The translations under genes were made by a program, and so were the position numbers. From IMG/VR virus record IMGVR_UViG_3300021431_003088: 64,000 nucleotides of DNA; one strand, written 5' to 3'. The notes under the pieces were generated by a model. That model had not been told where the DNA came from. It worked only from the letters and a program-made list of their open reading frames with translations, and did no database searches. Origin of the DNA: a virus. Lineage: Duplodnaviria; Heunggongvirae; Uroviricota; Caudoviricetes. Numbering within the stretch: the stretch's first letter is position 1; each line of letters starts with the position of its first letter. Positions 1 through 64,000 of this stretch are shown one piece after another.

Positions 1-1
1 A

Positions 2-385
2 GAGTGCTATAAGATTGGTGCTTATAAGGCCACAATGATACTTGCAGGTTCTATTTTGGAAGCATTTTTGATTGATTGGTTATCAGAGAAGGATGGCATA
101 AATTATTTTGAGCAGCCATACAGATACACGAAAGTAATTAAGGGGACGGAAAAGTTGGTAGAGGATGATAGATTGTGTAATTATATTGACAGAATTGCTG
201 AGATAGAAAAACCAAAATGGATGGAAGAAAAAGAAAAAGCGCACGAAATAAGAAAAAGTAGGAACTTAGTTCACGCCAAGCTGTGTTTGAAGGAAGATAT
301 TGATATAAGCCAAGATACGTGCAAGTTGCTAATAGATTATTTGCAAGAAATAATTGATTCACGATTAAAAGTAGTAGGAGAGTAG
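2..385 (+). CDS. C-terminal fragment of a protein continuing upstream of the window; HEPN-like Rx6H motif (RKSRNLVH)
   Basis: Reading frame open from window edge to stop at 383-385 (ORF track lists 35..385 from first Met); bidirectional terminator hairpin 388-414 follows. Confidence 0.4.
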   Translation, partial: ECYKIGAYKATMILAGSILEAFLIDWLSEKDGINYFEQPYRYTKVIKGTEKLVEDDRLCNYIDRIAEIEKPKWMEEKEKAHEIRKSRNLVHAKLCLKEDIDISQDTCKLLIDYLQEIIDSRLKVVGE

Positions 386-387
386 AA

Positions 388-414
388 GAAAAAGAGCCGA
401 AATCTCGGCTCTTT
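388..414. terminator. bidirectional rho-independent terminator hairpin (aaagagccgaaatctcggctcttt) between converging genes
   Basis: perfect 9-bp stem with A/T-rich flanks. Confidence 0.5.
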
Positions 415-772
415 AACCTCTAAATTCATTTAAGACTTCATCATCTGTTTTGTCTTCGTCTTTTTTCAGATTTTCGATCTCAGGTTCTTTAATATCTTCT
501 TCGCAAATATCATCTTCAAATTGCTTTTCATCAATATCGTTTTCGTCTATTGACTTTTTAACATCGTCATTATCTTTATTTACAATTTCAATGCCGGGAT
601 TATTTCTTTTATAAACCATGTAAACAGCAATTCCAAACATTATAAGCGCAATGGATATGCTTAAAATGCCTATTTTAAAGAATTGATGAAAAAAACAGGC
701 GAGCGAATAACCAATTAATGCGCTTGAAATAACTACAAGTAGTTTAGTTGTTGATGTGTATTTATTCTTCAT
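413..772 (-). CDS. hypothetical protein with N-terminal TM helix and acidic C-terminal tail
   Basis: ORF track; conserved promoter motif 808-837 upstream. Confidence 0.5.
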   Translation of the reverse strand: MKNKYTSTTKLLVVISSALIGYSLACFFHQFFKIGILSISIALIMFGIAVYMVYKRNNPGIEIVNKDNDDVKKSIDENDIDEKQFEDDICEEDIKEPEIENLKKDEDKTDDEVLNEFRG

Positions 773-807
773 ATTATTTCTCCTTTTTGTTCTTTTTTTA
801 AACCCTT

Positions 808-837
808 ATACTTTTATATAAGTGTAGTGCGAAGTTT
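808..837 (-). promoter_or_regulatory. conserved phage promoter motif, extended subclass (TATATAAGTGTAGTGCGAAGTT)
   Basis: one of 5 copies of the extended 22-bp variant; upstream of minus gene start at 772. Confidence 0.45.
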
Positions 838-1008
838 AGTGAGCTTTTTTGAGAAATTTTGTAAGAGTAAACGAAATATTCGGAAATCGTATTGTGTTAA
901 GTGTTGCAAAGTTTAGGAAAAATCTAGTAAGAGAGCGGTAAAATAAGCCTCTACAAATCTATGTGATAAATACGTGTTTATTATATAGATTTGTGATATA
1001 ATATAAAT

Positions 1009-2157
1009 ATGAATAAAGGTATTAGATTTAGGTTATATCCTAATAAAGAACAACAAAACTTAATAAATAAGACTTTTGGTTGTTGTAGGTTAATCTATAA
1101 CAAAGGGCTTGATATGCGTGAAAGGTCTTATAATGCTGGCAATTCTGTTGGCTATAATAAAGCATCCGCTATGCTTACAGAATTAAAATCGCAAGATGAT
1201 TATGCTTTTCTTAAAAAAGTTGATGCTGTCGCCTTGCAACAATCACTTCGAGATTTAGATAACGCATATAGTAGGTTTTATAAAAGAATTGGAAAGCATC
1301 CTAAATTTAGGAGTAAACGAAACATCCAATCATATAGAACAGTTAATACAAGAAATACTATTAGGATTTCTGGCAAGTATATTAGGCTACCAAAATTGGG
1401 CTATGTAAAGTTTAAGCAGTCTATGGAAGTCGGCAACATTAAAAATGCTACTATTGAGCGTACTACAACAGGTAAATATTTTGTTGTATTAAATGTTGAA
1501 TTTGAGCCTGAGCCTAAACGAAACAATGGTGGCTTAATAGGCATTGATGTAGGTATCAAACATTTTTTTACAGATAGTAATGGTAATACGGTATCAAACC
1601 CCAAGTATTTAGAAAAATCAACTAAGCAATTACATAAAGCGCAGCGTAAGTTGTCTCGTATGATAGAAAGCCATATCGTAGGATACAAAAGCAATAGATG
1701 TCCTATTTATGATAAACCCTTAAATGAATGTAGAAATATTCAAAAGCAACGCATTAAATTAGCAAAGATACACGAAAAAATCACTAACCAGCGTAATGAT
1801 TTCTTACAAAAAGAGTCCACTAAACTTATTCGTGAAAACCAAACAATAGTTATTGAAGACTTAAAAGTAAGTAATATGCTAAAGAATAAAAGGTTGGCTA
1901 AATCTATTAGTGATGTATCGTGGTCTAAGTTCTTTGAGATGCTCGAATATAAAGCCTCTTGGTATGGTAACACAATAATAAGAGTAGACACATTCTATCC
2001 AAGTAGCCAAACTTGTACTTGCTGTGGTTATAAAAATACTAAAATTAAAAACCTGCGCATTAGGTCTTGGAAATGTCCTAAGTGCAAAACCATACACGAC
2101 AGAGACATAAACGCAGCAAAGAACATACTAAAACAAGGCATTAAACAAATAGCTTAA
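1009..2157 (+). CDS. tnpB: IS200/IS605-family TnpB (RNA-guided RuvC-like nuclease, OrfB)
   Basis: N-terminus RFRLYPNKEQ; RuvC motifs GIDVGIKHF / IVIEDLKV / DRDINAAKNI; C-terminal CxxC..CxxC zinc finger. Confidence 0.85.
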   Translation: MNKGIRFRLYPNKEQQNLINKTFGCCRLIYNKGLDMRERSYNAGNSVGYNKASAMLTELKSQDDYAFLKKVDAVALQQSLRDLDNAYSRFYKRIGKHPKFRSKRNIQSYRTVNTRNTIRISGKYIRLPKLGYVKFKQSMEVGNIKNATIERTTTGKYFVVLNVEFEPEPKRNNGGLIGIDVGIKHFFTDSNGNTVSNPKYLEKSTKQLHKAQRKLSRMIESHIVGYKSNRCPIYDKPLNECRNIQKQRIKLAKIHEKITNQRNDFLQKESTKLIRENQTIVIEDLKVSNMLKNKRLAKSISDVSWSKFFEMLEYKASWYGNTIIRVDTFYPSSQTCTCCGYKNTKIKNLRIRSWKCPKCKTIHDRDINAAKNILKQGIKQIA

Positions 2158-2300
2158 AAGGACTGTACCGTAGGGCATACGGAAACAGTATAAACTACGC
2201 TTGTGGAGACTATGTAAGTCGTGTATCAATTAGATGCATGCTACGGTCAGTGAAGCAAGAATTTTATAATTAAAAATGTCAAGTGATAAATATTACTTTT
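2060..2300 (+). ncRNA. candidate TnpB omega-RNA (reRNA) region overlapping the tnpB 3' end and right end
   Basis: by analogy with IS605 TnpB systems; structured hairpins ccgtagggcatacgg etc. downstream of the tnpB stop; boundaries not determined. Confidence 0.25.
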
Positions 2301-2380
2301 TCATATAGATACAAGGTATTGTATAAAATTTAACGATTATAAGAAAAATACGCAGTATATTGTGTTTTTAAGTATTTTGA

Positions 2381-2452
2381 TGCTCTGAGAAGGACTCGAA
2401 CCCTCAAATACAGGGTAGAAACCTGTTGTTTTATCCATTAGACTATCAGAGC
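2381..2452 (-). tRNA. tRNA-Arg(TCT)
   Basis: hand-folded cloverleaf, 72 nt; anticodon loop TTTCTAC; T-loop TTCGAGT. Confidence 0.7.
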
Positions 2453-2455
2453 GTA

Positions 2456-2527
2456 TATCCTCAGTAGGAATCGAACCTACATTGACTGGTTCGTAGCCAG
2501 TCAGTCTATCCATTAGCTTATGAGGAT
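2456..2527 (-). tRNA. tRNA-Arg(ACG)
   Basis: cloverleaf, anticodon loop CTACGAA; T-arm GTAGG-TTCGATT-CCTAC. Confidence 0.7.
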
Positions 2528-2531
2528 AAAA

Positions 2532-2604
2532 AGTAGATGGAGGGAATCGAACCCTCGATATACAGTTTTGCAGACTGTATGCTAAACCAACATAGCACAT
2601 CTAC
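2532..2604 (-). tRNA. tRNA-Cys(GCA)
   Basis: anticodon stem ACAGT/ACTGT, loop CTGCAAA. Confidence 0.7.
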
Positions 2605-2607
2605 ATA

Positions 2608-2678
2608 CAGGAGTGGAAGGAGTCGAACCCTCATTTTTGGTGTTGGAGACCATTGTTTTACCATTAAACTACACTCCT
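2608..2678 (-). tRNA. tRNA-Trp(CCA)
   Basis: anticodon loop CTCCAAC; T-loop TTCGACT. Confidence 0.7.
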
Positions 2679-2687
2679 ATATTTTAC

Positions 2688-2775
2688 CGCCATGAGAAGG
2701 ATTCGAACCTTCGTACCCAATTAAGGATAGCCTTGGATTAGCAATCCAGCACATTACCAGCTCTGTCATCACGGC
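2688..2775 (-). tRNA. tRNA-Ser(GCT), type II with long variable arm
   Basis: 88 nt; anticodon loop TTGCTAA; acceptor GCCGTGA/TCATGGC. Confidence 0.65.
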
Positions 2776-2778
2776 TTA

Positions 2779-2850
2779 CGGGGGTAACGGGACTTGAACC
2801 CATAATATCGCAGTCAAAGTGCGATGTGTTACCAATTACACCATACCCCT
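2779..2850 (-). tRNA. tRNA-Gln(TTG)
   Basis: anticodon stem TCGCA/TGCGA, loop CTTTGAC; D-stem GTGT/ACAC; A1:C72 mismatch. Confidence 0.65.
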
Positions 2851-2874
2851 TCAGTATAATTACATTGTATATAG

Positions 2875-2965
2875 CGCCACCTCTGGGATTCGAACCCAGA
2901 CACCGATTTCTCGGCTACTAACGGTTTTCAAGGCCGCTTCCTTGCGCAATTAGGATTAAGGTGGC
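2875..2965 (-). tRNA. tRNA-Ser(TGA)-like, type II
   Basis: 91 nt; acceptor GCCACCT/AGGTGGC; variable-arm hairpin GCCGA-GAAA-TCGGT; loop CTTGAAA but with C:A at the loop-closing pair. Confidence 0.5.
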
Positions 2966-2999
2966 AAAAAATAAAAGACATTGCAGAATTTGCAATGCC
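2966..2999 (-). terminator. rho-independent terminator inside the tRNA array (hairpin cattgcagaatttgcaatg plus T-run on minus strand)
   Basis: seen in sequence. Confidence 0.45.
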
Positions 3000-3173
3000 C
3001 TGAAATAAACTACTCTTCTACTGATATACAAATTCTACGTTAAAAGATGATATTTTATTGCACCAAAACTAGACCAACGGCAAGATTGCGTTTGGCTTCT
3101 ACTCTGACATCTTTGAGTTTTGTTTATATTAGTTTTTATTGTTTTCATTTCTTTAATTCCTTTCTTCATTATA

Positions 3174-3246
3174 AGCTCCCAGAGGGACTTGAACCCACAA
3201 CATACTGCTTACAAGGCAGTCGCTCTACCATTTGAGCTATGGAAGC
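3174..3246 (-). tRNA. tRNA-Thr(TGT)
   Basis: anticodon stem ACTGC/GCAGT, loop CTTGTAA; the 5' half is nearly identical to the interrupted tRNA at 51249-51352. Confidence 0.65.
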
Positions 3247-3256
3247 ATATTCTTAG

Positions 3257-3330
3257 TGATTCCTGCCAGACTCGAACTGAGCATTTCAGCCTTGAAAGGG
3301 CCGTGTCCTAACCTATTAGACGAAGGAACC
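3257..3330 (-). tRNA. tRNA-Glu(TTC)
   Basis: anticodon loop CTTTCAA; 74 nt. Confidence 0.7.
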
Positions 3331-3338
3331 ATGCTTTA

Positions 3339-3412
3339 GGTGTCAGACGGGATTTGAACCCGCAACATTCGGCTTCACAAGCCGAGGCTCTAGCCAGTTG
3401 AGCTACTGACAC
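3339..3412 (-). tRNA. tRNA-His(GTG)
   Basis: anticodon stem TCGGC/GCCGA, loop TTGTGAA; no encoded G-1. Confidence 0.7.
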
Positions 3413-3414
3413 AG

Positions 3415-3485
3415 TTCGGACTAATGGAATCGAACCATTGTTATCTCCGTATCAGAGAGGTATTCTACCATTGAATTAAGTCCGA
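3415..3485 (-). tRNA. tRNA-Ile(GAT)
   Basis: anticodon stem CCTCT/GGAGA? (CCTCT...GGAGA), loop CTGATAC. Confidence 0.7.
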
Positions 3486-3489
3486 ATAA

Positions 3490-3563
3490 TTGGAATGACT
3501 GGATTCGAACCAGCAACCTCTTGAACCCAAATCAAGTGCTCTTCCAAATTAAGCTACATCCCA
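3490..3563 (-). tRNA. tRNA-Pro(TGG)
   Basis: anticodon stem CTTGA/TCAAG, loop TTTGGGT. Confidence 0.65.
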
Positions 3564-3716
3564 AAACATAAGCTGCAACCAAAATCTAAGGCTTCGAGTA
3601 TGGCTAACTCTTAGGGAATTTAACCCACCCATACAACAACTAGAGTAATTAATTCGTAGCTGTCATATTGAATTTCATAAATGTTCCGGACCATTTACAA
3701 AATCTTGCATCTTTAA

Positions 3717-3790
3717 TAGCGGATGTCGGATTTGAACCGACGTTCTTCTGGTTATGAGCCAGACGAGATAGACCTCTTCTCTAATCCGCA
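3717..3790 (-). tRNA. tRNA-Met(CAT) (elongator, initiator or Ile2 not resolved)
   Basis: anticodon stem TCTGG/CCAGA, loop CTCATAA; T:T mismatch at 1:72. Confidence 0.6.
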
Positions 3791-3865
3791 TAGGGAGTAA
3801 CGGAATCGAACCGTTCATCTTTGGCTTATAAGGCCACTGCATTAAACCTACTATGCTAACTCCCA
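3791..3865 (-). tRNA. tRNA with anticodon TAT (Ile-like, AUA-decoding)
   Basis: perfect T-arm AACGG-TTCGATT-CCGTT, D-stem GCAT/ATGC, anticodon loop CTTATAA; one G:A mismatch at top of anticodon stem. Confidence 0.5.
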
Positions 3866-3866
3866 G

Positions 3867-3940
3867 TGTCCTGTGATGGATTCGAACCACCGCTGCATAG
3901 GGCTTCGACCTATCGCTCTACCTGACTGAGCTAACAGGAC
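3867..3940 (-). tRNA. tRNA-Phe(GAA)
   Basis: anticodon stem ATAGG/CCTAT, loop TCGAAGC (unusual C33). Confidence 0.6.
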
Positions 3941-3944
3941 ATAC

Positions 3945-4017
3945 TCGGTCAGGTGGGAATCGAACCCTACGATTGCACGATTAAAAGTCGTGTGCCATAC
4001 CATTAGGCGACTGACCG
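3945..4017 (-). tRNA. tRNA-Lys(TTT)
   Basis: anticodon stem CACGA/TCGTG, loop CTTTTAA; acceptor CGGTCAG/CTGACCG; weak T-stem. Confidence 0.6.
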
Positions 4018-4084
4018 TTAATATTATGTTTTTGTTTTAGAATACTTTATAAATCGCATAATTTTTACTACCTTTCGTTTTTTC

Positions 4085-4156
4085 CGGGAGCTACAGGATT
4101 CGAACCTGTAACCCTTCGGTTAACAGCCGAATGCTCTACCATTGAGCTAAGCTCCC
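4085..4156 (-). tRNA. tRNA-Asn(GTT)
   Basis: textbook cloverleaf; loop CTGTTAA. Confidence 0.75.
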
Positions 4157-4159
4157 AAA

Positions 4160-4244
4160 TCCCGCTGCTTGGAATCGAACCAAGTTGGCAACTATGTACA
4201 ACAGATTTACAGTCTGCCCCTTCTCCATAAAGGTCTACAACGGG
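4160..4244 (-). tRNA. tRNA-Tyr(GTA), type II
   Basis: 85 nt; anticodon stem GCAGA/TCTGT, loop CTGTAAA; long variable arm. Confidence 0.65.
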
Positions 4245-4311
4245 CTATTAAGTTTACAATAATAATCAACCATATCAATCATCTCCTTTCCATTTCTATC
4301 ATAGGTGTATA

Positions 4312-4397
4312 TACAGGCGGTGAGATTCGAACCCACAAACTATAAAAGAAGTTACTAAATCCTAAGTTTAGCCTCTGTACCATTCGAGTACGCCTGC
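4312..4397 (-). tRNA. tRNA-Leu(TAG), type II
   Basis: 86 nt; anticodon stem CTAAA/TTTAG, loop CTTAGGA; variable arm AACT..AGTT. Confidence 0.65.
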
Positions 4398-4400
4398 TTA

Positions 4401-4484
4401 TACAGCCGACAGGACTCGAACCTGCACACCATTACTGATACCAGAGCTTAAATCTGGTGCGCCTACCATTTACGCCACGGCTGC
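4401..4484 (-). tRNA. tRNA-Leu(TAA), type II
   Basis: 84 nt; anticodon stem CCAGA/TCTGG, loop TTTAAGC. Confidence 0.65.
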
Positions 4485-4553
4485 TTGATTTTAAGTTTTG
4501 TTTAGCAATAATCGCAAGAGTCGCATAGTTAAATTCTCCTTTCATTTATTAAA

Positions 4554-4626
4554 AGTGGATAGTCGGACTCGAACCGACAGCCCAAGATTGGAAGTCTCGT
4601 ATGTTAGCCTTTAACACCATACCCAC
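4554..4626 (-). tRNA. tRNA-Gly(TCC)
   Basis: anticodon stem CGAGA/TCTTG (one GU), loop CTTCCAA. Confidence 0.65.
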
Positions 4627-4690
4627 GCAGGATAAGGAAGTGCCATTCTCTTATCCTTTATATTGTTTTATTAAGAGGCTTAGTGCCTCA

Positions 4691-4761
4691 CGGCTCTATA
4701 GAGAATCGAACTCTAATCTTATGATAGACAGTCATATGTGCTACCTTTACACCATAGAGTC
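4691..4761 (-). tRNA. tRNA-Asp(GTC)
   Basis: anticodon stem TATGA/TCATA, loop CTGTCTA (T37 unusual); A2:C71 mismatch. Confidence 0.55.
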
Positions 4762-4765
4762 ATAT

Positions 4766-4803
4766 AAAAAGGGCTTATCCCATTTTCTTTGGAATAAGCC
4801 CTC
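4766..4803 (-). terminator. terminator hairpin (gggcttatcc..ggaataagccc + T-run on minus) just upstream of the tRNA array
   Basis: seen in sequence. Confidence 0.5.
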
Positions 4804-4839
4804 CTGAAAGTATATATAAACATAAATCTTTTAGGTTTT

Positions 4840-4998
4840 TAGCCTTATTCCAATTAATCTTCTATTATCCCAAGGTTGTTCTGTATGTCCTGTAAATGAG
4901 CATAATGAACCAAGCATATTATAATCATATGCTTTAATACTAATGTTAGATATAAGGTTTTGGTTCATCTGCTTTGACTTAAACATATTCGTAAATTC
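4840..4998 (-). CDS. possible small ORF (~52 aa, MFKSKQMNQN...) in the long untranslated region
   Basis: hand translation; below 60-aa ORF-track cutoff; weak RBS. Confidence 0.2.
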
Positions 4999-5117
4999 CT
5001 TTCATAATAATAAAATAAGGAAGTGCAACCTATATTTGTATATCACAAATAATAAGGCTTGGCACTTCCTTATGTATTAATGATACCACATATTTCATTT
5101 TTGTCAACATTTTATTA

Positions 5118-5147
5118 AAAAAAAAGAGGCGTTAAGCCTCTTAATTT
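5118..5147 (-). terminator. terminator hairpin agaggcgttaagcctct with A9/T9 run
   Basis: seen in sequence. Confidence 0.5.
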
Positions 5148-5225
5148 GCCTCCCTGCTAGGGTTTCGAGAGTTATGAAGCAAGGGAAGCGTATTGATTAT
5201 ATTATTATTTACATTTTTAGTCAAC

Positions 5226-5253
5226 AAAAAAAACCACGCATAAAGCGTGGCAA
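5226..5253 (-). terminator. terminator hairpin ccacgcataaagcgtgg with T8 on minus strand
   Basis: immediately after the stop of gene 5257..5508. Confidence 0.5.
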
Positions 5254-5256
5254 TTT

Positions 5257-5508
5257 CTAGTCTTCTTCGTGTTTTTTAATGTAGTAGGCTACAAACCTAA
5301 ACATTGCAAAAACAACTCCGAAGACTATAAGTCCTAGTGCAAGTGCAAGAGGAATAACTTTTATACTTGCTAAAAATCCCTCTGCATTGCCTAGGAGGAC
5401 ACCTAAGAATCCAAATGTGCTTAATACAGCTACAATAACTGAGATGTAGAAGAATAACACAACCTCTGGTGCCTCATATTTCTTCTTTTCCAGCCAATTT
5501 CCCAACAT
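5257..5508 (-). CDS. small membrane protein (2 TM)
   Basis: ORF track; hydrophobic segments. Confidence 0.5.
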   Translation of the reverse strand: MLGNWLEKKKYEAPEVVLFFYISVIVAVLSTFGFLGVLLGNAEGFLASIKVIPLALALGLIVFGVVFAMFRFVAYYIKKHEED

Positions 5509-5546
5509 AGTCTTTTCCTCCTTTCTAAGAATTTGTTGGAATAGCG

Positions 5547-5999
5547 TCAGCTTTCGTATATATAAATCATATCGAAGCCTTCGCTTTCACTTGGGCGTTG
5601 TATATTTTTATACATACGCTTAATAACGCCCTGTGGCACTTTTCTGTCTCGCTTACTGTTTCTTTCTAGCGCTGTCTCAAGTTCAACATCACAGAAGTGA
5701 CAATAAGCACTTTCATAAGTGCCTTTTAATGAAGAAAGCAAGTCTTTTCTTACTTCTTCATAAAGACAAGTAGCATCATATACCACCGTCTTGCCCTCTT
5801 TGAGGGCATTTTTTGTTCTCTCAAAGAGAAGTGAGAAGACTATTTGTCCGTCTCCCTGTACGGCTTCGTCACCGTACAGCTCTTCTCTTATTTTATCTGA
5901 AGAAAGCCAAATAGCTCCCTCCTCTCGACAGATATATCCTGCGATTGTGGACTTACCACTTGCAGGCACACCTGCCATCATGTGTAAAGTTCCTTTCAT
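5547..5999 (-). CDS. P-loop NTPase/kinase (AAA_33 / polynucleotide-kinase-like kinase domain)
   Basis: Walker A GVPASGKST near N-terminus; RBS AAAGGAGG before ATG at 5999. Confidence 0.6.
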   Translation of the reverse strand: MKGTLHMMAGVPASGKSTIAGYICREEGAIWLSSDKIREELYGDEAVQGDGQIVFSLLFERTKNALKEGKTVVYDATCLYEEVRKDLLSSLKGTYESAYCHFCDVELETALERNSKRDRKVPQGVIKRMYKNIQRPSESEGFDMIYIYES

Positions 6000-6021
6000 T
6001 CTTATCCTCCTTTCTAAGAAA

Positions 6022-6210
6022 CTACCACTCGTTTTTGAGCGATAGCGAACAACTTACGAAGCAAATAGATGAGATGAAAAATGTAATTAGCATTATCACA
6101 CCCAGTTTGCCGTCGTTTGTCGAAATAGATACGACAAACAATATGAAAGAGCTTATTGCTCCAATAATGGAAGCCAATACAAGAATGCCCTTTAAAAATG
6201 TTCCTTTCAT
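6022..6210 (-). CDS. small membrane protein
   Basis: ORF track; RBS AAAGGGGA upstream; preferred over overlapping frame 6014..6214. Confidence 0.45.
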   Translation of the reverse strand: MKGTFLKGILVLASIIGAISSFILFVVSISTNDGKLGVIMLITFFISSICFVSCSLSLKNEW

Positions 6211-6255
6211 ACAATCACTCCCCTTTCTGTATCCGTGATGGGAACTGTCTATACA

Positions 6256-6280
6256 TCTTTTATATATAAGTGTGAATTAT
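6256..6280 (-). promoter_or_regulatory. conserved phage promoter motif copy
   Basis: tttatatataagtgtgaa. Confidence 0.4.
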
Positions 6281-6359
6281 CTAAAGAGTTTATTTTTAAA
6301 AAAAGCACCCCATTTAATGGGGTGCGAGGAAACTTTATTTAGTTTTAAGAACAGAAATT

Positions 6360-6554
6360 CTAAACAAAAGTCACAATTCCCTTTTTGTTACTTTTATTTG
6401 CATAAACCTTCTTTTTACCTACTTTTACATTTTTTTTGTAGATTTCTTTTGCCTCTTCTGATGATTCAGCACTTATGTATAATGCATTTTCAACATAATA
6501 CTTACACCATCCATCAAATGTCTCTGTGTAAACTTTATAAAGCATTGTAATCAC
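6360..6554 (-). CDS. hypothetical protein
   Basis: ORF track. Confidence 0.4.
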   Translation of the reverse strand: MITMLYKVYTETFDGWCKYYVENALYISAESSEEAKEIYKKNVKVGKKKVYANKSNKKGIVTFV

Positions 6555-6591
6555 TCCTCACTTTCTGCCTTGTAAGGCTTTGATTGCGGCA

Positions 6592-7062
6592 TTATCCTGC
6601 GTCTACGTGGATTTTTTCACTATCTTTAAGTCTGTAACATCTATACCCAAGCACCACCGCTCCGGGTTCATCATGCGCACATTGCTCAATAATATCCTCA
6701 ACTGCTTTAAAAAGTTGATATGGTAAAAAACAATATGCATTTTCAATCATATGAATGTTGAACTCTAATATAGATGTTTCATCATCTAACCACATAGATT
6801 CAGATAAATCAGTTAGTTCTTTATAAGGTTCACCTTTCCATGTTAGCTCTCCTGCGACAACTTGTTCGTGCCTTTCATCAATAAGTCTTCGGGTTATTTT
6901 TTCAATCACGTCAAACATACCTTGCAGATTTTCAATATACCCATCGTATAGACCGTCTTCATCTATTTCAATTCCTTCTGATTCTATAAAGTCATCCCAT
7001 TCTTGATACCACTCATTGTTTCCAAAAATTTGTGTTCCGTTTACATTCGTTCTATAACTCAT
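6592..7062 (-). CDS. hypothetical acidic protein
   Basis: ORF track. Confidence 0.5.
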   Translation of the reverse strand: MSYRTNVNGTQIFGNNEWYQEWDDFIESEGIEIDEDGLYDGYIENLQGMFDVIEKITRRLIDERHEQVVAGELTWKGEPYKELTDLSESMWLDDETSILEFNIHMIENAYCFLPYQLFKAVEDIIEQCAHDEPGAVVLGYRCYRLKDSEKIHVDAG

Positions 7063-7327
7063 TTATTCCTCCTTTGAATAAGAGAAAGAAGCGGGTAAAC
7101 CGCCTCTTTCAAATTGTCCCATAATTATCTTCTTTCTAACGCTTCAAAGAGTCACATAGACGTTTTGAACATTCTGGGCAAATGAATATATCTCTATTTA
7201 CATTTCCACCCAAATTTATAATTTGCAAGGCGCTAAATTTTTCGCATATATCACATTTTCTACCCTTGTTTTTTGATTGGTCTGATATTGTGAATGTTCT
7301 AATATTATTCATTTATAGTCTCCTTTC

Positions 7328-7771
7328 CTATACATTATTAATAATCGCTACTTCTTTTGCGCTACAAATCATTTCAGGTGTCTGATCTGTCTCGGCATCG
7401 TATACATTTAATGACGCTTCGAAATCGACAATTTTTTTAATGTCAAAATCAATGCTTTCATCAATGTATAAGCCAATTTCTGTAGGCTTCATTCCCTCGA
7501 GCATTTCGAGGTCTTTAATTGTTACCTCATGCTCTTCTTCCTGCCCTTTTTCAATATCGGGGCACCAAATATCAACACCCTTAAATCGTGCTGAATATCT
7601 GTTTGGCTCATTAACGTCAAAACCAAAATCAGACTCGAAGTTACACGACAGCGATGCTGTGTTGCCCTCTTCGTCTTCAAAGGTGATATAATCTACTTGT
7701 GGATTGTAGTCTTTATCACCTTTCTTTCCTTTTGCAAGGAAATTGAAATACAATACAGCCATATTTTCCAC
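7328..7771 (-). CDS. hypothetical protein, paralogue family A (motif YFNF..DYNPQVxYIxFED..YSARFKG)
   Basis: shares N-terminal motifs with 10099..10515. Confidence 0.5.
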   Translation of the reverse strand: MENMAVLYFNFLAKGKKGDKDYNPQVDYITFEDEEGNTASLSCNFESDFGFDVNEPNRYSARFKGVDIWCPDIEKGQEEEHEVTIKDLEMLEGMKPTEIGLYIDESIDFDIKKIVDFEASLNVYDAETDQTPEMICSAKEVAIINNV

Positions 7772-7807
7772 TCCTTTCTAATATGAGAGGGGCTAAAGCC
7801 CCTCTTT

Positions 7808-8383
7808 CTAACAATGATACTCATACTTAATAAGCCAGCGTTTTTCCTGTGTTGCTTTCGCTTCACAACGCTTTCTTTCTTCAGTAAGTATTTCTATTGC
7901 CGTTTCATAAGCCTCCTTCTTTGCATTAATTCTATCTTGCATTGATTTTGGTCTTATGTCTCCTTTGCAAACAGGACAGAAATTTCTAAATCCCTTTACA
8001 TAAGAAGTGGCAAGCTTTGAGCCACAATTTTTACAAGAAATAAATTGAGATTTTACTCCTTCATAATGAATTTTGCGTTTCATCTCGTCATATTCCCTGT
8101 AAAGACGACTAACTCTGTTTTCTAACTCAGTACACTTTTTTGTGTACTTTGTGTTAATAGGTGAATAGAACGGAACAGCTACTTGCCAATAAAACGAATC
8201 TTTCTTTTCTATCCACTCTCTCGCCTCGTCTTCGTTTGCAAATATAGTTGTAGTTATTTTTTCTAGCGGATCAAGTTCTGCGTGATAATCACCACAATCA
8301 ACAGCCTCCATATTTGCGTTAGCCCAAGCATTATTAAGTGCTTTGTCGTTGTACGCACAACTTACATAGTTAACACTGTGCAT
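7808..8383 (-). CDS. hypothetical protein with C-terminal zinc ribbon (CKNCGSK..CPVCKG)
   Basis: ORF track. Confidence 0.5.
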   Translation of the reverse strand: MHSVNYVSCAYNDKALNNAWANANMEAVDCGDYHAELDPLEKITTTIFANEDEAREWIEKKDSFYWQVAVPFYSPINTKYTKKCTELENRVSRLYREYDEMKRKIHYEGVKSQFISCKNCGSKLATSYVKGFRNFCPVCKGDIRPKSMQDRINAKKEAYETAIEILTEERKRCEAKATQEKRWLIKYEYHC

Positions 8384-8786
8384 AATAATACCTCCTTACT
8401 TTATATGCTGGTTTAACATTAGCAATAAAGAAATCATTTTCTTTTTGGATGCTGACTATTTCAAAATCATATCCTCTTATTGTAATTTCTTTTTCTTTTG
8501 CCAAATCATTGCCAATGTACTTGTATAGTTCTACTATTGGTATATTTGTATCATCAAGTATCAATAAAAGAGGTGCAAATAAAGTATGTGCTTCTTTTTC
8601 TGATACCTTTTTTGTGGATACAATTTCCTCGATAAGTCCGTCACTAATATATTTTGTTGCGAATTTATTGGCGATTTCTTTATCTAAAGTCCAATGTGTA
8701 GAACCATACCACTCTGATATTCTTTCACCTACCTTAATTTTTTTCTTTAAGATAAGGTAATCCTCTATAAAGAGTGCTACCGTCAT
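8370..8786 (-). CDS. hypothetical protein
   Basis: ORF track; overlaps downstream gene by 14 nt (operon-like). Confidence 0.45.
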   Translation of the reverse strand: MTVALFIEDYLILKKKIKVGERISEWYGSTHWTLDKEIANKFATKYISDGLIEEIVSTKKVSEKEAHTLFAPLLLILDDTNIPIVELYKYIGNDLAKEKEITIRGYDFEIVSIQKENDFFIANVKPAYKVRRYYYAQC

Positions 8787-8946
8787 GGTTTTTCGTATAT
8801 TTATTCAACTCATCTTCGGCTGAATAAATATCTCTATCTCCTGCAAAAAAATCTAAAACAGGATTTAACATCTTTTTCACCTCCTATAAATAAGAGATAC
8901 CCAGCTCCAAGAGGGTGTCTAATGTTTCCCTCTTGGTAGGGTTTTG

Positions 8947-9243
8947 TTACGCCATTCTTTCAGTCTCAACTTCTAAACCGTTTTCATATACGATTTTTAA
9001 GATACCGAAGGAATGACCTTTTTCAGCAGGAAAAGGCACACTAGCTGTTATTTCTTTTTCATAATCTGCTTTTGCATTTGCAAGGCCTTTTTCCGCTTCT
9101 TTTAGAGAAGAATATACATCGTATTGTAGGTAAAACCTATCGTTTTTGTCATATTCCTCTACTGCATATTCTATTTCTTTCATATGCACCTCCTTAATTG
9201 CATCTTTGGAGTGGATCAGACGGACTAAAATCACAATCCTCAT
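8947..9243 (-). CDS. hypothetical protein
   Basis: ORF track. Confidence 0.4.
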   Translation of the reverse strand: MRIVILVRLIHSKDAIKEVHMKEIEYAVEEYDKNDRFYLQYDVYSSLKEAEKGLANAKADYEKEITASVPFPAEKGHSFGILKIVYENGLEVETERMA

Positions 9244-9610
9244 ACCTTAACTGAGGGTTATGAGTTATTTTGATAGGATAATGTAACTTTTTATTATCGC
9301 TATCATAACAAGCAATGGAAATACCGATATCTCGCTTTTCCATATTCTTAAAAGCATCTTCGACGCTGAATTGGTTCTGAAGCCAATCGCACTCGAATGA
9401 ATTATCTTTTCTATATTCTTCGAGGTATTCTTCATTCCAATCAACAACAAGGTCATATATATCGGTATTCCCGAAATGACCATAGCCATCGTAATATGCT
9501 TCAATATGGCCTCCACCATATTCTTTTGGGATTAAGGCGTAAGCCTTCTCTCCTATTTTTATTTGCTTGTTGTTTTCACAATCAAGCCAAGAAAAATAAC
9601 CCATTTTCAT
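9194..9610 (-). CDS. hypothetical protein
   Basis: ORF track. Confidence 0.45.
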   Translation of the reverse strand: MKMGYFSWLDCENNKQIKIGEKAYALIPKEYGGGHIEAYYDGYGHFGNTDIYDLVVDWNEEYLEEYRKDNSFECDWLQNQFSVEDAFKNMEKRDIGISIACYDSDNKKLHYPIKITHNPQLRYEDCDFSPSDPLQRCN

Positions 9611-9662
9611 CTCCTTTCTGAAAACAAGAGAGCCTTAAAGACTCTCGATTGCCAAGTTGGGT

Positions 9663-10079
9663 TCAGTCCTCCATGTCGGCTAAAGGGACATACCTTTTAG
9701 CGTTGTTTCTAAAGTAAACAACACCTACTTTTTCGGTTTCTTTTATCTCCTTAAAGCAGTACCCATAAGGAGTGCAATAAGGCGATTCTTCCCAGTCTGT
9801 ACCTATTATTCCTTTAACAGCAACACTAGTTATACCGACTAAGATTCCAGAAAACTCTTTTTCTACTCTTTTTCGATATACCTTTTCGACACAATCGCCG
9901 TCAAAAGAAGATAAATCCTTTATTACTTCATCTTCTTTATAAGCACAAGCCGATGAATTGATGTCTGTAACTGTACTAGTGTTGCTCAGCGAACCATCCG
10001 AGTTGTAAAGTTGTATATATACACCATCCTTTACAGCCTTTAGATACGCTTTACAATTTACCTTTGTAAACAGTTTCAT
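9663..10079 (-). CDS. hypothetical protein (start trimmed to internal Met MKLFTK)
   Basis: RBS AAAGGAGAAAAAG before ATG at 10079; the longer track ORF would overlap the upstream gene. Confidence 0.45.
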   Translation of the reverse strand: MKLFTKVNCKAYLKAVKDGVYIQLYNSDGSLSNTSTVTDINSSACAYKEDEVIKDLSSFDGDCVEKVYRKRVEKEFSGILVGITSVAVKGIIGTDWEESPYCTPYGYCFKEIKETEKVGVVYFRNNAKRYVPLADMED

Positions 10080-10098
10080 CTTTTTCTCCTTTGCACAT

Positions 10099-10515
10099 CT
10101 AATCCTCAATAAGAGAAGCTGATTCTTCTTGAAAACTACAAGTGTGGGTTTTGTCCTTGTCCACCTCGTAATATTCAATGCTTACTTCAACATTTTGAGC
10201 CTGATTATCAATTAGCTGATATTCTTGCTCTTCGCTAAAGTATATCCCTATTTTATAAGGCTTCATTCCCTTTAGCTCATTGAAGTCTTGAAGTTTCATG
10301 TCGTGCCATTCGTCGTCATTTACCGAAACTTCTAAGCCCTTAAAACGAGCAGAATACATTCCGTCGTCGCCTAGTCCATAATCGGACTCCCAATTACAAG
10401 CAACACTAATCGTGTTGCCACAGTCATCTTCAAAAGCAATGTAATTAACTTGCGGATTATATTCATCATCCTCTCGCTTTACATTCATTTCGAAGTTGAA
10501 ATACATTCTAGCCAT
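10099..10515 (-). CDS. hypothetical protein, paralogue family A
   Basis: shares motifs with 7328..7771. Confidence 0.5.
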   Translation of the reverse strand: MARMYFNFEMNVKREDDEYNPQVNYIAFEDDCGNTISVACNWESDYGLGDDGMYSARFKGLEVSVNDDEWHDMKLQDFNELKGMKPYKIGIYFSEEQEYQLIDNQAQNVEVSIEYYEVDKDKTHTCSFQEESASLIED

Positions 10516-10563
10516 AACTACCTCCTTTCAATTATGTGTATTTTTCAATACAAGCCTACAATT

Positions 10564-10604
10564 ACTTATTTATATAAGTGTAAAAAAGCACCCCGAAGGG
10601 TGCT
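10564..10604 (-). promoter_or_regulatory. promoter motif copy fused to terminator hairpin GCACCCCGAAGGGTGC
   Basis: hairpin is one of 3 near-identical copies (10589, 12967, 13302). Confidence 0.45.
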
Positions 10605-10631
10605 TTTTCAAGTTTTTATAATTGCAATATC

Positions 10632-10934
10632 CTATTGAAAGTTTGCCAACCGAGCAAAGTTGATAAGCCACACAGCGTCTTCCTCTGAAAGCTCAAAGTC
10701 ACGCCATAATCCCGTATCGGAATCGCCCTCAAAGCATGGAGCATAACTCGCAGAAAGCACATTATAATCCGAAGATGGAATATCTACAATTAGACATATA
10801 GAGGTTGAAACCACTTTGTCTTCTGGAAATTCTTCACTACACAAGTCTGCTGGACCGTAAAAGTATATTTCAAGTTCTGTACTACCTGCGCATGTTTCAT
10901 CATAACCTAATTTCTTTACATTGAAGTCTTTCAT
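10632..10934 (-). CDS. hypothetical protein
   Basis: ORF track. Confidence 0.45.
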   Translation of the reverse strand: MKDFNVKKLGYDETCAGSTELEIYFYGPADLCSEEFPEDKVVSTSICLIVDIPSSDYNVLSASYAPCFEGDSDTGLWRDFELSEEDAVWLINFARLANFQ

Positions 10935-10986
10935 ATTCCTACCTCCTTAGTGGAACAATTCTAATAATAGAACAATAATAATTACA

Positions 10987-11008
10987 TACTTATATAAGAT
11001 GTTTTGTC
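10987..11008 (-). promoter_or_regulatory. conserved phage promoter motif copy
   Basis: cttatataagatg. Confidence 0.4.
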
Positions 11009-11064
11009 AGAAATAGCAAAAAAAAAGACTCAGCGTAAGCTGAGCCTTTAAATATTATTAAGTT

Positions 11065-11853
11065 TTACATATAATCGAAGATGGAATACTGGTTTATTTC
11101 CATTTCAAGTATGCTTTTCCATTTGTTTTTAACTCGATGCTTTATAGTATCAGCACCTACCGTCTTAAAAAGCCATATCTTGCCTTTTTCTCTTAGTATT
11201 CTTTCTTCTGTTTCCTTTATGCAGTCAAACATATAGTTAAACATATCTTCGTCAATATAGAGCAGATATGCCATCTCCTTCATTGAAAGAAACGGACATA
11301 ACATACAACCTTGACGTTTAAAATATTTATAATAGCCCTCGAATATAGGCTCTGTTTTAGCCCATTCGAGAATCTGCCATTCTTCTATGCCTTCCTCTGC
11401 TAAAGGATAGCAACATTCTTGATCTTGCCAGTTGCCAATTTTGTACTTAAATCGTGCTTTTTCATCAGCACAAAGACCAATATATGCTACTGGTCTGCAA
11501 TTTTGTTGCCTTATCCAAGTTTCTAATTGCTTCTTGCAGTCGAGTTTATACTCGCTATTGCACCATCTGGCGTGTGCATTAGGGAATCCGTATTTTTCAT
11601 ATAATTCTTCCCAACTTTTTCTGGGTTTTATCCTTAAAAAAGTTATTCCTGCTGCCTCACACCTTTTTTGCATTTCGTCTATTACTCTCTTGCTCCAACC
11701 CCAATCAATCTCCAATTCAAAATGTACCACCATATCGAGAGGATATTTGTCGAGATTGTTGAGTATAAGATTAAGCATACAAAAGCTGTCTTTGCCACCT
11801 GAAACACTAGCATAGTGAACAGGTCTTAAACTTAAATTTATCACGCACCACAC
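11065..11853 (-). CDS. PAPS reductase-family PP-loop ATP pyrophosphatase-like protein
   Basis: PP-loop SGGKDS near the N-terminus (ASVSGGKDSFCML). Confidence 0.65.
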   Translation of the reverse strand: MWCVINLSLRPVHYASVSGGKDSFCMLNLILNNLDKYPLDMVVHFELEIDWGWSKRVIDEMQKRCEAAGITFLRIKPRKSWEELYEKYGFPNAHARWCNSEYKLDCKKQLETWIRQQNCRPVAYIGLCADEKARFKYKIGNWQDQECCYPLAEEGIEEWQILEWAKTEPIFEGYYKYFKRQGCMLCPFLSMKEMAYLLYIDEDMFNYMFDCIKETEERILREKGKIWLFKTVGADTIKHRVKNKWKSILEMEINQYSIFDYM

Positions 11854-12000
11854 TACACAAGTCCGTAATGTGGAAACATTGTCAGCAGGCGTTTTTTAGC
11901 ATACTTTAATCCGGTCTTTCACGGAACCCATTTTACAATGTTTTATACATAAATCTGTTTTACTTTACCCCTTATGTAACCTCGTTTACGAGGATTGCGC

Positions 12001-12312
12001 TTACTCCTTTCTGCCTGCTTTGCAGGCTTCTATGTTTGCTTCTATGATTGTTGGTGCATCATCTATATGAGTTCTTGCTATTATAATCCCATCTTTTACC
12101 GCTTCATTTATAGGTTGTCGTATGCCAAAAGTATATTCATAACTTTTTTGTCGCTCTTTTAAGTCGTTATCTAATTCATCAGCATCAATCAACCTTCCGT
12201 GTCCTTTTGGCAAGGGTATTCCGTTCTTGATTGCAACAAGAATTGTGTCAATAAGTTCACCTCGACACATCTTGTCGTAATCTTTTTTAGATATATTAAT
12301 TACTATTTGCAT
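12001..12312 (-). CDS. hypothetical protein with LPKGHGRLID motif (start trimmed to MQIVINIS)
   Basis: RBS AAAGGAAAG upstream of ATG at 12312; motif shared with 46431..46895. Confidence 0.45.
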   Translation of the reverse strand: MQIVINISKKDYDKMCRGELIDTILVAIKNGIPLPKGHGRLIDADELDNDLKERQKSYEYTFGIRQPINEAVKDGIIIARTHIDDAPTIIEANIEACKAGRKE

Positions 12313-12314
12313 AA

Positions 12315-12935
12315 TTATTCTTTCCTTTCTGCATCTGCACAATAGAAATCAGGATGACAGCCACACTTATCGCATTCCCATACAAGATGTCCTGTTTTAT
12401 CTTTCGCTCTTTTCCAGTTCCCCGTCTTGAGTGCAGGTGTTACAGATGGCACAATACGATTTCTGATAGTATTCATAACCTCTTTATACATATCTTCGTT
12501 AACCACGCAACCACCATCACAACCTCTATCACTTTTTAATGAGTTAGTACACATAGCACATCTGATACCCTCGTCTAATCCTTGTGTATGTATTGCTATA
12601 ATACCTTCGCAAGGCTCTTGCTCTAGTGTCTTGATAGCTTCGTTATCTGCATAAAGCTCTTGCTCGTTCCAGAATGTTAGTTGGACAATTTCTTGCTGAT
12701 GAATTTCCTTATCCATGAATGGAAATTCATTGCATTTAGGACAAAGGATTGTATTATACACATCTTTATCATCTTCATCTAATATATAGCCAGTCCAATT
12801 TTGATCTGTATCTATGCCATAACAGTCATCGCCTAAATCATCAATGTCTGCTAATACATTGCTGTCTGAACCGTCAGCGAAGAATTTGCGTATTAATACT
12901 TGGCTTATTTCCTCGCCACAACAATTACATTTCAT
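12315..12935 (-). CDS. Cys-rich hypothetical protein (multiple CxxC pairs)
   Basis: ORF track. Confidence 0.5.
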   Translation of the reverse strand: MKCNCCGEEISQVLIRKFFADGSDSNVLADIDDLGDDCYGIDTDQNWTGYILDEDDKDVYNTILCPKCNEFPFMDKEIHQQEIVQLTFWNEQELYADNEAIKTLEQEPCEGIIAIHTQGLDEGIRCAMCTNSLKSDRGCDGGCVVNEDMYKEVMNTIRNRIVPSVTPALKTGNWKRAKDKTGHLVWECDKCGCHPDFYCADAERKE

Positions 12936-13007
12936 AAAATTCTCTCCTTTCTAATTATGAAATCAGGCACCCCGCAGGGTGCTTGATTTTACCTGCTCGG
13001 CTAGGCA

Positions 13008-13301
13008 TTATAATGTTGAGAATTTCTTTGTTTCAAAAATAATACCTTCGATAGCTTTTGCAAGGTCGTCAATATAAACGGCAGTTTCATCGTCAACTGC
13101 CTCGCCGTTTATAAATGTAGATATATCAAATAAATTTCCATATTTGATATCAGCTTCACCGTCTCGCCAAACTGTCAATTCTTTGTTTCCGATACAAAGT
13201 TTTGCTGACTGACCTCTATCAAGGTTTCTACATTCTAAAACAAATGATTCTAAAGATTTTCCCATTTCTTTTCTCCTTTCTTTAGAACATAAGAAATACA
13301 A
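13008..13301 (-). CDS. hypothetical protein
   Basis: ORF track. Confidence 0.45.
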   Translation of the reverse strand: MYFLCSKERRKEMGKSLESFVLECRNLDRGQSAKLCIGNKELTVWRDGEADIKYGNLFDISTFINGEAVDDETAVYIDDLAKAIEGIIFETKKFSTL

Positions 13302-13323
13302 GCACCCCGAAGGGTGCTTTTGT

Positions 13324-13860
13324 TTAGGTTTCTTTGAATGTCACTTCAAATTCGTCATAGTCTTTGAAATTATCAAGATTATTCTCAACGGAAATAACAT
13401 CACCAGCCCAGTAGCCGACATAATCGGCTCCGATACTGGAGTAATAATCGCCACCGCCTTGACCATTGCCTACTGCGGTTAATAGCGGTAGTGGGTGCAA
13501 GCACCAATCATCTTTGTCAACACTTCTTTTGTAGTAAGTGTTGCAATTCAAGTAAGTTCTTTTTGTGTGATTTACTAAAAACTTACCGTTTAAAGATACT
13601 TGGGCTTCCGCAAGTTTGCTATGTCTTGCCTTTTTGCCCCATGCTTCTTCGTATCTTTCAAAGCCTACGTCGTTGGAATAATCTCCTACCCACCAAACCT
13701 TTGTAGGTTTATGGTGAATTTCGTGGCAAACCGTATTCACAAACGGATTTAGCCACCACGAATGTTCTGTGATTTTTTTTCCAGACCAATCGTCCTTAAT
13801 GTCAGAAATCAATCTTACTTTTTGATTTCTTTCAAGCATTGCTACATAATACTGTCCCAT
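13324..13860 (-). CDS. hypothetical protein
   Basis: ORF track. Confidence 0.5.
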   Translation of the reverse strand: MGQYYVAMLERNQKVRLISDIKDDWSGKKITEHSWWLNPFVNTVCHEIHHKPTKVWWVGDYSNDVGFERYEEAWGKKARHSKLAEAQVSLNGKFLVNHTKRTYLNCNTYYKRSVDKDDWCLHPLPLLTAVGNGQGGGDYYSSIGADYVGYWAGDVISVENNLDNFKDYDEFEVTFKET

Positions 13861-13915
13861 AATTTTCTCCTTTCTTTAGAAAATAGGAAATATAATATTT
13901 TCCTTGTTTACGATA

Positions 13916-13939
13916 CTTATTTATATAAGTTGAAAAATG
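13916..13939 (-). promoter_or_regulatory. conserved phage promoter motif copy
   Basis: cttatttatataagttgaaaaatg. Confidence 0.45.
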
Positions 13940-14021
13940 AATATGAGAAATAAAAGAACGAGGTTGTTTTGCAATAAAAAAACCACCATAGATAATTTCT
14001 ATAGTGGTTTTTATAAGAAAA

Positions 14022-14939
14022 TTACATAGATGATAAGGCAAGTGTCGGCGTTATATTATTTAGCCTATTAAATATATTTTTTACCTTTTGCTTATCTATC
14101 TCTACTAGGATTGCCCTTCTATTTGTTTTGATAGCAGCTTCACCTGTGACACCTGAACCAGCAAACGGATCAAGTATTAATTCGCTTGGGTTTGTTAGGA
14201 ACTCTATTATTTGTTCATAGAGTTCAACAGGTTTTTCGCTTTGAGAAATCTGCTCCTTTCGAGGGACTGCTTGCACATCAAAACAAGTCGGCAACATTCC
14301 TTTAGCTCCTGACATAAACCTTGTTGGATTACCTTCAGAATCCAAACCTCTTTGTTTGTCAGGTCTGAGTTTCCTCGCTTTTCCTTTGGAAAATATCATT
14401 ATATCCTCAGAGTTTTTTGCACATCTTCCCGTATTAGATACAAAACTTCCTTTCTTCCAAGGTATTTTTGCATAATACTCAAAACCTGCTTCTAGCGCCA
14501 TCTCTTTGATATTATATAAATATTCAAAATTATTGGCAGACTCTGGGGGTAAGACTTCGACTAAAAAGCATCCGTCTCCTAAAATACGGGCTTTTTCTAA
14601 GAAATCTTCTTTTGTGTATCTTAGCGTTTCGTAATTTGCAAAGTTTCGATTACCTCCTTTGTTTGATTTTGAAACTTCCCAAGGGTGGTCACAAATCAAA
14701 AGATTGATTTTTTTATCATCAATCATTTTTGTTTTCCTTCCATCACCCTCTATTACCAATACTGATTGGTCTTTAGTGAGATAAAGACCTCTGCCTATCT
14801 TCTTGAATTTAATTCCAAGATTTTCGTAAATCCTTGCCCTAACCGACTCAGGGTTTACGGTAGGATTTGCCTTATAGGCTTCTTTGAGGCTAAAGGATTT
14901 TCCTTTAAAAGCCTCAATAAGAGTATCTACAATACTCAT
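14022..14939 (-). CDS. DNA methyltransferase, beta class (N6-adenine or N4-cytosine; N-4/N-6 methylase family)
   Basis: DPPY-like motif IV (CDHPW) precedes motif I (DPFAGSGVTGEAA). Confidence 0.75.
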   Translation of the reverse strand: MSIVDTLIEAFKGKSFSLKEAYKANPTVNPESVRARIYENLGIKFKKIGRGLYLTKDQSVLVIEGDGRKTKMIDDKKINLLICDHPWEVSKSNKGGNRNFANYETLRYTKEDFLEKARILGDGCFLVEVLPPESANNFEYLYNIKEMALEAGFEYYAKIPWKKGSFVSNTGRCAKNSEDIMIFSKGKARKLRPDKQRGLDSEGNPTRFMSGAKGMLPTCFDVQAVPRKEQISQSEKPVELYEQIIEFLTNPSELILDPFAGSGVTGEAAIKTNRRAILVEIDKQKVKNIFNRLNNITPTLALSSM

Positions 14940-15124
14940 ATTTCTTCCTCCTCTGAATTTTCATTTAATTCTTCTTCAACCTGATCTATACTTGCATCAC
15001 ACACATTGTTTTTTAGCAACGGTGTCATACTGATTGTTTTGGGTTCTTTGTAATCAGCATATATGCCCGTTTTTTCTTCAGGTGAACCAAGGTGCTTTTT
15101 TTCTAATTCAGCATAATAGTCCAT
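14936..15124 (-). CDS. hypothetical acidic small protein
   Basis: ORF track; 4-nt overlap with MTase gene. Confidence 0.4.
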   Translation of the reverse strand: MDYYAELEKKHLGSPEEKTGIYADYKEPKTISMTPLLKNNVCDASIDQVEEELNENSEEEEI

Positions 15125-15140
15125 ATTTAATTCCCCTTTC

Positions 15141-15401
15141 TTATGATATGGCTTTTAACCATACTGGTTTAACTCCCTCGTCATCACGAAGGTCTTTATA
15201 ACAAGCTCTGATACTCATTGCAGCATCATTAGAGTAGTTATAATAACTTTCTAAAAATAAGCCGTATTCGACTTCTTCTCTTAAAGAAAGTCCCTCTTTT
15301 TGCTTCTTTTCTTGAAGCCTTAAAAGGTTACTCCAAGCCCACTCTTTGCCCTTTAGCCAATTTAAGAGTGTTTTTTCGTTTTCTGTAAGCGCATTTTTCA
15401 T
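15141..15401 (-). CDS. hypothetical protein
   Basis: ORF track. Confidence 0.45.
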   Translation of the reverse strand: MKNALTENEKTLLNWLKGKEWAWSNLLRLQEKKQKEGLSLREEVEYGLFLESYYNYSNDAAMSIRACYKDLRDDEGVKPVWLKAIS

Positions 15402-15457
15402 GCATTTCCTCCTTTCTACAAAAAAAGAACTCTTTTGAGTTCTTAGTCTATAATTAC

Positions 15458-15480
15458 TTTTTTATATAAGTGGAAAATAA
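15458..15480 (-). promoter_or_regulatory. conserved phage promoter motif copy
   Basis: ttttttatataagtggaaaataa; terminator hairpin agaactcttttgagttct just before it. Confidence 0.45.
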
Positions 15481-15489
15481 AAAAAGCCC

Positions 15490-15648
15490 TAGTTTTTGTC
15501 TAGAGCTTTTGAGTTTAGTTCTGTGTCTATAATTTTTTCAGCCTTATGTAGTCCTTTTACTACCTTTATATCTGTTTCCTTGTGGCTTTCTTCTACTATG
15601 AGTGTTTTTATCTTTTCTAACAATTCTATTCTTTCTTTGCTATTCATA
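15490..15648 (-). CDS. possible small ORF (~52 aa, MNSKERIELLEK...)
   Basis: hand translation, RBS GAGGAAGG upstream; below ORF-track cutoff. Confidence 0.3.
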
Positions 15649-15692
15649 AGCCTTCCTCACATTGCATCAAATAGGTCTGATGCTAATTAATA

Positions 15693-15911
15693 TTATCTTT
15701 CTTTTGAATGGAGTGTAGTTTTACCCGCTTCATCTGTTACATACGTTTCTGTGAACTTTCTAAGCTCACCATCTGGATTAATTATTGTTGCGTTTTTTAG
15801 TTTCTTTCTTTTATGCAACTGTTCGATTACTTTCTTTCCTGTCACAATCCCTGTAACAACTCCTACAATTCCTGTTACTACTATTACTGGTGTTAATAAT
15901 TCTCTTTTCAT
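15693..15911 (-). CDS. small membrane protein
   Basis: ORF track; N-terminal TM. Confidence 0.45.
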   Translation of the reverse strand: MKRELLTPVIVVTGIVGVVTGIVTGKKVIEQLHKRKKLKNATIINPDGELRKFTETYVTDEAGKTTLHSKER

Positions 15912-15914
15912 AAT

Positions 15915-17789
15915 TTATTCTCCTTTTAATTTGTTTACGCTACTTGCTACATAATTGTTTAGTTTTTTCATAAACTCTTCTTCTGACACCTTGCCCTCTG
16001 CTACTTGCGTGAGTCCTTTTTCCCAGCTTGCGGTAAAATCGGGGCGTAGCATTGATGGTAATGCTTCTTTGACGGATAAATAGACTTTATTTCCTAGATT
16101 AGTAGGCGTAATTATCTGCGTCTTTTTATCAAGGGCTAGATATTTGATTTTTACGAGCTTTTTTAGTGTCTCTGCTCTTGTTGCTGATGTACCTATACCG
16201 CTAGTTTTTATTTGTTCTCTTAATTCCTCGTCTTCTATTAGCTTTCCAGCATTTTCCATAGCAAGAATTAAAGAACCTGAGTTGTATCTACTAGGCGGTT
16301 TTGTTTCTGCCTCTTTGACTTCAAATGTAGAGGCTGTTATATTATCCCCTACAGCCTTGTCATTTAGCCAATTTGAGAGGTTTTTATTATTATCCTTAAT
16401 AAGTCTAGGATAAAGCCCTAAAAAGCCTTTAGAAGCCAAAAACGAGGCTTTTAAGTCGAATGTTTCGTTGCCAAATTCTGCCTCTAAAACCACCTTATTA
16501 TATTCTGCGCTAGGCAGGAATATTGCTACTAATCTTCTAGCGATTAAATCATAGATATTCTTATGTAAAGTTGATAAGTTGTCTAGTTCATTTATTGCTT
16601 GTCCTGTAGGGATAATTGCATAGTGATCTGATATTTTACTATCATCTACATATTTTTTCTTTTCTATGCCTTTATACAGGTTATTATCAAGTACATAATT
16701 TGTTATATTGGTAAGTTCACTATAGCCACTTGCAATACCTCTTAAATTTCTATCAATCTCCTTTGCAACTGCTGAAGATAATACCCTAGCGTCAGTTCTA
16801 GGGTAGGTAACTAGCTTCTTTTCATACAGTTCTTGTACTACATTAAGGGTTTCATCCGGGCTAATCTTAAATGCCTTGCTACACTCGTTTTGTAACTCTG
16901 CAAGGTTATATAATAAAGGTGCGTTCTTTTTAGTCTTTTTATTTTCTAATTTAGTAATTTTACCATTGTTTTGTAGCTTACTAATTAAATCATTAGCATC
17001 ATCTATTTTTTTAAAACCACGTTCATTAAATAAAAGTGGATTATTTACATCTTTTGCTTTCCATTCAAGAGAAACACCGTCATCAACATTAGCATTTATT
17101 TTATAAAAGGTGTCTTTTTTGAAGTTTATTATCTCATCTTCTCTTTCTACCACCATAGCGAGAACACAAGTCATTACCCTGCCTACAGATATAAAGCACT
17201 TATCGAGTCCTAATTGCTGTTTGATGTTGTATGCTTTCTTTAGGGTTAAAGCACGAGAAAAGTTAATGCCTATTAAATAGTCCTCTTTTGCTCTGCAATA
17301 TGCACTACTTGATAAGTTATCATAAAAAGACAAAGGTTTTGCTTCTTTAAGTCCTCTTTTTACCTCATCATCAGTCTGAGAGTCTATCCATACTCGGAGT
17401 ATTTTCTTTTTCTTCACTTTGCTTTGATTACATTGTTGAAGCACCAGTCGGAAAATATATTCTCCTTCTCTCGCAGAGTCCGTACAGGCATATATAGTGT
17501 CCACATCTGCCCTCTCAAATAAGGATTTTACTACCTTAAATTGCTTACTTACTGCTTTAATAGTTTCATATTTGTATGTATCTGGTATGAAAGGTAATGT
17601 ATCAAGCGACCATTTCTTCATATTAGCATCGTACTCTTCGGGATAAGACATAGCGATTAAGTGTCCTACACACCAAGTAATTATTGTATTTTGACTTTCT
17701 ACATATCCATCATGTCTTGTTGTCTTTAGCTTTAGTGCTTTTGCAAATTGCATTGCGACAGATGGTTTTTCTGTTAAGATTAAGTTCAC
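15915..17789 (-). CDS. DNA topoisomerase type IA (topoisomerase III-like)
   Basis: TOPRIM N-terminus ILTEKPSVAMQFAKAL, WCVGHL, DSAREGE; 624 aa. Confidence 0.85.
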   Translation of the reverse strand: MNLILTEKPSVAMQFAKALKLKTTRHDGYVESQNTIITWCVGHLIAMSYPEEYDANMKKWSLDTLPFIPDTYKYETIKAVSKQFKVVKSLFERADVDTIYACTDSAREGEYIFRLVLQQCNQSKVKKKKILRVWIDSQTDDEVKRGLKEAKPLSFYDNLSSSAYCRAKEDYLIGINFSRALTLKKAYNIKQQLGLDKCFISVGRVMTCVLAMVVEREDEIINFKKDTFYKINANVDDGVSLEWKAKDVNNPLLFNERGFKKIDDANDLISKLQNNGKITKLENKKTKKNAPLLYNLAELQNECSKAFKISPDETLNVVQELYEKKLVTYPRTDARVLSSAVAKEIDRNLRGIASGYSELTNITNYVLDNNLYKGIEKKKYVDDSKISDHYAIIPTGQAINELDNLSTLHKNIYDLIARRLVAIFLPSAEYNKVVLEAEFGNETFDLKASFLASKGFLGLYPRLIKDNNKNLSNWLNDKAVGDNITASTFEVKEAETKPPSRYNSGSLILAMENAGKLIEDEELREQIKTSGIGTSATRAETLKKLVKIKYLALDKKTQIITPTNLGNKVYLSVKEALPSMLRPDFTASWEKGLTQVAEGKVSEEEFMKKLNNYVASSVNKLKGE

Positions 17790-17832
17790 AAATATTTCTC
17801 CCTTTAAGTGTTTTCGAAATCTAAATTCCTAT

Positions 17833-17860
17833 ATTATTTATATAAGTGTAGTGCGAAGTT
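17833..17860 (-). promoter_or_regulatory. conserved phage promoter motif, extended subclass
   Basis: tatataagtgtagtgcgaagtt. Confidence 0.45.
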
Positions 17861-17863
17861 ACA

Positions 17864-17895
17864 AAAAAAAAGAGAGCCTTTGCCCTCTACAATGC
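17864..17895 (-). terminator. terminator hairpin agagagcctttgccctct + T9 on minus
   Basis: seen in sequence; a second hairpin at 17912-17940. Confidence 0.45.
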
Positions 17896-18040
17896 TCTTG
17901 AGTTAAGTATCTAAAAAAAAGCGCCCCATAAGGAGCGCAAAATGCTTTGTCAATAGCCTACTTTTCTTCGGCTAGATAGGTTCTGTCACCTATCTGTTCC
18001 GAGTTATACGGCGACTGTTCTCACAGCCCTTTGAAAGAGA

Positions 18041-18313
18041 TTAAGCCCAAACTCGATGCTTTTCGTGGATAGACTCAATACCATCGTATTCGTCTATGAA
18101 CCACTCAACATCGTCGGGAATTTCTACGACTGTTAGAGAAGCAAAATCCCCACTGGCTTTCTCCCCGAGTGCTTCTACGCACTCGACCAACTTAGGATTT
18201 GTACGGTCATCGTCAAATTCGTAGCCGTAGTCATCCCAGTCTAAGCCCATATATTCATAGGCTTCCTTGGAGAGTCCATATCCTCCGAAACATTTGTTAA
18301 TAACTATTTTCAT
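18041..18313 (-). CDS. hypothetical acidic protein
   Basis: ORF track. Confidence 0.45.
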   Translation of the reverse strand: MKIVINKCFGGYGLSKEAYEYMGLDWDDYGYEFDDDRTNPKLVECVEALGEKASGDFASLTVVEIPDDVEWFIDEYDGIESIHEKHRVWA

Positions 18314-18335
18314 ATTATTACCTCCTTTGTAATTT

Positions 18336-18500
18336 CTACTTTATAACAAATTCATACAGCAATATTAATATTACTGTCAGGACAGTGCCGTACATAAGCA
18401 TTAAAAGATATGCTCCTGTAAAGCACTCAGCCATTCCCTCGTTGAAATCAACGAAGTCGTCCCAAACATCAATAATCTTGTCTAGGAATTTTTCTTTCAT
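18336..18500 (-). CDS. small hypothetical protein with C-terminal TM (start trimmed to MKEKFLDK)
   Basis: RBS AAGGAGGTG upstream of ATG at 18500. Confidence 0.35.
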   Translation of the reverse strand: MKEKFLDKIIDVWDDFVDFNEGMAECFTGAYLLMLMYGTVLTVILILLYEFVIK

Positions 18501-18519
18501 AAACAACACCTCCTTAGTG

Positions 18520-18714
18520 TTATATACAGTGACTAGGGTTGAACGCAGGACAAAACTGACAATCGAACCATCCGATGCAATGGAAGTTACCTTCTTCATC
18601 ATAAGCCTTGGCTCCTTCTTCTTCTGTGCCGAGAACAGCTTGCAAGTGGAGGTATCTTTCATCCTCTTCCTTGTTTGCGTACTCTCTCTCAAGGTCTTCT
18701 AATGTCCTTGCCAT
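18520..18714 (-). CDS. small hypothetical protein (start trimmed to MARTLEDLERE)
   Basis: RBS AAGGAGG upstream of ATG at 18714. Confidence 0.35.
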   Translation of the reverse strand: MARTLEDLEREYANKEEDERYLHLQAVLGTEEEGAKAYDEEGNFHCIGWFDCQFCPAFNPSHCI

Positions 18715-18795
18715 AATAACCTCCTTACTAACCCTCTTTGCACTTGTGCAAGGGTTTCTTAATAATGACATATTTATATAAGTTGATTTTTTTTG
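18715..18795 (-). repeat. ~75-bp RBS/hairpin/promoter cassette, copy 1 of 2 (second copy 19090..19167)
   Basis: ccttactaaccctct..gtgca.gggtt..taataatg.c.tatttatataagttga shared. Confidence 0.5.
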
Positions 18796-18838
18796 TAGAA
18801 TAAAAAAATTAGCCCCTCTTTCGAGGGGCGTGTCTGGG

Positions 18839-19087
18839 TTATTTGAAATTAGCAAGAAACATTTCTCGCTCAACTACCCTTTTAGGGTAGCTTATTCCGA
18901 AGAACAATTCGAAAGCTCTCGCCTCTTTCATTGCTTCGGAACAATAAGGCTCGTGGTATTCTTTATCTACCTCCGAACCTTCCCAAACGGAGAGAATTAT
19001 CTCTCCAAAATTCCTTCCTTGTCTAAATACCTGCCTTTTGTTTCGGTAGGTTTTGCCAAGGAAGACTAATTTTTTATTCTTAGCCAT
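18839..19087 (-). CDS. hypothetical protein
   Basis: ORF track. Confidence 0.4.
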   Translation of the reverse strand: MAKNKKLVFLGKTYRNKRQVFRQGRNFGEIILSVWEGSEVDKEYHEPYCSEAMKEARAFELFFGISYPKRVVEREMFLANFK

Positions 19088-19089
19088 TT

Positions 19090-19167
19090 ATTTTTCCTCC
19101 TTACTAACCCTCTGCACTCGTGCAGGGGTTTTTTAATAATGTCTTATTTATATAAGTTGAAAAAAAG
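19090..19167 (-). repeat. RBS/hairpin/promoter cassette copy 2
   Basis: see 18715..18795. Confidence 0.5.
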
Positions 19168-19194
19168 CACCACTCATATAAGTGGTGCTAAAGT

Positions 19195-19413
19195 TTATTC
19201 TTTTCTCTCCCTACCCATTAGTTTGAGAATGTCGGGATTAAGTTTTATCTTCTCTCCCGTTAATATTTCTAATGCCTTGATTTCTGCATCAGACATTAGA
19301 TATATCTTATCTGGCATATGGTTCACCCCCTTTATGCCGTTTCGAGAAGCATAGACTGTATTTCTTTTTCTACTTTTTGCTTCTCTAATGCTTTTTCCGT
19401 AACGCTTATACAA
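19195..19413 (-). CDS. hypothetical protein (alternative shorter start at 19317 with RBS AAAGGGGG)
   Basis: ORF track. Confidence 0.35.
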   Translation of the reverse strand: MYKRYGKSIREAKSRKRNTVYASRNGIKGVNHMPDKIYLMSDAEIKALEILTGEKIKLNPDILKLMGRERKE

Positions 19414-19495
19414 TGCTGGATGCTATAATAATCCTTTTCTGTATTCGCATTAAAAAGCATTTCCTTTAATTCTCCTAACCAAATCTCGCCTGCGC

Positions 19496-19741
19496 TCATT
19501 GGCTACCTCCTTTCTGTTTGAGGTATTGGTCTATTCCATAGACCAAACCTAATTGGCGTCCGTCATTCCATCGCACATGTAGTGTTCCGATGTCATCGAC
19601 AGACTCTACAACTCCAAGCGCACCCTCTTTGAGTGGCTGGGGCTCACTTTCCATTTTTACAAGTTTTACCAAAGTACCCTTTGGATATTCTTTTCTTAAA
19701 TGGATAAGCAACCCTTTTGATACAATAGGTACACTGCACAT
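19496..19741 (-). CDS. hypothetical protein
   Basis: ORF track. Confidence 0.45.
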   Translation of the reverse strand: MCSVPIVSKGLLIHLRKEYPKGTLVKLVKMESEPQPLKEGALGVVESVDDIGTLHVRWNDGRQLGLVYGIDQYLKQKGGSQ

Positions 19742-19789
19742 AAACTGCCTCCTTTCGTACCAACTTGTGAAATTTAATTCACTCCAACA

Positions 19790-19851
19790 CTACTTTTTTA
19801 TATAAGTTGAAAATAAATACATATAAAAAAGAGAGTGCTTACGCACTCTCT
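19790..19851 (-). promoter_or_regulatory. terminator hairpin (agagagtgcttacgcactctct + T-run) followed by promoter motif copy
   Basis: between helicase gene end and next gene start. Confidence 0.5.
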
Positions 19852-22109
19852 AAATTTAAGGATAATTGCCCTTCTATCTGAGAACTTTTCTTTTTTGGCT
19901 CGTCCTCTTTTGGAGGTTTCTTGAGTTTTTCTTGTTCTCTTTTTCTTCGCAATTCCCTTATGTTTAGCCTTGCAGCTAAGAAACTATTTCTCCCTTTCGC
20001 TTCTAATGGCGATTGTGAGGTTGAGGCATAAGCAATGCTTTTACTATCGCTTACTAGTATCACCTCTTTTTTTGCTCTAGTAATTGCTGTGTAGAGCAAA
20101 CTTTTTTGCCTATACGACTTGTATTGCTCGCCGAACATTACTATTACACATGGAAATTCACTACCCTGCGATTTATGTATTGTTAGGGCGTATGCAAGTT
20201 GAAGTTCGTTTATCATTGATGCTGTATAGAATTGTACATTTCCAGTCTCAAATTTTACTTCGATACCTTTCTTTTGTTCTCCGTGTGTTTTTGTGACGAC
20301 TTCGGTTATATAACCTATGTCTCCATTGTAAACATCTCTATCACCATCATTTACTAATTGCATTACCCTATCGCCTTCTCTAAATACAGTCTTTCCATAA
20401 AAATATTCATTCTTTTCTGGACTGTGAGGGTTTAGGTTTTTTTGTAGGCAAGCATTCATAGCATTTGCTCCAAACTTTGACTTTCTAAATGGTGAAAGTA
20501 CCATTATATCGTCAGGTTTGTAACTTTTTAACGCAAACTTCACACAGCGAAGTGTTGCATCTACTATGTCTTGTCCTACTCCTGCCAACTTGAAGTCTTT
20601 TCCCTCTTCGAGCGGAAGCTTTCCCTTATTGATTTTTTTTGCGTTCTTTTTAATCATACTGTCGTTTGCTTGACGGTATGTTGTATCAAGAACTGTGGTA
20701 GGTATTGCGTGGCTTTTAATCAAGTCTGCAAATACATTTCCACAATCAACTGATGGTAGTTGATCTATATCTCCTACCATAACTATCCTTGTTGTTCCTA
20801 TTTTTACTCTAGAAAAGAAAGCATCTGACAAGTAAAGGTCACACATACTGAACTCATCTACAATAATAAGGTCAGCATCGAGTTCTTTTACTCTAGGGTG
20901 CTTTCCGTCTTTTGGTATCTTAAGAACGGAATGGAGGGTTTTTGCTTCAAGCCCTGTGGCTTCTGCAAGTCGTCTTGCTGCTCTACCTGTAGGTGCTGCA
21001 GCAAGGATTTTTATGTCAGGCTTTAGTTCTTGGAAAGATTTTATTAGCTGATTTATGCAGGTAGTTTTTCCACAGCCGGGACCACCTGTGATGATAGAAA
21101 TTGCATTTTTATGCGCTTTTTCTATCGCTTCTAGCTGTTTTTCTCCCAGTGTTAAGCCACTATCTGCTTCTGCCTTTTTTATTGCGCTTTCGATTTTTTC
21201 ATCTCTCGCTTTTGGGACGGGCGAGTGGATAATGTCGAAAACATTTAAGGCCAGCGCTCTTTCTGTCTCTTCTGTTTCGCCCAAATAGATGTAGCCATTA
21301 TATTTAGACAAGAAGCCTTGTCTTATTGCCATATCTATATAAACTTCACAGACTGATGGCATGAGTCCTAGTGTTTGTACCGTTTGCTTTAATAAAGCGT
21401 CAGGTTTAAAACACACATCGCCACCTAATTGCAAGGTGTCTACTGCGTAGAGAATACCAGCAGCGACTCTGCCTAAATCCCTCTCGTTATAGTTAGATGC
21501 CCGCACGGCCCTAACTTTTTCATCCAAGAGAGGAAATTCGATACCCCTTATATTGCAAAGCAAATAAGGGTTTTTTTCTACCTCGTCTATTCTGTCGCCG
21601 TAATGTTTCTTTACTTGGCTTGAATAATACGGAGGCAGTCTGTAGTGATTTAATAAAAGAGTTACGTTCTGTTCAAGAAACGTGTTTTTTAATATTCTTT
21701 GAATATTTTTTAACTCATCTTCTGTCACAGTTGGAATTACTTCTAATAATTCACTATATCTTCCTTCATTCAATACATCTAGCGTCTTTTCGCCATACCT
21801 ATCAAAGAGAGCGATAACTTCCTCGCACGATAAATTCATACCCATTGCATTTGTCATTTTTTGCAATGTTCTTTTATTTTTGGGCTTGGAAATTTGCCAA
21901 CTAGTTGCATTGAATTTTTTACCCCCTTTTTTCCCAGAGTCGGTATATTTGCCAAAAACTCTAAGAGGGCATCCGATAAAGTTTATAGGAAGATTTCCCA
22001 TTACCATAAGCGAACAACCGTCACTTATAGATTTACCGAGCATACAGACGAAATTTTCGTCTGCGCTCAGTATTCTTAATGGAATGATAATCATATTATC
22101 TTCCTTCAT
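19839..22109 (-). CDS. RecD-like (SF1) DNA helicase
   Basis: Walker A ITGGPGCGKTT, Walker B IIVDEFSMCD, C-terminal SQGSEFPCVIV motif. Confidence 0.8.
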   Translation of the reverse strand: MKEDNMIIIPLRILSADENFVCMLGKSISDGCSLMVMGNLPINFIGCPLRVFGKYTDSGKKGGKKFNATSWQISKPKNKRTLQKMTNAMGMNLSCEEVIALFDRYGEKTLDVLNEGRYSELLEVIPTVTEDELKNIQRILKNTFLEQNVTLLLNHYRLPPYYSSQVKKHYGDRIDEVEKNPYLLCNIRGIEFPLLDEKVRAVRASNYNERDLGRVAAGILYAVDTLQLGGDVCFKPDALLKQTVQTLGLMPSVCEVYIDMAIRQGFLSKYNGYIYLGETEETERALALNVFDIIHSPVPKARDEKIESAIKKAEADSGLTLGEKQLEAIEKAHKNAISIITGGPGCGKTTCINQLIKSFQELKPDIKILAAAPTGRAARRLAEATGLEAKTLHSVLKIPKDGKHPRVKELDADLIIVDEFSMCDLYLSDAFFSRVKIGTTRIVMVGDIDQLPSVDCGNVFADLIKSHAIPTTVLDTTYRQANDSMIKKNAKKINKGKLPLEEGKDFKLAGVGQDIVDATLRCVKFALKSYKPDDIMVLSPFRKSKFGANAMNACLQKNLNPHSPEKNEYFYGKTVFREGDRVMQLVNDGDRDVYNGDIGYITEVVTKTHGEQKKGIEVKFETGNVQFYTASMINELQLAYALTIHKSQGSEFPCVIVMFGEQYKSYRQKSLLYTAITRAKKEVILVSDSKSIAYASTSQSPLEAKGRNSFLAARLNIRELRRKREQEKLKKPPKEDEPKKKSSQIEGQLSLNLESA

Positions 22110-22115
22110 GCCTTG

Positions 22116-23255
22116 CTACCTCCTTTCTGCAAGCGATTGTTTTATTAAAAACATCTCCCTTTCGTTTTGAGCATTGAATAAATCGTCAATACCCTTGTTT
22201 TGTCTATCCCATACTCCGTTTTTTAGATTCCACTTCAAAGAGCTAAAGCTACACTCTTTAGGAAGTGTGTTTTTCAACTTCTCAACAGCCTTTTTAATGA
22301 TTTCTGTCTTTTCTAACTCTTTTTCTGTGGCATCTATTGGGGGATATTTATCCATATCATATGCCTCAAGAATAACTTGTCCTTTTAAGCAATTCAGATA
22401 TGGTTTTAGACCTCCAAGGGAGTTTACTCCAGCAACACCGATAACGGTGAAGGCTCCACCTAGAAACTCGTAGGTTATTGTGGCTTTAAGTATTCCTTCT
22501 GTCACAATTACTATGTTGCTTCTGCCCTCTAGATAAGTTACTGGACTGTGAGAAGAACAACCCTTTTTCCTATTAGTTGAGGAAAACCAGATATACTTCC
22601 TTTTATCCTTTGGCTTATCTAGCCTTATCTGTAAACCCACGAGGGTTTTGTTTAGATAATCATATACGGGACAAAAATATCCTTCTTGTATATTCATATC
22701 CCAAAGGCCTCTTTTGTTTATATAGAAGCCCGCAACACCCTCTAAGTCATAACCTTTCTTTTGCAGTTTTCTTGCAATATCAATGCCTGACTTTGGAGTG
22801 GAACGAAACAGATATTTCTTTATCTGTTCGTCATTTAACCCTCTTCTTTTCAAGTCTTCTTTATGTTTATCTTCTAGTGTTAAGAGCTTTAACATTTCGA
22901 AGTAAACTTTTGTCTTATAAGAAGCTGGCTTTTCCTTTTGTGCCATGATTTTTTTTGGCACACTGACGCACTCTCTTTTTGTTACAAAAGGCAATTTTTT
23001 TATAATGTCTTTTGCAGCATCTGAACCAGTAGAAATATTATTCAGCTTTTTATGAAGTGAAATCATTCCTCCTGATGCGTCACAATGGAAACATTTATAA
23101 ACATTTCCGTGTCCTGCGTCTTTTGAAACGGTAAATCTACCTTTCTTATCACCGCAGAACGGACAAATGTAGGCTGTTCTTCCAATACCTACATTTTTAT
23201 TGATTTTTTGTAGCGAGTTTACGCTTGCTACATCGTAGATATTAAAATCCACCAT
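22116..23255 (-). CDS. DnaG-like DNA primase (zinc-binding + TOPRIM)
   Basis: CPFCGDKKGRF..YKCFHC zinc finger; TOPRIM-like IVIVTEGILKA. Confidence 0.7.
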   Translation of the reverse strand: MVDFNIYDVASVNSLQKINKNVGIGRTAYICPFCGDKKGRFTVSKDAGHGNVYKCFHCDASGGMISLHKKLNNISTGSDAAKDIIKKLPFVTKRECVSVPKKIMAQKEKPASYKTKVYFEMLKLLTLEDKHKEDLKRRGLNDEQIKKYLFRSTPKSGIDIARKLQKKGYDLEGVAGFYINKRGLWDMNIQEGYFCPVYDYLNKTLVGLQIRLDKPKDKRKYIWFSSTNRKKGCSSHSPVTYLEGRSNIVIVTEGILKATITYEFLGGAFTVIGVAGVNSLGGLKPYLNCLKGQVILEAYDMDKYPPIDATEKELEKTEIIKKAVEKLKNTLPKECSFSSLKWNLKNGVWDRQNKGIDDLFNAQNEREMFLIKQSLAERR

Positions 23256-23296
23256 ATTTATCCTCCTTTCTATTGTTCAAATGAACTGTCTATAAA

Positions 23297-23321
23297 TCTT
23301 ATTTATATAAGTTTTTTATTG
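23297..23321 (-). promoter_or_regulatory. conserved phage promoter motif copy (drives primase operon)
   Basis: cttatttatataagttttttattg. Confidence 0.45.
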
Positions 23322-23365
23322 TTAAATATCTAATTTTGAGGCGCAAATGGGCTATAATATATATA
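23320..23365 (+). promoter_or_regulatory. sigma70-like promoter (-10 TATAAT at 23354-23359) of plus-strand island gene; class CTATAATATATAT
   Basis: same 13-mer context at 41049 and 55078. Confidence 0.4.
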
Positions 23366-23379
23366 AAAGGAGAAAAGAA

Positions 23380-23868
23380 ATGGCAATAATCATTAACGCA
23401 AAACAAGCAATGAAACAAAGAAAGAATAGTATAGATGATATTATTAAGGATTTAGATCACCAGTCTTCTTATGATATTTTAAATACTGTAGAATTTACCG
23501 AATTTTATGAGGAATTAACAAAGATAGACGAAGAAGTAACCAATCTTATTCATGATAAAGATTTGTTTTCTAAAGCCGAGATTTTATTGAATTTTGGCAT
23601 AAGTATGGTTGAAAAATTTAAAGAAGACTCTGATAAGATGGGCGATTATTTATATGTGGTTTATCAAAAAGCCTCTCTCGTACTATCGAAAATCATTAAT
23701 GGTAATTATGGTTATGATAAGTATAAGATTGTGACGGAGTATTCGCTTAAAGAGGAAGAATTAACTATGGATGAAATAGAAATGTTATCAAAGAAGGCTT
23801 ATGAAGATTTTAAGAATAACGACATTCATTCAGCATTGGATAAGTCAATCGCTCTAATTTTCGTATAA
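23380..23868 (+). CDS. hypothetical protein (plus-strand island gene; start at MAIIINAKQ)
   Basis: RBS AAAAGGAGAAAAG before ATG at 23380; terminator hairpin 23897-23931. Confidence 0.5.
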   Translation: MAIIINAKQAMKQRKNSIDDIIKDLDHQSSYDILNTVEFTEFYEELTKIDEEVTNLIHDKDLFSKAEILLNFGISMVEKFKEDSDKMGDYLYVVYQKASLVLSKIINGNYGYDKYKIVTEYSLKEEELTMDEIEMLSKKAYEDFKNNDIHSALDKSIALIFV

Positions 23869-23936
23869 AGGGTGTTCAGCACCGATTTTCTCATCAAAAA
23901 AAAGAGTAGCTCTGCGCTACTCTTTTCTTTACAGTT

Positions 23937-24116
23937 CTTACAAATAGCTAAGTATCCCTACTAAAGCTATTAGGAAATATAGGCTTCCCAAGCACAGGCT
24001 TGTAGTTCCTGCAACACTTAGTGCATAAGACATTCTCCTTCTTTGCACAATGCTAGATGTTGCTATAAAGCACACAAGCGCACCCATAAGTGCGAACAAT
24101 AATGAAATTAGTATCA
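23937..24116 (-). CDS. possible small 2-TM membrane protein (~59 aa)
   Basis: hand translation MILISLLFALMGALVCF...; RBS-like GGAAGGGTAG; just below ORF cutoff. Confidence 0.3.
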
Positions 24117-24171
24117 TTCTACCCTTCCTTTCGATAAAACTATTCCCCCTATCTTTCGATAGGGGGAAACA

Positions 24172-26304
24172 TTACTGTAAGTACCTTTGCAATAGTCTTG
24201 ATAGTGTTTTAGCCATTTGTGACATATCTGTTATATTCATATATCTTTGGAGTCCGTATATGTCTTTTATGGCTTCTTTATCATCACCTATTGCTCCCAC
24301 AAATGTGTTCACACCCTTTCTTTTCAAGTAAGAAAGTTGATGCCGAATATCGGCTTTTACTTTCGCATCTTCCCCATAATAAAAGGGAAGTGAATTTCCA
24401 CTTGTGTCTATACTTGTAGAGTCACGTGGTTCTCCGTCCGAGAGAATAATGAGCAATTTATTTTCCTCTCTTCTTTTTGAGAGATGTTCACCAAGTAATT
24501 TGATCGGCAGACCATCTCTGTTGTCATAACAATACGATCTTAGGTATGTGAGCCTTTCAATGTCCTGCTTTGTAGTTTTATCGAACTCACAGAACACATT
24601 TAGATGGTTCTCGCCATTATCATAGGCTACACCATGTCCCCATATTGCAAGAGGGATATTCAATCCCTTGCAGGCCTCATACATTGTTATGCAGGCTTTT
24701 TGCAAGTAATTTTCCCTTGCATATTGAGCCATGCTTCCCGATTGGTCGGCAAGTATAGCTACCGCAAGTTTTCGCTCTTCCGAGGGCAACTCTTCTTTCT
24801 GCATCATCTTCCCGTCTTGTGAACTTATCTTTGAACGACAGATTGAGTCGCCAAAAAAGATACCTTCTTCTAGACAATCTTCTTCTCGAAACAATGGTGA
24901 TAGGTTTTTCTTGATATTATTTATACTCTTTTTCTGAGCTCTAATAATACCTTTTGCATCAACCCCGCCTTCACCATATATTTCGTTTAGTTCTGCAAAA
25001 TTGTCTGTATTGACTTTTATGATGCAATCTTTATGGATTTCATCCATTTTTACTTTTGAGATTTCTTTTAAAATCTCTTTTTTGAGTTTACTCGCCTCTT
25101 TAGCCTCTCTAAGTGCGCCTACCTCTTCCTTCAAGTCTAGAGGTTTTGACATTTCCTCGGCTTCTTTACGAAGAGATTCTATATTGTAAAGACTATTTTC
25201 GTCTTCTGATATTTCTTCTCTTCTTTTTGCCGAATCACTTGTCATTTTTTCAAGTCTCTCTTGTTCTTCTTCTGATAATTCTTCTTCACCTCCTGTGGTT
25301 GTTTCTTCTGCTTGTGAAGAATCCTCATTTTCTGAAGAATTTTTATCATCCGGCTCGTTTTCAGAGCTTGGCTCGCTTTTAGGGTTTGAGTCGCTTTTGG
25401 AGCTTGAATCGCTTTCAGAATCCGACTTTCCTTCATCTTTTTGATTTAGAGCATCCCCAATGAGCGGAAATGCATGGACTATAATGCCGTTAATTAGTTG
25501 CTGTCTCACAGATGAGTCATCTGTCTTAACTGCTTCTTCTAAATATGGCCTTATATCGTCTGCAAACTCATTAAATTCTGTATCAAAAAGATGTCCGTCA
25601 GAGTCACATCTGACGATTTCAAAACAGATACTTTTAACTTTTTGAATTGGAGAGATATGTATATCCATAAGTCTCTCAATTTCTAGTTCTTTATCTGTTT
25701 TTTTAAGTTTTGTTCTGCACAATTCAACAGCTTTCTTTGCGTCTCCTGTAAAATGTGCTTTGACCTTACCTTCCATCCACTCATCATCAATGATGTTGTC
25801 TAGCTCACTCGATAGGTTTTTTACAGCTATACGAGCATACTTTGACTCCTTCATTAATTTGTTGAGTTTTTGAAGGTTTACTCTATCCCCACTAAGGAGC
25901 TTTGGTTTTTCATAAAACTCTCCTTCTTCTAGAAGGGTTCTGCACATATTACCAAGAGCAACGAAGTCTGTATATCTTACATGCCCTGCCTCATGTGCAA
26001 CGAGGCCGTTTAGGATAAGCAACCTCTCCTCATCATCCTTGCTTTCATCAATAAATCTGTTTGCAAGGTTGATGTAGATGGCTCTACCATCTGTGTAGGC
26101 TAATCCCTTTTTTATTTCCTTAATTCTCATTGCAGTTCCATATTTGAATCCGCAAATAAAATTAGAAATGTTTCTTAGAATCGCCATTCCGTTTAGTTCT
26201 TCTTTAAAGAACTTTATAAAATCTTTCATACACTCCTCCTTTCGTGTTTTGAAAAAGCAAATTGCTACTATAATGTCTTTCTTATATAAGTTGAAAAAAC
26301 TCAT
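24172..26304 (-). CDS. large protein with N-terminal zincin-like motif (HEAGHVRY), central acidic/Ser-rich low-complexity region and C-terminal VWA domain (MIDAS DQSGSM)
   Basis: motifs seen in translation; resembles DUF2201_N metallopeptidase-like + VWA architecture. Confidence 0.6.
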   Translation of the reverse strand: MSFFNLYKKDIIVAICFFKTRKEECMKDFIKFFKEELNGMAILRNISNFICGFKYGTAMRIKEIKKGLAYTDGRAIYINLANRFIDESKDDEERLLILNGLVAHEAGHVRYTDFVALGNMCRTLLEEGEFYEKPKLLSGDRVNLQKLNKLMKESKYARIAVKNLSSELDNIIDDEWMEGKVKAHFTGDAKKAVELCRTKLKKTDKELEIERLMDIHISPIQKVKSICFEIVRCDSDGHLFDTEFNEFADDIRPYLEEAVKTDDSSVRQQLINGIIVHAFPLIGDALNQKDEGKSDSESDSSSKSDSNPKSEPSSENEPDDKNSSENEDSSQAEETTTGGEEELSEEEQERLEKMTSDSAKRREEISEDENSLYNIESLRKEAEEMSKPLDLKEEVGALREAKEASKLKKEILKEISKVKMDEIHKDCIIKVNTDNFAELNEIYGEGGVDAKGIIRAQKKSINNIKKNLSPLFREEDCLEEGIFFGDSICRSKISSQDGKMMQKEELPSEERKLAVAILADQSGSMAQYARENYLQKACITMYEACKGLNIPLAIWGHGVAYDNGENHLNVFCEFDKTTKQDIERLTYLRSYCYDNRDGLPIKLLGEHLSKRREENKLLIILSDGEPRDSTSIDTSGNSLPFYYGEDAKVKADIRHQLSYLKRKGVNTFVGAIGDDKEAIKDIYGLQRYMNITDMSQMAKTLSRLLQRYLQ
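26281..26302 (-). promoter_or_regulatory. conserved phage promoter motif copy
   Basis: cttatataagttgaaaaaactc. Confidence 0.45.
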
Positions 26305-26320
26305 AATAAGAATATGTTAC

Positions 26321-26376
26321 GATTTTGAACTTATATATATATGTAGTTATTGGTAGAGCAAATGTTTGCTCTCTTT
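26321..26376 (+). promoter_or_regulatory. promoter/operator region of sigma factor gene; contains 18-bp perfect palindrome AGAGCAAATGTTTGCTCT
   Basis: near-identical 54-bp copy (2 mismatches) on the minus strand at 42279-42334. Confidence 0.55.
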
Positions 26377-26394
26377 TTCGTTAGGAGGTGTTTT

Positions 26395-26931
26395 ATGACG
26401 GAAAAAGAAGTGGAAAGGCTTTTTGCCGAAACCGTTCCTCTCATAAAGAGAATGGCTAACTTTAGCGTTTATAAGACATACAAGATTAGTTCGATTTATG
26501 TAGAGGAATTTGAGTCTGTTTGTAGGCTCTCTTTCGTTAAAGCAATAAGAGGCTTTGATGAAACACAAAATGTTGATTTTTCAACATATTTTGTGACTAT
26601 TGCTAGAAGAGATATTCATAGGGAGGCAAAGAAAATCCTAAAAAGAAAGGAATGTGCCTACTTAGATAATCTTTCTGGCAAGACTACTTGCGTTGAGGAC
26701 GATGTAGTAAAATCTGACATAGAATTATGTCTTGAAGAACTATCAGAAAGTGCCAAGAGCAAGCGTGTGAAACAAGGAGCGAAAGCTCTTCTGTTACAGG
26801 CAGAAGGCTATACCTTAGACGGTATAAGCCATGAAATGAAACTAAAAAGAAGTGTGGTTGATAAGTATATGAGTGTTGCTAAGCAATTCATAAGAAATAA
26901 CTACACTTTAGAGAGTTTCAAAACCGCATAA
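26395..26931 (+). CDS. sigma-70 family RNA polymerase sigma factor (region 2 + region 4 HTH)
   Basis: region 2-like FSTYFVTIARRDIHR; C-terminal HTH LLQAEGYTLDGISHEMKLKRSVVDKYMSVAKQ; RBS AGGAGGTG before ATG at 26395. Confidence 0.7.
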   Translation: MTEKEVERLFAETVPLIKRMANFSVYKTYKISSIYVEEFESVCRLSFVKAIRGFDETQNVDFSTYFVTIARRDIHREAKKILKRKECAYLDNLSGKTTCVEDDVVKSDIELCLEELSESAKSKRVKQGAKALLLQAEGYTLDGISHEMKLKRSVVDKYMSVAKQFIRNNYTLESFKTA

Positions 26932-26935
26932 AGCA

Positions 26936-26976
26936 AAGCACTAACCGAGAATATCTCAGTTAGTGCTTTATTTTTT
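26936..26976. terminator. bidirectional terminator hairpin aagcactaaccgagaatatctcagttagtgctt
   Basis: seen in sequence. Confidence 0.5.
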
Positions 26977-27012
26977 CCTCTAATTCTATTAGGTGGTGGG
27001 TAGTTCACTCTC

Positions 27013-27477
27013 TTATACAACAAATATATCTAGAGGTATTTCGTGATGGCAACTGCTGTCTATTGCATACACTAACGGAAGTAGGTCTTTTCCGAGCGTC
27101 TTTTTTGCTTCTAGAAAGGTTTTTCCGCTCGCTAGGCAATTATCGACAAAGTATAATTGCTTAGCTGGAACAGTTGCATTAGAATACATCTTAACCGCAC
27201 CTGTGCCTTTTTTCTTCTTTTGCAAATACATTGGTTCGTGCGGTATGCAGTATAAGTGGTCCCATACTGTAGCATTTGTCAGTTTTGCAATCTCTTTTGC
27301 CAACAAGAGCGTATAGGTTGATTTTCCCTGGTGGGATGGAGCAGGTACTAATATATCATCTTTGCCAATATTGTTTTTTGCCATTGATTTAGCAGCCATT
27401 TTGATGTATGTCATATCGTTTTTCATTTTATGACAGCAAATATTAGCCCCATCGTAGTATTCCTTTGTAATAATCAT
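27013..27477 (-). CDS. phosphoribosyltransferase (type I PRTase / ComF C-terminal-like) domain protein
   Basis: PRPP-binding-like motif LYFVDNCLASGKTF. Confidence 0.45.
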   Translation of the reverse strand: MIITKEYYDGANICCHKMKNDMTYIKMAAKSMAKNNIGKDDILVPAPSHQGKSTYTLLLAKEIAKLTNATVWDHLYCIPHEPMYLQKKKKGTGAVKMYSNATVPAKQLYFVDNCLASGKTFLEAKKTLGKDLLPLVYAIDSSCHHEIPLDIFVV

Positions 27478-27489
27478 GCTTTACTTCCT

Positions 27490-27948
27490 CTACCACCATT
27501 TGCCAAATACTTTTATAAATTCTTCCTTTGTACCATAATTTTCTAGCCAATAATCTTGGCAAATACGCTTGTACTTTAGTTCAAGTTTTTTATTATAATG
27601 TATGCCTTTGTCAGACATATTGTGATATTCTGCGCTTAATGGAACTAAAAATCCATACTCTTCACTATTTCCTTTGTTAGCTGCACCAAAGATATGATGC
27701 AAATGCACATTGCTACAGGTATTAGTAATATGGCATTTATAAAGGTTTTTAGTGAAGATAGAATATGCGTTAGTCTTGTTGATTTGCTTCTTTGGTTTGT
27801 ACTTATATACTTGTTTTTCGCCTGCCTTGATTTTGCTTGCATAACTATCCCTTAAACTCCTATTTGCTTTAAGTGGCTTATATTCTTTCTCGCCACTCCT
27901 GATTTTATCTGCGTAACTATCACGCAGGGATTTCTTTGCTTTTAACAT
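27490..27948 (-). CDS. hypothetical protein with N-terminal tandem repeat (SLRDSYA.KI..GEK x2)
   Basis: ORF track; DNA tandem repeat at about 27840-27950. Confidence 0.45.
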   Translation of the reverse strand: MLKAKKSLRDSYADKIRSGEKEYKPLKANRSLRDSYASKIKAGEKQVYKYKPKKQINKTNAYSIFTKNLYKCHITNTCSNVHLHHIFGAANKGNSEEYGFLVPLSAEYHNMSDKGIHYNKKLELKYKRICQDYWLENYGTKEEFIKVFGKWW

Positions 27949-28011
27949 AAGTAACCTTTTTCCTCTTCTGTAAGATATTTGGACACATCTACGGTTTTAA
28001 TCGTGGGAGTG

Positions 28012-28413
28012 TCAAGTCTTTGTGTACACATAACAATCCCTCACAACATAGAACGGTCCAGTATAACATCTTATTGCAGCTACATAGTTGTTCTTACCAT
28101 CTTCATCATACACTTTAGGAAGCCGACCAATATCTTTTTCTATCACTTCTCCGTCTTCATTTTTATAAGTTATAATTCCTGCATCGGTTGATTGCACTAC
28201 CGTTTCGTATACATATTCCTGATCTTCAACATTTGGCTTTGCAAATAAAAAAACAATCACAGGAAATACAGCAAATAAACCAGCCAATGCAAATAAAATT
28301 CTTGAAAGTACACACATTGCTTTGCTTTCATAATATTGTAACTGTCCCAATACAATTGAAACAACAAAGAAAACAACTGCCCCTAATAAATAACAAAATA
28401 AATTAACTTTCAT
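28012..28413 (-). CDS. membrane protein (2-3 TM)
   Basis: ORF track. Confidence 0.45.
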   Translation of the reverse strand: MKVNLFCYLLGAVVFFVVSIVLGQLQYYESKAMCVLSRILFALAGLFAVFPVIVFLFAKPNVEDQEYVYETVVQSTDAGIITYKNEDGEVIEKDIGRLPKVYDEDGKNNYVAAIRCYTGPFYVVRDCYVYTKT

Positions 28414-28434
28414 ACTTTTACCTCTAACATCACC

Positions 28435-28623
28435 TTACCACTCTATATCTTTTCCGTTCTCGTCAATAATTGCAACACCACCGCCATTGAATTCGTCAAA
28501 CTCATTCTCATGCTCCTTAGAAAATTTTGATGCAAAATTGATTGCATCTGCTACATCAATAAATGTTGCTAATATTTCCCCGTCTCTTTTGCCTGCAATC
28601 CAAATTACTTCATAATACTTCAT
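28435..28623 (-). CDS. hypothetical small protein
   Basis: ORF track. Confidence 0.4.
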   Translation of the reverse strand: MKYYEVIWIAGKRDGEILATFIDVADAINFASKFSKEHENEFDEFNGGGVAIIDENGKDIEW

Positions 28624-28636
28624 ATTCTTGTGCCTC

Positions 28637-28948
28637 CTATACTGCGTGTGCTACTCCATATTCATTCATTTCATATTCACCATATACTATGTAATCACAA
28701 GGATTATTGTATAGTATAGATTTAATATTATTTCTTCTTATCTTCTCTCCTTCGTAATCGCTACCAATATATGCTGATGTTCCATCTTTATAAATTATCT
28801 CGAACGATTCGTCGGTTGCGTCAAACCATTCATTCTCGAGATTTTCGATGTATTCATCCATATAGTCTAGGACATCTTTTCTTGTGGTTGTAATTGTAAC
28901 TTCTATTGTTACTCCCTCAATATTGTATGTATCTATTCTCTTTATCAT
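28637..28948 (-). CDS. hypothetical protein
   Basis: ORF track. Confidence 0.45.
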   Translation of the reverse strand: MIKRIDTYNIEGVTIEVTITTTRKDVLDYMDEYIENLENEWFDATDESFEIIYKDGTSAYIGSDYEGEKIRRNNIKSILYNNPCDYIVYGEYEMNEYGVAHAV

Positions 28949-29219
28949 ATCTTTGTCCTTTTTTTATTTTTTCTTATGTATTTCCTTGTTGCGTTTTATT
29001 TCCATAAACATAGCAATCTCGTAAAGTGTAAAATGGTCCGAAGTAACATTTTATTCTTGCGACATAATCAGTATCACTATTTTTATCATAGGCTTTAGTC
29101 ATCTTCCTTTTCCTCGCTTTCAATCACTTTGACTTCGTCACCATACATATTGATAAAATCAATAATTTTATCCCAATCTTCATTAGTTAATTCCTCATAA
29201 GGAACAAATTCAATTTTTA

Positions 29220-29519
29220 TCATTCTTCCACCTCCATTATTTTAAGTACGTAGTATTCCTTGTCTGATTCTGCTCCCCATTCTTCTTTACCTGTTTTTAT
29301 GTCAAGAGAACATAGTGTTTCAAATGATGGTGAGTTATTAGAATATCCATTACGAAATAATACCTTGCCTTGCCATTGTGTAGGCAGTCCGTATTGGTCG
29401 AGGAAACCTTCGTGATACAATCTACTCCGATAATATGGTTTAATTTCTCTGTATTCTTCCTTCTTTTCTCCAGATAAAATCATATCGAACCATTTCCTTT
29501 TGATCGGTAAAGTTAGCAT
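29220..29519 (-). CDS. hypothetical protein
   Basis: ORF track. Confidence 0.45.
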   Translation of the reverse strand: MLTLPIKRKWFDMILSGEKKEEYREIKPYYRSRLYHEGFLDQYGLPTQWQGKVLFRNGYSNNSPSFETLCSLDIKTGKEEWGAESDKEYYVLKIMEVEE

Positions 29520-29578
29520 TTTTTTCTGCCTCCTACTTCTAACTCGTGTTTAACATAAGTAATACATCAATCATATGC

Positions 29579-29773
29579 TCATAAATTTTCAGCTTTCTTT
29601 ATATGAGATACTTTGAATGATAGATTATTGATATAAAAATAATTAGGTTTACGATAATCATGCTTTGCAGAAAATTCGTCTGCATATCCGAGTATGCCAG
29701 TTTTTTCATCTCCGTCTTTTAAATAAATACGCACCTTTTTCCCTACAAGTTGCATTAGTTCTGCCTTTTTCAT
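29579..29773 (-). CDS. hypothetical small protein
   Basis: ORF track. Confidence 0.4.
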   Translation of the reverse strand: MKKAELMQLVGKKVRIYLKDGDEKTGILGYADEFSAKHDYRKPNYFYINNLSFKVSHIKKAENL

Positions 29774-29792
29774 CTATTCATTTCCCCTTTCT

Positions 29793-30104
29793 CTACCAAG
29801 AATCCACGAGTAGGTCAAGACATAGATTACCTTCTTTATCAGTAAATTCTTCATATCCTACTGCCTGCATTTCTTTATAGTAACTATCACCATCAAGTGG
29901 TATCACATCACCGTTTTTTACTTTGCAGACTCCACAAAAACCTATCCCAAAACCGTTTATCAAGGTTGTATCGTGAAGCTGGATTACTTTGTATTTGTCA
30001 CTAAATACCGGTGTTTCGTTAAATGGTATTGGTTTATCGAAATATGTGAAGTCTTTATATCTTTTTCTGTCCTTTAGACTGTTAATACAATTAAGAATTT
30101 GCAT
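29793..30104 (-). CDS. hypothetical protein
   Basis: ORF track. Confidence 0.45.
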   Translation of the reverse strand: MQILNCINSLKDRKRYKDFTYFDKPIPFNETPVFSDKYKVIQLHDTTLINGFGIGFCGVCKVKNGDVIPLDGDSYYKEMQAVGYEEFTDKEGNLCLDLLVDSW

Positions 30105-30603
30105 AATGTATTTCTCCTTGACTTTCTTTTTTACTTATTAACAGAAGTCGTCTTTCTGAAGGTTCCATCCTTGCACCGCAATTTGGACAAAATCGTGGTT
30201 GCCAATCAGCATATATATCCGCATCTAAATCCTCATACTTGTCTTTGCCACAACAAGGACATATACTATCGCCATCCACCCAACGTCCTTTTCTTGTCTG
30301 CGGCGTGACAGGTGGCATATCATCAAATGCGTGCCCTAATGCGTAGGCAGAACCACCCGTTGCGGGTTTTCTTTCGCCATCTTCGTAAGATAAACGGTAT
30401 TTATTGCAAATTTCTTTTATCTTGTTTCGGGCTGCCTGTCTGCTGATACAATCCTCACAAAGCTCTTGCTTTAGAGCTTTTAAAATTTCGTCAACTTCCT
30501 CGCAATTATCAATAGGAAGGGATGCCCCAAGCGCTAGAGTAAGGTATCCATCGACTCTTCTCAATGCTTCTTCTCTCGTCATATTTGCTTCGCTCATATT
30601 CAT
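30091..30603 (-). CDS. hypothetical protein with C-terminal zinc ribbon (CPCCG..CPNCG)
   Basis: ORF track. Confidence 0.45.
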   Translation of the reverse strand: MNMSEANMTREEALRRVDGYLTLALGASLPIDNCEEVDEILKALKQELCEDCISRQAARNKIKEICNKYRLSYEDGERKPATGGSAYALGHAFDDMPPVTPQTRKGRWVDGDSICPCCGKDKYEDLDADIYADWQPRFCPNCGARMEPSERRLLLISKKESQGEIHYANS

Positions 30604-30626
30604 TCTCCATTATCTATAAAAGTGAT

Positions 30627-30821
30627 TTATTTTAATTCTCCATCCTTATATTTGCCAACAATAATCTTTATAACTTCAATATTTTTCATTGTTCTAGGAT
30701 CACGATTTGCGGTTGATATAAATGGATTAAATTCGCATGTAACACAAAACCAAGCCAAGGCTTCGGTTGAAGCTAGATGTTTTTCTTTATCGGTTAATTT
30801 ATCAAATTCTTCCTTTTTCAT
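30627..30821 (-). CDS. hypothetical small protein
   Basis: ORF track; minus-strand frame preferred over overlapping plus ORF. Confidence 0.35.
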   Translation of the reverse strand: MKKEEFDKLTDKEKHLASTEALAWFCVTCEFNPFISTANRDPRTMKNIEVIKIIVGKYKDGELK

Positions 30822-30840
30822 ATTTTCCTCGCTTTCCTTG

Positions 30841-31041
30841 TTAAGTTCTGATAAACTTCTGTTCGACCATATACAGTCCTATTCCCCACTCAGGTTCTTT
30901 TAAAAGCTGTTCGTTCAATTCATCACAGCGTTTTTGTGCTTTTCTTTTGGAAGTCCATACCGAGTCAATGTAATATCCTTCATTAATTCCATCGTCTTCT
31001 CTTGCGTCTATAACTATGTATACCATTCTCATATTCTTCAC
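30841..31041 (-). CDS. hypothetical small protein
   Basis: ORF track. Confidence 0.4.
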   Translation of the reverse strand: MKNMRMVYIVIDAREDDGINEGYYIDSVWTSKRKAQKRCDELNEQLLKEPEWGIGLYMVEQKFIRT

Positions 31042-31442
31042 CTCTTGAATGAGCTTATCTTGTTATTTAAAATTCCTAAGTATTCTGCAACACTTTCAAT
31101 GGTGTCAAAATATCCTATCCAGTTTAAGTCCATTAAGGCAAAATTGCGACCATTATAATTTTGAGCAAAAGTTAAATCTTGTTTATCAGCTGCTTCTTTA
31201 ATTTCTTTGTATAAGTCTCTGTTAATATATTTATCAATAACTTCAGTCACGAGTTTAACAGCTGTATCTGTTATCGGTAACTGTTTCACTTCTTCTTTTA
31301 TTTTATCAAGAGCAGAATCCTGTCTTAATACTTCTGCACATACTTGTAATACATCATGTTCAAGCTCGTTCATAATTAGTGGATCGTTTTCAGCCAAATT
31401 TAATTTATGATTAATTAATTCCAACGCTCTTTCCTTTGTCAT
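31038..31442 (-). CDS. hypothetical protein
   Basis: ORF track; 4-nt overlaps with neighbours. Confidence 0.45.
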   Translation of the reverse strand: MTKERALELINHKLNLAENDPLIMNELEHDVLQVCAEVLRQDSALDKIKEEVKQLPITDTAVKLVTEVIDKYINRDLYKEIKEAADKQDLTFAQNYNGRNFALMDLNWIGYFDTIESVAEYLGILNNKISSFKR

Positions 31443-32005
31443 TCTTCACTCTCCATTCTGTGTTTTGTAAGTGAAACAGGCATAAATATTTTTGTACCTT
31501 TCCTTTCTGATTTCACATAGCAAAATGCCAAATCAAATTGAAAAAATCCATATGCTTTCCAATCACACACTTTTTTACCTATTTTCTTTCCGCTATTACA
31601 TTCATATGGGTCTGTAGAGATTCCTTTGCAGTGTGGACAAATAAACTCTTTTCCACACTTCTCTCTCAGTTCATCAACAGTCTCAAACACAAATACATTA
31701 TCACTGTCAATCAATGGTTGGTTGGCATCCTGATAATAATTCATAAACCAATATGTTCTGTCATCTTCCCATGATTTCAATATTTCTTTCCATGAGATAC
31801 CTAATTTTTCTTCATAATGTCTTGCTCTATCAACTACCCATTTGTATTTCTCACAATATTCGCAATTATGACCACAATCACTTTGGTTATCACCATAGAA
31901 TTTTAAATATTCTTTACATCTATCTGTATAATATTCACACCATCTGCCTTTAAAGTCTTTCTTAGTTTCTAAGCCTTTAATTACATCATTTAATAATCTT
32001 TCCAT
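31439..32005 (-). CDS. Cys-rich hypothetical protein (start trimmed to MERLLNDV)
   Basis: RBS AAAGGAGAT before ATG at 32005. Confidence 0.45.
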   Translation of the reverse strand: MERLLNDVIKGLETKKDFKGRWCEYYTDRCKEYLKFYGDNQSDCGHNCEYCEKYKWVVDRARHYEEKLGISWKEILKSWEDDRTYWFMNYYQDANQPLIDSDNVFVFETVDELREKCGKEFICPHCKGISTDPYECNSGKKIGKKVCDWKAYGFFQFDLAFCYVKSERKGTKIFMPVSLTKHRMESEE

Positions 32006-32145
32006 TACTCTATCTCCTTTTCTTTTTCTTGCGTTTTCCTTGCAAGGATATTCCATATTCTTTTGGAGACATATTTTTATATATATCTGTTTTGTCATAG
32101 TTTCTAATCAAATCAGTGTATACATTTATTAGCTCTGAATTACTC

Positions 32146-32529
32146 TTAACCATTACTCTCTCCTTTTTGCATAATCTCTAAAAATTCATCAATAAGGTTT
32201 AAAACTCCATCTATGGCTCTAACCTCTGTTAGAATGTTAATTGTGCGACCATTTTTAGTAGTAAATTTAGCCCATTCTACTAATCTTCTTATGTCGTAAC
32301 TACTGATTTCTCCTATATCAAGTCTTTCCCATCTGTCTAAATGCTTATTAAATCTATGTCCTACTAACCACCAACTGGGTCCGTAACGTCTTTCTAGCGT
32401 TAAAGAATTATATTGATTATATGTTATGCTTACATTTTTAGTTGTGTACCAATCCAAATATGGTTTGGTATAACTAAATTCAAAAGGTTCTTTTACTTCA
32501 CAGGCTTCTTGTATATCTGCTTTATACAT
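32146..32529 (-). CDS. hypothetical protein
   Basis: ORF track. Confidence 0.45.
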   Translation of the reverse strand: MYKADIQEACEVKEPFEFSYTKPYLDWYTTKNVSITYNQYNSLTLERRYGPSWWLVGHRFNKHLDRWERLDIGEISSYDIRRLVEWAKFTTKNGRTINILTEVRAIDGVLNLIDEFLEIMQKGESNG

Positions 32530-32556
32530 TTACCTTCTCCTTTCTGCCTGCTCAAG

Positions 32557-32814
32557 TCATTTTTTATCGCTTGGCAGCATCTCTACAGGAAGCATCTCTA
32601 GGATCGTTCCATACTTCTTCACAAGCTCCATTTCTTTTTCATGGCTTTGTGGTTCCAATACAAACTTATAGTTTTTGCCATTTTCGTCTTTATTGGCAAA
32701 AGTGTACACATACTTTTTAATAAAGGAGTTTGTATTCATCTGTGCCACTTTTTCTTGTACCCCTAAATGCCTGTCTATTCTTGACATATCTTCCACTATG
32801 TTATCGTTTATCAT
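32557..32814 (-). CDS. hypothetical protein
   Basis: ORF track. Confidence 0.4.
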   Translation of the reverse strand: MINDNIVEDMSRIDRHLGVQEKVAQMNTNSFIKKYVYTFANKDENGKNYKFVLEPQSHEKEMELVKKYGTILEMLPVEMLPSDKK

Positions 32815-33161
32815 TTATCTCCCTCGCTTTCCTGTTTAGCATCATTGTAGCCTGCTTCGTACGATCCTCTGACGGGTGGCATTTTAGTTATTTGGGATTT
32901 CATCGCTGAAAATGCTATCTTTGTATCTTTATTATGGCTTTTAGCATCAAATAACCATTTATCCTCAAAGTTGACAATATCAAGCACCGTCTGCCTACTT
33001 ATAGCATCATCAGAAGGTTCTCGTTCTATTAATTCAATTGCTTCTTTAAGTGCTTCAATTTCATTTTCTAACGGTTCATGAGGCATCTCAAATCCCTTAA
33101 GTGTATTTGTGTCTGTCACCAATATAAGATTTAATCTTTTAACTATTTCTTCTCTTGTCAT
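32811..33161 (-). CDS. hypothetical protein
   Basis: ORF track. Confidence 0.45.
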   Translation of the reverse strand: MTREEIVKRLNLILVTDTNTLKGFEMPHEPLENEIEALKEAIELIEREPSDDAISRQTVLDIVNFEDKWLFDAKSHNKDTKIAFSAMKSQITKMPPVRGSYEAGYNDAKQESEGDK

Positions 33162-33488
33162 TTACTTATCCTCACTTTCTATCAACTTATCTAAGATTTC
33201 TAAACAATGCTTATATGAATTTGCTTTTGCTTTTCTTATTTCGGTTGTATAAGGATTAGGGTCTGTAGTTTTTTCATTCCAAAACTTAATCTCGTTTTCT
33301 ATTTCCTCTCTTGCCTCTTTGATTCGGTCTAGTAGGATTGAGTGCTTACGATACCACCAAAATGCTCGTAGTATCGTGTCTTTCGTGTCCTCGCATTTCT
33401 CGAATAGCATATTGTCTATGCACTTTATACGTTCTTCTGCTTTATGTCCCTCGTGTAATGAGGTCATAAGCGGTGTTATTTTACTCAT
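33162..33488 (-). CDS. hypothetical protein
   Basis: ORF track. Confidence 0.45.
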   Translation of the reverse strand: MSKITPLMTSLHEGHKAEERIKCIDNMLFEKCEDTKDTILRAFWWYRKHSILLDRIKEAREEIENEIKFWNEKTTDPNPYTTEIRKAKANSYKHCLEILDKLIESEDK

Positions 33489-33513
33489 TCTTCCACCTCT
33501 TTCTTATTATTCC

Positions 33514-33729
33514 TCACTTTCTTACGTAACATGAACAATATGAATAATCATTATTAGATATAGCGTATCTACATTTGTCTCTATTTTTACAATCCTTACA
33601 AGCGATAATTTTTTCTCGTTTATAAAAATCGCATTTTCCGTCACTTTCATTAATATAATTTTCGTTTCCTAGTGTTTTCCACTCTTCACACACTTCATAA
33701 TGCAGACAATCATTTCTATTACAATCCAT
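33514..33729 (-). CDS. Cys-rich small protein
   Basis: ORF track. Confidence 0.4.
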   Translation of the reverse strand: MDCNRNDCLHYEVCEEWKTLGNENYINESDGKCDFYKREKIIACKDCKNRDKCRYAISNNDYSYCSCYVRK

Positions 33730-33741
33730 ATACTTTCTTCC

Positions 33742-34110
33742 TTATATTGATTTACACATATCTAGTTCTTTTATATTGCTTTCTCTTATTGTTATCATTC
33801 TTGAAGCTGCTTGATATTGTAGTTTTAGTGCTGAGATAAATCTGTCTATAATCTCTTTCTTATCTATTAAGTCATCAATCTTGGCTTTGTTTTTGTTTTC
33901 TTTTCTCTTTTCGTTTCTGATAGAAAACTTAAGAAAAGCATAGACTTCTGAAAGGTACATATAGTTATTCGCTGTTTTGGATAGTATTTTGGAAATTTCA
34001 TTAGCTTCTTCTACTGAGTTGACCTCACTAGGAAGTGAGTTGCTGAAGTTTTCTATAAGAAATTCAAAGAGTTCGCTTGTTGTAGAATTTTCTATTTCTT
34101 TGAAAGTCAT
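33742..34110 (-). CDS. hypothetical protein
   Basis: ORF track. Confidence 0.45.
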   Translation of the reverse strand: MTFKEIENSTTSELFEFLIENFSNSLPSEVNSVEEANEISKILSKTANNYMYLSEVYAFLKFSIRNEKRKENKNKAKIDDLIDKKEIIDRFISALKLQYQAASRMITIRESNIKELDMCKSI

Positions 34111-34132
34111 ATCCCTTTCCTTTCTATATGCT

Positions 34133-34453
34133 TTAGATATTTAATCTTCCAATTTGGAGTGTTAGATTTTCATATTCTTCTCTTGTGATTTCTCCACACA
34201 GATAGCGTTTTCTGTTTTTCTTGTGGGCTTTCTTCGTGTTTATTTTGTTCTTTTGCATCACGAAGGCTTCACTATTAGGGTTTCCTGTAAAATATTTGCA
34301 GTTCTTTTGGATGCACTTATGTTTTTTTAACATAGGTGAAGTAAGATAACCTTTGTGTTGCCAAAATTTACAATAACCACAAGGAGTTTTGTTAATATCG
34401 GCACTCCCAAAGGCTGTTTGGTAACTTTTTTCATTGAATGATATTTCTTGCAT
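34133..34453 (-). CDS. Cys/His-rich hypothetical protein
   Basis: ORF track. Confidence 0.45.
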   Translation of the reverse strand: MQEISFNEKSYQTAFGSADINKTPCGYCKFWQHKGYLTSPMLKKHKCIQKNCKYFTGNPNSEAFVMQKNKINTKKAHKKNRKRYLCGEITREEYENLTLQIGRLNI

Positions 34454-34519
34454 TTTTCATAACTACCTCCTCTTTTTGCTGTGTTAATGTTTATTTACAA
34501 GATAAATATCTTGTAATAC

Positions 34520-34603
34520 GAGGCGAAAAAGATTCGAACTCTCATCTGTACCGAAAAGCGTCTGGCACTTTGGTATTGTTTTTCCGCTTTAAACTACCGC
34601 CTC
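34520..34603 (-). tRNA. tRNA-like element / possible pseudo-tRNA (anticodon arm not foldable)
   Basis: acceptor GAGGCGG/TCGCCTC, D-arm GTTT-AAAGCGGA-AAAC, T-loop TTCGAAT with weak stem; central region lacks a canonical anticodon stem-loop. Confidence 0.3.
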
Positions 34604-34629
34604 ATTGCTCGCAAACAAGCGAGCGTTAA

Positions 34630-34836
34630 TTATTCGTCCTCTTCTTCGTCGTCTTTAGCTTTCTTACTATTCATTCTTAAGAGAACAATTCCTAGTATTG
34701 CTACCGCTATTCCTGCTACAAGAAATACATATATTCCCGTTGATACAGCTGTAGCTTTTACCATTGTGAATATGCAAAATCCACTAATTACAAGACCAAG
34801 AATGATTGATAATACTGAAAAAAACTTACTTCCCAT
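34630..34836 (-). CDS. small membrane protein with acidic C-terminus
   Basis: ORF track. Confidence 0.45.
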   Translation of the reverse strand: MGSKFFSVLSIILGLVISGFCIFTMVKATAVSTGIYVFLVAGIAVAILGIVLLRMNSKKAKDDEEEDE

Positions 34837-34935
34837 AATTTTTCTCCTTTCTGTTTACTAGTGCAATAAATGTTTTCAAATGCAAACCTACATATATATT
34901 ATATCCATTTCATTGAAATATACATACGTTTTTAT

Positions 34936-35772
34936 TTATTTTCTTAATAAAATTGCATTTTCTTCAATACAATTTACAGGCTCTGCGATAACTACCTTAA
35001 AACCTATTCTTTCTGCGGTATCTATTAGCCAAGATGGCTTTACAAGGTACTCTTCTCTTCTTTCATAAACCCAATAGCCAGCTTCATTTTCTTCTTTCAT
35101 AGAGGTTTGCGCCATATCTTTTGCTGTTTTTATACTCTGCTCTTCAAGACCTTTTAGCGTAGTCCAAAATGTCGAAGAATATCCTTCCGTTGCTCTTAAA
35201 TTCCATAGTTTTTCTATGTCCTTATCATTACTTAGGCTTTTAAGATGCTCTGGTAAAAAGGTTTCTGTTATTAGCAAGTAAGAGCCTTCTTTCATGTTTT
35301 TGTAGCAAGTTTTTAAGAATTTTTCTTTATTATCGAGTGGTTCAACTATGTGATGAAATGAGTAGAGCATAAAAATTAGTTCGTAATCTCTCAGGGACCT
35401 TTTCACATAGCTCTCCATATCTGCAGCTTTAAATGATACATTGATGATTTTTTGAGCATCTTCACTTGCTTTTAATACTATGTCTTCTCTCTTCTCTATC
35501 CCTTCAAAATATACATTAGAAAAAGTCTTTGAGAGTTTTATAGAAGTTGTGCCTAGTGCCGAACCTAACTCTAGCACTCTTTTGGGTTTAACAAAGCCTA
35601 CGATTTTACCTACTACATTTTGTAGGTTATTGTAGTATGATGTCATTCCTAAGTAACTAGTGAAAAACTCTTCATTATTATATAAACTTGGTGTGTTATC
35701 GTAATTCATAGATTCCTCCTTTAATATATATATAAGTGTAGTGCGAAGTTTGGAAAGTATTATTTGCGGCAT
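34936..35772 (-). CDS. class I SAM-dependent methyltransferase
   Basis: motif I VLELGSALGTTS. Confidence 0.55.
   Translation of the reverse strand: MPQIILSKLRTTLIYILKEESMNYDNTPSLYNNEEFFTSYLGMTSYYNNLQNVVGKIVGFVKPKRVLELGSALGTTSIKLSKTFSNVYFEGIEKREDIVLKASEDAQKIINVSFKAADMESYVKRSLRDYELIFMLYSFHHIVEPLDNKEKFLKTCYKNMKEGSYLLITETFLPEHLKSLSNDKDIEKLWNLRATEGYSSTFWTTLKGLEEQSIKTAKDMAQTSMKEENEAGYWVYERREEYLVKPSWLIDTAERIGFKVVIAEPVNCIEENAILLRK
35725..35750 (-). promoter_or_regulatory. conserved phage promoter motif, extended subclass
   Basis: tatataagtgtagtgcgaagtt. Confidence 0.45.
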
Positions 35773-35879
35773 AGATAGGCACTTCCCTCTCCCTTTTTTT
35801 ATAGGCTTTCTGGTAGTTTTTTTAACTTATTTACGCCACTTGCCACATACCCAATAAAAAAAATAGCTCCTTATAAAAC

Positions 35880-36356
35880 TTATTTAGTCGCCTCTAAAAA
35901 TATTGCTTCTCCAAAATTTCGAGACATAATACTAATTGCCTGTTCTAAATACTTATCTCCTCCCGAAGAATAGATATAATCCTTTAAGATGTGAAAATTA
36001 ATATCGTTATTCCAAAGCGAGAAGCAAGTGCTTAACACACAGGCATCTGCATCTGCACCCATAACATCTATATTTTTATTAGACAAAAGCTCTTTAATTG
36101 TGCCACTTCTTATGTCGTAGTGGGCGTTCTTTTCTATGATGTAATCAGCCTTAAAGTCTAGTTCTTCTGCTTTTTCACAATCCTTGTATCCAAGTTTTCT
36201 CACGAAAATAGAATCGGGGTTGTTTACGAACCTAGTGGCTATTATTTTTGAGTAATTATCTCTGTTTTTCTCTATAAAATTTAGTAGTTTGGTATAATAT
36301 GGTTCTACCTTGAATGTTGGTTGTAAATCCACTACTAACAATGTTTTTTCTGGCAT
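35880..36356 (-). CDS. isochorismatase-family hydrolase (nicotinamidase PncA-like); start trimmed to MPEKTLLVVDLQ
   Basis: LLVVDLQPTF N-terminal motif and GADADACV catalytic-Cys region; RBS AAGGAGAA before ATG at 36356. Confidence 0.5.
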   Translation of the reverse strand: MPEKTLLVVDLQPTFKVEPYYTKLLNFIEKNRDNYSKIIATRFVNNPDSIFVRKLGYKDCEKAEELDFKADYIIEKNAHYDIRSGTIKELLSNKNIDVMGADADACVLSTCFSLWNNDINFHILKDYIYSSGGDKYLEQAISIMSRNFGEAIFLEATK

Positions 36357-36393
36357 ATTATTTTCTCCTTTGTTTCTCTTGCTTATTTTCTTA

Positions 36394-36876
36394 TCAAACC
36401 AGAAAATCGTTTTCGTTATAGGTAACGCATTCGGCGTATTCGGATATTTCTTCAAATTGCTTATAATGCTTGGCCAGTATTTTTCTGCCCTCATTAAGCG
36501 GTATAAATTCCACGATATTGATTTTATATAAGAGTAGTGCTGCTTTTATAAAACATATTTGTTTATCGCAATTTTCATAGTAATTTTTGTTAAAATACAC
36601 CGTGTTAAAATAATTATCCTTATTGGTTAACTTTATATTATAGTTTGAATCATTAAGGTCTACGTCTTTGGATGAAATAGCAAGAAAGACTATATGTGGT
36701 TCATATAACTTATTGTTATATTTTATTAAATCTTTTTTAGAATCATATCTAGCTAAGAACATAAAACCGTATGTATCCTGGCCATATATAATTTTGTTAT
36801 CTGACCTACATATTGGAATTTCTGAAAAGGGCTTACTGCTTTTCTCTTTTAAATTCCAACTTTTTATTTCTTTCAT
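36394..36876 (-). CDS. hypothetical protein
   Basis: ORF track. Confidence 0.45.
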   Translation of the reverse strand: MKEIKSWNLKEKSSKPFSEIPICRSDNKIIYGQDTYGFMFLARYDSKKDLIKYNNKLYEPHIVFLAISSKDVDLNDSNYNIKLTNKDNYFNTVYFNKNYYENCDKQICFIKAALLLYKINIVEFIPLNEGRKILAKHYKQFEEISEYAECVTYNENDFLV

Positions 36877-36886
36877 AAAGCCCCCT

Positions 36887-37123
36887 TTAACTATTTATCA
36901 TCAAAACTGTTAATATTCCCAGCACCAATACCAAAACAACAAAAGTTGATGTAAACGCTAACACAGAATATGGCTTGTACTTATCTCTAAAAAGCGACTC
37001 TCTATTAGCTTTTTGGTAATTATCAATATCTGGTATATCTTCATCTAATATTTTATCTATGTCCTCATTGAGTTGTTTTCCCTCTTCTTCCACAGCTTTT
37101 CTTACGTTATCTTCGTATGTCAT
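36887..37123 (-). CDS. small protein with C-terminal TM
   Basis: ORF track. Confidence 0.4.
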   Translation of the reverse strand: MTYEDNVRKAVEEEGKQLNEDIDKILDEDIPDIDNYQKANRESLFRDKYKPYSVLAFTSTFVVLVLVLGILTVLMINS

Positions 37124-37403
37124 ATTTACTCCCTTTTACCGATACAAACATCTGCTTTTCGTCCTTAGTGTCCTTATTTTTGAAGAATGGTCTTATTCTT
37201 TTTCGTTTTAGTAGCGGCTTTAAATAAAAGAAATAACAGGCATCAGAATTTTTGTGTATTAGACACGAAAACTCTCGTAGTTCGTGAAAAGTTCTTGGCT
37301 TTTTGCAAAATTCTTCTATATGTTCTGATACATATTGTGAATACATATATAAGAGGGCTATTATCGCTATAAAAAGCCCTATAAACATTGCTACTTCTTT
37401 CAT
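37107..37403 (-). CDS. small membrane protein
   Basis: ORF track. Confidence 0.4.
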   Translation of the reverse strand: MKEVAMFIGLFIAIIALLYMYSQYVSEHIEEFCKKPRTFHELREFSCLIHKNSDACYFFYLKPLLKRKRIRPFFKNKDTKDEKQMFVSVKGSKYDIRR

Positions 37404-37601
37404 TTAGCGCACCTTCGTGTATTTAATGGAAATATTTTCTGCATCCTTATAAAGAGTTTTATACCTCTTTATCTCCTTTTCAGCCATTCTTCTCAGATAT
37501 AGCCTCGCTTGTGTTTTATCCTTAGACCAAGTATCTCTTTTAGTGTTGATATAGGTCTTCTTTGATGTTTGCATAGTAATTATGTATTTTTTCAAAATCA
37601 T
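37404..37601 (-). CDS. hypothetical small basic protein
   Basis: ORF track. Confidence 0.4.
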   Translation of the reverse strand: MILKKYIITMQTSKKTYINTKRDTWSKDKTQARLYLRRMAEKEIKRYKTLYKDAENISIKYTKVR

Positions 37602-37816
37602 TTTAAGTTCTCCAGATTATTCTTATTTAGAAGAGCCATAAAGGTAGGAAAGTTTTCCAGCTCTTTATACAAGTCCTCTTCTGTTTGGAGCTTTTTGTTC
37701 CTAAAGCCTGTATGAAACACCTTTACACCATTTTTGTTATATATAGTCATACTTGATGCTCCATAAAGTTTTCCGCTGTAACCGTTTTCGTGTGTACATC
37801 TTATTTCTTTACTCAT
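37598..37816 (-). CDS. hypothetical small protein
   Basis: ORF track. Confidence 0.4.
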   Translation of the reverse strand: MSKEIRCTHENGYSGKLYGASSMTIYNKNGVKVFHTGFRNKKLQTEEDLYKELENFPTFMALLNKNNLENLK

Positions 37817-38060
37817 TTTTTAATCCTTCTATTATTGTTTGTAAATTATCTAAAATTTTTTCTAAATCGTTATAGGCATCAACAAACAGGTCAATATCTT
37901 TTACTTTACTTTTACTCACAAGCTCGTCTGCCATTCGTCTAATCTCTCCACTTCTTTTTGTGAGGCATCTATCGTACTGCGACAGGGTTTTAAGCATATC
38001 CTTTTTATTGGCGTTGTTTGTTTTTTCTATTCTGCTTTCTATATAATCTCTATTTAACAA
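37809..38060 (-). CDS. hypothetical small protein
   Basis: ORF track. Confidence 0.4.
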   Translation of the reverse strand: MLNRDYIESRIEKTNNANKKDMLKTLSQYDRCLTKRSGEIRRMADELVSKSKVKDIDLFVDAYNDLEKILDNLQTIIEGLKNE

Positions 38061-38270
38061 GTTACCACCTACTTAATTATCAGGTCTGTTTTCACCATTA
38101 CATAGAGGTTTCCGTCAGTATCCTTTGCCTTTACAACATTATCTCTTTCGCTTAAGATTAGATATTCTTTGTTACTATATATGTTTAATGCCTTAATATT
38201 TATTTCTTCTTTCTTCTTTCTTCCCATTTGTATTCCTCTTATAGAATATTTTTAGCGAACATTTCCTGTC

Positions 38271-39206
38271 TTAAAATCTATAATATCCGTCTACCAATTC
38301 TTTTGTTTTTCTGTAACCATCACAAATAAGGTAGTCTTCTTCTGCTACTTCTAGCGTGATAGGACAATCAAGCTTCATATTTTCGTATAGGTCTAAATAT
38401 TCATATAGTGTGTTTGCACTATCTTCTGTAAAAGGCATACCGTGATTACCTTTTCCATAGCCATTGCCAATGGTATCTGACAAATGAATTAGCTTTAGAT
38501 AAGGCTTGTTCTTCTTAAAGTAGTTTTCTATGGTAAAGTCGCTTTTGTCTATATATTCTTCATAGTTACTAGACAAAAGTGTTGCTATCTTTTCACTTAT
38601 TGTTGCGTGACAGGTATCAAGTACCGTGCCTATTCTTTCTGTATGTAGTTGCTCTCTTAATGCCTTTACTATCTCTACATTGTCAAAGCCCCAGTTGTTA
38701 TTTAGATGTAAATACTCGTTTTGTTTATTTACTCTAAGTGGCGATACATTCTCTAGTCCAAATTCAATGCAAGGATACTTAAATAGCATACAACCTATGC
38801 CGTTAAGGACTCTTTTCCAGCCATCGCTCAACATTTTTAGGTTCTCTTTATGTTCTTCTGAATGTACTACTATTAATATGCTTTTGTTTTGCGATTTACC
38901 TATAGTATTTGCTAAATAACATACCTGATCTAAAAGTTTAAAGTTGAAACTATCACATAGTTGTTCTAAATTAATATCTGCTACACCTTTGTAAGAGAAA
39001 AGTGGTGCGTGAACGACACAAATATTATGGTTTAGTAGTGTTTGCAGATTCATTACCTCTTCTACATAGTAATAGCTTCCAAGTTCGTTATTTTTGAGAA
39101 GCTCACACATAAGCTGGATTTCTATACCATCACAACCTATCTTTTCTTTTATAGCAATATTATTTTCCTCGGCAATAGCTTTTGCGTATATTTGTGGTTT
39201 ACTCAT
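38271..39206 (-). CDS. xylose-isomerase-like TIM-barrel protein (AP endonuclease family 2 / Nfo-like)
   Basis: LDTCHA motif and HAPL/LENV-like segments; weak assignment. Confidence 0.45.
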   Translation of the reverse strand: MSKPQIYAKAIAEENNIAIKEKIGCDGIEIQLMCELLKNNELGSYYYVEEVMNLQTLLNHNICVVHAPLFSYKGVADINLEQLCDSFNFKLLDQVCYLANTIGKSQNKSILIVVHSEEHKENLKMLSDGWKRVLNGIGCMLFKYPCIEFGLENVSPLRVNKQNEYLHLNNNWGFDNVEIVKALREQLHTERIGTVLDTCHATISEKIATLLSSNYEEYIDKSDFTIENYFKKNKPYLKLIHLSDTIGNGYGKGNHGMPFTEDSANTLYEYLDLYENMKLDCPITLEVAEEDYLICDGYRKTKELVDGYYRF

Positions 39207-39381
39207 TCGTTTTATTCCTCAAAGGCAATTGATAATTATTAACTTCTGAAAACTTATCGCAGGCTCTATCAGTAGGCTCTACTATACATCCATCTAGCAT
39301 ACATTCGTAGTACACCATGTTTCTTCCTGCGTGTCTTACTGCGCATTTGCCACAGTTCTTACAGCATCTTTCACTACTCAT
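39199..39381 (-). CDS. Cys-rich small protein
   Basis: ORF track; overlaps neighbours by a few nt. Confidence 0.4.
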   Translation of the reverse strand: MSSERCCKNCGKCAVRHAGRNMVYYECMLDGCIVEPTDRACDKFSEVNNYQLPLRNKTNE

Positions 39382-39382
39382 A

Positions 39383-39829
39383 TTACATACCTTCCTTTAT
39401 TAAAAATTCGATTGTTTCTTTCGCAATTCTATATTCGTTTGCTTTTTCTCCTAGTCTATCTGCTATATTTCTAAGTCTTTCTTCATAGCCGACTTCTTTT
39501 CCAGCATCCTCTCCACTAGACTCTACGGATAAGTCTGCTGACCAAAGTAGAAGCAATTCCTCTGGTATTTTTGTTTTTCCAGTAATCTGCATATATTCTT
39601 TTGGACTATAGCCATGAAAACCTATAAATTCACTCATAGTTGAGTCTGGAAAAAGCATTGCTCCTCTTGCTTCGTGTTCTTCCTTGCCTTCGATATAGCC
39701 TATATCATGATTTAGACCTAGCATATAGCACTCTTCTTTTGTTAGGAGCTTACAGTTAAACTTGTCGTAGTTTTTATACATATATTCTGCTACGCCTATC
39801 ATATGTTCTAATCTATCTTTTTGTATCAA
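39383..39829 (-). CDS. HD-domain phosphohydrolase-like protein
   Basis: H..NHDIGY motif; track start is TTG, in-frame ATG at 39805. Confidence 0.45.
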   Translation of the reverse strand: MIQKDRLEHMIGVAEYMYKNYDKFNCKLLTKEECYMLGLNHDIGYIEGKEEHEARGAMLFPDSTMSEFIGFHGYSPKEYMQITGKTKIPEELLLLWSADLSVESSGEDAGKEVGYEERLRNIADRLGEKANEYRIAKETIEFLIKEGM

Positions 39830-40030
39830 TGCTTCTTCTTCTTTTCTAGTTTTTCTAATCTAACATTGGTAACACTTTGTTCTACTTTCATTTCATCGAG
39901 TTCGGCCTTCATGTCGATTATTTCTCGTCTTAATTGCCTCATTTCGTTTCTCATTTTCTTATACTTTAAATCTTGTTGATCCATTTTAAACCTCTATATT
40001 CCCTAAACTTTTAGAAAATAAATTTTTCTA

Positions 40031-40059
40031 CATTATTTATATAAGTGTAGTGCGAAGTT
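40031..40059 (-). promoter_or_regulatory. conserved phage promoter motif, extended subclass
   Basis: tatataagtgtagtgcgaagtt. Confidence 0.45.
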
Positions 40060-40084
40060 TCAAGAATTAACAAAATACTGGTAA

Positions 40085-40386
40085 GAACCTTGTATTTATG
40101 CGGATTTAGAGTAAATGAAAAACCCTTCTTTGAAAAATAAATAATATTTTTTAAGAAATTTTTACGGATTTCAGTGAATTATGACAAGTAATAAGTAGGG
40201 AGGAAAATTTTTTTCAGAAAAAAGTACGGAAATAGGTATGCAGTAGGACATATCTTTAATGAAGGAGAAAAAACTTTGGTGGAAACATCATAAATTTTGC
40301 AAGTAATAATTAGAAAGGCGGTGATCAAGTTGAGGGTATGAAATAAATAGTAGCAACAAGTAATAATAAGTAGGAGGATAAGAAAT
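40085..40386 (+). repeat. degenerate ~65-100-bp tandem repeats in the leader of gene 40387 (acgga(t/a)tt.. + caagtaataa.aagtagg.agga x3) with mini-ORFs
   Basis: seen in sequence. Confidence 0.4.
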
Positions 40387-40977
40387 ATGGATAAGGATAT
40401 TAGAACAGAGATGGAAAATATTTACAGAAGAATTAAAGCAAAAGAGGAAGAAGAAAGAATGGAAATTGACAGCATAAACGAAAGTTTGAATAAATTACTA
40501 ACAGACGAAGAACATTACCCATTAAGTAAAGGCTACGCTGAAGTGTTTAAACCATTAGTAGATAAGGTTAATAATGGCGAATTTGGTAGGAGTGGCACGG
40601 AAAAGAAACACATAATAGAATTTGTATTAGATTTTATTGAATTTGCGATAGATAAGATAGATTATAGTCTTGAGGATAGCCTAGTTAGGGGCTATGTGGC
40701 TACTGATTTACAAAAGGCTAACAAGAACCTATCTACACGAATAGAACTCATTCTAGAAGCGTATAGAGGCTTTGTAGACAGCCCTAGAGGTAGCGAACTT
40801 GATATAGGTGCTTTCTTTACATACCAAGAAGATTTCTACAAGGGTTATATGGAACTAGATGAAGAATATTATGATGAATATAACAGGTTTATATTACTTT
40901 CTTATTTTGAGAATAGGTTGCTTTGTCACTATCAGAAGAGTGTGTTTTTTGAAGTACACGAATTAATATTTCAATAA
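40387..40977 (+). CDS. hypothetical protein (plus-strand island)
   Basis: ORF track; RBS GTAGGAGGATAAG upstream. Confidence 0.5.
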   Translation: MDKDIRTEMENIYRRIKAKEEEERMEIDSINESLNKLLTDEEHYPLSKGYAEVFKPLVDKVNNGEFGRSGTEKKHIIEFVLDFIEFAIDKIDYSLEDSLVRGYVATDLQKANKNLSTRIELILEAYRGFVDSPRGSELDIGAFFTYQEDFYKGYMELDEEYYDEYNRFILLSYFENRLLCHYQKSVFFEVHELIFQ

Positions 40978-41019
40978 TGACACGAAGCCTAGAAAAACAT
41001 TTAGCAGCAACAATGTTTT

Positions 41020-41065
41020 GGTACTAACCGTATAGAAAAAACAAGACATCTATGCTATAATATAT
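41020..41065 (+). promoter_or_regulatory. sigma70-like promoter with extended -10 TGCTATAAT (41053-41061)
   Basis: followed by ~180-nt leader with hairpins (aaacatt..aatgttt; ccctagta..tactaggg). Confidence 0.45.
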
Positions 41066-41247
41066 ATGTAATTATAGGAGTTTTGGGAACGATAGTAAGT
41101 AATACATCATATATTGTTGTGTATATTTGGTGATATAATTATTTACTATAATTATATAGGGATTGCCCTAGTAACTTATTTATACTAGGGTAGGCGAATG
41201 CTTTCTCTAGTTTTATATAGATAAAATATAAAGAAAGGAGAGAGCGT

Positions 41248-41439
41248 ATGGAGGTGATTGAAGTGCGTAATAAAATCAAACCGTACAAAGGAAGATGGTG
41301 TCCTCGTTCAATCGCAAACGAGATAAATGATATGTTTTATAATGCGCAAAAACCAGATAGGACAGCTCTTGAAAAAGAATCTCAAGAATACCTAAACTAT
41401 CTTAGAGCAAAGAAATTATCTCGCACCGCAAGTAATTAA
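41248..41439 (+). CDS. small protein, candidate antitoxin-like partner of the downstream GNAT gene
   Basis: 63 aa; stop/start separated by 1 nt from 41441. Confidence 0.45.
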   Translation: MEVIEVRNKIKPYKGRWCPRSIANEINDMFYNAQKPDRTALEKESQEYLNYLRAKKLSRTASN

Positions 41440-41440
41440 T

Positions 41441-41998
41441 ATGAGAATACTTGAAGATGAATTTTTCTACTTAAAACACCTTGAAGAAATAGACGATTTG
41501 TCTGAATTTTCATCAAAGAAGGGATACGGATTAGAATATTATTTAAAAAATAATGCTCTTGGCGAAGAAAAAGCCAATATTTCCAGAACATACCTTGTTT
41601 TAAGTAAGGAAACAGAAAAAATTGTTGCTTATTTTACTTTAAGAACAGGTTTAATTACAATAAGCAGAGGATTTTTAAGAGGATTTGACACTTACACAGG
41701 TATCGAATTATCAAATTTTGCAGTAAATGATAATTATGATGAAAAAATCGAAAATATACCTAAGTTCGGTAGCCATATCTTCTTCCAGTTTGTATTGCCA
41801 CTCGTAAGAAAAATTGGTGAACTTGTAGGAGCATATTGTCTTTATATTTATGCTCTGCCATCCAATAAATTAATGGCACATTATCAAACAATGGGGTTTA
41901 CTATGACCTCGAAGCGTGTTGAAAGATATATTTATAGACACGTAAAGCCTTATTATGATAAAGGCTGCAGATTTATGTATCAAATTATTGATTCATAA
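41441..41998 (+). CDS. GNAT-family N-acetyltransferase (toxin-like architecture)
   Basis: R..G..G/A-like acetyl-CoA motif RKIGELVGAY, C-terminal YALP..KLMAHYQTMGF; tight coupling to upstream small ORF. Confidence 0.5.
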   Translation: MRILEDEFFYLKHLEEIDDLSEFSSKKGYGLEYYLKNNALGEEKANISRTYLVLSKETEKIVAYFTLRTGLITISRGFLRGFDTYTGIELSNFAVNDNYDEKIENIPKFGSHIFFQFVLPLVRKIGELVGAYCLYIYALPSNKLMAHYQTMGFTMTSKRVERYIYRHVKPYYDKGCRFMYQIIDS

Positions 41999-42007
41999 AG
42001 TATTCTA

Positions 42008-42036
42008 GCGTCACAGAATGTGGCGCTTTTTTTTAT
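42008..42036 (+). terminator. rho-independent terminator gcgtcacagaatgtggcgc + T8
   Basis: seen in sequence. Confidence 0.55.
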
Positions 42037-42065
42037 TGCGTGATCATATTTTGAGAACAGGTTAC

Positions 42066-42112
42066 ATTAAAAAAGAGGGAAGATCACACCATTGTGTAAT
42101 TCATCCCTCTTT
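42066..42112. terminator. bidirectional compound hairpin agagggaag..cttccctct flanked by A/T runs
   Basis: seen in sequence. Confidence 0.45.
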
Positions 42113-42280
42113 TATGGCTGATTTTAGTGTTGTCTGCCAACGGTTCCACATTTTTAATGCGAAATACTGTACGGATTATTCAGTGTTGTCCGCCAACGGG
42201 TATTTTAAATACCAATAGTACAGATTAAGATGTCAGCCACATCATAGGGAATGTCCCACTGGGGATATTCCAATTAAGAG
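42070..42280 (-). ncRNA. candidate ~200-nt non-coding RNA transcribed from the duplicated sigma-gene promoter copy
   Basis: no ORF >8 codons downstream of promoter copy; 19-bp direct repeats AGTGTTGTCYGCCAACGG at 42128 and 42181; ends at hairpin terminator. Confidence 0.35.
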
Positions 42281-42334
42281 AGCAAACATTTGCTCTACCA
42301 ATAGCTACTTATATATATAAGTTCAAAATCGTAG
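42279..42334 (-). promoter_or_regulatory. second copy of the sigma-gene promoter/operator (palindrome AGAGCAAATGTTTGCTCT)
   Basis: 52/54 identical to 26321-26376. Confidence 0.55.
42308..42331 (-). promoter_or_regulatory. promoter motif copy overlapping the duplicated region
   Basis: cttatatatataagttcaaaatcg. Confidence 0.4.
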
Positions 42335-42341
42335 TATATTC

Positions 42342-42692
42342 TTAGTCTTTTATTTTCTGATTCACCTTATCAAACACTGCCTTAAAGTAAACACCCTCGT
42401 AGTCTTTTTGTCTCTCTTCTTCTGTCTTTTCGCCAAAATGCTCTGGCGATATTCTTAGGGATAGAATACTCTCTAGCACTCTACCAGTTCTATTAGCCTC
42501 AATAGCGTTATAGACAACCTCATCAAAGTTATCGAGGATAACCTTTTCGCATTTATCCTTTGGTCCTTTACCATAGATAAAACCTGATTCATCTTCTCCT
42601 ATTCTAATTTCGCCTTTGAGCGCATGTAAGATTTCCTCTCTATCATATAATTTTGCTTGCTGAAAGCTAATTCCGCTTCCATATTTACTCAT
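42342..42692 (-). CDS. hypothetical protein, candidate partner (toxin-like?) of Panacea-domain protein
   Basis: 8-nt overlap with upstream gene. Confidence 0.45.
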   Translation of the reverse strand: MSKYGSGISFQQAKLYDREEILHALKGEIRIGEDESGFIYGKGPKDKCEKVILDNFDEVVYNAIEANRTGRVLESILSLRISPEHFGEKTEEERQKDYEGVYFKAVFDKVNQKIKD

Positions 42693-43188
42693 ATAAGTCC
42701 TCCTTAAAATACTCTCTTATTGCATCTATTGTAATTTCATTATTCATGTTTTGCTGATATGCGTTTTTCCACGTATCTTGGTTATGCGTTAATGTAACAA
42801 GTGATGTGGCGGAATAATTAGAAAAAGTATCTATTACTTCTCTTATTCTTTTTTTGTCTTTATCAGATATATTGTTATCATCAAAATACTCACGTTCTGA
42901 ATCCCATATATTATCATAATTTATTCTCATAATAGATTTCATTGTAGGGATATTTGTACTTCCAAATCTTCTATATTCGTAATATGCTCTAGGAACAACA
43001 GGTCCAAAATTCCAAGCCTCTATTTTGTCACCAAAACACGGTCTTTTTCTTTGTGTATTGATTAAAAAATATGCTTGAATGAAATACAATATTTTTTGGA
43101 GTTTTAGATTTGAAATGCCATACCCCTTATTGTTACTATATTCTATAGCATATCTACAAACTTCTAATACATCATATGGTTCTTTCAT
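42685..43188 (-). CDS. Panacea-domain (DUF4065 / SocA / GepA-like) protein
   Basis: NLKLQKILYFIQAYF...IEAWNFGPVVPRAYYEY matches the KLQKLLYYAQ...AW.YGPV.P..Y core. Confidence 0.6.
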   Translation of the reverse strand: MKEPYDVLEVCRYAIEYSNNKGYGISNLKLQKILYFIQAYFLINTQRKRPCFGDKIEAWNFGPVVPRAYYEYRRFGSTNIPTMKSIMRINYDNIWDSEREYFDDNNISDKDKKRIREVIDTFSNYSATSLVTLTHNQDTWKNAYQQNMNNEITIDAIREYFKEDLYE

Positions 43189-43223
43189 GATCTTTTGTCC
43201 TTTTTTTCTTTAAAAACCTTATA

Positions 43224-43454
43224 TTAATAAGCCAATCTCCCGATACTTAATTTCTTACATTTTGTCGTAAGAAGTGTCAATTTTCTTCCGCAAAATGGAC
43301 AATAATTGCATTGCAAATAATACGAAGCTCCATCATCTCCATAAAATGTTAAAATGTTTAATTCTTGAATAAAAACTTCTGCTTTATTATTTGAACCAAA
43401 TGATGTAAAATCTATAAGACCTTTTTCACAATAATTACATTTTTTATTATTCAT
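43224..43454 (-). CDS. zinc-ribbon small protein
   Basis: CNYCEKG...CNYCPFCGRKL. Confidence 0.4.
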   Translation of the reverse strand: MNNKKCNYCEKGLIDFTSFGSNNKAEVFIQELNILTFYGDDGASYYLQCNYCPFCGRKLTLLTTKCKKLSIGRLAY

Positions 43455-43489
43455 TGTATCAACTCCTGAGAGGTATCAACTATAAACGA

Positions 43490-43678
43490 CTAATTTAATT
43501 TCTCTCCACATAGAGGACAAAAATTAATTGCTTTTAAATATTCCCTACTTCTTTTTCTGTCATTTATTATCAATGTATTGATTTTTTTATTTATATGTAA
43601 TTCGTAATTTACTTTAACATTATCCATCATATCTTCTTGTATTAAAGTTTTTTCATTTTCACAATATTCGCATCCCAT
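43490..43678 (-). CDS. zinc-ribbon small protein (paralogue-like of 43224..43454)
   Basis: CEYCENE...CPLCGEKL. Confidence 0.4.
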   Translation of the reverse strand: MGCEYCENEKTLIQEDMMDNVKVNYELHINKKINTLIINDRKRSREYLKAINFCPLCGEKLN

Positions 43679-43735
43679 ATTGAACCTCGTCTAACTATTT
43701 ATCAAATTCATTTATCAGGGCTTCTTATTCTATCT

Positions 43736-44053
43736 TTACAAACACATTATGTCTTTTAACTTTTTTTTCATATCCTTTTGTCCGTCTGCATATCCTTTTC
43801 TATATAGATATGTTTTTTCAAAACCAGTGTTAGTTGACGATGGTGTGTATTTCTGTATGCAATTTGGTATGATTACATTATCTCGTGATATATTAAATAT
43901 ATCGCATATACCCGAAAACACATACGCTGGCATTGACTGAGTGCCATTTTCATAGGAAAGGTATGTCGTATAGGGTACACCTAATTCTTCTGCCAAGTCC
44001 TTTTTTGATAAACCGTAATCTTTTCTTAATGCATTTATTGTTTTCTTAATCAA
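43736..44053 (-). CDS. XRE-family helix-turn-helix transcriptional regulator
   Basis: LRKDYGLSKKDLAEELGVPYTTYLSYENG. Confidence 0.65.
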   Translation of the reverse strand: MIKKTINALRKDYGLSKKDLAEELGVPYTTYLSYENGTQSMPAYVFSGICDIFNISRDNVIIPNCIQKYTPSSTNTGFEKTYLYRKGYADGQKDMKKKLKDIMCL

Positions 44054-44094
44054 TATCCATTTCCTCTAAAATTTCAACTTCTTTACTGCGTTTT

Positions 44095-44421
44095 TTACTT
44101 ATCTTCTACCTCGTGCCAGTCGTATTCAGCTTCGATTTCGAAGATATCGCTGTATATATCAGCATCTTCATCATCACATTCATTTATAGTTTGTGCAGCT
44201 GTGCCTTTTTCTATTACCTCTATTAACCAAATTCCTTTATGGTTTTTTCCATAACTTGCTTTAATGATTGTGCCATCACTAAAACCTATCCTTACTACGC
44301 TATCGAAACAACCTATCTCGTCTGCTGGATAAGGTGCGCCCTCTATTATTACTAGATCATCTGAACAACCGTAAACTTTTGTCTTTTCCATAGTTTTTCT
44401 CCTACGATTTATTGCTTGCAA
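44095..44421 (-). CDS. hypothetical acidic protein
   Basis: ORF track. Confidence 0.45.
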   Translation of the reverse strand: MQAINRRRKTMEKTKVYGCSDDLVIIEGAPYPADEIGCFDSVVRIGFSDGTIIKASYGKNHKGIWLIEVIEKGTAAQTINECDDEDADIYSDIFEIEAEYDWHEVEDK

Positions 44422-44435
44422 TTAGTCTTCTTTGA

Positions 44436-44756
44436 TTATTGTAAGTTTTCTTCAACCTCAATAAAGCAATTAATATATCTATATTTCTTGCCATCGTAAA
44501 TAAAATTAATGTAACCACCACTACTATCAGTAATAACATTTGTAACACCTTTGTACTCGGCCATCTTTTCTCCATTTGCGGTGTATACAGTAATGTCTTT
44601 TGTTTGTGTTTTAGGCGGCGTATCAAAGCCAGTTACAAATACAAAAATTATTGCTATGCATAACATTACAAATATAGTGATAGCTATAATGCTTTTGATT
44701 TTTTCGATTTTCTCAAACTTTTTTGCGTCCATAAAAATCCCCTTATTGATTATCAA
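44436..44756 (-). CDS. membrane-anchored hypothetical protein
   Basis: ORF track; N-terminal TM. Confidence 0.45.
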   Translation of the reverse strand: MIINKGIFMDAKKFEKIEKIKSIIAITIFVMLCIAIIFVFVTGFDTPPKTQTKDITVYTANGEKMAEYKGVTNVITDSSGGYINFIYDGKKYRYINCFIEVEENLQ

Positions 44757-44776
44757 TTTTGGCTCTATGTTGATAT

Positions 44777-45208
44777 TTACTTTTCCTCTAAAATTAGACC
44801 TGTCAATTCATTTGCTCTGATACGATAGGCTTTTTGTGCTTCATATTCCGTGTATTCCTCTCCACATGAAAGGCAGTGAGAAAGAGGAAATTCAAGCAGG
44901 TCTTTGAGCGTCTTGATTTCATTCTTATGCTGTTCAACCAGAGCTGCAACAAATTTTTCGTGAGCTTCATGCGCATCCTTTTCTGTTGCGAATATACAAT
45001 TTTCTGTAGCCCCAAATGTTCCTTTGATATCTATAGAATGTAATTTATAGACACCTTGACCTGTACTTGATTCATGTTCCACATAATCAATAACTTCACA
45101 TTTCTCCGCTATGTTATATGGGCTATTAACATAAACTATTTGTTTGTTCTTAAATTTTTGCATATCGTTTATATCTCCTATAACCAATCGGAAGAACCCG
45201 GTTTGCAT
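44777..45208 (-). CDS. hypothetical protein
   Basis: ORF track. Confidence 0.45.
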   Translation of the reverse strand: MQTGFFRLVIGDINDMQKFKNKQIVYVNSPYNIAEKCEVIDYVEHESSTGQGVYKLHSIDIKGTFGATENCIFATEKDAHEAHEKFVAALVEQHKNEIKTLKDLLEFPLSHCLSCGEEYTEYEAQKAYRIRANELTGLILEEK

Positions 45209-45232
45209 CGTGTTTTGGGTTTATTTTGTTTT

Positions 45233-46291
45233 TTAATATTTAAAATCCATATCAGCGTAGTTTTCTTCTACTTGATTCTTTTGTACTTCCTGTGTGGCAT
45301 GAACTTCCTTTGTAACCTTAGAACTGTCTGGCTTAATACAAGGATCATTATCAACCTTTACAGTCTTCTTTTTGGTATTTATAGGTTGCTGATTTTTAAA
45401 ATCAAATGCTTCTGCCATTACTGACATATTTCCAATATTATCACCTACAGAGTCCATAATTGAACTTGGAATAAATACCTTGGTAGAGTTACCATTAGCA
45501 ATATCCTTCATAGCCTCAATACTCTTCATACGAAGGATTTGGTTAGTAGGCTGCGCTTGATTAAGTCGCTCTAAACCTTGAGCCTCTGCTTCATATACAA
45601 GCTCTATTGACCTTGCTTTGCCTTCAGCAAGAGCAATTTGTGCATCTCTTTCTGCTTGTGCAGCCAAAACCTTAGCCTCTTTATCACCTTCAGCACGTTT
45701 AACTGCTGACTCTTTATGTGCTTCTGCTTCGAGAACAGCTTGTCTTCTTTCTCGCTCTGCCCTCATTTGCTTACTCATTACATCTAAGATGTCTTGTGGT
45801 GGCTGAATAGTCTTAACCTCTACTCTGTTTACCTTAATACCCCATTTATCTGTAGCTGCATCTAATTCTGCTTCAAGTTGTGCGTTAATTTGATCACGAC
45901 CAGAAAGTGTTGTATCTAAATCCATTGTACCAATAATATTACGAAGTGTTGTAGCACAAAGGTTTTCTACTCCTGCGAGTGGATTTTCAACACCATAAGT
46001 AAATAATTTTGCATCTGTTACTGTTAGATATACAACAGAGTCAATATGCATTGCCACATTATCCTGTGTGATAACTGATTGTGGTGGAAAATCAAGCACT
46101 TGCTCTTTTAATGATACCTTACTTATAACTGCATCAATAAAAGGTATTTTAAGATGCACACCAGCATCCCACTCTGCTTTGAATTTTCCTAATCTTTCTA
46201 CAATGTACTTTTGTGTTTGTGGTACAATTCTTAGCGACATAAGTATTAACACTATTAAAATTGCTCCAATAATTCCTAATGCTATAAACAT
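45233..46291 (-). CDS. SPFH/band-7 domain protein (stomatin/HflK-like) with N-terminal TM and coiled-coil
   Basis: N-terminal TM then IVPQTQKYIVERLGKF; AEAEAxxxAxA repeats; locally higher GC. Confidence 0.8.
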   Translation of the reverse strand: MFIALGIIGAILIVLILMSLRIVPQTQKYIVERLGKFKAEWDAGVHLKIPFIDAVISKVSLKEQVLDFPPQSVITQDNVAMHIDSVVYLTVTDAKLFTYGVENPLAGVENLCATTLRNIIGTMDLDTTLSGRDQINAQLEAELDAATDKWGIKVNRVEVKTIQPPQDILDVMSKQMRAERERRQAVLEAEAHKESAVKRAEGDKEAKVLAAQAERDAQIALAEGKARSIELVYEAEAQGLERLNQAQPTNQILRMKSIEAMKDIANGNSTKVFIPSSIMDSVGDNIGNMSVMAEAFDFKNQQPINTKKKTVKVDNDPCIKPDSSKVTKEVHATQEVQKNQVEENYADMDFKY

Positions 46292-46430
46292 AATTTTAAT
46301 CTCCTCTTAAAAAATTATTCATTTTGCTGCTTTTCTTACTCACCATAGGGGGGCTGTCCTCTAATTAATCTCATAACTAATTCTCCTTTGCGTCTACTCT
46401 TCCGGTATTGGCTCAATCTCTAACTCTTTC

Positions 46431-46895
46431 TTACGCCTCGTCTACTTCTATTAGCGTTGGTACAGTATCTATGATTTTTTTAATGTTTTCTGCAATTACA
46501 TTATTAGGTTTATCTAAGTCAAGTAACTTTTCAATCTTATCAATATCTTTTAATCTTCCGTGTCCTTTTGGTAGCTGAACACCTCTTCTAACACATTCCG
46601 CAAGACAGGTATAATCTTGTGGGTGTGTTAAGTAGTATTTTGGTATTTTAACAACTACTTCAACCTGTTCTGACATAGTTATTCCCCCGCTTTCTGCCCA
46701 ATCTGGTACATTAGCAGTAGCAACAGCACCACCACCAATATCGTTGCAAACAGTAATTTCTTGAATGCCTAATTCACACCAAGTATGTCCCTTAGATTTA
46801 TCAGCTTCTACTGCGTCTACTCTTACTTCAACATTAAATTCATTATCCATGTTTTTACAATCTAAAAGCTTAATAATTACTTCCCTTACTGTCAT
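46431..46895 (-). CDS. hypothetical protein with LPKGHGRLKDID motif
   Basis: motif shared with 12001..12312. Confidence 0.45.
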   Translation of the reverse strand: MTVREVIIKLLDCKNMDNEFNVEVRVDAVEADKSKGHTWCELGIQEITVCNDIGGGAVATANVPDWAESGGITMSEQVEVVVKIPKYYLTHPQDYTCLAECVRRGVQLPKGHGRLKDIDKIEKLLDLDKPNNVIAENIKKIIDTVPTLIEVDEA

Positions 46896-46898
46896 TTA

Positions 46899-47222
46899 TT
46901 ACTCCCTTTCTGCTTTTAGCCCGTCAATGAATTTTTCTATAAATTCAAGGCTTTTCTTCTTTCCCAAGCCTGTGTTTCTGATGTGATTTATATAGCCTTT
47001 TATCTTGTCAAGAACAGGCTCTTGCTCTAATGCTTTGATAATAGTTTCAGTAACATCATCTTGCATTGTATGGTCGCAATTAGGATAGTTTATACATTCC
47101 TCGCAAACCTCCGAATGATAATCGCTATATGCTTTCAAACAGTGCAATGCTATTTTTCTTTCTTCTCCTGTCATACTTATCTCCTTACTTTCTGCTCCAT
47201 TGTGGAATACCTTAAAAGACAA
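46899..47222 (-). CDS. hypothetical protein
   Basis: ORF track. Confidence 0.45.
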   Translation of the reverse strand: MSFKVFHNGAESKEISMTGEERKIALHCLKAYSDYHSEVCEECINYPNCDHTMQDDVTETIIKALEQEPVLDKIKGYINHIRNTGLGKKKSLEFIEKFIDGLKAERE

Positions 47223-47363
47223 GGCATTCCCTAAAACAAAGCGCTAATACCTAGTGCTAGTAAGCATGTTGTTGTTGCAAGTGATAATGGAAGTATTATT
47301 CCCCAGGCATTTATTTTCATAACTAATTACCTCTTGGAATACCCTAAAGGGCATTCCCTACCT

Positions 47364-47846
47364 TTAACTCTTTACTTTTCCTTCGTCTTTTAGTTCGTTA
47401 ATTATCTCTTCTCTAATGCTTTCCTTGTATGCTTCGTTATATTCCTTAGTAGCATCAGACTGATACGGCATACAATAGATTATTATGTCGTTTTCTAAAA
47501 AGCCGTACTTAGCTTTTCCTTGATATACGATAGGCTTATCGCTTGTCGTCCAAGACATATACACATCATTATCTTTCGTGTTGGCATTCTTTATTTCCTT
47601 ATCCTCAAGGTCTACATAGTAGAATGTACCGTCTGCGTCTTTGCTTATTTCATATACGCCATTCTTCCAATTCTTCGTGTCTACGGTGTAGTTTTGATTG
47701 AATAAGAATGTTAATATTAAAAAGAATACTATTTCTGCTATTGCACCGATAAATCTAACCCAATTTATATGTGTTAGAAAGGCTATTAATTCTGTTATCG
47801 CAAAGATTGCGACAAACCCTATAATTAAAAATATGTATTCGTTCAT
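47364..47846 (-). CDS. membrane protein (2 N-terminal TM)
   Basis: ORF track. Confidence 0.45.
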   Translation of the reverse strand: MNEYIFLIIGFVAIFAITELIAFLTHINWVRFIGAIAEIVFFLILTFLFNQNYTVDTKNWKNGVYEISKDADGTFYYVDLEDKEIKNANTKDNDVYMSWTTSDKPIVYQGKAKYGFLENDIIIYCMPYQSDATKEYNEAYKESIREEIINELKDEGKVKS

Positions 47847-47956
47847 AACTTTCCTTTAAGCACGATTACTAGCAAACTTTGCTATCTCTGCGTATACCTC
47901 GCGCAATCCTTTCTCGTAAAAATATTCATTAGTATTTTATTTGCAAAAGCTATATA

Positions 47957-48253
47957 TTATGTTGATTCTTTTATTAAGCCATCATAATGTTTACCGCCTC
48001 CAGAAGTGCCTAATATTGTACAGTTTGCATTGGCGCAATTTAAACCTAATAATGATGATTTGCTTTTTGTTTTGTTGCAATAATTAATAAGGCACTCTAT
48101 ATATTCTTCCTTTGTTACATTGGGGTTTTCTATTTTGATTATTTCATCAAAATCATTACTAGCATTTTGTTTCTTCGCCTCGTATTCTTTTTCACTCAGA
48201 TTGGGGCATAGCTTTTTAACGACCATCTGGTAATATGTGATTGCTTCTTTCAT
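47957..48253 (-). CDS. hypothetical protein
   Basis: ORF track. Confidence 0.4.
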   Translation of the reverse strand: MKEAITYYQMVVKKLCPNLSEKEYEAKKQNASNDFDEIIKIENPNVTKEEYIECLINYCNKTKSKSSLLGLNCANANCTILGTSGGGKHYDGLIKEST

Positions 48254-48300
48254 TAGTTGCTCCTATACTTCTTTAGGCTTATTAGCTCGTTCTTTTCTCT

Positions 48301-48627
48301 CTAACAGTTGCAAATGTTTGCATTTTCATAATAGCCTTTTATGTCTTGTGAGTTTTTTGATAAGTAATCAGCAATATCTTTTAGTTGAAATGCTACATAT
48401 TGAGGGCTTTCTTCTGAGTGTATTAAATCAGCAAGGAGCCTATTAGTTCTCGTGATAAGATAATTACATTTTTTGCAACAATATCTTGGATTTTCGTCTG
48501 TATATTTGTCATATTCTTTATGCAGTCCGTTATCATAAGGATTGCAAGCATCCTCTGTTATGCTGTTACAGTATACGCATCTTATTTCTTTCATATCTCC
48601 TGAATCGGCCTCGCTTTCATTGCACAT
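48301..48627 (-). CDS. Cys-rich hypothetical protein
   Basis: ORF track. Confidence 0.45.
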   Translation of the reverse strand: MCNESEADSGDMKEIRCVYCNSITEDACNPYDNGLHKEYDKYTDENPRYCCKKCNYLITRTNRLLADLIHSEESPQYVAFQLKDIADYLSKNSQDIKGYYENANICNC

Positions 48628-48639
48628 TTCGAATATATC

Positions 48640-48882
48640 TTAAAATACCTTTTTTAGATACTCTTCTATTAGCGCACATTGCACATCGCTTGTTTCGTCA
48701 AATTCCTCATAGCCCTGACTACATACATATTCTTCCATCCAATCCTGCCAACCTAGATAATCAATAAATCCTTGAATGTCGTTAGATTGACAATCGTAAG
48801 TATAGGCTTTATATTCAGCTTTTAGCACATCTTCAAAATCGCTATCAAAATAATTCATATCTTTAAGTTTTCTCTCTGCCAT
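48640..48882 (-). CDS. hypothetical acidic protein
   Basis: ORF track. Confidence 0.4.
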   Translation of the reverse strand: MAERKLKDMNYFDSDFEDVLKAEYKAYTYDCQSNDIQGFIDYLGWQDWMEEYVCSQGYEEFDETSDVQCALIEEYLKKVF

Positions 48883-48902
48883 ATCTTTATACCTCCCTTA
48901 TA

Positions 48903-49055
48903 TTATTTGCTTGGCTTATTAGATTGTTCTTTTCTCTCTAGCCGTTGCAAATCTTTTAACCAGCCACTTGTTATTTTGTATTCAGCACTTCTTTTATCTT
49001 TCAACTTTTTCTTTTTTGCTTTAAGTTTCTCAATAAGCTCTTGTCTAATCGTCAT
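48903..49055 (-). CDS. small basic protein (start trimmed to MTIRQELIEK)
   Basis: RBS AAGGAAG before ATG at 49055; the longer track ORF would overlap the MTase gene. Confidence 0.3.
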   Translation of the reverse strand: MTIRQELIEKLKAKKKKLKDKRSAEYKITSGWLKDLQRLERKEQSNKPSK

Positions 49056-49068
49056 AGCTTGATCTTCC

Positions 49069-49827
49069 TTATGTATTTCTTTCTGCCTGCGGTGTATCTG
49101 ATGATACTTGCTCAATTCTATTTTTTGCCAACAAAAAATATTCCTCATCTTTTTCTATCCCTATAAAATCTCTGTTAGTATTTATACAAGCAATACCTGT
49201 AGTACCGCTTCCCATGCAGTTATCTAATACTGTATCCCCTTCGTTTGTGTAAGTTCTGATGAAATACTCATTAGCTGCGACGGGTTTTTGTGTCGGATGA
49301 AGTCTGCTTTTTTGTTTATCCCAAGCAAACTTAAGAACATCTCTAGGATAACGCTCGGTGCTATCATAATCAGTTGGTTTATATTCCCTATAATCGGTAG
49401 ACTTCTTTGAGTTTCTCTTATGTGTAGCAGAAGACACTTTTCGTTTGTGTCCTTTTGTTTTCTGGGGATTATAAACCGGTAACTTCTTGTAGAAAATCAG
49501 CATATTTTCGTGCGCTTTCAAGGGCATACGGTTTGCATTTAGAAAGCCTGTAGCGTTTGTTTTTTCAATTATCCATTCATATCTAAACATTCCGGGATTC
49601 GACAGAATTAGGTCTACAACAAAGGGCATTTGACTCCAAAGAGCCACAACCCCATTATCGACAATAATGCGCTTATAATGCTTCCAAACTTCTTCCATTG
49701 GCAATACCACATCCCATTTATTTCTTGCGGTTGTGCCATAAGGCAGGTCACATAGTATTAAATTGACTGATTTATCTGGTATTTCTGACATTACATCGAG
49801 ACAATCACCATTTATTAACTCTATCAA
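49069..49827 (-). CDS. DNA N6-adenine methyltransferase (beta class, N-4/N-6 methylase family)
   Basis: DLPYG (DPPY), HPTQKPV, DNCMGSGTTGIA (motif I). Confidence 0.8.
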   Translation of the reverse strand: MIELINGDCLDVMSEIPDKSVNLILCDLPYGTTARNKWDVVLPMEEVWKHYKRIIVDNGVVALWSQMPFVVDLILSNPGMFRYEWIIEKTNATGFLNANRMPLKAHENMLIFYKKLPVYNPQKTKGHKRKVSSATHKRNSKKSTDYREYKPTDYDSTERYPRDVLKFAWDKQKSRLHPTQKPVAANEYFIRTYTNEGDTVLDNCMGSGTTGIACINTNRDFIGIEKDEEYFLLAKNRIEQVSSDTPQAERNT

Positions 49828-49841
49828 TAAGAACTCCTTTG

Positions 49842-50774
49842 CTATCTGAGTATATTCTTGTTATACACCTTAATACTATCTACCTTTACACCTACAAGGT
49901 TTAGTGCATATGAGCTATCTCCCTTTTCTACCATAGCCCCTGGTATCTTATCCTGCTCAACAATAAATTCGCTAACACAGGTGTTATTAGGATTATGAAC
50001 ACTTGTCATTATGTGGCTGAATGTATCTGTATGTGCATCAGCTTTCTGATCGCCTACAATGCAAGGTATTACTTCTCCGCTTTCTAGGATAAGGTCTACA
50101 TATTGCCCTATTTTTGAGGTAATGCCCGAACCTACTGCGATTACATATCTTTCTTGATACTCGCTATCGTATGGATTTTGTGAGTGTATGCGTCTAAATC
50201 CTTTATCATCTGTGTAGATGTACTTATCAGGAATAGGTGTTACTGCCTTTACTTCATCTGGTAGACTATTGTATTCGTCTGATATATGCTCAAGTGCATA
50301 TTGTGGGCTGTTTATGGCTGTTATAGTCCTGTAATCCATATATGTTTTTAAGCCCCTGTAAAACGTATCTATGCCATATTCGTAAGGCTCTAATGTAATT
50401 TCTCCGTTAGGTTCAGTTATCTCTATTAAGGCACTCATTACAGAGTAGCTCTTTGTCGGTATACCTATTACCCTGCACTCACCCTCTTCTGTGATTCTTA
50501 TTTCTTCTTGCTGTCTTTTGATTTCTTCTAGTTGCCTTTTTTGTTCTTCCAGCCACTTCTCGAAATAGTAATTATCAAGGGCTACTTGCCTTACATGGTT
50601 TGTGTCTATGTATATCTCTTGCCCTTCGTATTCCATTAAAGTAGCGGTGACTCCCGAATACAATGTGTTTGGTGTTTCTTTGGCATCTGTGTTTGCAACA
50701 GCACCTATTGTTAGAAGTGTGCCAAAGGCAAGTGCTGTTGTAGAGCCTATTACCCTTTTAAATGTTAATTTCAC
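49842..50774 (-). CDS. secreted/exported hypothetical protein (signal peptide; possible cell-wall-associated domain)
   Basis: N-terminal MKLTFKRVIGSTTALAFGTLLTIGAVA. Confidence 0.45.
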   Translation of the reverse strand: MKLTFKRVIGSTTALAFGTLLTIGAVANTDAKETPNTLYSGVTATLMEYEGQEIYIDTNHVRQVALDNYYFEKWLEEQKRQLEEIKRQQEEIRITEEGECRVIGIPTKSYSVMSALIEITEPNGEITLEPYEYGIDTFYRGLKTYMDYRTITAINSPQYALEHISDEYNSLPDEVKAVTPIPDKYIYTDDKGFRRIHSQNPYDSEYQERYVIAVGSGITSKIGQYVDLILESGEVIPCIVGDQKADAHTDTFSHIMTSVHNPNNTCVSEFIVEQDKIPGAMVEKGDSSYALNLVGVKVDSIKVYNKNILR

Positions 50775-50776
50775 AA

Positions 50777-51160
50777 TTACTTCTCCTTTATAAGTAACCC
50801 TAGCGGTACTCGAATAAACTTATTTGTATTTATCTCATATACCTTTGCATAGGGTTCTCCTAGCACAACTATTTCATCTATTAAAAGCACCTCTTTGGTG
50901 TTTTTATCTATAAAGCCTTTTACAGCATCTTCTAGCTCTTTATCCTTTAAATCATAGTGTTCGTCTATGAACATAGCTATTTCTTTATTGCTTGGTACGA
51001 GCTTATATTTATCCAGACTACCTCTAAAGCAATTAAAGAACTTATTTAAGCCCTCATATGCAAACTCTGTCAGCATTTCTTCGTAGTCTGCGTCAGTTTC
51101 TTTCTTTAGTTTTTCTAAAATCTTTGCGTCTTTTTCTTTTAATTTAATCTTTATATCCAT
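50777..51160 (-). CDS. hypothetical protein
   Basis: ORF track. Confidence 0.45.
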   Translation of the reverse strand: MDIKIKLKEKDAKILEKLKKETDADYEEMLTEFAYEGLNKFFNCFRGSLDKYKLVPSNKEIAMFIDEHYDLKDKELEDAVKGFIDKNTKEVLLIDEIVVLGEPYAKVYEINTNKFIRVPLGLLIKEK

Positions 51161-51248
51161 AATTCTTTAATAAAAGCTGGAGAAATGCGAAGAACCAGCA
51201 TGAACCCTAAGTATAAATTAAGTATAAATATGGAAGCGCATTTCTTTT

Positions 51249-51352
51249 AAGCTCCTAGCAGGACTTGAACCTGCAACAAGTTGTTACCAGCAATACACCT
51301 TCGGTATATTGCATACTACAAGGCAACTGCTCTACCGTTTGAGCTATAGAAG
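51249..51352 (-). tRNA. tRNA-Thr(TGT)-like gene interrupted by a ~31-nt hairpin-forming insert in the anticodon region (intron-like or disrupted)
   Basis: acceptor GCTTCTA/TAGGAGC, D-arm GCTC-AAACGGT-AGAGC, T-arm GCAGG-TTCAAGT-CCTGC are perfect; 5' half matches tRNA-Thr at 3174-3246; insert contains 10-bp stem GCAATATACC-GAA-GGTGTATTGC. Confidence 0.55.
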
Positions 51353-51362
51353 CGATTGGAAT

Positions 51363-51545
51363 TTAACCAAATCTGCCCTTTCTTTTAGGCTTCATAGGCG
51401 TTGTTAATGCTTTTTCTAAATCCCAGCCTAGATTTCTTCTATTATAAAAAGCAGCGGTGGATATATGATAATGAATACACATATCCGTTACTGACATATA
51501 TTCGTTTCCTAAGTGATCTTTTACTTTCTTTCCTCTATTCATCAT
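51363..51545 (-). CDS. hypothetical small protein
   Basis: ORF track. Confidence 0.4.
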   Translation of the reverse strand: MMNRGKKVKDHLGNEYMSVTDMCIHYHISTAAFYNRRNLGWDLEKALTTPMKPKRKGRFG

Positions 51546-51640
51546 CTTCTCCTACGAACTTGTTAAAAGTCTTGTGAAAAAGGGGTTTGCCTAGTGCTTT
51601 CTTTGTAAAGGCTTGGTATTGCACAAGTGGCGACCTCTAC

Positions 51641-51666
51641 CATATATATAAGTTGAGTTCGAAGTT
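51641..51666 (-). promoter_or_regulatory. promoter motif, extended-subclass variant (tatataagttgagttcgaagtt)
   Basis: seen in sequence. Confidence 0.4.
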
Positions 51667-51753
51667 TGCAGGCGTGTATAATATTTGCTTTTGCAAACTC
51701 ACATATATATTATATTCGTTTTTAAAAAAATCACATACGTTTTTTAAAAGTTT

Positions 51754-52239
51754 TTAATAAAATCTGTATTTGTTATTTGGTGACGATTTTACTTGCATCG
51801 GTGTAGCGTAACCTTCCTTTAATAGGCGGTAGTTTAGCATATTTTCTTTATTAGAGGTATCTTCGTTCAACCACACATAAGCTAGTGTTCTTCCGTACTT
51901 ATCTTCTTTTTCACTATCATACTCAAGATACAGCGTTGTCGTACCCTGCAATATGTCTTTTGTGTGGTTAGAAGCCTCTTCTCCCTCTTTGGTATTCTTG
52001 CTTTCGTCTGGATGCACTGACTCAGGCGTGTCTATACCTATTAGGCGCACAGTCTTCTCTTCACCATTCTTATTTACCACAATGGTGTCACCATCTTTTG
52101 CTCTTACATATGTTACTTTGTCTAGTTCAGATGGGGTTGGATTTTGATAAGGAAGTTTTCCTTGAAAATATAGATATGTTAATCCTGCTATTATAATAAG
52201 AATTATTATAATGATTATTGGTTTGGTTTTTCTTTTCAT
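51754..52239 (-). CDS. thermonuclease (staphylococcal-nuclease-like) with N-terminal membrane anchor; start trimmed to MKRKTKP
   Basis: VRLIGIDTPE...GRTLAYVW...NYRLLKEGYA. Confidence 0.7.
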   Translation of the reverse strand: MKRKTKPIIIIIILIIIAGLTYLYFQGKLPYQNPTPSELDKVTYVRAKDGDTIVVNKNGEEKTVRLIGIDTPESVHPDESKNTKEGEEASNHTKDILQGTTTLYLEYDSEKEDKYGRTLAYVWLNEDTSNKENMLNYRLLKEGYATPMQVKSSPNNKYRFY

Positions 52240-52429
52240 GTCTCCCCTTTCCTTGTCTGCAAACTTTCTTTGCGTTTGCAAATCTATATGAATTATATAC
52301 TTTGCGAATGCAAAACACAATAGCAAATGAAAAATTCTATAAATTGCACAAATAATCTAAGTTTTGTTGTTTGTTTTTGACAAATGCAAAAAAGAGCCAC
52401 TAAAAGTGACTCTTTCTTCCTTATGTAGC

Positions 52430-52741
52430 TCAATCCATATATTTTTCAACATCCCCTTCTCTTAATGTGAATGGTTTGTTTTTAGGATTAAGTCTTTTCA
52501 ACTTTTCCTTGTTCTTTACTGTTTTTAAGCTAACAACAAGGATTTTATTATCATAAAGACGCATCTGTTCTTCTAGAGCGATTGCGTCTTCAACCACTTC
52601 TGAAAAGCGGTTATTTGATACCGAAAGATTGAAGAAATTAAATTCTTCCTCTGTCAATATCGTGTATTGGATATTATCTCTCTCCAATACCATTTCTACG
52701 TATGGTGTCATGTATTTTGACACCTTTCTTTTCTTTTCCAT
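52430..52741 (-). CDS. hypothetical protein
   Basis: ORF track. Confidence 0.45.
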   Translation of the reverse strand: MEKKRKVSKYMTPYVEMVLERDNIQYTILTEEEFNFFNLSVSNNRFSEVVEDAIALEEQMRLYDNKILVVSLKTVKNKEKLKRLNPKNKPFTLREGDVEKYMD

Positions 52742-53130
52742 TATTCAAGTCCTCCCCCTTCGAGCAATTCTTCTATTTCATCATTACCGAGTGAGTCTAG
52801 ATTAGAAATAATATAATTAATAACATCATCTCTGAAAAAGACATCTTCAAATCCAGCCTCGCCTGCGAATGAAATTATGTCGTCGTTGTCCGTCCAATAA
52901 TAGTAATTGTCGTTCAACTCAAACTTGTCAAAGTCTCTCTGGACTTTTAAAACAATGTCGCTGGCTGATAAGCCAGTAAACATTGAACTATTCATTGAAT
53001 CGAACTCAGTCATAGGCACGATAATTTCTGTGTAATAATTGAGTTCGCAATACTTGTTATGTATTGCTATCTTGTCCTTCAAACTCATGTTGTCGAACAG
53101 TTCTCTTAGGGCTTTTTTTAATTTTTCCAT
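52741..53130 (-). CDS. hypothetical acidic protein
   Basis: ORF track. Confidence 0.45.
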   Translation of the reverse strand: MEKLKKALRELFDNMSLKDKIAIHNKYCELNYYTEIIVPMTEFDSMNSSMFTGLSASDIVLKVQRDFDKFELNDNYYYWTDNDDIISFAGEAGFEDVFFRDDVINYIISNLDSLGNDEIEELLEGGGLE

Positions 53131-53169
53131 ATTGCTTCCTTTCTACCCCTGCCGAAGCAGGGGATTTAA

Positions 53170-54975
53170 CTAAAGTTCTTCTGGGAGAATTTGCTTTACG
53201 CAACAATCCCAAGTTCTCTCCTGCTCCTCTAGGTCCTGTAGTGAGGTTCTGGCAATCAATGTTAATCTGCAGCTTTCTCTTAAAGAAAGGTCTGAGTTCA
53301 TGTATGCCTTTACCCACGACACAAAGCCTCTTGGATCAATGATTCCGTCACCGCCTGCGTCATCACAAATGGCATTTTCTTTTAGATATTTTACTATCTC
53401 TAAGAAATACCCTGCCATCTTTTCAACCTTATACTCATCAGCCTTCTTGAGATTTACTTTTTTCATAGCTCTCTCAACAAGTTCTGATTTTCTAATGTTT
53501 GATAGTGCAATCACGCCGTCCATTCTTGATAAAACAGATTGGTTCATTGCTCTACAACCATTGTAAGAAATATTGGTTGTTAAGATGATAATGCTCTTTT
53601 CGTGACGAGAAATCATCTCGCCTGTTGCCACCTTTATTTTCTCGTTATCATCGAGTAATGAATTTAAGGCAACTAGCACGGCTGGTTTTGCGATTGCTGT
53701 TGGTTCTTGGATTTCAACAACACTTGGCTGTCTTATTCCTTTTACCAACTCGGACTCTACGAACTCAAATGCACTGTTGGAGTGGTCATAATTCTTAATG
53801 AATGAATAGCACTCTTGTTCAGTTACATCTTTGTTGTAAACCCCTGTCACAATCTCCATCCAACTTGGAGCGTCAAGTTTTATCAGCTCTAATTGAGCTA
53901 ACGCAGCTTGATACCTACTCTTTTCCTCTGCGTTTGTTTGCTTAGGAATAATAGATAAGAGTAGTGAAGATTCGTCTGTTTTCTCCGAACAGACATAGAA
54001 CCTGTATGGCAAACCAAGTATACATGCCACCTGCATAGCGATTGTTGATTTACCTGTTCCTGAAGGGCCATACAATAATAGGTTGTTTCCCACAAATGTT
54101 GCGGAGTCAAGCGCTCTGATGAGCGTATCTGTTACAACCCATTCGTCCTTCCACTTCGGAACTTTTGTCTTCTCCTCCGCTGTAAGTCTTGGCACTTTAA
54201 AAGCCTTACGGTACTTGTCTTGCAGGGCTTTTACTAATGCTTTTGTTTTATCGTCTTTTCCCTTGCTTTTAGCGGTTGATTTAGTTGAGGTTGTTGCCTT
54301 CTTAGAAGAGTCTTTAACCTTTATTCTTTTAGGTACTTCTAAGGACTCAATGAGGTCTTTAATCTTTTCTTCTGGGCATCCTTCCAGTTGTTCAAAAAGC
54401 ATTTCCCTTGTAAGCAAAGGGATTTGCTTATTTTTAATGTTTTGGAATGAGTATATCTTTCCATACATTCTATAAAGGAAGTCTGATTTTATACAGAGTT
54501 CTACTCCTGTGATGAACGGCTCGTCGAACAAAACCTTTTCCAGTTCCTTGTATTCGGGTGGGTTTGTGTGCTTTATCCATTCATATGCAGCTATGCTCAA
54601 CAGTGAACCAGCACTTTTTCCAGCCTTAGACCCACCACCTATTAACTCAGGATATTTTTGGAAGCATCCCGCTTCATCTATCTCGGCAGCATAGGCGTTC
54701 TGTCCGTCATAGGTCACTATTCGCTTTATTTTATCTCTCCAAACTTTAATTTTTTGAAAAGCGAACATTCTTTGGCTTGCGGAATCGTAGTAGCCACTCC
54801 ATAAACCATCAAATCCCCTTCTTAGCGGTGGAAATACCGCACATTCTTTTTGAGGCATTTTTACCTCAAATTTCTCGTACAGACGCTCTAATTCTTTTGG
54901 CATCTCTATCCTTACAGAATCCTCTAATCCGTAAGTATATTTGTTGAAAAATTCATATTTTTCCATATTTTTCAC
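53170..54975 (-). CDS. AAA-family ATPase (AAA_5 / MoxR-CbbQ-like) with basic Lys/Ser/Thr-rich linker
   Basis: Walker A LLLYGPSGTGKST; 601 aa. Confidence 0.65.
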   Translation of the reverse strand: MKNMEKYEFFNKYTYGLEDSVRIEMPKELERLYEKFEVKMPQKECAVFPPLRRGFDGLWSGYYDSASQRMFAFQKIKVWRDKIKRIVTYDGQNAYAAEIDEAGCFQKYPELIGGGSKAGKSAGSLLSIAAYEWIKHTNPPEYKELEKVLFDEPFITGVELCIKSDFLYRMYGKIYSFQNIKNKQIPLLTREMLFEQLEGCPEEKIKDLIESLEVPKRIKVKDSSKKATTSTKSTAKSKGKDDKTKALVKALQDKYRKAFKVPRLTAEEKTKVPKWKDEWVVTDTLIRALDSATFVGNNLLLYGPSGTGKSTIAMQVACILGLPYRFYVCSEKTDESSLLLSIIPKQTNAEEKSRYQAALAQLELIKLDAPSWMEIVTGVYNKDVTEQECYSFIKNYDHSNSAFEFVESELVKGIRQPSVVEIQEPTAIAKPAVLVALNSLLDDNEKIKVATGEMISRHEKSIIILTTNISYNGCRAMNQSVLSRMDGVIALSNIRKSELVERAMKKVNLKKADEYKVEKMAGYFLEIVKYLKENAICDDAGGDGIIDPRGFVSWVKAYMNSDLSLRESCRLTLIARTSLQDLEEQERTWDCCVKQILPEEL

Positions 54976-55022
54976 CCTCCTTTAGCGAAAAAATAAGACC
55001 CTTTCGAGTCTGACCAACAATA

Positions 55023-55046
55023 CATATTTATATAAGTTGAAAAAAA
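55023..55046 (-). promoter_or_regulatory. conserved phage promoter motif copy
   Basis: catatttatataagttgaaaaaaatt. Confidence 0.45.
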
Positions 55047-55049
55047 TTA

Positions 55050-55090
55050 ATTTTTGTATGTATTTTTTTTAAAATAGACTATAATATATA
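55050..55090 (+). promoter_or_regulatory. sigma70-like promoter (-10 TATAAT 55080-55085; class CTATAATATATAT) of plus-strand island gene
   Basis: seen in sequence. Confidence 0.4.
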
Positions 55091-55231
55091 TGTAAGGATA
55101 AATAATTGAAAAGTTTTGGTGTGGTCGTTCCTGCGGGGATACTGCACCTTTTTGTGTGCCTACATTGATAACTGAATATTGAGAACGGCTTACTGGTCGT
55201 TATAAAAAATATTTCACAGGAGGTAATTATT

Positions 55232-55705
55232 ATGAATAAGAATGAATGGAGCAGAGATTATTTTTATAAGAAAGGATTGATTAATAGAAAGGTTAATGAA
55301 AAAGGCGTTGAGGTAGACTATATACCTAATGTCGTTGAATTTCTTAAGATTTATTTAAAAGATGCTGTAAACTGTGCAGAGTCAGCTGATGGAAATGTGT
55401 TTGTAACTATACAGAGTGCAGATTCTAACGTGATACAAATATATGATAAACCATTATGCTTTTCTATTTCGTTAGAAGAACTAAGAAATTCAGATCGTAT
55501 AAACTGGGTTTCAGACGAAGAAGGGGGCTTCTTCGAATTTGACTTATACGATATGCTAGGTTATCACACAGCGTCACCACACTTATATCTTGTGTATCTT
55601 TTTACAAATAAGGAAGATGCATTAAAGAAAATAGATGCCGGTAAAGAGGCTGGCTATGCTCTCGATTGTCTGGATAATATGGAGTACATCCTTCCAAATT
55701 TGTAA
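55232..55705 (+). CDS. hypothetical protein (plus-strand island)
   Basis: ORF track; RBS AGGAGG before ATG. Confidence 0.5.
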   Translation: MNKNEWSRDYFYKKGLINRKVNEKGVEVDYIPNVVEFLKIYLKDAVNCAESADGNVFVTIQSADSNVIQIYDKPLCFSISLEELRNSDRINWVSDEEGGFFEFDLYDMLGYHTASPHLYLVYLFTNKEDALKKIDAGKEAGYALDCLDNMEYILPNL

Positions 55706-55746
55706 AGCAAAAGAGTCCAACGCAATATGCGAAGGACTCTTCTTTT

Positions 55747-56271
55747 TTATGCAGGGTAAATAGATTTTATAAACAGACATCTATCGTCAGATGCTGTTAT
55801 GTCTCTGCCAAAGACAAAGACAATCCTATCTACCCCTTCCTTACGGTATTTTACGCCGTAAGGATTATCTTCGGATGGTTTTACACCATCCTTTTTGCCC
55901 CTTCCTAAAAATTTAATTTTCTTGAAAGAGATGTCTGGAAGGGTTGGAATCAAGACATCATCTTCTAAATCAACCTCTACTACGAGGCTACTGTTCTTGC
56001 TGACAAGTTTTTCGATTAGCTCGTCAGCAAAGACTTCATTCCTCATTATATTGAGGAGGAACGATAATATTTCGTTCTCATCCCCGAGAAATGTTGAGGC
56101 ATATGTATGCCTCGTATAATCGGAATCTCTTCCGATTAACCTCAACACGAGATTTTCCTCGCTCATATTGAGGTGGTAATTGAGACAGTGATATGCCTCA
56201 GCTACCAAATTCTTATTCTCCAGCAGGTCTCTAACCCACTGGAAATTTTTATTCTTTTCTTCATTTGTCAT
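55747..56271 (-). CDS. hypothetical protein
   Basis: ORF track. Confidence 0.45.
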   Translation of the reverse strand: MTNEEKNKNFQWVRDLLENKNLVAEAYHCLNYHLNMSEENLVLRLIGRDSDYTRHTYASTFLGDENEILSFLLNIMRNEVFADELIEKLVSKNSSLVVEVDLEDDVLIPTLPDISFKKIKFLGRGKKDGVKPSEDNPYGVKYRKEGVDRIVFVFGRDITASDDRCLFIKSIYPA

Positions 56272-56336
56272 ATTACCACCTCCTTAGTGTATGACAAAAC
56301 TTCTCGGACGCATTTCCGAGAAGTAAATCTTCAACG

Positions 56337-56390
56337 TCTTATTTATATAAGTTGAAAATAAAAAAAAAGAGAGTCTTTCGACTCTCCATT
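56337..56390 (-). repeat. promoter motif + terminator hairpin gagagtctttcgactctc cassette, copy 1 (copy 2 at 59196..59243)
   Basis: about 45 bp near-identical. Confidence 0.5.
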
Positions 56391-56399
56391 TTGCTGTTA

Positions 56400-56747
56400 C
56401 TAGCATATTCGCTTGGCGTCCTCGAAGTCGCTGACGTCGATTACGAGGTATGGTGAATATTCGAAATTATTCCATTTTTCCTCGATATCCTCGTTATCTT
56501 CGCCCTTTCGAAGAAAGCCGAAGAACTCCTCTTTTTCCTCGTCAAGCGCTTCTAGAGTATCTTCGATATTCTTACAATACTCAAGCTCTGGGGAATACCA
56601 CTTTACCCAATCATAGATAATGCAGTAATCTCCATTGTTTTTGCGCTTAATCTCGTCAGGCGTACAGTCATTAGAAAGGATTACCTTTTCTAACTTTTGG
56701 TATGCCTTTTCGTTGCATTTGATACATACATCGCTTCTGTAACCCAT
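56400..56747 (-). CDS. hypothetical acidic protein
   Basis: ORF track. Confidence 0.45.
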   Translation of the reverse strand: MGYRSDVCIKCNEKAYQKLEKVILSNDCTPDEIKRKNNGDYCIIYDWVKWYSPELEYCKNIEDTLEALDEEKEEFFGFLRKGEDNEDIEEKWNNFEYSPYLVIDVSDFEDAKRIC

Positions 56748-56823
56748 ACTTTTTCCTCCTTTGAAAATATAGTTTCTTAGCTACGAGATAAAAGGGGAAG
56801 GTAAAAACCTCCCCTTTTGTTAT

Positions 56824-57894
56824 CTATTTCTGTTTCTTTGCCTTTTTTACTTCAATCGAAGTGCTTGTAGAAACCTTCAAATATTCTTCAATATCTGGAT
56901 GGGTTTCTAGAAGTGCGCTTATACTAGAAGTTGGAATATTTCTTCTTATCGAGGTTTTCCACTTTAAGTTATAAGTATCTTCGCCTAATTCCACAAAGCC
57001 ATTGTCCTCTTCTAAGACTTCTATCATCTTTGCCTGTAGCAAGGATTCTGTCTTTTTTAATTCTCTGGCTTGTTTCTCAAGACTAGCCCTTTCTTCCTTG
57101 ATTTCTAAGTAGTTAGAAACCACATCGCCAAGCTCGTCCGTGACATCACTTGTTTCCTTTTCAGATGCATTGTTTCCGTACTTCTCAATCAAAGCCTTAA
57201 GGACTTTTTCGCCGTCTTCACCGTCATGGTTTGGGTATTCATCTGACTGAACTAGTTCCCAGAACTTTAAGCCCTCGTCAATTAGGATTTTTTCCTTTTC
57301 TAAATCCCTCTTTACGAATCTTTGACGATATCCATTGGCGTTGTTACCTGCTAGGCAGACAATAATTGCTCCTACAGCACCCGTTACTGCCATGTAGTGA
57401 CGAACCTGCCACTCATATGCTTCAGGTACTTTATCATCATCAGGAGCGCCCCACTGCTCCCACAAGACATTCTCTGAACAGGTCTTTGCTTCTAGAATAT
57501 AAAGTTCACCTGTTACTGGATGTCTTACTAATCCGTCAAGATTAGCTGAGAATGGGTAGACTGGGTGCTTATACATATGCCTATCAAAAATAGGCTCCCA
57601 GCCGGGATTCTTCTCCGCAAACAGAGAGATTACTAAATTTTCTAGTAAGTGTCCCACTTCTAATGGAATACTTTCCTCTAGTGTTCTCTCTTCTTGTGGT
57701 AGTCCTCTTTTGTTTAGGACGGCCTGCGTGTAGGTTATAAATCCACAATGGTGTATAGCACCTTCGTCAGACCCCCCGATATTTTTGTTTCGGGCTACTT
57801 CCCATTCTTTCTTTGACATCTTCGTGATATCCTCGTGAAGAATAATCGCTTCAGAAATATCCTTCACATGAACGTACTTTTTTGTCTTTGCCAT
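56824..57894 (-). CDS. YqaJ-like viral recombinase-domain exonuclease (lambda Exo/RecE family, PD-(D/E)xK)
   Basis: NIGGSDEGAI, DGLV, LEAKT motifs. Confidence 0.65.
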   Translation of the reverse strand: MAKTKKYVHVKDISEAIILHEDITKMSKKEWEVARNKNIGGSDEGAIHHCGFITYTQAVLNKRGLPQEERTLEESIPLEVGHLLENLVISLFAEKNPGWEPIFDRHMYKHPVYPFSANLDGLVRHPVTGELYILEAKTCSENVLWEQWGAPDDDKVPEAYEWQVRHYMAVTGAVGAIIVCLAGNNANGYRQRFVKRDLEKEKILIDEGLKFWELVQSDEYPNHDGEDGEKVLKALIEKYGNNASEKETSDVTDELGDVVSNYLEIKEERASLEKQARELKKTESLLQAKMIEVLEEDNGFVELGEDTYNLKWKTSIRRNIPTSSISALLETHPDIEEYLKVSTSTSIEVKKAKKQK

Positions 57895-57908
57895 AATAAT
57901 CTCCTTTC

Positions 57909-58442
57909 TTATGCAGCATCTGACATTAGTAAATATCTTTGATACTCCCTCTCGGCTTTATAAAAGATATTTACGAACTTCCTAATTAAATCAGCAAAGT
58001 TTTTGTCATCTTCTTGGTATTCTTCTGATACTTTCTTGACAAAATTCTTTGCTTCCACTCGGAAGTTTATAAACGCAGGTATTCCCTGCTCGAATAGTGC
58101 TTGGTTATTTCTCAAAAAGAAGAACAGTTCAGTGAATGTCTCCTTATATTGAGTGTATTCCAGCACTTTTGCATCTTTTTGTGCGTCTATGTATCGCATT
58201 ACATAAAAACAACAGCACTCACAGATGTTTGAAAAGAACATCGAATTGTCATTTAGTGATTTATCAATGTCCTTTGCGGTTTTTGTGGCAACATTTACTG
58301 AATCGCTTGCTTTTTTTGCAAGCTCTTCCCAGTTTTTTTGGTTTGTCTTTTCATCACCTTCTCTAATTGAGTAGTTTTCTGAAAAGAGTTTTACCACGAA
58401 GCCGAAGATATTGAATCCGTAGTTTCCTTTGTCAAGAAACAT
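57909..58442 (-). CDS. hypothetical protein (position suggests possible recombination partner; no recognisable SSAP motifs)
   Basis: ORF track. Confidence 0.4.
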   Translation of the reverse strand: MFLDKGNYGFNIFGFVVKLFSENYSIREGDEKTNQKNWEELAKKASDSVNVATKTAKDIDKSLNDNSMFFSNICECCCFYVMRYIDAQKDAKVLEYTQYKETFTELFFFLRNNQALFEQGIPAFINFRVEAKNFVKKVSEEYQEDDKNFADLIRKFVNIFYKAEREYQRYLLMSDAA

Positions 58443-58692
58443 CTACCATCGCCTCCTTTTCCAGATAGAACATATACCCATTTTCTGTCTCTAACCTAAG
58501 AACCTTTGCTCTTTGGTTCTGAATTTTTTTTACAGACTTAATAGGGCTTGTTCTTAACACGCCTCCTACTGTTTCAATTCGTAGTGTTCTTCCTCTACAA
58601 ATCGAATCAAAAATAAGGCAATCTGTGGATATTAACCCACAAAAATCTTTCCTTTCGCCATTAAGACGAATATCTCTGATTTGATATTGCAC
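58432..58692 (-). CDS. hypothetical small protein
   Basis: ORF track; overlaps both neighbours. Confidence 0.35.
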   Translation of the reverse strand: MQYQIRDIRLNGERKDFCGLISTDCLIFDSICRGRTLRIETVGGVLRTSPIKSVKKIQNQRAKVLRLETENGYMFYLEKEAMVDVS

Positions 58693-59161
58693 TCTCTATC
58701 ACCTCCTTAATCTGTTTTGCAATATCTTCGCTACAAAGTTCATGGCTTACACTTCTACCCTGCCATGTTCCCTTAGTTCCGTTTACTTCGTTTCTAAACT
58801 TAATAGAATAGAAATTCTTATCCTCCCACTCAAAAAGGTTCTTTGAGTAGTCATCTAACAAAAAGTTAATTCCGTTAGACTCTACATAGTCCTTTTTGCA
58901 CTCTCCGTATGGTACGAAGATTGCGGGAAATGGAACTTTTTTCTCTTTTAACCAAGTTCTTTTATCCCTTTCGCTATGTCCGTCTTGGTACACAGCCGAT
59001 AAGATATATACTTGGTACAAGTCCTTTATTTCACAAAGGGCTTCTAGTAAGTTACTCTGCAATTCTCTTTTCGCAAAGTAACCTTCCTTTTTCACTTCTT
59101 CCAGAGAAGTTTCGTTCCATTTTGCAAGAACTCCATCCATGTCAATATATAGATTGACCAT
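58661..59161 (-). CDS. HAD-superfamily 5'(3')-deoxyribonucleotidase (NT5C-like)
   Basis: N-terminal YIDMDGVLA (DxDxV motif I). Confidence 0.65.
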   Translation of the reverse strand: MVNLYIDMDGVLAKWNETSLEEVKKEGYFAKRELQSNLLEALCEIKDLYQVYILSAVYQDGHSERDKRTWLKEKKVPFPAIFVPYGECKKDYVESNGINFLLDDYSKNLFEWEDKNFYSIKFRNEVNGTKGTWQGRSVSHELCSEDIAKQIKEVIESAISNQRYSS

Positions 59162-59195
59162 TAATTCCTCCTTTCTTTAATCCTTTAATAATTAC

Positions 59196-59243
59196 CTTTT
59201 TATATAAGTTGAAAATAAAAAAAGAGAGTCTTTCGACTCTCCT
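59196..59243 (-). repeat. promoter motif + terminator cassette copy 2
   Basis: see 56337..56390. Confidence 0.5.
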
Positions 59244-59251
59244 TTTTCTGC

Positions 59252-60100
59252 TTAGGCGCAAACCACCTCGCCTTCTTCTCTCTTATATACGTAAGGATGA
59301 GAAGAGAGGACTTCCTGATCGTCCACCTCGGTTTCATTAACCTCACCAATAAGGTTAGTTAATGTATTGTTCTCAATGCTTTTTGATGGCATTAAGAGAA
59401 CTTCATGAACGCTACTTGGAATAATCGTTACATCATCATCCCAAGTATTAGCAATGTCCTCCAAAAGACTGTCTTGGTACATTGCACATGCACCGTAAAG
59501 TTTCTTTTGGTTTGTGGCGATTTGGAAAGGCTCCTCACCGAAAGGAGGAAAACCTAGCATCTCTGCTAAACTCATTGTTTGAATAGGCATGAGTTTGGCA
59601 GTGTTCTCCTTTGCAACATCTAATAGTTGCTCAGGTGTTACGCCCCAACGAGCAATATGCTCGTTCCTCACAAGGATTGTGGCACACTCTTCTGCTTCTA
59701 TTAGATAATAGAAACAAATAGCTAAGTCTAGCCACTTAATGTGAGGGATTTGGCCCAATAGAGCCTCATTTTGCTCGAAGTTTATTAGCTTCAAGCAAAT
59801 TCTACTCTTCGCCCTCTCGTAGTTAGCAAAGCTATCTACATCGAACGAGGTGCTTGGTTTTGCATCCTCGTAGACTTTGCAGATGCGTTCTACAACATCT
59901 GCCATATCCATCTCGCCCTCACTATAATTTTCATAATATGGATCGAGATAGATTGTAGGACTCATGTTTGTATCATCAGTTCTGATGATGAGTCCTGTGA
60001 GGCTAATACCATTATTCTTATTAACCTCCTTAACTTCTAACTTTGCATCAGGATATACCTTCTGCATTTCTTCTACAACTTTTTCGATAAATTTTTCCAT
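59252..60100 (-). CDS. hypothetical protein (resembles a family common on Firmicutes mobile elements)
   Basis: ORF track. Confidence 0.5.
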   Translation of the reverse strand: MEKFIEKVVEEMQKVYPDAKLEVKEVNKNNGISLTGLIIRTDDTNMSPTIYLDPYYENYSEGEMDMADVVERICKVYEDAKPSTSFDVDSFANYERAKSRICLKLINFEQNEALLGQIPHIKWLDLAICFYYLIEAEECATILVRNEHIARWGVTPEQLLDVAKENTAKLMPIQTMSLAEMLGFPPFGEEPFQIATNQKKLYGACAMYQDSLLEDIANTWDDDVTIIPSSVHEVLLMPSKSIENNTLTNLIGEVNETEVDDQEVLSSHPYVYKREEGEVVCA

Positions 60101-60156
60101 ATTTCATTCCTCCTTAGAATAAAATAAGACACCAAATTAGTGTCTAGCCATCAATA

Positions 60157-60180
60157 CATTTATATATAAGTGGATTATTT
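60157..60180 (-). promoter_or_regulatory. conserved phage promoter motif copy (preceded by terminator hairpin agacaccaaattagtgtct)
   Basis: seen in sequence. Confidence 0.4.
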
Positions 60181-60189
60181 TTAAATGTA

Positions 60190-60236
60190 TGCTTCCAATA
60201 AAAAAAGAAAGAGGTAATTTCTACCTCTTTCTTTAG
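60190..60236. terminator. bidirectional terminator hairpin agaggtaatttctacctct immediately 3' of tmRNA
   Basis: seen in sequence. Confidence 0.5.
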
Positions 60237-60578
60237 TGGACTAGAGGGGAGTCGAACCCCTGTCCAAAAACCAATCCCCGACTCTTCTACGAGCGTAGTT
60301 TGTTATTTAGATTTCCCTCAACAACCCGAGAACAAACACCCTGATTATCTCAGTAGCTTCATGATACGTACATATATGCAAAGCTTAGTATATGCCGTTT
60401 CCTACATAGTTTGAAGCCTTAATCCTAAAGTGTAGGTGCGATAGGTAAGACTAGCTGCAACTAGGCAACTAATGCTAATTTCTCGTCGTTAGCAATTAAA
60501 TTTAATTTTGCCACTTTACGTATGACGCACGGCTCGCTTCTTTCGCTTCATGCTCCCTGTCGAAACCATTACTAGCCC
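60237..60578 (-). ncRNA. ssrA: tmRNA (SsrA); proposed tag ...ANDEKLALVA, possibly AKLNLIANDEKLALVA
   Basis: 5' GGGCTAG..ATGGTTTCGACAGGG pairs with 3' T-arm GGGGTTCGACTCCCC-TCTAGTCCA(CCA encoded); in-frame GCA AAA ...GCT AAC GAC GAG AAA TTA GCA TTA GTT GCC TAG resembling E. coli ANDENYALAA and B. subtilis layout. Confidence 0.7.
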
Positions 60579-60892
60579 ATAAAAATTTCCTTCCCATAAA
60601 GAGAAGGAAATTATTTTTTTTAAAATCTATTATCCAATCTTCACCAACAAAGCGACCAGCCTCATTTCTAGCCTCCCTGCCGTACATCGTTTGGAAATAG
60701 CCTTCTCTCACTAACACTCCTTATGTAATATAGGAGCTTTGAATATCACCTAGCCTTTAGGTGCCGCAGGGTTTTGTTTTCCCTGCGGAGTGAGCGAACT
60801 TTATTTTTACTATGTGTGCTTTCCACATAGAGTGCTTTTCTGTTGCCAAATAACACTACATTCCGACTCTTAGTCAGATGTTAACCTCACGG

Positions 60893-61060
60893 CTAGGCTA
60901 CTCTTACGAGTGTGCCGTTTTGGTTAACTAGAGCAGTCTCCCACTCATCCTCATCAGAATCATAAACTCTGATTAAGTCGTCTTGCGACAACTCATCGAA
61001 TCTATGATCTGATAAAGAATTGAGTAGAGAATCGAGCTCTCTCAGTTCTTTTTCAGACAT
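60893..61060 (-). CDS. small acidic protein (55 aa, MSEKELRELDSLL...)
   Basis: hand translation; strong RBS AGGAGGAAG before ATG at 61060; below ORF cutoff. Confidence 0.35.
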   Translation of the reverse strand: MSEKELRELDSLLNSLSDHRFDELSQDDLIRVYDSDEDEWETALVNQNGTLVRVA

Positions 61061-61135
61061 TTCTTCCTCCTTTCTGAAAAAGCCAAATCACAAAGTGATT
61101 GGTTTTCTAATAACTTCATTTCTATATAAGTGGAA

Positions 61136-61160
61136 ATATCTAGAACGACAAAAAAAGAGT
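61136..61160 (-). promoter_or_regulatory. conserved phage promoter motif copy (after terminator hairpin ccaatcacaaagtgattgg)
   Basis: seen in sequence. Confidence 0.4.
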
Positions 61161-61307
61161 CAACTTTGTTAGACTGTATTTTCCTAGAACCGAACTATTA
61201 TATTTTGAATAAAAAAAGCCACCTAAAAAGGTGGCTCAGTCGGCTACTATTCTTCGCCTTGGTGGGTTAAGTTTCCCACACTTCCGATTTAACGGCCATA
61301 ACTAAGC

Positions 61308-61520
61308 TTAAAGCCAAAGCCCAGTTATGATACGATACCATAACCTCATCAAGGTTGGTCCCATGAATAAGGACATCACTATGGTACGGATTACGATATC
61401 CACAACTATGTCCTTTTTTGTCTCGTCCGTATAAAAAGGTATAATAGCAGGACGCAAACAAACTAGAACATACAACAGTGTTAACAACACTGTTGAAATC
61501 AATACTGCCATATTTTTCAC
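61308..61520 (-). CDS. small membrane protein
   Basis: RBS AAAGGAGGG before ATG at 61520; preferred over overlapping frame 61267..61461. Confidence 0.4.
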   Translation of the reverse strand: MKNMAVLISTVLLTLLYVLVCLRPAIIPFYTDETKKDIVVDIVIRTIVMSLFMGPTLMRLWYRIITGLWL

Positions 61521-61568
61521 CCTCCTTTAGCGAAAAAAAATAAGACTCTTTTGAGTCTGCCTACAATA

Positions 61569-61592
61569 CATATTTATATAAGATGAAAATTC
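61569..61592 (-). promoter_or_regulatory. conserved phage promoter motif copy
   Basis: catatttatataagatgaaaattc. Confidence 0.4.
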
Positions 61593-61716
61593 AACAACAA
61601 CAACAAAAAGAGCCACCGAAAGTGACTCTTTTATTTACCGGTATGATTAAGAAAGCACCGATAGGCTTCCACCCACTTAAGCTGTGGGCTGCTTACGCTC
61701 CAAGCGGAACTATAGG

Positions 61717-62052
61717 CTACACTCTACCGAGCGATTTACAACCTACAATTCTACCAGCCTCGTCACGTACTGCCTCGTTTGGGATAACAAGGTCATCACG
61801 GACGCCCTTTAGAGCGTTGGCCACTAGGGCTGACACGATAAAAATCGTGTTTTCCTGCTCATCAGGAAGGCCAGTAACTTCGCCATAAGCATTGGTTGTT
61901 AATGGGATACCATTAACGCTACCGATTACATCGGTAGTTGCCGCAACTCTGGCTAAGTCGCCTGAAGCTGGGATAGTAACCTCCACATCCCCTACAATGT
62001 TGACATCGTGAGGAGTAAGGTTAATAATCCTTACTTCTGCCATACAAAACAC
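61717..62052 (-). CDS. hypothetical protein
   Basis: RBS AAAGGAGGTG before ATG at 62052. Confidence 0.5.
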   Translation of the reverse strand: MFCMAEVRIINLTPHDVNIVGDVEVTIPASGDLARVAATTDVIGSVNGIPLTTNAYGEVTGLPDEQENTIFIVSALVANALKGVRDDLVIPNEAVRDEAGRIVGCKSLGRV

Positions 62053-62121
62053 CTCCTTTCTTTTTGTGTTTTGACAGAATACCCATAGCCATGTGTTGGC
62101 ACGGGTTCTCTATAACATAGT

Positions 62122-62148
62122 CTTGTTTATATAAGTTGATTTTTTTAT
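62122..62148 (-). promoter_or_regulatory. conserved phage promoter motif copy
   Basis: cttgtttatataagttgattttttt. Confidence 0.4.
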
Positions 62149-62164
62149 ATGGTAAAAAGCAATA

Positions 62165-62215
62165 AAACCTGCTAAGAAAAATCAAGAATTTCTTAGCAGG
62201 TTTTTCATTTTTTAT
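62165..62215. terminator. bidirectional terminator hairpin cctgctaagaaa..tttcttagcagg
   Basis: seen in sequence. Confidence 0.5.
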
Positions 62216-63900
62216 AATTTCTATATTTTTGTGTATAACAAAAAGGCTGTCTTGAGGCAGCCTGCTTAGTTATGTAATTACAATTCAGTATATTTATGAA
62301 TTGTTATAGATTTCTTTTACGCGAGCATAATAAATTCGTAAAAACTTATTTAATCCCGCTATCTTTGCTGATTTCTTTGCTTTTCCCTCAGCTTCTTTCT
62401 TTATTACATACTGATACACAGGATCATCTGGTCTAGGGCACGTTTTGATACATCGCATTGTCTCATAACCGACTTTTCTTAATGCCGCTGATCCACGCTT
62501 GGTAATTGTTCTATTACTACCTATAAATTGCCCCGACTCATAAGGTGGTGTATCTATTCCTGCATAAGCAATAAGTGCCTTGCCGCTATGGAATCTACGA
62601 ACATCACCTATCTCTGCTATTAATTTAGGTGCCAGTACATCACCAACCCCACCCATTTCTCTTACGACAGAATATTCAGGCAAGCTCTTTGCTAGTTCTT
62701 GCATTCGTGATAGTATTACTCCTAGAGTTGCATCAATTTCCTTGAGCACTCTAACAGCTTCAGTCACCAGCATTTTGACGGATGGGGTTTCTGAAGACAG
62801 TGTAGGAATACCTTCATGAGCTAGTTCATATATGGCCTTAGCCTTTGTCTGGCTCTGATGGTATTTCTTATCTTTTGCCCACGCAGCATAAGCGTCTATA
62901 AATTCGGACTCAGAATACTTTGTTATCTCGTCAAAGTGCCAAAACTGCTCGACAAAATCACTTAATTTATCTTTTCTATTTCCCTCGTTCCAGCTCGCTA
63001 ACATTGTTTTTATTCCAGGCATTGTATAATCCAGCAAATGTGTCAGTTCATGTAACGATGTAACATGCAATTTCATATAGTGTCGATATTGCTGACCAAG
63101 AAGCCTTAATTCTCCATATATATCTTCAGATACCTTGAATTCCTCCATAGTAAACCAATGTTCAATTCCATAGTTAGCGATTATTCTGGAATCTATTTTG
63201 TCAGTTTTAGCTTTTCTCAAACTTTCACTTCTATAAACCTTCATGAGGTATGGGTTAATAACAGTTACAAATATACCCTTTTCCTGCAAATACGTAAGAA
63301 CCGGAAGATGATAAATCCCTGTAGCCTCCATAACAACCTTTACTTCATCATCAAACTTAAGAATCATTGATGCTAATTCACTTAAATCTTTGTTCTGATG
63401 CTCAATGTCAAATGGCTTACACACAATTTCACCATATGGTTTTAAAATACACACAGTGCTTTTTCCTTTTGCCACATCAATTCCTACGCTAATCATAATT
63501 GACCTCCTTCAAACTGTAATAATCGCAATTGCTAATAACCACCCACACTTATTACAATCCAGTTTAGTTCGTTACACGAAAGCTCCATTAAGAAGTATCA
63601 ACCTGCCTAAGCGAATATACATAATAAGGGGTTGGTTGACGGTTTTATTGACGGATGTGATTAATCCAAAAAAGACCACGCCATACCAACTGCTTCCCCT
63701 ATTATATAAAAATAAGTGCAGATGCTAGAGTTAATTACTCTCTATCAACTACACTTTTATGGTAATCGAGTAGGAGGGATTTCTCATAAGTGAGAAATTC
63801 CGACCTCTCACACCACCGTGCGTACCGTTCGGTACACGGCGGTTCAATCAACTTAACAAGTAACACACCTTTTGGTGTAGTAATCTAACATTGAGACTAA
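62200..63900 (-). mobile_element. IS110-family insertion sequence (ends not determined)
   Basis: transposase ORF plus flanking hairpins (62240-62260; 63815-63850). Confidence 0.4.
62294..63496 (-). CDS. IS110-family transposase (DEDD-type)
   Basis: N-terminus MISVGIDVAKGKSTVCIL; 400 aa. Confidence 0.85.
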   Translation of the reverse strand: MISVGIDVAKGKSTVCILKPYGEIVCKPFDIEHQNKDLSELASMILKFDDEVKVVMEATGIYHLPVLTYLQEKGIFVTVINPYLMKVYRSESLRKAKTDKIDSRIIANYGIEHWFTMEEFKVSEDIYGELRLLGQQYRHYMKLHVTSLHELTHLLDYTMPGIKTMLASWNEGNRKDKLSDFVEQFWHFDEITKYSESEFIDAYAAWAKDKKYHQSQTKAKAIYELAHEGIPTLSSETPSVKMLVTEAVRVLKEIDATLGVILSRMQELAKSLPEYSVVREMGGVGDVLAPKLIAEIGDVRRFHSGKALIAYAGIDTPPYESGQFIGSNRTITKRGSAALRKVGYETMRCIKTCPRPDDPVYQYVIKKEAEGKAKKSAKIAGLNKFLRIYYARVKEIYNNS

Positions 63901-64000
63901 TCCAAATGAGGTTAGTCTCTTTGTACTTATAGCCTTTTGCACCCATCCATTGTGGGCGAGTCTTGCATATCGGTCTCCACAGTATGCGATTTTATACGCT

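Follow-up and report, generated by a model that had tools for sequence, protein, structure and literature searches.

What is the role of a perfect 18-bp palindrome that lies directly upstream of a sigma-70-family gene and recurs on the opposite strand of the same DNA? In the stretch analysed here (64,000 nucleotides of viral DNA, hereafter the window), the preliminary description had read the palindrome as the binding site of a dimeric repressor that co-regulates the sigma factor and a second transcription unit. The present analysis favours a duplicated cassette composed of a promoter and a leader stem-loop, in which copy 1 is native to the sigma gene and copy 2 is a paralogue at the edge of an inserted block. 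The probability of this reading is estimated at about 0.6.

The sigma locus comprises the following features:

26307..26375 (+), copy 1 of the repeat (I1), the putative promoter-leader cassette of the sigma gene; same in four independent assemblies
26329..26343 (+), promoter-like family core ACTTATATATATATG (positions 1-15), whose conserved G at 26343 probably marks the transcription start
26347..26353 (+), TTATTGG, a conserved block that separates core from hairpin and could be either an alternative -10 element or the initially transcribed region
26355..26372 (+), palindrome, read as a leader stem-loop of 7-8 bp and about -8 kcal/mol
26373..26380 (+), U-run CTTTTTCG 3' of the hairpin, in copy 1 only, the repeat ending at 26375
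26395..26931 (+), sigma-70-family gene, 178 aa, domains sigma2 and sigma4; ATG at 26395, RBS AGGAGG at 26383-26388
26231..26306 (-), putative divergent class A promoter and leader of a 685-aa VWA/CobT-like gene; core 26291-26283

The 54-nt string quoted in the preliminary description was placed at 26321-26374, and the palindrome AGAGCAAA-TG-TTTGCTCT was exact in both copies. The second copy was found on the minus strand at 42279-42334 with 2 mismatches in that span, as had been claimed. The full inverted repeat proved longer than first noted, pairing 26307-26375 (+) with 42344-42276 (-) over 69 nt with 94% of positions identical; no longer repeat, and no other long inverted one, occurs in the window. 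All four mismatches between the copies (26316, 26317, 26342, and 26347) lie 5' of TATTGG, and the last 28 nt of the repeat contain none. A search for the palindrome that tolerated up to 3 mismatches recovered these two sites and no others, where chance predicts 0.16. The search for further copies that had been suggested returned none beyond the two in the 74 kb examined, including none in an extra 9.6 kb of the replicon. In metagenome and genome collections, the 18-mer gave just chance matches or ordinary terminators of unrelated organisms.

An assembly artefact, which had been named as a ground for rejecting the duplication, does not account for it, because each copy is found in independent assemblies. 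Contigs that span copy 1 and its two flanks came from SRR873597, SRR873600, JGI 3300002641, and a 96.3%-identical variant from SRR20324753, and contigs that span copy 2 and its two flanks from ERZ12302815 and JGI 3300002641. The contigs of SRR873597, SRR873600, JGI 3300002641, and ERZ12302815 match the window at 100% identity, and the copy-specific differences are kept in every assembly that spans a copy. A low-coverage independent contig (L005, ERZ12302851) ends exactly at the last base of copy 2, window position 42276, which is consistent with a branch of the assembly graph there.

The assignment of the adjacent gene to the sigma-70 family was borne out. Its 178-aa product scored 26.5 bits against the Pfam Sigma70_r2 model (cut-off 24) and matched the sigma70-ECF superfamily model TIGR02937 over the full length, but weakly. 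The AlphaFold model was confident (pLDDT 86.6) with two domains, and all of the top 50 Foldseek matches in the PDB were sigma factors. By these profile and structure predictions, the product is a sigma-70-family protein with sigma2 and sigma4 helical domains. An exhaustive HMMER search revealed 3 meaningful relatives among 1.8 billion representative proteins, and by sequence the sigma factor is almost an orphan. The gene is inverted with respect to its conserved neighbours (the VWA, primase-like, and helicase genes) in the window, whereas in the syntenic scaffold L071 (10001-10513) it is co-oriented with them. The leader of the VWA/CobT-like gene has its own small hairpin, AGCAA-T-TTGCT, followed by a T-run.

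In its 5' half, the repeat is a member of a promoter-like family that has more than 20 sites in 64 kb and takes the form ttttCA-ACTTATATA-aataaG (ttttSA-ACTTATATA-wAwAwG with ambiguity codes). With up to 3 mismatches, the string TTGAACTTATATATATA was matched at 14 sites where 1.07 would be expected. The conserved block runs uninterrupted from -8 to 15, with the A of ACTTATATA as position 1, and closes with a nearly invariant G. Three classes were distinguished. Class A comprises about 16 sites in gene orientation (tatttTCaACTTATATAAAnAaG), with an RBS and ATG 25-70 nt downstream and often a terminator directly before. Class B carries AACTTCGCACTAC directly upstream of the shared ACTTATATA core and may represent a different temporal or sigma class, while class C consists of the two repeat copies themselves. 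Further members occur in the extra flank and in the relatives, and most family sites adjoin genes that have no family match. One class B copy precedes a topoisomerase gene. The class B sites are:

823, 17847, 35737, 40046, and 51653 in the window, all (-)
17073 (+) and 18603 (-) in the flanking contig L069

The position of the transcription start was approached through class B site 35737, where the RBS occupies positions 18-23; the RNA there must therefore begin no later than about position 17, before the hairpin position is reached. On this basis, the AT-rich core may be a -10-like element with the conserved G at or near +1. Canonical sigma-70 hexamers (TTGACA/TATAAT-like, 16-18 nt apart, with A2 and T6 of the -10) were not found. 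A canonical reading, TTGAAC, 17 nt, and TATTGG, lacks the final T of the -10 and is not reported by the consensus scan, which gave 3 matches, fewer than the shuffle expectation of 6.0. A sigma-70-style start from these hexamers would count against the leader-hairpin model, since transcription would begin inside the left arm and the RNA would lack the full hairpin.

Other recurring intergenic elements were also observed. A third motif, TATAATATATATGT, contains a perfect TATAAT and occurs at 34889-34927, 51698-51757, 55037-55096, and about 41055-41069, upstream of some minus-strand genes and of the few that run against the prevailing orientation; the sites may be promoters of the host-sigma-A type. 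Several further intergenic segments with promoter, leader, or terminator character (D3, D5, D6, D8, and D9) are duplicated over 31-51 nt at 88-100% identity, among them:

54963-54993 and 61508-61538
18736-18786 and 19110-19160
48276-48319 and 48913-48956
56357-56392 and 59212-59247

To judge from their sequences, the 69-nt repeat is one among several putative paralogous regulatory cassettes.

The palindrome starts 12 nt 3' of the conserved G (position 24/27 in family numbering), and this position is shared with other members of the family. A hairpin of -6 kcal/mol or lower with its 5' end at positions 23-29 was present at 10 of the 16 class A sites, compared with 16.5% of 400 random minus-strand positions (binomial P=4.5e-5). 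The ten hairpins are unrelated to the palindrome in sequence, and some contain G.U pairs or compensatory changes. Copy 1 is collinear with the class A units 55037, 61583, and 60171, the common order being core, ATGTAnT..TGG, nAGA[stem-loop]TCT, T-run, CG(C/T)TA, and RBS. Their stems are AGACTC/GAGTCT, AGACTC/GGGTCT, and AGACAC/GTGTCT, respectively; the second contains a U.G wobble that pairs solely in the gene-sense RNA, and the third a compensatory change from T-A to A-T. Likewise, units 18783 and 19157 carry TTGCAC/GTGCAA and CTGCAC/GTGCAG. In a MAFFT alignment of the leaders, the 3' arms of different hairpins fell into different columns.

A T-run follows many of the family hairpins, that of copy 1 among them. 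Between its promoter-like core and the RBS, copy 1 has a 7-bp stem with 3 G-C pairs and, within 2 nt, the U-rich tract, and a scan tool labelled its palindrome with the tail CTTTTTCGTT as terminator-like. The stem is modest in strength, however, and the sigma leader as a whole is not more stable than shuffled sequences (z=-0.8), which counts against the leader-hairpin model.

The architecture of the sigma leader was compared with two informative orthologues, L071 (a 65-kb scaffold) and L073:

Window copy 1: core ACTTATATATATATG; linker TAGTTATTGGT; hairpin AGAGCAAA-TG-TTTGCTCT; tail CTTTTTCG..AGGAGG
L071, sigma 38% identical: core AACTTATATATAAAAG; linker ACATTATTGAC; hairpin AGAGCTTA-TGTAAG-TAAGCTCT; tail TTTTCC..AAGGAGG
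L073, sigma 31% identical: core CCTTATATATAAAAG; linker AAGTTATTGGCT; hairpin AATACCTTGCGG-ACAA-CCGTATGGGTATT; tail TTATTTTAC..AAGGAGG

L071 is syntenic with the window, having topoisomerase, AP-endonuclease, primase-like, RecD2 helicase, VWA, and DUF4314 genes in common, and carries a terminator upstream of its sigma promoter core. Both orthologous leaders keep the core, TTATTG, the hairpin position, the U-run, and the RBS; CTTATATATA.A.G is invariant in both, TTATTG is invariant in 4 of 4 aligned leaders, and the hairpins begin 12-13 nt after the conserved G. The hairpins themselves differ. In L071 the outer 5 pairs are kept while two inner pairs are swapped in a compensatory manner (AAA/TTT to TTA/TAA), and the centre measures 6 nt compared with 2 nt in the window. 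L073 has an unrelated 12-bp hairpin in the same place, followed by TTATTTTAC. Pairing is therefore maintained in L071, as in the paralogues, despite diverging sequence. Such a hairpin was present at only 2 of 11 plus-strand family promoters of L071, a further point against the model. In L074, a fourth relative of the sigma factor, the gene lies within an operon and accordingly lacks a leader.

Variation among close strains points in the same direction. In the 96% variant, the 134 nt from 26249 to 26382, which span the divergent promoters and the cassette, contain 0 substitutions, while the flanking genes differ by 3.5-3.9%. With a Poisson probability of about 0.007, this was counted as probable purifying selection on the cassette region.

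These comparisons bear directly on whether the palindrome is a DNA operator at which a dimeric repressor, for example of the XRE type, co-represses the sigma gene and a second unit. A dyad-symmetric site within the 14-20 bp range does lie at a promoter-like element: the dyad is perfect (8+8), is the same in both copies with all inter-copy mismatches outside it, and directly adjoins the core. The outer half-site bases AGAGC/GCTCT are shared by the window and L071 in spite of the 38% protein identity and could reflect sequence-specific recognition. In addition, the shorter core AGCAA-N-TTGCT is mildly enriched, with 5 occurrences where 1.2 would be expected and four of these located in 5' regions, and the neighbourhood contains HTH genes. 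In an operator, however, both the sequence of the half-sites and the distance between them should be fixed, and they are not. That distance is 2 nt in the window but 6 nt in L071, and at the AGCAA/TTGCT sites it ranges from 1 to 6 nt; L073 and ten sister promoters have unrelated hairpins at the place of the palindrome, one of them with a G.U pair, and U-runs come after the hairpins. No more operator-like sites were found in 74 kb, and none upstream of the XRE operon, while loose dyads numbered 18 against 12.3 in shuffled sequences. The proposed regulator (43736-44053) is a genuine HTH_3 protein, but it has no orthologue beside the sigma gene of L071, the HTH gene located there not being orthologous (E=0.015). 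The repressor-operator explanation is thus distinctly unlikely, and weaker than that of a leader stem-loop. The stem changes seen in the orthologues favour the latter, as they are the pattern expected if the stem-loop is transcribed, whether as an attenuator- or terminator-like structure or as a 5' stabiliser.

Co-regulation of two units, the other part of the earlier proposal, was upheld in part. Two transcription units probably share one control region, because the repeat, with its promoter-like element, lies upstream of the sigma gene and is truly duplicated. Copy 2, on the other hand, precedes no gene. Its surroundings are as follows:

42276..42344 (-), copy 2 of the repeat; core 42322-42308, palindrome 42296-42279, then CTTAATTGG and no U-run
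42069..42275 (-), ORF-free stretch of about 207 nt, ending in a strong hairpin and T-run at about 42113-42069
39996..42362, block of 2.35 kb that L075/L076, a relative of ~90% identity, lacks

The stop codon of a 116-aa gene marks the start of copy 2. No U-run follows its hairpin, as the base of the hairpin is also the end of the repeat. A putative transcript counted from 42308 would be 239 nt long. The stretch downstream contains no minus-strand ORF above 22 aa, gave no Rfam match even at E<=10, and has no homologue in phages, IMG/VR, or the relatives, the short matches to relatives being at noise level and equal to those of control loci. Its folding z-score was -6 with the terminator and -2.4 without, against a genome-wide mean of about -2. 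The idea of a highly structured non-coding RNA downstream of copy 2 was consequently weakened, the value of -6 coming mostly from the terminator. On the minus strand, 200-nt windows are on average about 2 SD more stable than shuffled sequences, and many coding windows at 55-62 kb have z < -7; because windows fold stably so broadly, folding z-scores alone are poor evidence for non-coding RNA in this genome. Within the stretch, AATACC..GCGGACAAC resembles the hairpin of the L073 sigma leader (1563-1592), which could be chance or a trace of common ancestry.

A functional small RNA, co-expressed with the sigma factor from copy 2 and acting in trans on it or its regulon, was also considered. Such an RNA would have the same promoter and leader as the sigma gene, in a defined unit that runs from the cassette to the strong terminator, and it would contain a duplicated 18-mer, CCGTTGGCrGACAACACT, whose two copies lie 56 nt apart (42182-42199 and 42126-42143, minus strand; 0.03 expected). 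The lack of matches in Rfam and of homologues in the collections just named argues against it, and the complementarity to the sigma initiation region was not outstanding, ranking 21 of 123 in a duplex prediction whose output was of limited quality. The unit is, moreover, missing from the 90% relative, and a role of this kind is very unlikely.

The boundaries of the inserted block were defined by blastn, in which L075 7205-7547 corresponds to window 42706-42363 and L075 7556-7714 to 39995-39836. Homology to L075/L076 thus continues through the 116-aa gene to 42363 and restarts at 39995. Within the block are three plus-strand genes (40387-41998) and the class B promoter at 40046, besides copy 2, the ORF-free stretch, and terminators. 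One edge of the block lies 18 nt from the start of copy 2, and the class B site is just inside the other; this is a single case, two other indels having no cassette at their edges. In total, three clean gene-block indels distinguish the window from L075 within 8 kb (47228-44067, 43729-42707, and 42362-39996), the 2.35-kb block being one of them, and the region is regarded as hyperplastic. A gene for a Panacea/SocA-domain antitoxin-like protein (42685-43188, minus strand) overlaps the start of the 116-aa gene (42342-42692, minus strand). L075 lacks the Panacea gene as well as two small ORFs, and there a 112-aa homologue directly follows the XRE HTH gene; since the arrangement there differs, the toxin-antitoxin partnership differs between the strains.

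From this arrangement and by analogy with shuffled cassettes elsewhere, copy 2 is probably a by-product of cassette-mediated shuffling. In a stronger form, the inverted copies would be no more than recombination substrates, either allowing inversion of the 15.9 kb between them or leaving copy 2 as an inert relic beside functionless junction DNA. The position of copy 2 inside a strain-specific indel, in a region with two more, agrees with this, as do the absence of an ORF after it, the unexceptional folding of the stretch once its terminator is removed, the contig that ends exactly at the repeat end, and the reversed orientation of the sigma gene relative to L071; the cassettes of T4-type phages also behave like recombination substrates (PMC2839356). 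Inverted junctions were nevertheless seen neither in the four samples that cover copy 1 nor in the two that cover copy 2, and a search of the 102 window proteins revealed no member of an invertase or recombinase family. Inversion would not alter what each promoter drives, both promoters being inside the repeats, and copy 2 keeps the core, TTATTGG, and palindrome intact. A purely recombinational explanation is therefore considered unlikely. An invertible segment of the Hin/Gin type was rejected separately: inverted repeats are present, but no recombinase is found among the 102 proteins and a single orientation is seen in six assemblies.

The element that carries the repeat has 35% G+C, an array of 21 tRNAs and a tmRNA (tag ANDEKLALVA) on the minus strand (2381-4762 and 60236-60578), and about 95% of its ~120 window genes on the minus strand. 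Such tRNA arrays and tmRNA are translation-related RNAs that are usually linked with jumbo phages. The DNA adjoining the window on its left carries genes for a Rep_3 initiator and ParA (L069 11460-14296) as well as for a RecG-like helicase, SSB, and a Sak recombinase, and the replicon (at least 119 kb) is considered plasmid- or phage-plasmid-like because of these flanking genes. No structural phage genes were seen in the 74 kb examined. Collections of phages, plasmids, and IMG/VR records yielded no close relative of the replicon: phage searches by megablast and blastn, and searches of IMG/VR with the sigma, VWA, and helicase proteins, a 25-mer, and an RNA motif, returned nothing. Distant VWA homologues occur in conjugative-element contexts and are uninformative.

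Some further features of the window were recorded. An Rfam tRNA match of 104 nt and 53 bits at 51250-51353 (-), not called by ARAGORN, lies downstream of the class-B-like promoter 51653 and could be an intron-containing or otherwise unusual tRNA. Two IS605-family TnpB-like genes with OrfB_IS605 and Cas12f1-like TNB domains are located at 1009-2157 (+) and 62294-63496 (-), and an IS110-type transposase signature occurs elsewhere. RNA-guided transcription by dCas12f and sigma-E (PMC12259090) was considered and rejected, as the TnpB-like genes lie 24 and 35 kb from the sigma gene with nothing linking them.

Taken together, the favoured reading of a promoter and leader stem-loop would work as follows. 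The contiguous core would serve as a -10-like element, and RNA synthesis would begin at the conserved G or close to it. The TTATTGG block and then the palindrome would follow and be transcribed, the latter folding as a 5'-proximal stem-loop. At the sigma gene, the stem-loop and U-run would form a promoter-proximal attenuator or weak intrinsic terminator, or possibly a 5' stabiliser, that sets or gates expression, and the cassette would be the native and conserved control region of the gene. Copy 2 would have arrived, or helped the 2.35-kb block to arrive, by recombination between cassettes; if active, it would yield only the 239-nt ORF-free RNA, which would stop at the strong terminator. The cassette itself is routine regulatory anatomy. 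It gives a concrete promoter and leader model for an uncharacterised replicon of ~120 kb with 21 tRNAs, a tmRNA, and plasmid-type replication genes, and it teaches that a perfect palindrome beside a promoter is not an operator by default.

Among known systems, the operators of Cro/CI/XRE-type repressors resemble the locus in having an 18-bp perfect dyad beside a promoter, here at two loci. They differ in that neither spacing nor sequence is conserved in the orthologues, no other operators are found, and no cognate regulator is conserved. The ermC and aprE leaders are 5'-proximal stem-loop mRNA stabilisers of Bacillota, and like them the sigma leader has a stable hairpin near its 5' end, upstream of a strong RBS. 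Known 5' stabilisers sit within a few nt of the 5' end, whereas the predicted distance here is about 12 nt.

Promoter-proximal terminators combined with antitermination are found in lambdoid phages, for example lambda PR'-tR'/Q, and the hairpin and U-run between promoter and first gene are similar in position. A second parallel is the conAn antitermination systems of Gram-positive conjugative elements (PMC8191782), which likewise concern many terminators in a mobile element of a Gram-positive host. The leader (TTATTGG and the AGAGC-stem hairpin) could also be the loading or recognition site of an element-encoded antitermination or RNA-binding factor that coordinately gates the sigma factor and a 239-nt regulatory RNA; the core ACTTATATA..G at more than 20 promoters would then be a recognition sequence resembling a Q-binding element or read by a dedicated sigma factor. 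If true, a tRNA- and tmRNA-bearing replicon family would run its gene programme through promoter-proximal attenuation. Against these parallels, no antiterminator protein or RNA was found in the element, and the hairpin, with about -8 kcal/mol, is weak and its termination predicted. The proposal of a loading site is highly doubtful.

The closest parallel is provided by the PeSLs (promoter-early stem-loops) of T4-type phages, intergenic composites of a promoter and a stem-loop that are repeated in hyperplastic regions and act as promoters, terminators or attenuators, and substrates of modular shuffling (Arbiol et al. 2010, PMC2839356; Comeau et al. 2014, PMC4122927). PeSLs are intergenic composites of about 70-100 bp with promoter, stem-loop, and SD/ATG; here the same parts lie within about 100 bp. 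Many copies occur where small orphan genes abound, the stem-loop is predicted to serve as a terminator or attenuator, and in one case a copy stands at a strain-specific indel boundary. There is no sequence homology between PeSLs and the present cassettes, and the carrier is a low-GC Rep_3/ParA plasmid- or phage-plasmid-like replicon rather than a T4-like myovirus. The core is a contiguous 20-nt block instead of -35/-10 hexamers, the stem-loop occupies a fixed position downstream of it, and recombination of the cassettes is putative, as read from sequence. The present cassette is thus comparable to a PeSL in its predicted promoter and terminator activities, yet it is not a PeSL member. The idea of mobile promoter and stem-loop cassettes that mark module boundaries would thereby be carried from T4-type phages to a very different low-GC element.

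What the first reader, a model, noticed from the sequence alone, without database searches (positions are those of the whole stretch)
40000..44100. Accessory/variable island with regulatory RNA, TA-like pairs, Zn-ribbons and an HTH regulator
Within about 4 kb the otherwise uniform minus-strand architecture is broken by divergent transcription, tandem leader repeats and two plus-strand genes with host-like promoters. It also contains a GNAT pair, a duplicated sigma-type promoter/operator driving a non-coding region, a Panacea-domain pair, two paralogous zinc-ribbon proteins and an XRE-family regulator. This looks like a hotspot for anti-defence/defence or lysogeny-like regulation and is the best candidate in the window for an undescribed multi-component system.
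Basis: inference. Interest (0 to 1): 0.6.

Follow-up and report, generated by a model that had tools for sequence, protein, structure and literature searches.

The report
Mosaic accessory island with GNAT toxin-antitoxin
This stretch of a large gut-microbe mobile element is a patchwork of independently swappable accessory genes rather than one system, and its best-defined part is a self-contained cassette with a TacT/AtaT-like acetyltransferase toxin gene and a previously undescribed small partner gene.

Summary

- **Variability.** Contigs of about 90-95% identical relatives show the parts vary independently. The whole plus-strand block (about 39985-42350) is missing in one contig and present in others. 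PanA, the HTH gene and the HD gene are each skipped or replaced.
- **Plus-strand block.** It carries an orphan 196-aa gene and a bicistronic pair.
  - The pair is a 63-aa protein followed by a 185-aa GNAT. All 22 Foldseek rows listed down to rank 34 for the GNAT are tRNA-acetylating TA toxins (TacT, AtaT, KacT, GmvT).
  - The small partner lies directly upstream in 84 of 84 related loci from several phyla. It matches no DUF1778/RHH or any other family.
  - Only this operon is covered by contigs of two RNA libraries.
- **Panacea "pair".** The 116-aa neighbour belongs to a family found without PanA. PanA relatives carry a different partner.
- **Non-coding stretch.** The stretch behind the duplicated promoter-like element is strongly structured (z -5.3). 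No transcript or relative was found for it.

Verdict: an ordinary mosaic accessory hotspot containing a new variant of GNAT toxin-antitoxin module. The scan had already noted the promoter duplication (e1-1878899).

The parts
40033..40056 (-). Copy of the element's repeated promoter-like motif, just upstream of the 52-aa gene (39826-39984). It forms the left edge of the variable block.
   Evidence: Five copies in the window, all on the minus strand, each upstream of a minus-strand gene (810, 17834, 35724, 40033; 51640 with 6 mismatches). Promoter function is inferred.
40185..40370 (+). Three CAAGTAATAA(N)(W)AG repeats in the ORF-free leader of the 196-aa gene. Copies 1 and 3 duplicate the ribosome-binding region.
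   Evidence: 3 matches, 0.61 expected. The leader fold is not better than shuffles (z +0.38).
40387..40977 (+). 196-aa protein of no known family (g196).
   Evidence: No Pfam, PHROG, PADLOC, NCBIfam or PDB match. Only 2 homologous clusters, at 93% and 64% identity. The Atlas search was uninformative.
41033..41139 (+). Two sigma-70-type extended -10 promoter-like sites in front of the TA-like operon (TGcTATAAT within 41033-41061; TGaTATAAT at 41131-41139).
   Evidence: (10 of 12 with TG) and the sequence. The second site aligns with TGATATAAT/TAATATGGT in related loci.
41163..41247 (+). Conserved leader with two elements. Hairpin or inverted repeat at 41163-41193. A second hairpin at 41198-41247 pairs the Shine-Dalgarno sequence with an upstream CUUUCUCU.
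   Evidence: Fold z -4.22, 0 of 200 shuffles. In 5 aligned loci, 9 of 24 predicted pairs have both-sided changes, all in the first hairpin. DNA similarity to L030-32 and L034 upstream regions.
41248..41439 (+). 63-aa small partner (g63), the candidate antitoxin. One base separates it from the next gene.
   Evidence: An HMM of the family hits directly upstream of the GNAT gene in 84 of 84 loci. No Pfam match in 31 members scanned and no antitoxin chain in the PDB.
41441..41998 (+). 185-aa GNAT-fold protein (GNAT185), the closest structural relative of tRNA-acetylating TA toxins.
   Evidence: phrog_1758 at 1.3e-22. The family profile hits AtaT2, TacT, GmvT and KacT chains at 3.5e-10 to 3e-4. AF2 pLDDT 90. 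All 22 Foldseek rows down to rank 34 are GNAT TA toxins. Tyr148 is invariant.
42007..42027 (+). Intrinsic terminator-like hairpin plus T-run ending the GNAT operon.
42070..42300 (-). About 230 nt of non-coding, strongly structured sequence between the duplicated promoter-like element and a hairpin plus U-run (42078-42115). It contains two 17-nt repeats (42127-42143, 42183-42199).
   Evidence: MFE -76.1 kcal/mol, z -5.27, 0 of 200 shuffles. No ORF with a Shine-Dalgarno sequence. A relative has 1-, 3- and 4-nt indels between the repeats. No Rfam match. No RNA contig covers it.
42276..42344 (-). Duplicate of the promoter-like element and leader hairpin of the sigma-like gene (26307-26375). It forms the right edge of the variable block and overlaps the stop codon of g116.
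   Evidence: 94% over 69 nt. The block joint lies at 42363.
42342..42692 (-). 116-aa protein (g116) of an unnamed family. It has a conserved N-terminal 80 residues, and family members commonly end in an acidic tail. It is not a conserved PanA partner.
   Evidence: 117 representative proteins at E<=1e-3. No Pfam match. AF2 pLDDT 93.5 with no convincing fold match. Found without PanA.
42685..43188 (-). 167-aa stand-alone Panacea (DUF4065/SocA-like) protein (PanA167), here without the partner type its relatives carry.
   Evidence: PF13274 at 1.9e-21 with the full profile matched. phrog_1281 at 2.8e-42. 23 of 29 related viral loci have a 260-360-aa downstream partner of one family. It is replaced in a relative.
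43224..43678 (-). Two paralogous CxxC...CxxC zinc-ribbon proteins (76 aa at 43224-43454; 62 aa at 43490-43678).
43736..44053 (-). 105-aa XRE-type helix-turn-helix protein (HTH105).
   Evidence: HTH_3 at 2.3e-8. A contig of a relative skips the gene.

Best explanation
The region is a mosaic accessory hotspot of a roughly 119-kb mobile element of gut or rumen bacteria. In such a hotspot, single genes and small cassettes are gained, lost and replaced independently.

**The cassette.** The strand-switched part (about 39985-42350) is one such cassette, present in some close relatives and absent in others. It is bounded by copies of the element's own promoter-like sequences. On the left is a copy of the repeated private motif, which re-starts the downstream minus-strand genes. 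On the right is a copy of the sigma-gene promoter-like element with its leader hairpin.

**Its cargo.** The cargo is an orphan 196-aa gene and a self-contained type II toxin-antitoxin-like operon.
- The 185-aa GNAT enzyme most likely acetylates charged tRNAs and blocks translation, as TacT, AtaT and KacT do.
- The 63-aa protein made just before it most likely binds and neutralises it.
- The operon has its own extended -10 promoter, a conserved leader with an inverted repeat and a Shine-Dalgarno-sequestering hairpin, and its own terminator.
- Its likely role is to stabilise the element (addiction) or to exclude competitors.

**The neighbours.** The stand-alone PanA, the two zinc ribbons, the XRE protein and g116 are separate accessory genes. 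PanA is most likely an orphan antitoxin-type gene. The 230-nt structured stretch is most likely a transcribed leader-to-terminator unit created by the promoter duplication. It acts mainly as an insulator between convergent transcription units. A trans-acting RNA role is possible but unsupported.

**Shown:** the anatomy, the variability, the fold, and conservation of the gene pair and its leader.

**Inferred:** toxicity, neutralisation, the tRNA target, promoter activity and biological role.
For: **Independent variation**
- Read laying: run X3 has a contig joining 39977 to 42363, skipping 2385 nt with 25 other letters between.
- The same run has contigs covering 40217-41141 and 41651-42489, so both forms exist.
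- Other joints run 42692 to 43281 (PanA replaced by 255 letters, g116 kept), 43734 to 44094 and 39383 to 39930.
- No co-occurrence elsewhere: 0 of 29 PanA loci carry other island genes, and 0 of 84 GNAT loci carry PanA, g116, g196 or the zinc ribbons.

**Block edges**
- 42276-42344 copies 26307-26375.
- The motif at 40033-40056 has 5 copies in the window.

**GNAT**
- The family profile (45 sequences) hits AtaT2 (7f37), TacT1 (7ak8), TacT (5fvj, 7f36), GmvT (9ilr) and KacT (5zgn, 5xun) at E 3.5e-10 to 3e-4.
- The AF2 model has pLDDT 90.
- All 22 Foldseek rows listed down to rank 34 are GNAT TA toxins (E 4.7e-10 to 1e-7, TM by target 0.66-0.83). The first other protein is at rank 36.
- Tyr148 is invariant in 45 sequences.

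**Pair**
- The gene gap is 1 nt.
- The partner HMM hits directly upstream in 84 of 84 loci. Thirty of those 84 partners were in the HMM.
- By record titles the loci come from Lachnospiraceae, Treponema, Fibrobacter, Kiritimatiellae, Lentisphaerae and others.
- Several genomes hold 2-3 copies.

**Leader:**

**RNA libraries:** the only contigs of two RNA runs from two studies that lie on 36000-48000 cover 41211-41896 and 41492-41892, with 0 differences.

**Literature (passages read):** PMC9177977 reports GNAT toxin homologues outside the DUF1778 clade. Those homologues are preceded by short ORFs without DNA-binding domains, described there as possibly 'yet unidentified antitoxins'.
Against:
- GNAT185 matches no Pfam GNAT model at E<=0.01, no NCBIfam model and no PADLOC model.
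- Its acetyl-CoA loop is divergent. Where TacT has G-K-G-L-G, the family has I-P-x-L-G, with one conserved Gly.
- The partner has no recognisable DNA-binding or antitoxin domain, so autoregulation is unexplained.
- PMC9177977 also allows that such outlying GNATs have other physiological functions.
- RNA contigs cannot prove transcription, because DNA can be present in RNA libraries (caveat).
- The direction of the indel (insertion or deletion) is not resolved.
- For the non-coding stretch, the consensus scan finds no promoter. No relatives exist beyond chance-level motif hits: 17 single matches in IMG/VR with no extended similarity.
- Whether the element is a plasmid or a phage is not settled from this window.
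Confidence: 0.6

Rival explanations
1. The 185-aa GNAT is not a toxin. It is an ordinary acetyltransferase (for a small molecule or a protein), and the 63-aa partner is an adaptor, regulator or substrate rather than an antitoxin.
For: No Pfam, NCBIfam or PADLOC toxin model is matched. The acetyl-CoA loop is divergent. The partner lacks any antitoxin-type domain. PMC9177977 (passage read) leaves open 'different physiological functions' for GNATs outside the DUF1778 clade.
Against: All 22 Foldseek rows listed down to rank 34, and all 8 profile hits in the PDB at E<=3.3e-4, are TA toxins rather than metabolic GNATs. The tight two-gene module with its own promoter and terminator occurs in multiple copies per genome, with patchy spread over phyla and mobile elements. 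That pattern is typical of TA modules.
Confidence: 0.27
2. PanA167 and g116 form a genuine PanAT toxin-antitoxin pair in which g116 is a new toxin.
For: The genes overlap by 8 nt with PanA upstream. This is the order seen in PanA relatives. Panacea antitoxins pair with many unrelated toxins (PMC8832971, PMC10440598; passages read).
Against: A roughly 91% identical relative keeps g116 while PanA is replaced by 255 other letters. None of the 8 loci holding a complete or nearly complete g116-family gene shows PanA upstream; 9 loci were fetched. Three of those genes lie between a holin-like and a lysozyme-like gene (named by eye from the printed sequences), and the 58%-identical relative has a different upstream gene. 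In 23 of 29 PanA loci the partner is instead a 260-360-aa protein with hydrophobic C-terminal segments (read by eye). g116 is soluble, and family members commonly end in an acidic tail. Its fold matches no known toxin.
Confidence: 0.1
3. All parts (GNAT pair, RNA, PanA, zinc ribbons, HTH) act together as one undescribed defence or anti-defence system.
For: The parts lie close together within 4 kb. Such regions of mobile elements are known to collect defence and anti-defence genes (PMC11541004; passages read).
Against: The parts are gained and lost separately in close relatives. They never co-occur in 29 PanA loci, 84 GNAT loci or the 9 g116-family loci fetched. The parts lie on both strands with terminators between them.
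Confidence: 0.05
4. The 230-nt structured stretch (42070-42300, minus strand) is a real trans-acting small RNA of the element. One possibility is a protein-sequestering RNA whose two short hairpins present the repeated motif.
For: Promoter-like element, stable fold (z -5.27, 0 of 200 shuffles), terminator-like hairpin with U-run, and no coding potential. The stretch is kept in a relative, whose listed indels (truncated table) fall between the two repeats.
Against: No RNA contig covers it. No Rfam family is matched. No relatives were found in IMG/VR beyond chance-level motif hits. The consensus scan calls no promoter there. A leader hairpin and a terminator alone account for much of the fold energy. 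The stretch could simply be the by-product of a duplicated promoter running into a terminator.
Confidence: 0.3

Closest known systems
GNAT/DUF1778 type II toxin-antitoxin systems (TacAT, AtaRT, KacAT, ItaRT, GmvAT)
   Same: The toxin-like gene has the same fold and is their nearest structural relative. An invariant Tyr sits in the ...HYxxxGF segment. A small upstream gene is tightly coupled to the GNAT gene. The module has its own promoter and terminator and is carried on mobile elements.
   Different: The upstream partner is about 60 aa and matches neither DUF1778/RHH nor any solved antitoxin. The GNAT is about 20 residues longer, has a divergent acetyl-CoA loop and matches no Pfam GNAT model. 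The leader carries a Shine-Dalgarno-sequestering hairpin. The family is spread in Lachnospiraceae, Treponema and Fibrobacter, whereas PMC9177977 (passage read) says GNAT toxin homologues are almost absent from Firmicutes.
DUF4065(Panacea)-GNAT pairs such as VcaA-VcaT (PMC9177977) and PanAT systems (PMC8832971, PMC10440598)
   Same: A Panacea-domain protein and a GNAT toxin-like gene lie within 1 kb of each other. PanA167 is a stand-alone Panacea protein like the directly neutralising PanAs.
   Different: Here they are on opposite strands, each with another neighbour, and they do not co-occur elsewhere (0 of 84 GNAT loci and 0 of 29 PanA loci). PanA167 lacks the downstream partner type that 23 of 29 relatives have. 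Binding could not be tested.
Anti-defence and accessory islands of conjugative-plasmid leading regions (PMC11541004)
   Same: The genes are mostly small, of unknown function, and nearly all in one direction. Orphan DNA methyltransferases are present (14022-14939 and 49069-49827), together with a complete TA-like pair and an orphan antitoxin-type gene. The paper (passages read) lists these same categories.
   Different: No origin of transfer or relaxase lies in the window, so the position relative to oriT is untested. The plasmid identity rests on an earlier unchecked note (e1-5439654). No known anti-defence gene was identified here.
PeSL promoter-stem-loop cassettes flanking variable genes in T4-type phages
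   Same: A short promoter-like element with a stem-loop is repeated within the element. One copy sits exactly at the edge of an indel-polymorphic gene block.
   Different: Only two copies were found in 64 kb. The other block edge carries a different repeated motif. A role in recombination is inferred, not shown.

Membership tests
GNAT toxins of type II TA systems (TacT/AtaT/KacT) | GNAT fold most similar to the tRNA-acetylating toxins | tested here: met
   AF2 pLDDT 90. All 22 Foldseek rows down to rank 34 are these toxins, E from 4.7e-10. The profile hits them at down to 3.5e-10.
GNAT toxins of type II TA systems (TacT/AtaT/KacT) | Catalytic tyrosine (the residue changed in the AtaT Y144F and KacT Y145F crystal forms) | tested here: inconclusive
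   Tyr148 is invariant in 45 family members. In the HMM alignment it faces a Phe of chain 7ak8_A in the ...FF-I-H-H-G-F segment. That this Phe is the mutated catalytic Tyr is my recollection and comes from no call.
GNAT toxins of type II TA systems (TacT/AtaT/KacT) | Acetyl-CoA pyrophosphate-binding loop (Q/R-x-x-G-x-G/A; motif recalled) | tested here: inconclusive
   The family has I-P-x-L-G-x-Y where TacT1 has G-K-G-L-G-A. Only Gly110 is invariant.
GNAT toxins of type II TA systems (TacT/AtaT/KacT) | DUF1778/RHH antitoxin gene next to the toxin gene | tested here: not met
   0 of 31 partner sequences match DUF1778 or any RHH model at E<=1. The partner profile hits no antitoxin chain in the PDB.
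GNAT toxins of type II TA systems (TacT/AtaT/KacT) | Conserved two-gene module with the small gene upstream | tested here: met
   84 of 84 loci. The gap or overlap between the genes is 1 to 7 nt in the window, L030 and L033.
GNAT toxins of type II TA systems (TacT/AtaT/KacT) | Growth arrest by acetylation of aminoacyl-tRNA, relieved by the partner | not testable with these tools
   This needs expression and LC/MS.
PanAT (Panacea antitoxin with cognate toxin) | Panacea (PF13274/DUF4065) domain | tested here: met
   E 1.9e-21, profile positions 1-113 of 113.
PanAT (Panacea antitoxin with cognate toxin) | Adjacent partner gene that is conserved together with PanA | tested here: not met
   g116 is absent from 29 PanA loci. 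PanA is absent upstream in the 8 loci that hold a complete or nearly complete g116-family gene. A close relative keeps g116 without PanA.
Type III toxin-antitoxin (ToxIN-like RNA repeats) | Tandem RNA repeats, then a terminator, then a toxin gene on the same strand | tested here: not met
   There are only two 17-nt repeats 56 nt apart. Tandem Repeats Finder reports no array. Downstream on the minus strand lies the end of the convergent GNAT gene, not an ORF.
Leading-region anti-defence island of a conjugative plasmid | Location next to oriT on the strand that enters first | not tested
   No relaxase or oriT lies in the 64-kb window. The whole element is not held.
Leading-region anti-defence island of a conjugative plasmid | Co-directional small genes with orphan methyltransferases, TA genes and orphan antitoxins | tested here: met
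   and this report's TA and PanA results.

The most novel reading that the evidence does not exclude
The 63-aa/185-aa pair founds a new family of GNAT-toxin toxin-antitoxin modules. Its antitoxin is a short protein without an RHH domain, unrelated to DUF1778 or Panacea, and its expression is gated by a Shine-Dalgarno-sequestering leader. The family is widespread in gut and rumen anaerobes, including Firmicutes, where GNAT toxins were reported as nearly absent. Here it rides as a transcribed, presence/absence-polymorphic cassette on a tRNA-rich 119-kb mobile element, beside a new structured small RNA.
Probability: 0.45. Interest if true: 0.55.

Novelty: new variant of a known kind. Interest (0 to 1): 0.4.

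Why it matters
If the pair is a working toxin-antitoxin module, it would have four consequences.
- It would give GNAT toxins a third, unrelated class of antitoxin, after DUF1778 and DUF4065.
- It would fill the gap that PMC9177977 left open: outlying GNATs with short, unrecognised upstream ORFs.
- It would extend tRNA-acetylating toxins to Lachnospiraceae, Treponema and Fibrobacter of animal guts.
- It would offer a case where the same cassette is seen present and absent in close relatives of one mobile element. That makes its effect on element maintenance directly testable.

The rest of the island is ordinary. It shows how such hotspots mislead a reader into seeing one system.

Tried and rejected
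**Searches for relatives that found nothing**
- blastn of 39000-45500 against INPHARED phages: no match.
- megablast of 36000-48000 against PLSDB: no match.
- tblastn of g116 and of GNAT185 against phages: no match.
- tblastn of GNAT185 against plasmids: only two 28.6%-identical hits annotated as GNAT, listed and not followed.
- The 311-aa flank gene, g196 and GNAT185 as single queries in IMG/VR gave no loci.
- The g116 family was not found in IMG/VR by pattern or in 401 genomes of one bacterial family. Four handle genomes were also negative. The single-protein metagenome scan found none.

- The Atlas searches for g116 and g196 were uninformative, with low-confidence Atlas models.

**g116 function**
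- Fold searches in the PDB by Foldseek (best E 0.43), in BFVD (best E 0.2) and by VIA-align wide (best Z 6.4, helical-bundle level) gave no convincing match.
- The HD-domain neighbour does not resemble the HD part of a g116 fusion protein.

**The non-coding stretch**
- Rfam at gathering and E-value thresholds returned only sub-threshold chance rows.
- The 17-nt repeat motif has 17 single hits in IMG/VR. By my own rough estimate from the collection's size and the motif's length, that is about what chance gives. None shows further similarity.
- No contig of the two RNA runs lay on the non-coding stretch or on any other gene of 36000-48000. This is not evidence of silence.

**Ideas considered and dropped**
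- A type III TA reading of the repeats.
- A riboswitch-like role for the g196 leader (z +0.38).
- A CsrA-type GGA-loop sponge: only one of the two repeat loops has GGA, read.

Full report
**Setting**

The window is AT-rich (GC about 0.31-0.42) and almost entirely transcribed on the minus strand. Its annotated content is as follows:
- an array of 21 tRNA genes and a tmRNA gene;
- a type IA topoisomerase, a RecD2-like helicase and a DnaG-like primase;
- two orphan DNA methyltransferases, a YqaJ/RecE-like exonuclease and a sigma-like gene;
- TnpB and IS110 transposases.

No virion gene was seen in the 64 kb. The contig is 119,069 bases long (row P0003). No whole genome is held. An earlier unchecked note of this scan (e1-5439654) calls the element a gut or rumen conjugative plasmid with about a dozen private promoters. 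I can confirm only that a 24-nt promoter-like motif occurs five times in my window, always on the minus strand in front of genes.

**What lies at 40000-44100**

Plus strand:

| Gene | Coordinates | Size |
|---|---|---|
| g196 | 40387-40977 | 196 aa |
| g63 | 41248-41439 | 63 aa |
| GNAT185 | 41441-41998 | 185 aa |

Minus strand:

| Gene | Coordinates | Size |
|---|---|---|
| g116 | 42342-42692 | 116 aa |
| PanA167 | 42685-43188 | 167 aa |
| Zinc ribbon | 43224-43454 | 76 aa |
| Zinc ribbon | 43490-43678 | 62 aa |
| HTH105 | 43736-44053 | 105 aa |

GC skew turns positive only at 40001-42000.

Family assignments:
- PanA167 matches SocA_Panacea (PF13274) at E 1.9e-21 over the full profile.
- HTH105 matches HTH_3 at 2.3e-8.
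- The two zinc ribbons are paralogues (37% identity, E 7e-6), and both match the C-terminal part of phrog_1494.
- GNAT185 matches phrog_1758 'acetyltransferase' at 1.3e-22. It matches no Pfam, NCBIfam or PADLOC model.
- g196, g63 and g116 match nothing in those libraries.

**The island is variable, piece by piece**

No related DNA exists in the phage or plasmid collections. Public runs, however, hold close relatives. I laid contigs of two DNA runs (X3 and X4, mostly 90-99% alike) and two RNA runs on 36000-48000.
- One X3 contig joins 39977 to 42363, skipping 2385 nt with 25 other letters between.
  - Read on the minus strand, these letters end g116 with the same last residues as protein P0001. 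P0001 is the 91%-identical, 112-aa homologue.
  - The letters then run directly into the start of the 52-aa gene.
  - In that relative the whole plus-strand block, the non-coding stretch and both flanking promoter-like copies are therefore absent, and the minus-strand array is uninterrupted.
- Other X3 contigs cover 40217-41141 and 41651-42489, so both forms exist in that run.
- Further joints skip 42692 to 43281 (PanA replaced by 255 other letters, while g116 and the zinc ribbons are kept on the same contig), 43734 to 44094 (HTH105) and 39383 to 39930 (the HD-domain gene).

The island is not conserved core. It also shows that the parts do not travel together.

**Edges of the block**
- The right edge carries 42276-42344. 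This is a reverse-complement copy (94% over 69 nt) of 26307-26375, which lies just upstream of the ribosome-binding site of the sigma-like gene.
- The left edge carries a perfect 24-nt copy of the repeated motif (40033-40056), placed to re-start the downstream minus-strand genes.
- The sigma-70 consensus scan lists neither as a promoter. Their promoter role is inferred from position.
- I cannot tell whether the block was inserted in this lineage or deleted in the other.

**The GNAT pair**

*Fold and relatives of GNAT185*
- GNAT185 has 115 relatives at E<=1e-3, among 162 candidates and counting the window's own protein. Most are 183-195 aa long and unannotated.
- A 45-sequence alignment (A2) used as a profile hits 8 PDB sequences at E<=3.3e-4. 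All are GNAT TA toxins: AtaT2 7f37, TacT1 7ak8, TacT 5fvj and 7f36, GmvT 9ilr, KacT 5zgn and 5xun, and TacT2 7ak7 (names).
- The AF2 model is confident (pLDDT 90, pTM 0.86).
- All 22 Foldseek rows listed down to rank 34 are such toxins (E 4.7e-10 to 1e-7). The first other protein appears at rank 36.
- Tyr148 is invariant. It aligns to the ...F-I-H-H-G-F segment of TacT1.
- The acetyl-CoA loop is divergent.

*The small partner*
- g63 ends one base before GNAT185 starts.
- In viral contigs L030 and L033, homologous small genes of 66 and 63 aa overlap the GNAT gene by 7 and 4 nt.
- tblastn with g63 finds only 7 of 84 loci.
- An HMM built from 31 partners (A5) finds a hit directly upstream of the GNAT gene in 84 of 84 loci. 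Thirty of those partners were in the model.
- The shared motif is I-L-N-T-P-K-P-D-F-x-x-L...E-F-E.
- By record titles the loci come from Lachnospiraceae, Roseburia, Treponema (the majority), Fibrobacter, Kiritimatiellae, Lentisphaerae and others. Several genomes hold two or three copies.
- None of the 31 partners matches DUF1778 or any other Pfam family convincingly. The partner profile hits no antitoxin in the PDB.

*The leader*
- The operon leader is conserved in DNA with the nearest loci.
- It has an extended -10 (TGaTATAAT).
- An inverted repeat or hairpin at 41163-41193 shows compensatory changes. Nine of 24 predicted pairs have both-sided changes among 5 sequences, all in this helix.
- A second hairpin pairs the Shine-Dalgarno sequence. 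The fold of 41140-41260 has z -4.22.

*RNA libraries and literature*
- In two RNA libraries from two studies, the only contigs on the 12-kb stretch cover 41211-41896 and 41492-41892, with no differences. This is a hint of expression and not proof.
- PMC9177977 (passages read) describes three groups:
  - GNAT toxins with DUF1778 antitoxins;
  - a clade with DUF4065 antitoxins (VcaAT);
- The same paper says GNAT toxin homologues are almost absent from Firmicutes. The present family fits the outlying group.

I therefore read the pair as a TA-like module that works like TacAT/AtaRT. It fails the membership test for the DUF1778 family.

**The Panacea gene is not part of a conserved pair**
- 29 IMG/VR loci encode PanA167 relatives at 28-62% identity. 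None carries g116 or any other island gene within 4 kb.
- In 23 of the 29 loci, PanA is followed within -17 to +16 nt by a 260-360-aa protein of one family. This protein has a charged N-terminal part and hydrophobic C-terminal segments, read by eye. Pfam gives only sub-threshold DUF2207_C hits.
- That resembles the membrane PanT toxins of PMC8832971 and PMC10440598 (passages read).
- g116 instead belongs to a family of 117 representative proteins (E<=1e-3; 57 at <=1e-10).
  - The family shares a conserved N-terminal 80 residues, and its members commonly end in an acidic tail.
  - It has no Pfam match.
  - Rare fusions join it to an HD domain and a MazG-like domain.
- Nine metagenome loci with g116-family matches were fetched; 8 hold a complete or nearly complete gene, and none of those shows PanA upstream. 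By eye from the printed sequences, three lie between a holin-like and a lysozyme-like gene and one lies after a YqaJ-like exonuclease. The 58%-identical relative has a different upstream gene.
- Its AF2 model is confident (pLDDT 93.5) but has no convincing structural relative.
- Because g116 occurs without PanA in a close relative, PanA167 is best seen as a separately acquired, orphan antitoxin-type gene.
- PMC11541004 (passages read) reports complete TA systems and orphan antitoxins among the genes enriched in plasmid leading regions. It suggests orphan antitoxins may counter TA defences. That is a possible role here, and it is untested.

**The non-coding stretch**

Read on the minus strand, behind the duplicated element, the order is:
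- the copied leader hairpin;
- a second hairpin;
- a multi-branched domain holding two 17-nt repeats (each predicted as a 4-bp hairpin);
- a strong hairpin with a U-run (42078-42115).

The 253-nt fold has MFE -76.1 kcal/mol, z -5.27, and 0 of 200 shuffles fold as well. No ORF with a ribosome-binding site lies there. A relative carries 1-, 3- and 4-nt indels at 42148-42181, which excludes a conserved reading frame.

Against a functional RNA:
- no Rfam family is matched;
- no RNA contig covers it;
- the repeat motif's 17 hits in IMG/VR are about what I estimate chance would give, and they share nothing else with it.

I rate a genuine trans-acting RNA at about 0.3. Otherwise it is an insulating leader-terminator unit left by the promoter duplication.

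**The g196 leader**

The three repeats are real and clustered. Two of them duplicate the ribosome-binding region without a start codon. The 326-nt leader is no more structured than shuffles. g196 itself has only two homologous clusters in 5.8 billion proteins.

**Verdict**

The interpretation as a variable accessory island is right. The interpretation as one undescribed multi-component system is not supported. The part worth an experiment is the g63/GNAT185 module, a new variant of the GNAT toxin-antitoxin theme with an unrecognised small partner.

Noticed in passing
window 2381-4762, 2875-2965, 51250-51353, 60234-60578: A mobile element carrying 21 tRNA genes in one array and a tmRNA gene (tag ANDEKLALVA). 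Rfam also calls two longer tRNA-like hits (91 and 104 nt) that ARAGORN does not report; they may be intron-containing or atypical.
   Followed up: no
window 810-833, 17834-17857, 35724-35747, 40033-40056, 51640-51663: A promoter-like motif (AAACTTCGCACTACACTTATATA...) repeated five times, always on the minus strand in front of genes.
   Followed up: partly
window 42342-42692; loci L116, L117, L120 (about 650-1170 and 2858-3220): The g116 family has 117 representative clusters and a confident model without a known fold. In three metagenomic phage-like contigs it sits between a holin-like and a lysozyme-like gene (named by eye from the sequences). It is rarely fused to HD or MazG-like domains. 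Its function is unknown.
   Followed up: partly
loci L001-L029 (PanA at about 4001-4470, partner directly downstream): In 23 of 29 viral contigs, a PanA relative is followed by one family of 260-360-aa proteins with hydrophobic C-terminal segments and no Pfam family. This is a likely membrane PanT-type toxin family of phages. L009 has two PanA paralogues in tandem.
   Followed up: partly
window 1009-2157 and 62294-63496: A TnpB/IS605 OrfB-type gene lies next to the tRNA array, and an IS110-family transposase lies near the window end.
   Followed up: no
window 45233-46291: An SPFH/HflK-like (Band 7) membrane-scaffold gene on the mobile element, with 55% and 44% identical relatives in two unannotated human-faecal phage records.
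   Followed up: no
loci L040/L044/L062, L074/L077/L103, L065/L079/L099: Single Treponema genomes hold three separate copies of the small-partner/GNAT module. This multiplicity is typical of toxin-antitoxin families.
   Followed up: no
window 42078-42115 versus loose ends at 42106 in runs X3 and X4: Relatives carry a different sequence at the terminator hairpin. It appears to keep the same loop and a hairpin shape, suggesting the terminator is conserved in structure rather than sequence.
   Followed up: no

Follow-up and report, generated by a model that had tools for sequence, protein, structure and literature searches.

The window, i.e. the whole stretch of 64,000 nt analysed here, contains on its minus strand an RNA locus located between a gene pair of the same orientation and a convergent gene pair on the opposite strand. 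The features of the locus are collected in Table 1. The first gene of the upstream pair encodes a protein with a Panacea domain (Pfam PF13274, E 1.9e-21), a domain of antitoxin type; its adjacency to the RNA was counted in favour of the counter-defence role discussed below. The 116-aa protein encoded by the second one was not assigned to any family in Pfam, PHROGs, PADLOC or NCBIfam, and no relatives were detected in the viral_contigs and metagenome_contigs collections. No gene was found between the acetyltransferase-like gene and the terminator of the RNA. No virion genes are found within the 64-kb window, so that the phage nature of the element is presumed.

The RNA is preceded by a short cassette, composed of a promoter-like motif and a hairpin, which is repeated, in inverted orientation and with 96.6% identity over 58 nt, before a gene matching Pfam Sigma70_r2 (E 5.8e-06); this is the duplicated sigma promoter already noticed in the first-pass annotation. 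The two copies of this short module (42276-42333 and 26318-26375) border blocks of accessory genes, and further promoter-hairpin pairs similar to it are present elsewhere in the window. The motif at 42305-42326 is probably a promoter: related motifs recur with the orientation of the gene that follows them, and at least 12 of them are located 30-75 nt before a start codon. On the single ground of the shared cassette, the RNA may be co-expressed with the sigma factor. A search for relatives of the sigma-factor gene among viral contigs returned one distant locus, which was uninformative.

Table 1. Features of the RNA locus and of related regions of the window.
Feature	Position	Strand	Description
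Convergent 63-aa gene and acetyltransferase-like gene	41248..41998	+	acetyltransferase phrog_1758, E 1.3e-22; terminator 42007-42027
Core RNA	42071..42244	-	complete copy of the two-repeat RNA that precedes PBECR4 genes (model R1 matched over its full length)
Intrinsic terminator	42069..42113	-	high posterior probability of alignment to R1 positions about 135-178; six U follow
3' tail UCAGCCA	42115..42121	-	base-paired to the hp0 loop, which closes the predicted fold (inverted repeat and fold)
Repeat hairpin 2	42129..42141	-	GUUG-GCAGA-CAAC; loop complementary to UCUG at 42221-42224
Variable hairpin, unit 2	42144..42164	-	paired in the fold; covariation at the corresponding helix of the family
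Repeat hairpin 1	42185..42197	-	GUUG-GCGGA-CAAC; loop complementary to UCCG at 42172-42175
Variable hairpin, unit 1	42199..42213	-	paired in the fold; covariation at the corresponding helix of the family
Hairpin hp0	42229..42243	-	GAUG/CAUC stem; loop UGGCUGA pairs with 42115-42121; stem and loop-tail pairing covary in the family
Leader hairpin 2	42248..42271	-	paired in the fold; same position as the 5' hairpin of bacterial loci
Leader hairpin 1	42279..42296	-	palindrome AGAGCAAA-UG-UUUGCUCU inside the duplicated cassette; paired in the minimum-free-energy fold
Element-specific promoter-like motif	42305..42326	-	TTGAACTTATATATATAAGTAG; related motifs recur in the window
Promoter-plus-hairpin cassette	42276..42333	-	copy of the region before the sigma-factor gene; starts 9 nt past the stop of the upstream gene
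Other cassette copy	26318..26375	+	precedes the sigma-factor gene, which probably starts at 26395, after an AGGAGG
Upstream gene pair	42342..43188	-	Panacea/SocA-like antitoxin-domain protein 42685-43188; 116-aa protein 42342-42692

The first-pass annotation had proposed a structured non-coding RNA at 42070-42280, containing two direct repeats and ending at a strong hairpin. The repeats, AGTGTTGTC(T/C)GCCAACGG, are located at 42126-42143 and 42182-42199, and each contains the reported GTTG..CAAC dyad; the window holds two matches to them when up to 3 mismatches are allowed, against 0.00 expected from 100 shuffles. The terminal hairpin (42071-42113) has 13-bp arms and a 17-nt loop, and is followed by a T run on the minus strand. 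A simple terminator scan missed it, likely because the loop exceeds the limit of 8 nt used by the scan. The extent had been drawn too narrowly: the homologous core covers 42071-42244, and the leader hairpins and the promoter cassette bring the feature to 42333. Likewise, the region was said to lack ORFs longer than 8 codons, while minus-strand ORFs of 22 (TTG), 21 (GTG), 19 (TTG) and 16 (ATG) codons are present; no Shine-Dalgarno sequence was found in the 14 nt before each of these four. On the plus strand, a 66-aa ORF (42018-42218) begins within the terminator of the neighbouring gene. None of the small ORFs at 42070-42280, on either strand, looks like a gene. The ACAATGG within the terminator loop is not the start codon of a toxin.

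For the minus-strand RNA from 42300 to 42060 a fold of -75.5 kcal/mol (z = -5.64) was computed; none of 200 shuffled sequences was as stable. A BLAST comparison showed that the region is similar to bacterial loci (71-78%) within the interval 42060-42244 only, the similarity ending at 42060-42063, just beyond the terminator. We then derived a covariance model, named R1, from a seed of 41 bacterial sequences which did not include the window. When used in a cmsearch of the window, the model matched the core RNA from end to end (positions 1-178 of 178) with 103.8 bits and E 4e-19, the second-best match reaching only 9.8 bits. The proposal of a structured RNA was therefore borne out by this full-length match and by the covariation described below for the bacterial family.

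R1 is a real structured RNA family. In gut Clostridia, mostly Lachnospiraceae, its members share a layout in which a strong promoter, a 5' hairpin, two units of about 50 nt and a terminator are followed by a gene encoding a PBECR4 protein of about 210 aa. The RNA is always oriented between promoter and terminator. In an alignment of 77 sequences, 93.5% of the cells at paired positions are compatible with pairing, compared to 81.7% in shuffled alignments, none of which, out of 500, reached the same level; moving the partners by 1-3 columns lowers the pairing to 35-51%. Thirty of the 44 pairs vary on both sides with pairing kept. The two units contact each other through pseudoknots: at the tail0/loop pair C-G is found in 46 sequences, U-A in 28, U-G in one and other combinations in 2 (n=77), while the loop/tail1 pair is G-C in 64, A-U in 9, G-U in 3 and different in one (n=77). 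With the alternative pairing, within each unit, mismatched cells number 27 at one pair of columns and 7 at a second one. The closing helix, between the hp0 loop and the 3' tail, includes six covarying pairs, with 96.1% of the cells paired across the family, and the terminator stem covaries as well. Covariation, strong in the bacterial family, supports the stems and the two cross-unit pseudoknots. Thousands of unnamed candidate RNAs have been reported by Fremin and Bhatt in 2021 (PMC8040213), and R1 could be among them.

The pairings of the family are all found in the window: no helix is disrupted and the complementarity is preserved at both pseudoknots, in spite of an identity of about 62-64% to the nearest bacterial copies. 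The two GUUG-GCRGA-CAAC hairpins, which in the family are 44-60 nt apart with a mode of 50-53, have here a spacing of 56; the closing GGCUGA/UCAGCC pairing and the cross-unit UCUG/CAGA and CGGA/UCCG pairings are present, the tail0/loop pair being in its U-A form, and an intrinsic terminator immediately follows the closing pairing. This terminator is homologous to the one which, in bacteria, separates the RNA from the PBECR4 gene. The score of the window RNA is near the low end of the range observed for members (90-171 bits). It departs from the family at a conserved linker, where the consensus AAAAUCCGA is changed to AUAAUCCGU, and both its tails read G-U-A-C, compared to G-A in at least 90% of the members. 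Leader hairpin 2 corresponds to the bacterial 5' hairpin by analogy of position only, their sequences not being homologous.

The association with PBECR4 was evaluated from both sides. Among 110 unique R1 loci with at least 900 nt of downstream sequence, 72 have a complete PBECR4 gene in the same orientation, 19 a partial one and 19 none, unrelated genes following in these last. In the loci with a full gene, the protein match starts at a median of 85.5 nt after the second repeat. Four downstream proteins were tested and all match PF18813, with E from 1e-30 to 3e-35. Starting from the protein, 21 PBECR4 loci were collected from 301 Clostridia genomes, and R1 is directly upstream of the gene in six of them. 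Erysipelothrix phage phi1605 also carries an R1 RNA (85.4 bits) directly before a PBECR4-like CDS, so that complete RNA-PBECR4 modules exist both in a sequenced phage and on viral contigs (e.g. L253).

PF18813 is labelled in Pfam as a predicted RNase, a nuclease of the BECR type. A structure was predicted with high confidence (pLDDT 95.3), but its comparison to the PDB revealed no clear match, either by Foldseek (best E 0.11) or by a wide VIA-align search (best Z 4.4); this outcome is compatible with a BECR or ToxN-like fold as well as with a different one. Because the model matches no solved structure, the RNase assignment depends on the name given by Pfam alone. Similarly, a profile of 41 PBECR4 sequences detected no ToxN, CptN or other chain among PDB chains at E up to 10. 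In Pfam, NCBIfam and PADLOC scans, PBECR4 was the sole significant match of these proteins and no type III toxin family was hit; PHROGs returned nothing informative. The proteins are widespread, a single query retrieving 548 cluster representatives at E <= 1e-10, and their only name in NCBI and UniRef is 'PBECR4 domain-containing protein'.

Type III toxin-antitoxin loci (toxIN, cptIN and tenpIN) are described as a promoter, tandem RNA repeats, a Rho-independent terminator and a gene for a protein of about 150-260 aa (PMC3401426; PMC13682666). Judged from the sequence, the layout of the bacterial R1-PBECR4 locus is the same, which would place the RNA in the position of the antitoxin. Gene order, the presence of two units of about 50 nt and loops pairing with flanking strands as pseudoknots are all shared; for tenpI, in particular, two non-identical pseudoknot repeats are reported, with averages of 50.9 nt and 2.2 copies (PMC13682666). 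R1 units are likewise near-identical in some cases and diverged in others, an identity of at least 90% being reached in 39 of 142 unit pairs. As to the differences, the protein is PBECR4, unmatched in sequence by the ToxN or CptN chains, and the R1 units are joined by cross-unit pairings and by a closing pairing. No description of a structured leader RNA paired with PBECR4 was found in the literature searched on PBECR4, or on BECR and type III toxin-antitoxin systems.

The window departs from this layout, as RNA and terminator are present without a toxin gene; bacterial relatives contain the full operon, apart from the loci with a partial PBECR4 gene or none. A tblastn search with 55 PBECR4 proteins revealed no PBECR4 gene in the 64 kb (best E 0.056). 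No ORF follows the terminator of the RNA, and the next feature is the terminator of the convergent gene. The 116-aa upstream protein was evaluated as a possible PBECR4 relative and rejected (hhalign probability 0.13%). At the other end, comparison of the sequences shows that the native promoter of the RNA locus has been replaced by a copy of the promoter cassette belonging to the element.

A blastn search of 41000-44000 against the phages collection gave no match, the exact 18-mer repeat is absent from viral_contigs, and 29 viral loci with relatives of the Panacea-domain protein have that gene in common, not the RNA. One related DNA contig, obtained in a different study, spans 41651-42489 with 46 different letters and 31 gap positions, and keeps the RNA region. 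Among the differences listed for this contig, outside of which 49 further substitutions and 11 indels occur, none falls within the repeat hairpins 42129-42141 and 42185-42197, those at 42142-42143 adjoining one of them, and the small deletions cluster in the variable hairpin of unit 2. Contigs of four runs were compared with 41000-44000, and those from RNA libraries (three runs) span only the interval 41211-41896; contigs of this kind cannot show absence.

The best explanation for these data, to which we give an even chance of being correct, is that the window RNA is an orphan RNA antitoxin serving counter-defence, most likely by disarming a PBECR4 toxin of the host. When the element enters a cell, the RNA would be transcribed from the promoter of the element and terminated at the conserved terminator. 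The transcript would adopt the pseudo-symmetric fold of the family, in which the 5' tail of either unit is paired to the invariant GUUG-loop-CAAC hairpin of its partner, and the folded RNA would bind the PBECR4 protein, presumably toxic, of the host. The toxin would be held inactive at the time when infection would otherwise release it, and abortive infection would be blocked. More speculatively, the linker changes described above could even make the window RNA a form which is bound, but not cut, by the toxin.

The proposed logic is the same as that of pseudo-ToxI, an RNA antitoxin mimic carried by Pectobacterium phage PhiTE and reported to suppress abortive infection (PMC3475682). In both cases a non-coding copy of a host RNA antitoxin would be carried without the toxin gene. 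The PhiTE escape mutants are described as arising in the laboratory, by expansion of short partial repeats or by capture of ToxI (PMC3475682), whereas the element in the window is a natural one, and in it the complete RNA, with both units and the terminator, adjoins a promoter cassette of the element itself; RNA and toxin belong to different families, and the role of the window RNA is a predicted one. [quoted passage not shown] It is also a leader RNA from Clostridia with two copies of a conserved motif. The two RNAs are unrelated, RF03085 having no match in the window, and so are the proteins, AbiF belonging to the Abi_2/AbiD/F group.

Loss of the toxin gene does not by itself demonstrate a new role, because orphan copies arise in bacteria too (19 of 110 loci). 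An RNA-PBECR4 cassette might have been acquired or recombined and the toxin deleted later, leaving an inert RNA which survives because the event is recent, or because it works as terminator of the upstream operon. The frequency of absent or partial genes among the bacterial loci is in line with such a history, as are the changes at otherwise conserved linker bases and the low score for the family. An inert sequence would not, however, be expected to keep all helices and both pseudoknots at this level of divergence, nor to adjoin a promoter cassette owned by the element, and the RNA region is also kept in the diverged relative from another study; for these reasons the remnant, although the main rival interpretation, is considered rather unlikely. 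A different possibility is that the RNA acts on a PBECR4-type toxin encoded elsewhere on the element, of which the 64 kb are only a part. Together they would make up a toxin-antitoxin or exclusion system of the element itself, complete although split, with no counter-defence involved; modules with both components do occur on viral contigs and in phage phi1605. Full PBECR4 genes, where found (72 of 110 loci), directly follow the terminator, no locus examined has a split arrangement and the 64 kb are devoid of the gene, which makes this possibility improbable.

The RNA could also act in cis only, as a leader or attenuator which, in bacteria, would set the transcription of PBECR4 through its terminator. 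In the window it would just provide the Panacea-domain operon, whose stop codon directly precedes it, with a 3' untranslated region and a terminator. In bacteria its place is always the 5' leader, a terminator separating it from the gene, and for RCd22 an action in cis on abiF is reported as well (PMC12373285). Duplicated units, cross-unit pseudoknots and a closing pairing far exceed the needs of a terminator, though, orphan copies with their own promoters persist in bacteria, and in the window a separate promoter cassette is interposed between operon and RNA; we assign to a purely cis-acting RNA a small probability. Much less credible are the two specific roles suggested in the first-pass annotation, namely a 6S-like RNA binding RNA polymerase or the sigma factor, and a set of iteron-like DNA sites for a protein. 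In their favour are the promoter cassette common to the RNA and the sigma gene and two 13-nt cores, taken as identical, 56 nt apart. At the gathering score, Rfam 15 assigned no family to the feature in a scan of the whole window, nor to 41900-42450; in the latter region nine weaker matches appeared at E up to 10 (best 0.029), none of which is 6S. It is with PBECR4 genes that the homologues are associated, rather than with genes of polymerase or replication, which points to a toxin-associated RNA. As to iterons, the repeats correspond to invariant 4-bp hairpins contained in a larger fold, whose other stems are maintained as RNA pairings by compensatory changes (in the 30 pairs mentioned above), and the RNA has a constant orientation between promoter and terminator. 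Both roles are regarded as very improbable.

If the orphan antitoxin interpretation is true, the window would provide the case of a natural mobile element which carries a complete RNA antitoxin and no toxin, wired to its own transcription programme; the known parallel, pseudo-ToxI, is reported to have been recognised through laboratory escape mutants (PMC3475682). The pairing of the RNA with PBECR4 is common in Clostridia from human and animal gut, and such systems may shape phage-host dynamics in this environment.

R1 is not the only RNA found in this position. In six of the 21 PBECR4 loci collected starting from the protein, the gene is preceded by drum RNA (RF02958), which scores 65-92 bits in PBECR4 leaders and occupies the same slot, in the order promoter, RNA, 3' terminator and gene. 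Drum and R1 differ in sequence and fold, drum being devoid of tandem units, and RF02958 has no hit in the window and none in the R1 RNAs. Drum was described by Weinberg in 2017, with 3' terminators and a nearby associated protein, its function being left open (PMC5737381). A link to PBECR4 is not described in the main text of that paper, whose supplement may name the protein, or in the other literature found. The location before PBECR4 genes would therefore suggest, by analogy, a function for drum, that of antitoxin of PBECR4. On a wider scale we propose, tentatively and with slightly less than even confidence, that PBECR4 and its leader RNAs (the two-repeat RNA, drum and at least three further types) make up a fourth, previously unrecognised, type III-like family of toxin-antitoxin or abortive infection systems in Bacillota, and that in gut Lachnospiraceae large phage-like elements are natural carriers of RNA copies which, with the promoter exchanged and the toxin gene missing, act as ready-made decoys against it.

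The two direct repeats of the first-pass annotation, each of 18 nt, occur nowhere else in the window (2 matches, with 0.00 expected by chance), and the hairpin with a T run proposed to end the region is found, as is the promoter duplication, with the coordinates given in the table. The region had been described as free of ORFs longer than 8 codons, which does not hold: minus-strand ORFs reach 22 codons. No ribosome-binding site was seen in the 14 nt before any minus-strand ORF of the RNA region.

The RNA feature lies in a 343-nt gap between neighbouring genes, and past its terminator the sequence leads directly into the terminator of a convergent gene pair, which looks like a small-antitoxin/GNAT-toxin pair. 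RNA-library contigs from three libraries of different studies cover 41211-41896, i.e. the acetyltransferase pair only, and are uninformative for the RNA. The RNA region is retained in a related DNA contig of a different study, which spans 41651-42489 and shows 46 other letters as well as 31 gap positions; among the differences listed, small deletions cluster in the unit 2 variable hairpin. In DNA of a related contig from another study, 255 other letters stand in place of the Panacea gene; the 116-aa gene and the RNA are retained.

Features of the window and, for the leader types, the comparison loci (L numbers) in which they were found
Feature	Location	Strand	Remarks
Panacea/SocA-like antitoxin-domain gene	42685-43188	-	PF13274, E 1.9e-21; upstream of the RNA
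116-aa gene	42342-42692	-	no relatives or family match found; between Panacea-domain gene and RNA
Promoter cassette copy	42276-42333		96.6% inverted copy of 26318-26375, directly before the sigma gene
Match to model R1	42244-42071	-	full length, 103.8 bits, E 4e-19
Hairpin with T run	42069-42113
Terminator of convergent plus-strand gene pair	42007-42027
63-aa gene and acetyltransferase-like gene	41248-41998	+	phrog_1758; convergent to the RNA
Small sigma-factor gene	26395-26931		Sigma70_r2, E 5.8e-06
Promoter-like motif, examples	55020-55041, 61566-61587, 60154-60175, 15454-15475	-
21-tRNA array, adjoining polynucleotide-kinase-like gene, tmRNA	2381-4762, 5547-5999, 60236-60578		kinase-like gene phrog_505; tmRNA tag ANDEKLALVA
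Rfam tRNA match	51250-51353	-	53.2 bits, 104 nt span
TnpB/IS605 OrfB-like gene, IS110-family transposase	1009-2157 (+), 62294-63496 (-)		Cas12f1-like TNB domain in the former
drum directly before PBECR4	L258, L260, L262, L263, L269, L271		also L059:4617-4729
Leader with 2 x 32-nt tandem repeat	L272		upstream of genome contig position G263:C25:51074
Leader with ~84-nt repeat	L266, L274
Third conserved leader type	L270, L276, L277

A relaxed pattern, made of two 13-nt repeat cores with a gap of 25-55, was matched far above expectation: at more than 118 loci in metagenomes, at 104 in genomes, mostly of Lachnospiraceae and other Clostridia, and on 2 viral contigs. The family loci are read on the strand complementary to that of the repeats as first annotated, and share a common architecture. 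A TTGACA-17-TATAAT promoter is followed by a 5' hairpin, by the small hairpin hp0 and by two units. Each unit has a UCYG-containing A-rich tail, then a variable hairpin, then the hairpin GUUG-GCRGA-CAAC, which is invariant. After the units come a 3' tail that complements the hp0 loop and an intrinsic terminator; the locus is completed by a ribosome-binding site and its gene, which encodes about 203-217 aa. All 4 downstream proteins tested matched PF18813 (E 1e-30 to 3e-35), or PBECR4, named by Pfam 'phage-Barnase-EndoU-ColicinE5/D-RelE like nuclease 4'. Among 166 unique instances, 110 have at least 900 nt downstream, while the other 56 reach contig ends; within the 110, a same-strand PBECR4 gene after the RNA is full in 72, partial in 19 and absent in 19. 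At the full-PBECR4 loci the protein match starts a median of 85.5 nt past the second repeat, and loci lacking PBECR4 carry unrelated genes (redoxin, DUF4238, Bro-N, response regulator, DDE transposase, MFS transporter). Identity between the two units reaches at least 90% in 39 of 142 unit pairs and is 75% in the window. Among loci L184, L190, L059 and L046, two bacterial loci contain two R1 RNAs in series, one carries abiF, drum and R1 RNAs consecutively, and one has a DUF4238 gene, not PBECR4, after the terminator and ribosome-binding site.

An alignment made with MAFFT, of 77 sequences below 85% identity, served to test a structure of ten helices, three of them pseudoknotted. Paired cells amount to 93.5%; shuffles gave 81.7%, and 0 of 500 reached the observed value, while offsets of the partners by 1-3 columns gave 35-51%. 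As these sequences were collected through the repeat pattern and are mutually related, cell counts overstate independent events. Changes on both sides occur in 30 of 44 pairs. The two repeat hairpins never vary across the family, and are therefore uninformative alone; covariation links their loops to the tails. The unit 1 tail and unit 2 loop are paired as CG in 46 sequences, UA in 28 and UG in 1 (other, 2), and the unit 1 loop and unit 2 tail as GC in 64, AU in 9 and GU in 3 (other, 1). Loop-tail pairing inside a unit, also considered, leaves mismatches in 27 cells of one column pair and in 7 of a second. The units therefore pair across, each with its counterpart, in a predicted pseudo-two-fold arrangement.

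The structured RNA put forward for the window is supported by this covariation and by the full-length match of R1, a covariance model built on 41 bacterial sequences, window excluded, with structure from RNAalifold; the next window match scores 9.8 bits. All helices and the terminator are present in the window copy, as are the complementarities of both pseudoknots (UCUG/CAGA and CGGA/UCCG) and the pairing GGCUGA/UCAGCC that closes the fold. By blastn, its similarity to bacterial loci (71-78%) is limited to 42060-42244, and nothing else in 38000-46500 resembles them, so the RNA with its terminator is exactly what the window and those loci share. The conserved linker reads AUAAUCCGU in the window, for a family consensus of AAAAUCCGA, with G-U-A-C in place of the G-A found in at least 90% of members; these departures could reflect decay, a different specificity or an uncuttable form. 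No PBECR4-like sequence was found in the 64-kb window (tblastn, 55 queries, best E 0.056). A PBECR4 gene could lie beyond it.

The association was also evaluated independently of the pattern, starting from the PBECR4 protein and looking upstream. The phages collection yielded one relative, in Erysipelothrix phage phi1605, where an R1 RNA (85.4 bits) lies directly 5' of the PBECR4-like CDS, and PF18813 was matched in 16 of 301 sampled Clostridia genomes. R1 was searched at 21 PBECR4 loci (18 of the 19 places from the Clostridia sample, plus 3 others): the RNA is directly upstream in 6, and a weaker match (56.9 bits) has another position at L266. At another 6 of the 21 the same slot is taken by drum RNA (RF02958, 65-92 bits), which in the account of Weinberg et al. 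(2017, PMC5737381) is conserved as a motif, has a 3' terminator and is linked to a nearby protein, its function being left open there. Drum may thus be another antitoxin-like RNA linked to PBECR4. In the remaining loci, too, a leader of about 200 nt lies between a promoter and a terminator; the three leader types listed in the table have no Rfam match at gathering score. With R1, drum and these further leaders before them, PBECR4 genes thus lie, as a rule, behind structured RNAs of several unrelated kinds.

For the protein itself, the predicted structure of PBECR4 from locus L068 (m847087597c91; pLDDT 95.3, pTM 0.89) is very confident but clearly matches none of the solved structures (best E 0.11 by Foldseek, best Z 4.4 by VIA). 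The PBECR4 profile matched no PDB sequence, NCBIfam and PADLOC scans of the proteins matched no family, and in NCBI and UniRef the only name is 'PBECR4 domain-containing protein'. The view of PBECR4 as a putative toxic RNase rests on Pfam's name.

We infer that the two-repeat RNA is the antitoxin of PBECR4. The toxin-less window RNA would be transcribed from the element's own promoter cassette and, acting as a decoy, would keep host PBECR4 inactive during infection. Precedents are RCd22, which carries two abiF motifs and neutralises AbiF in cis and in trans (PMC12373285), and pseudo-ToxI of phage PhiTE, for which the decoy logic has been shown (PMC3475682). The decoy reading, drawn by analogy, is weakened by the toxin-less copies that also arise in bacteria, as seen at the 19 of 110 loci where the PBECR4 gene is missing; the window copy may be an orphan with no new role. 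If the window RNA is such a decoy, it resembles PhiTE pseudo-ToxI as an antitoxin mimic on a mobile element, but differs in the promoter swap and in the RNA and protein families. The bacterial loci share with type III toxin-antitoxin pairs the RNA-protein layout, while both the protein family and the RNA are different. Rfam 15 has no family for the two-repeat RNA: nothing reached a gathering score on it in the window, and in scans of 7 and 18 loci nothing matched at its position where the RNA is carried; literature searches found no published description of the RNA or of its pairing with PBECR4. What is new here is a putative type III-like pair with a different protein family and RNA, and a promoter-swapped candidate mimic.

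Further copies of the cassette motif occur in the window, on the same strand as the gene that follows; by coordinate comparison at least 12 of them lie 30-75 nt before a start codon, and several are followed by a hairpin. This promoter-like motif (TTCAACTTATATAAATAAGTA) often has a hairpin and T run within about 10 nt, ahead of a gene. Leader hairpins or attenuators may thus be present at many of the window's transcription units.

The window has a G+C content of 35%, and its genes lie almost all on the minus strand. It includes 21 tRNA genes, one tmRNA and genes for primase, helicase, topoisomerase, RecE-like exonuclease and DNA methyltransferase, along with many genes lacking a family match. 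No virion gene was found in the 64 kb; the element is therefore named a large phage-like mobile element, its phage nature being presumed. For a mobile element, the tRNA array, kinase-like gene and tmRNA make up a large tool kit for translation and RNA repair. The separate Rfam tRNA match, with no ARAGORN call, could represent a tRNA that carries an insertion or intron, and two transposon-related genes are also present.
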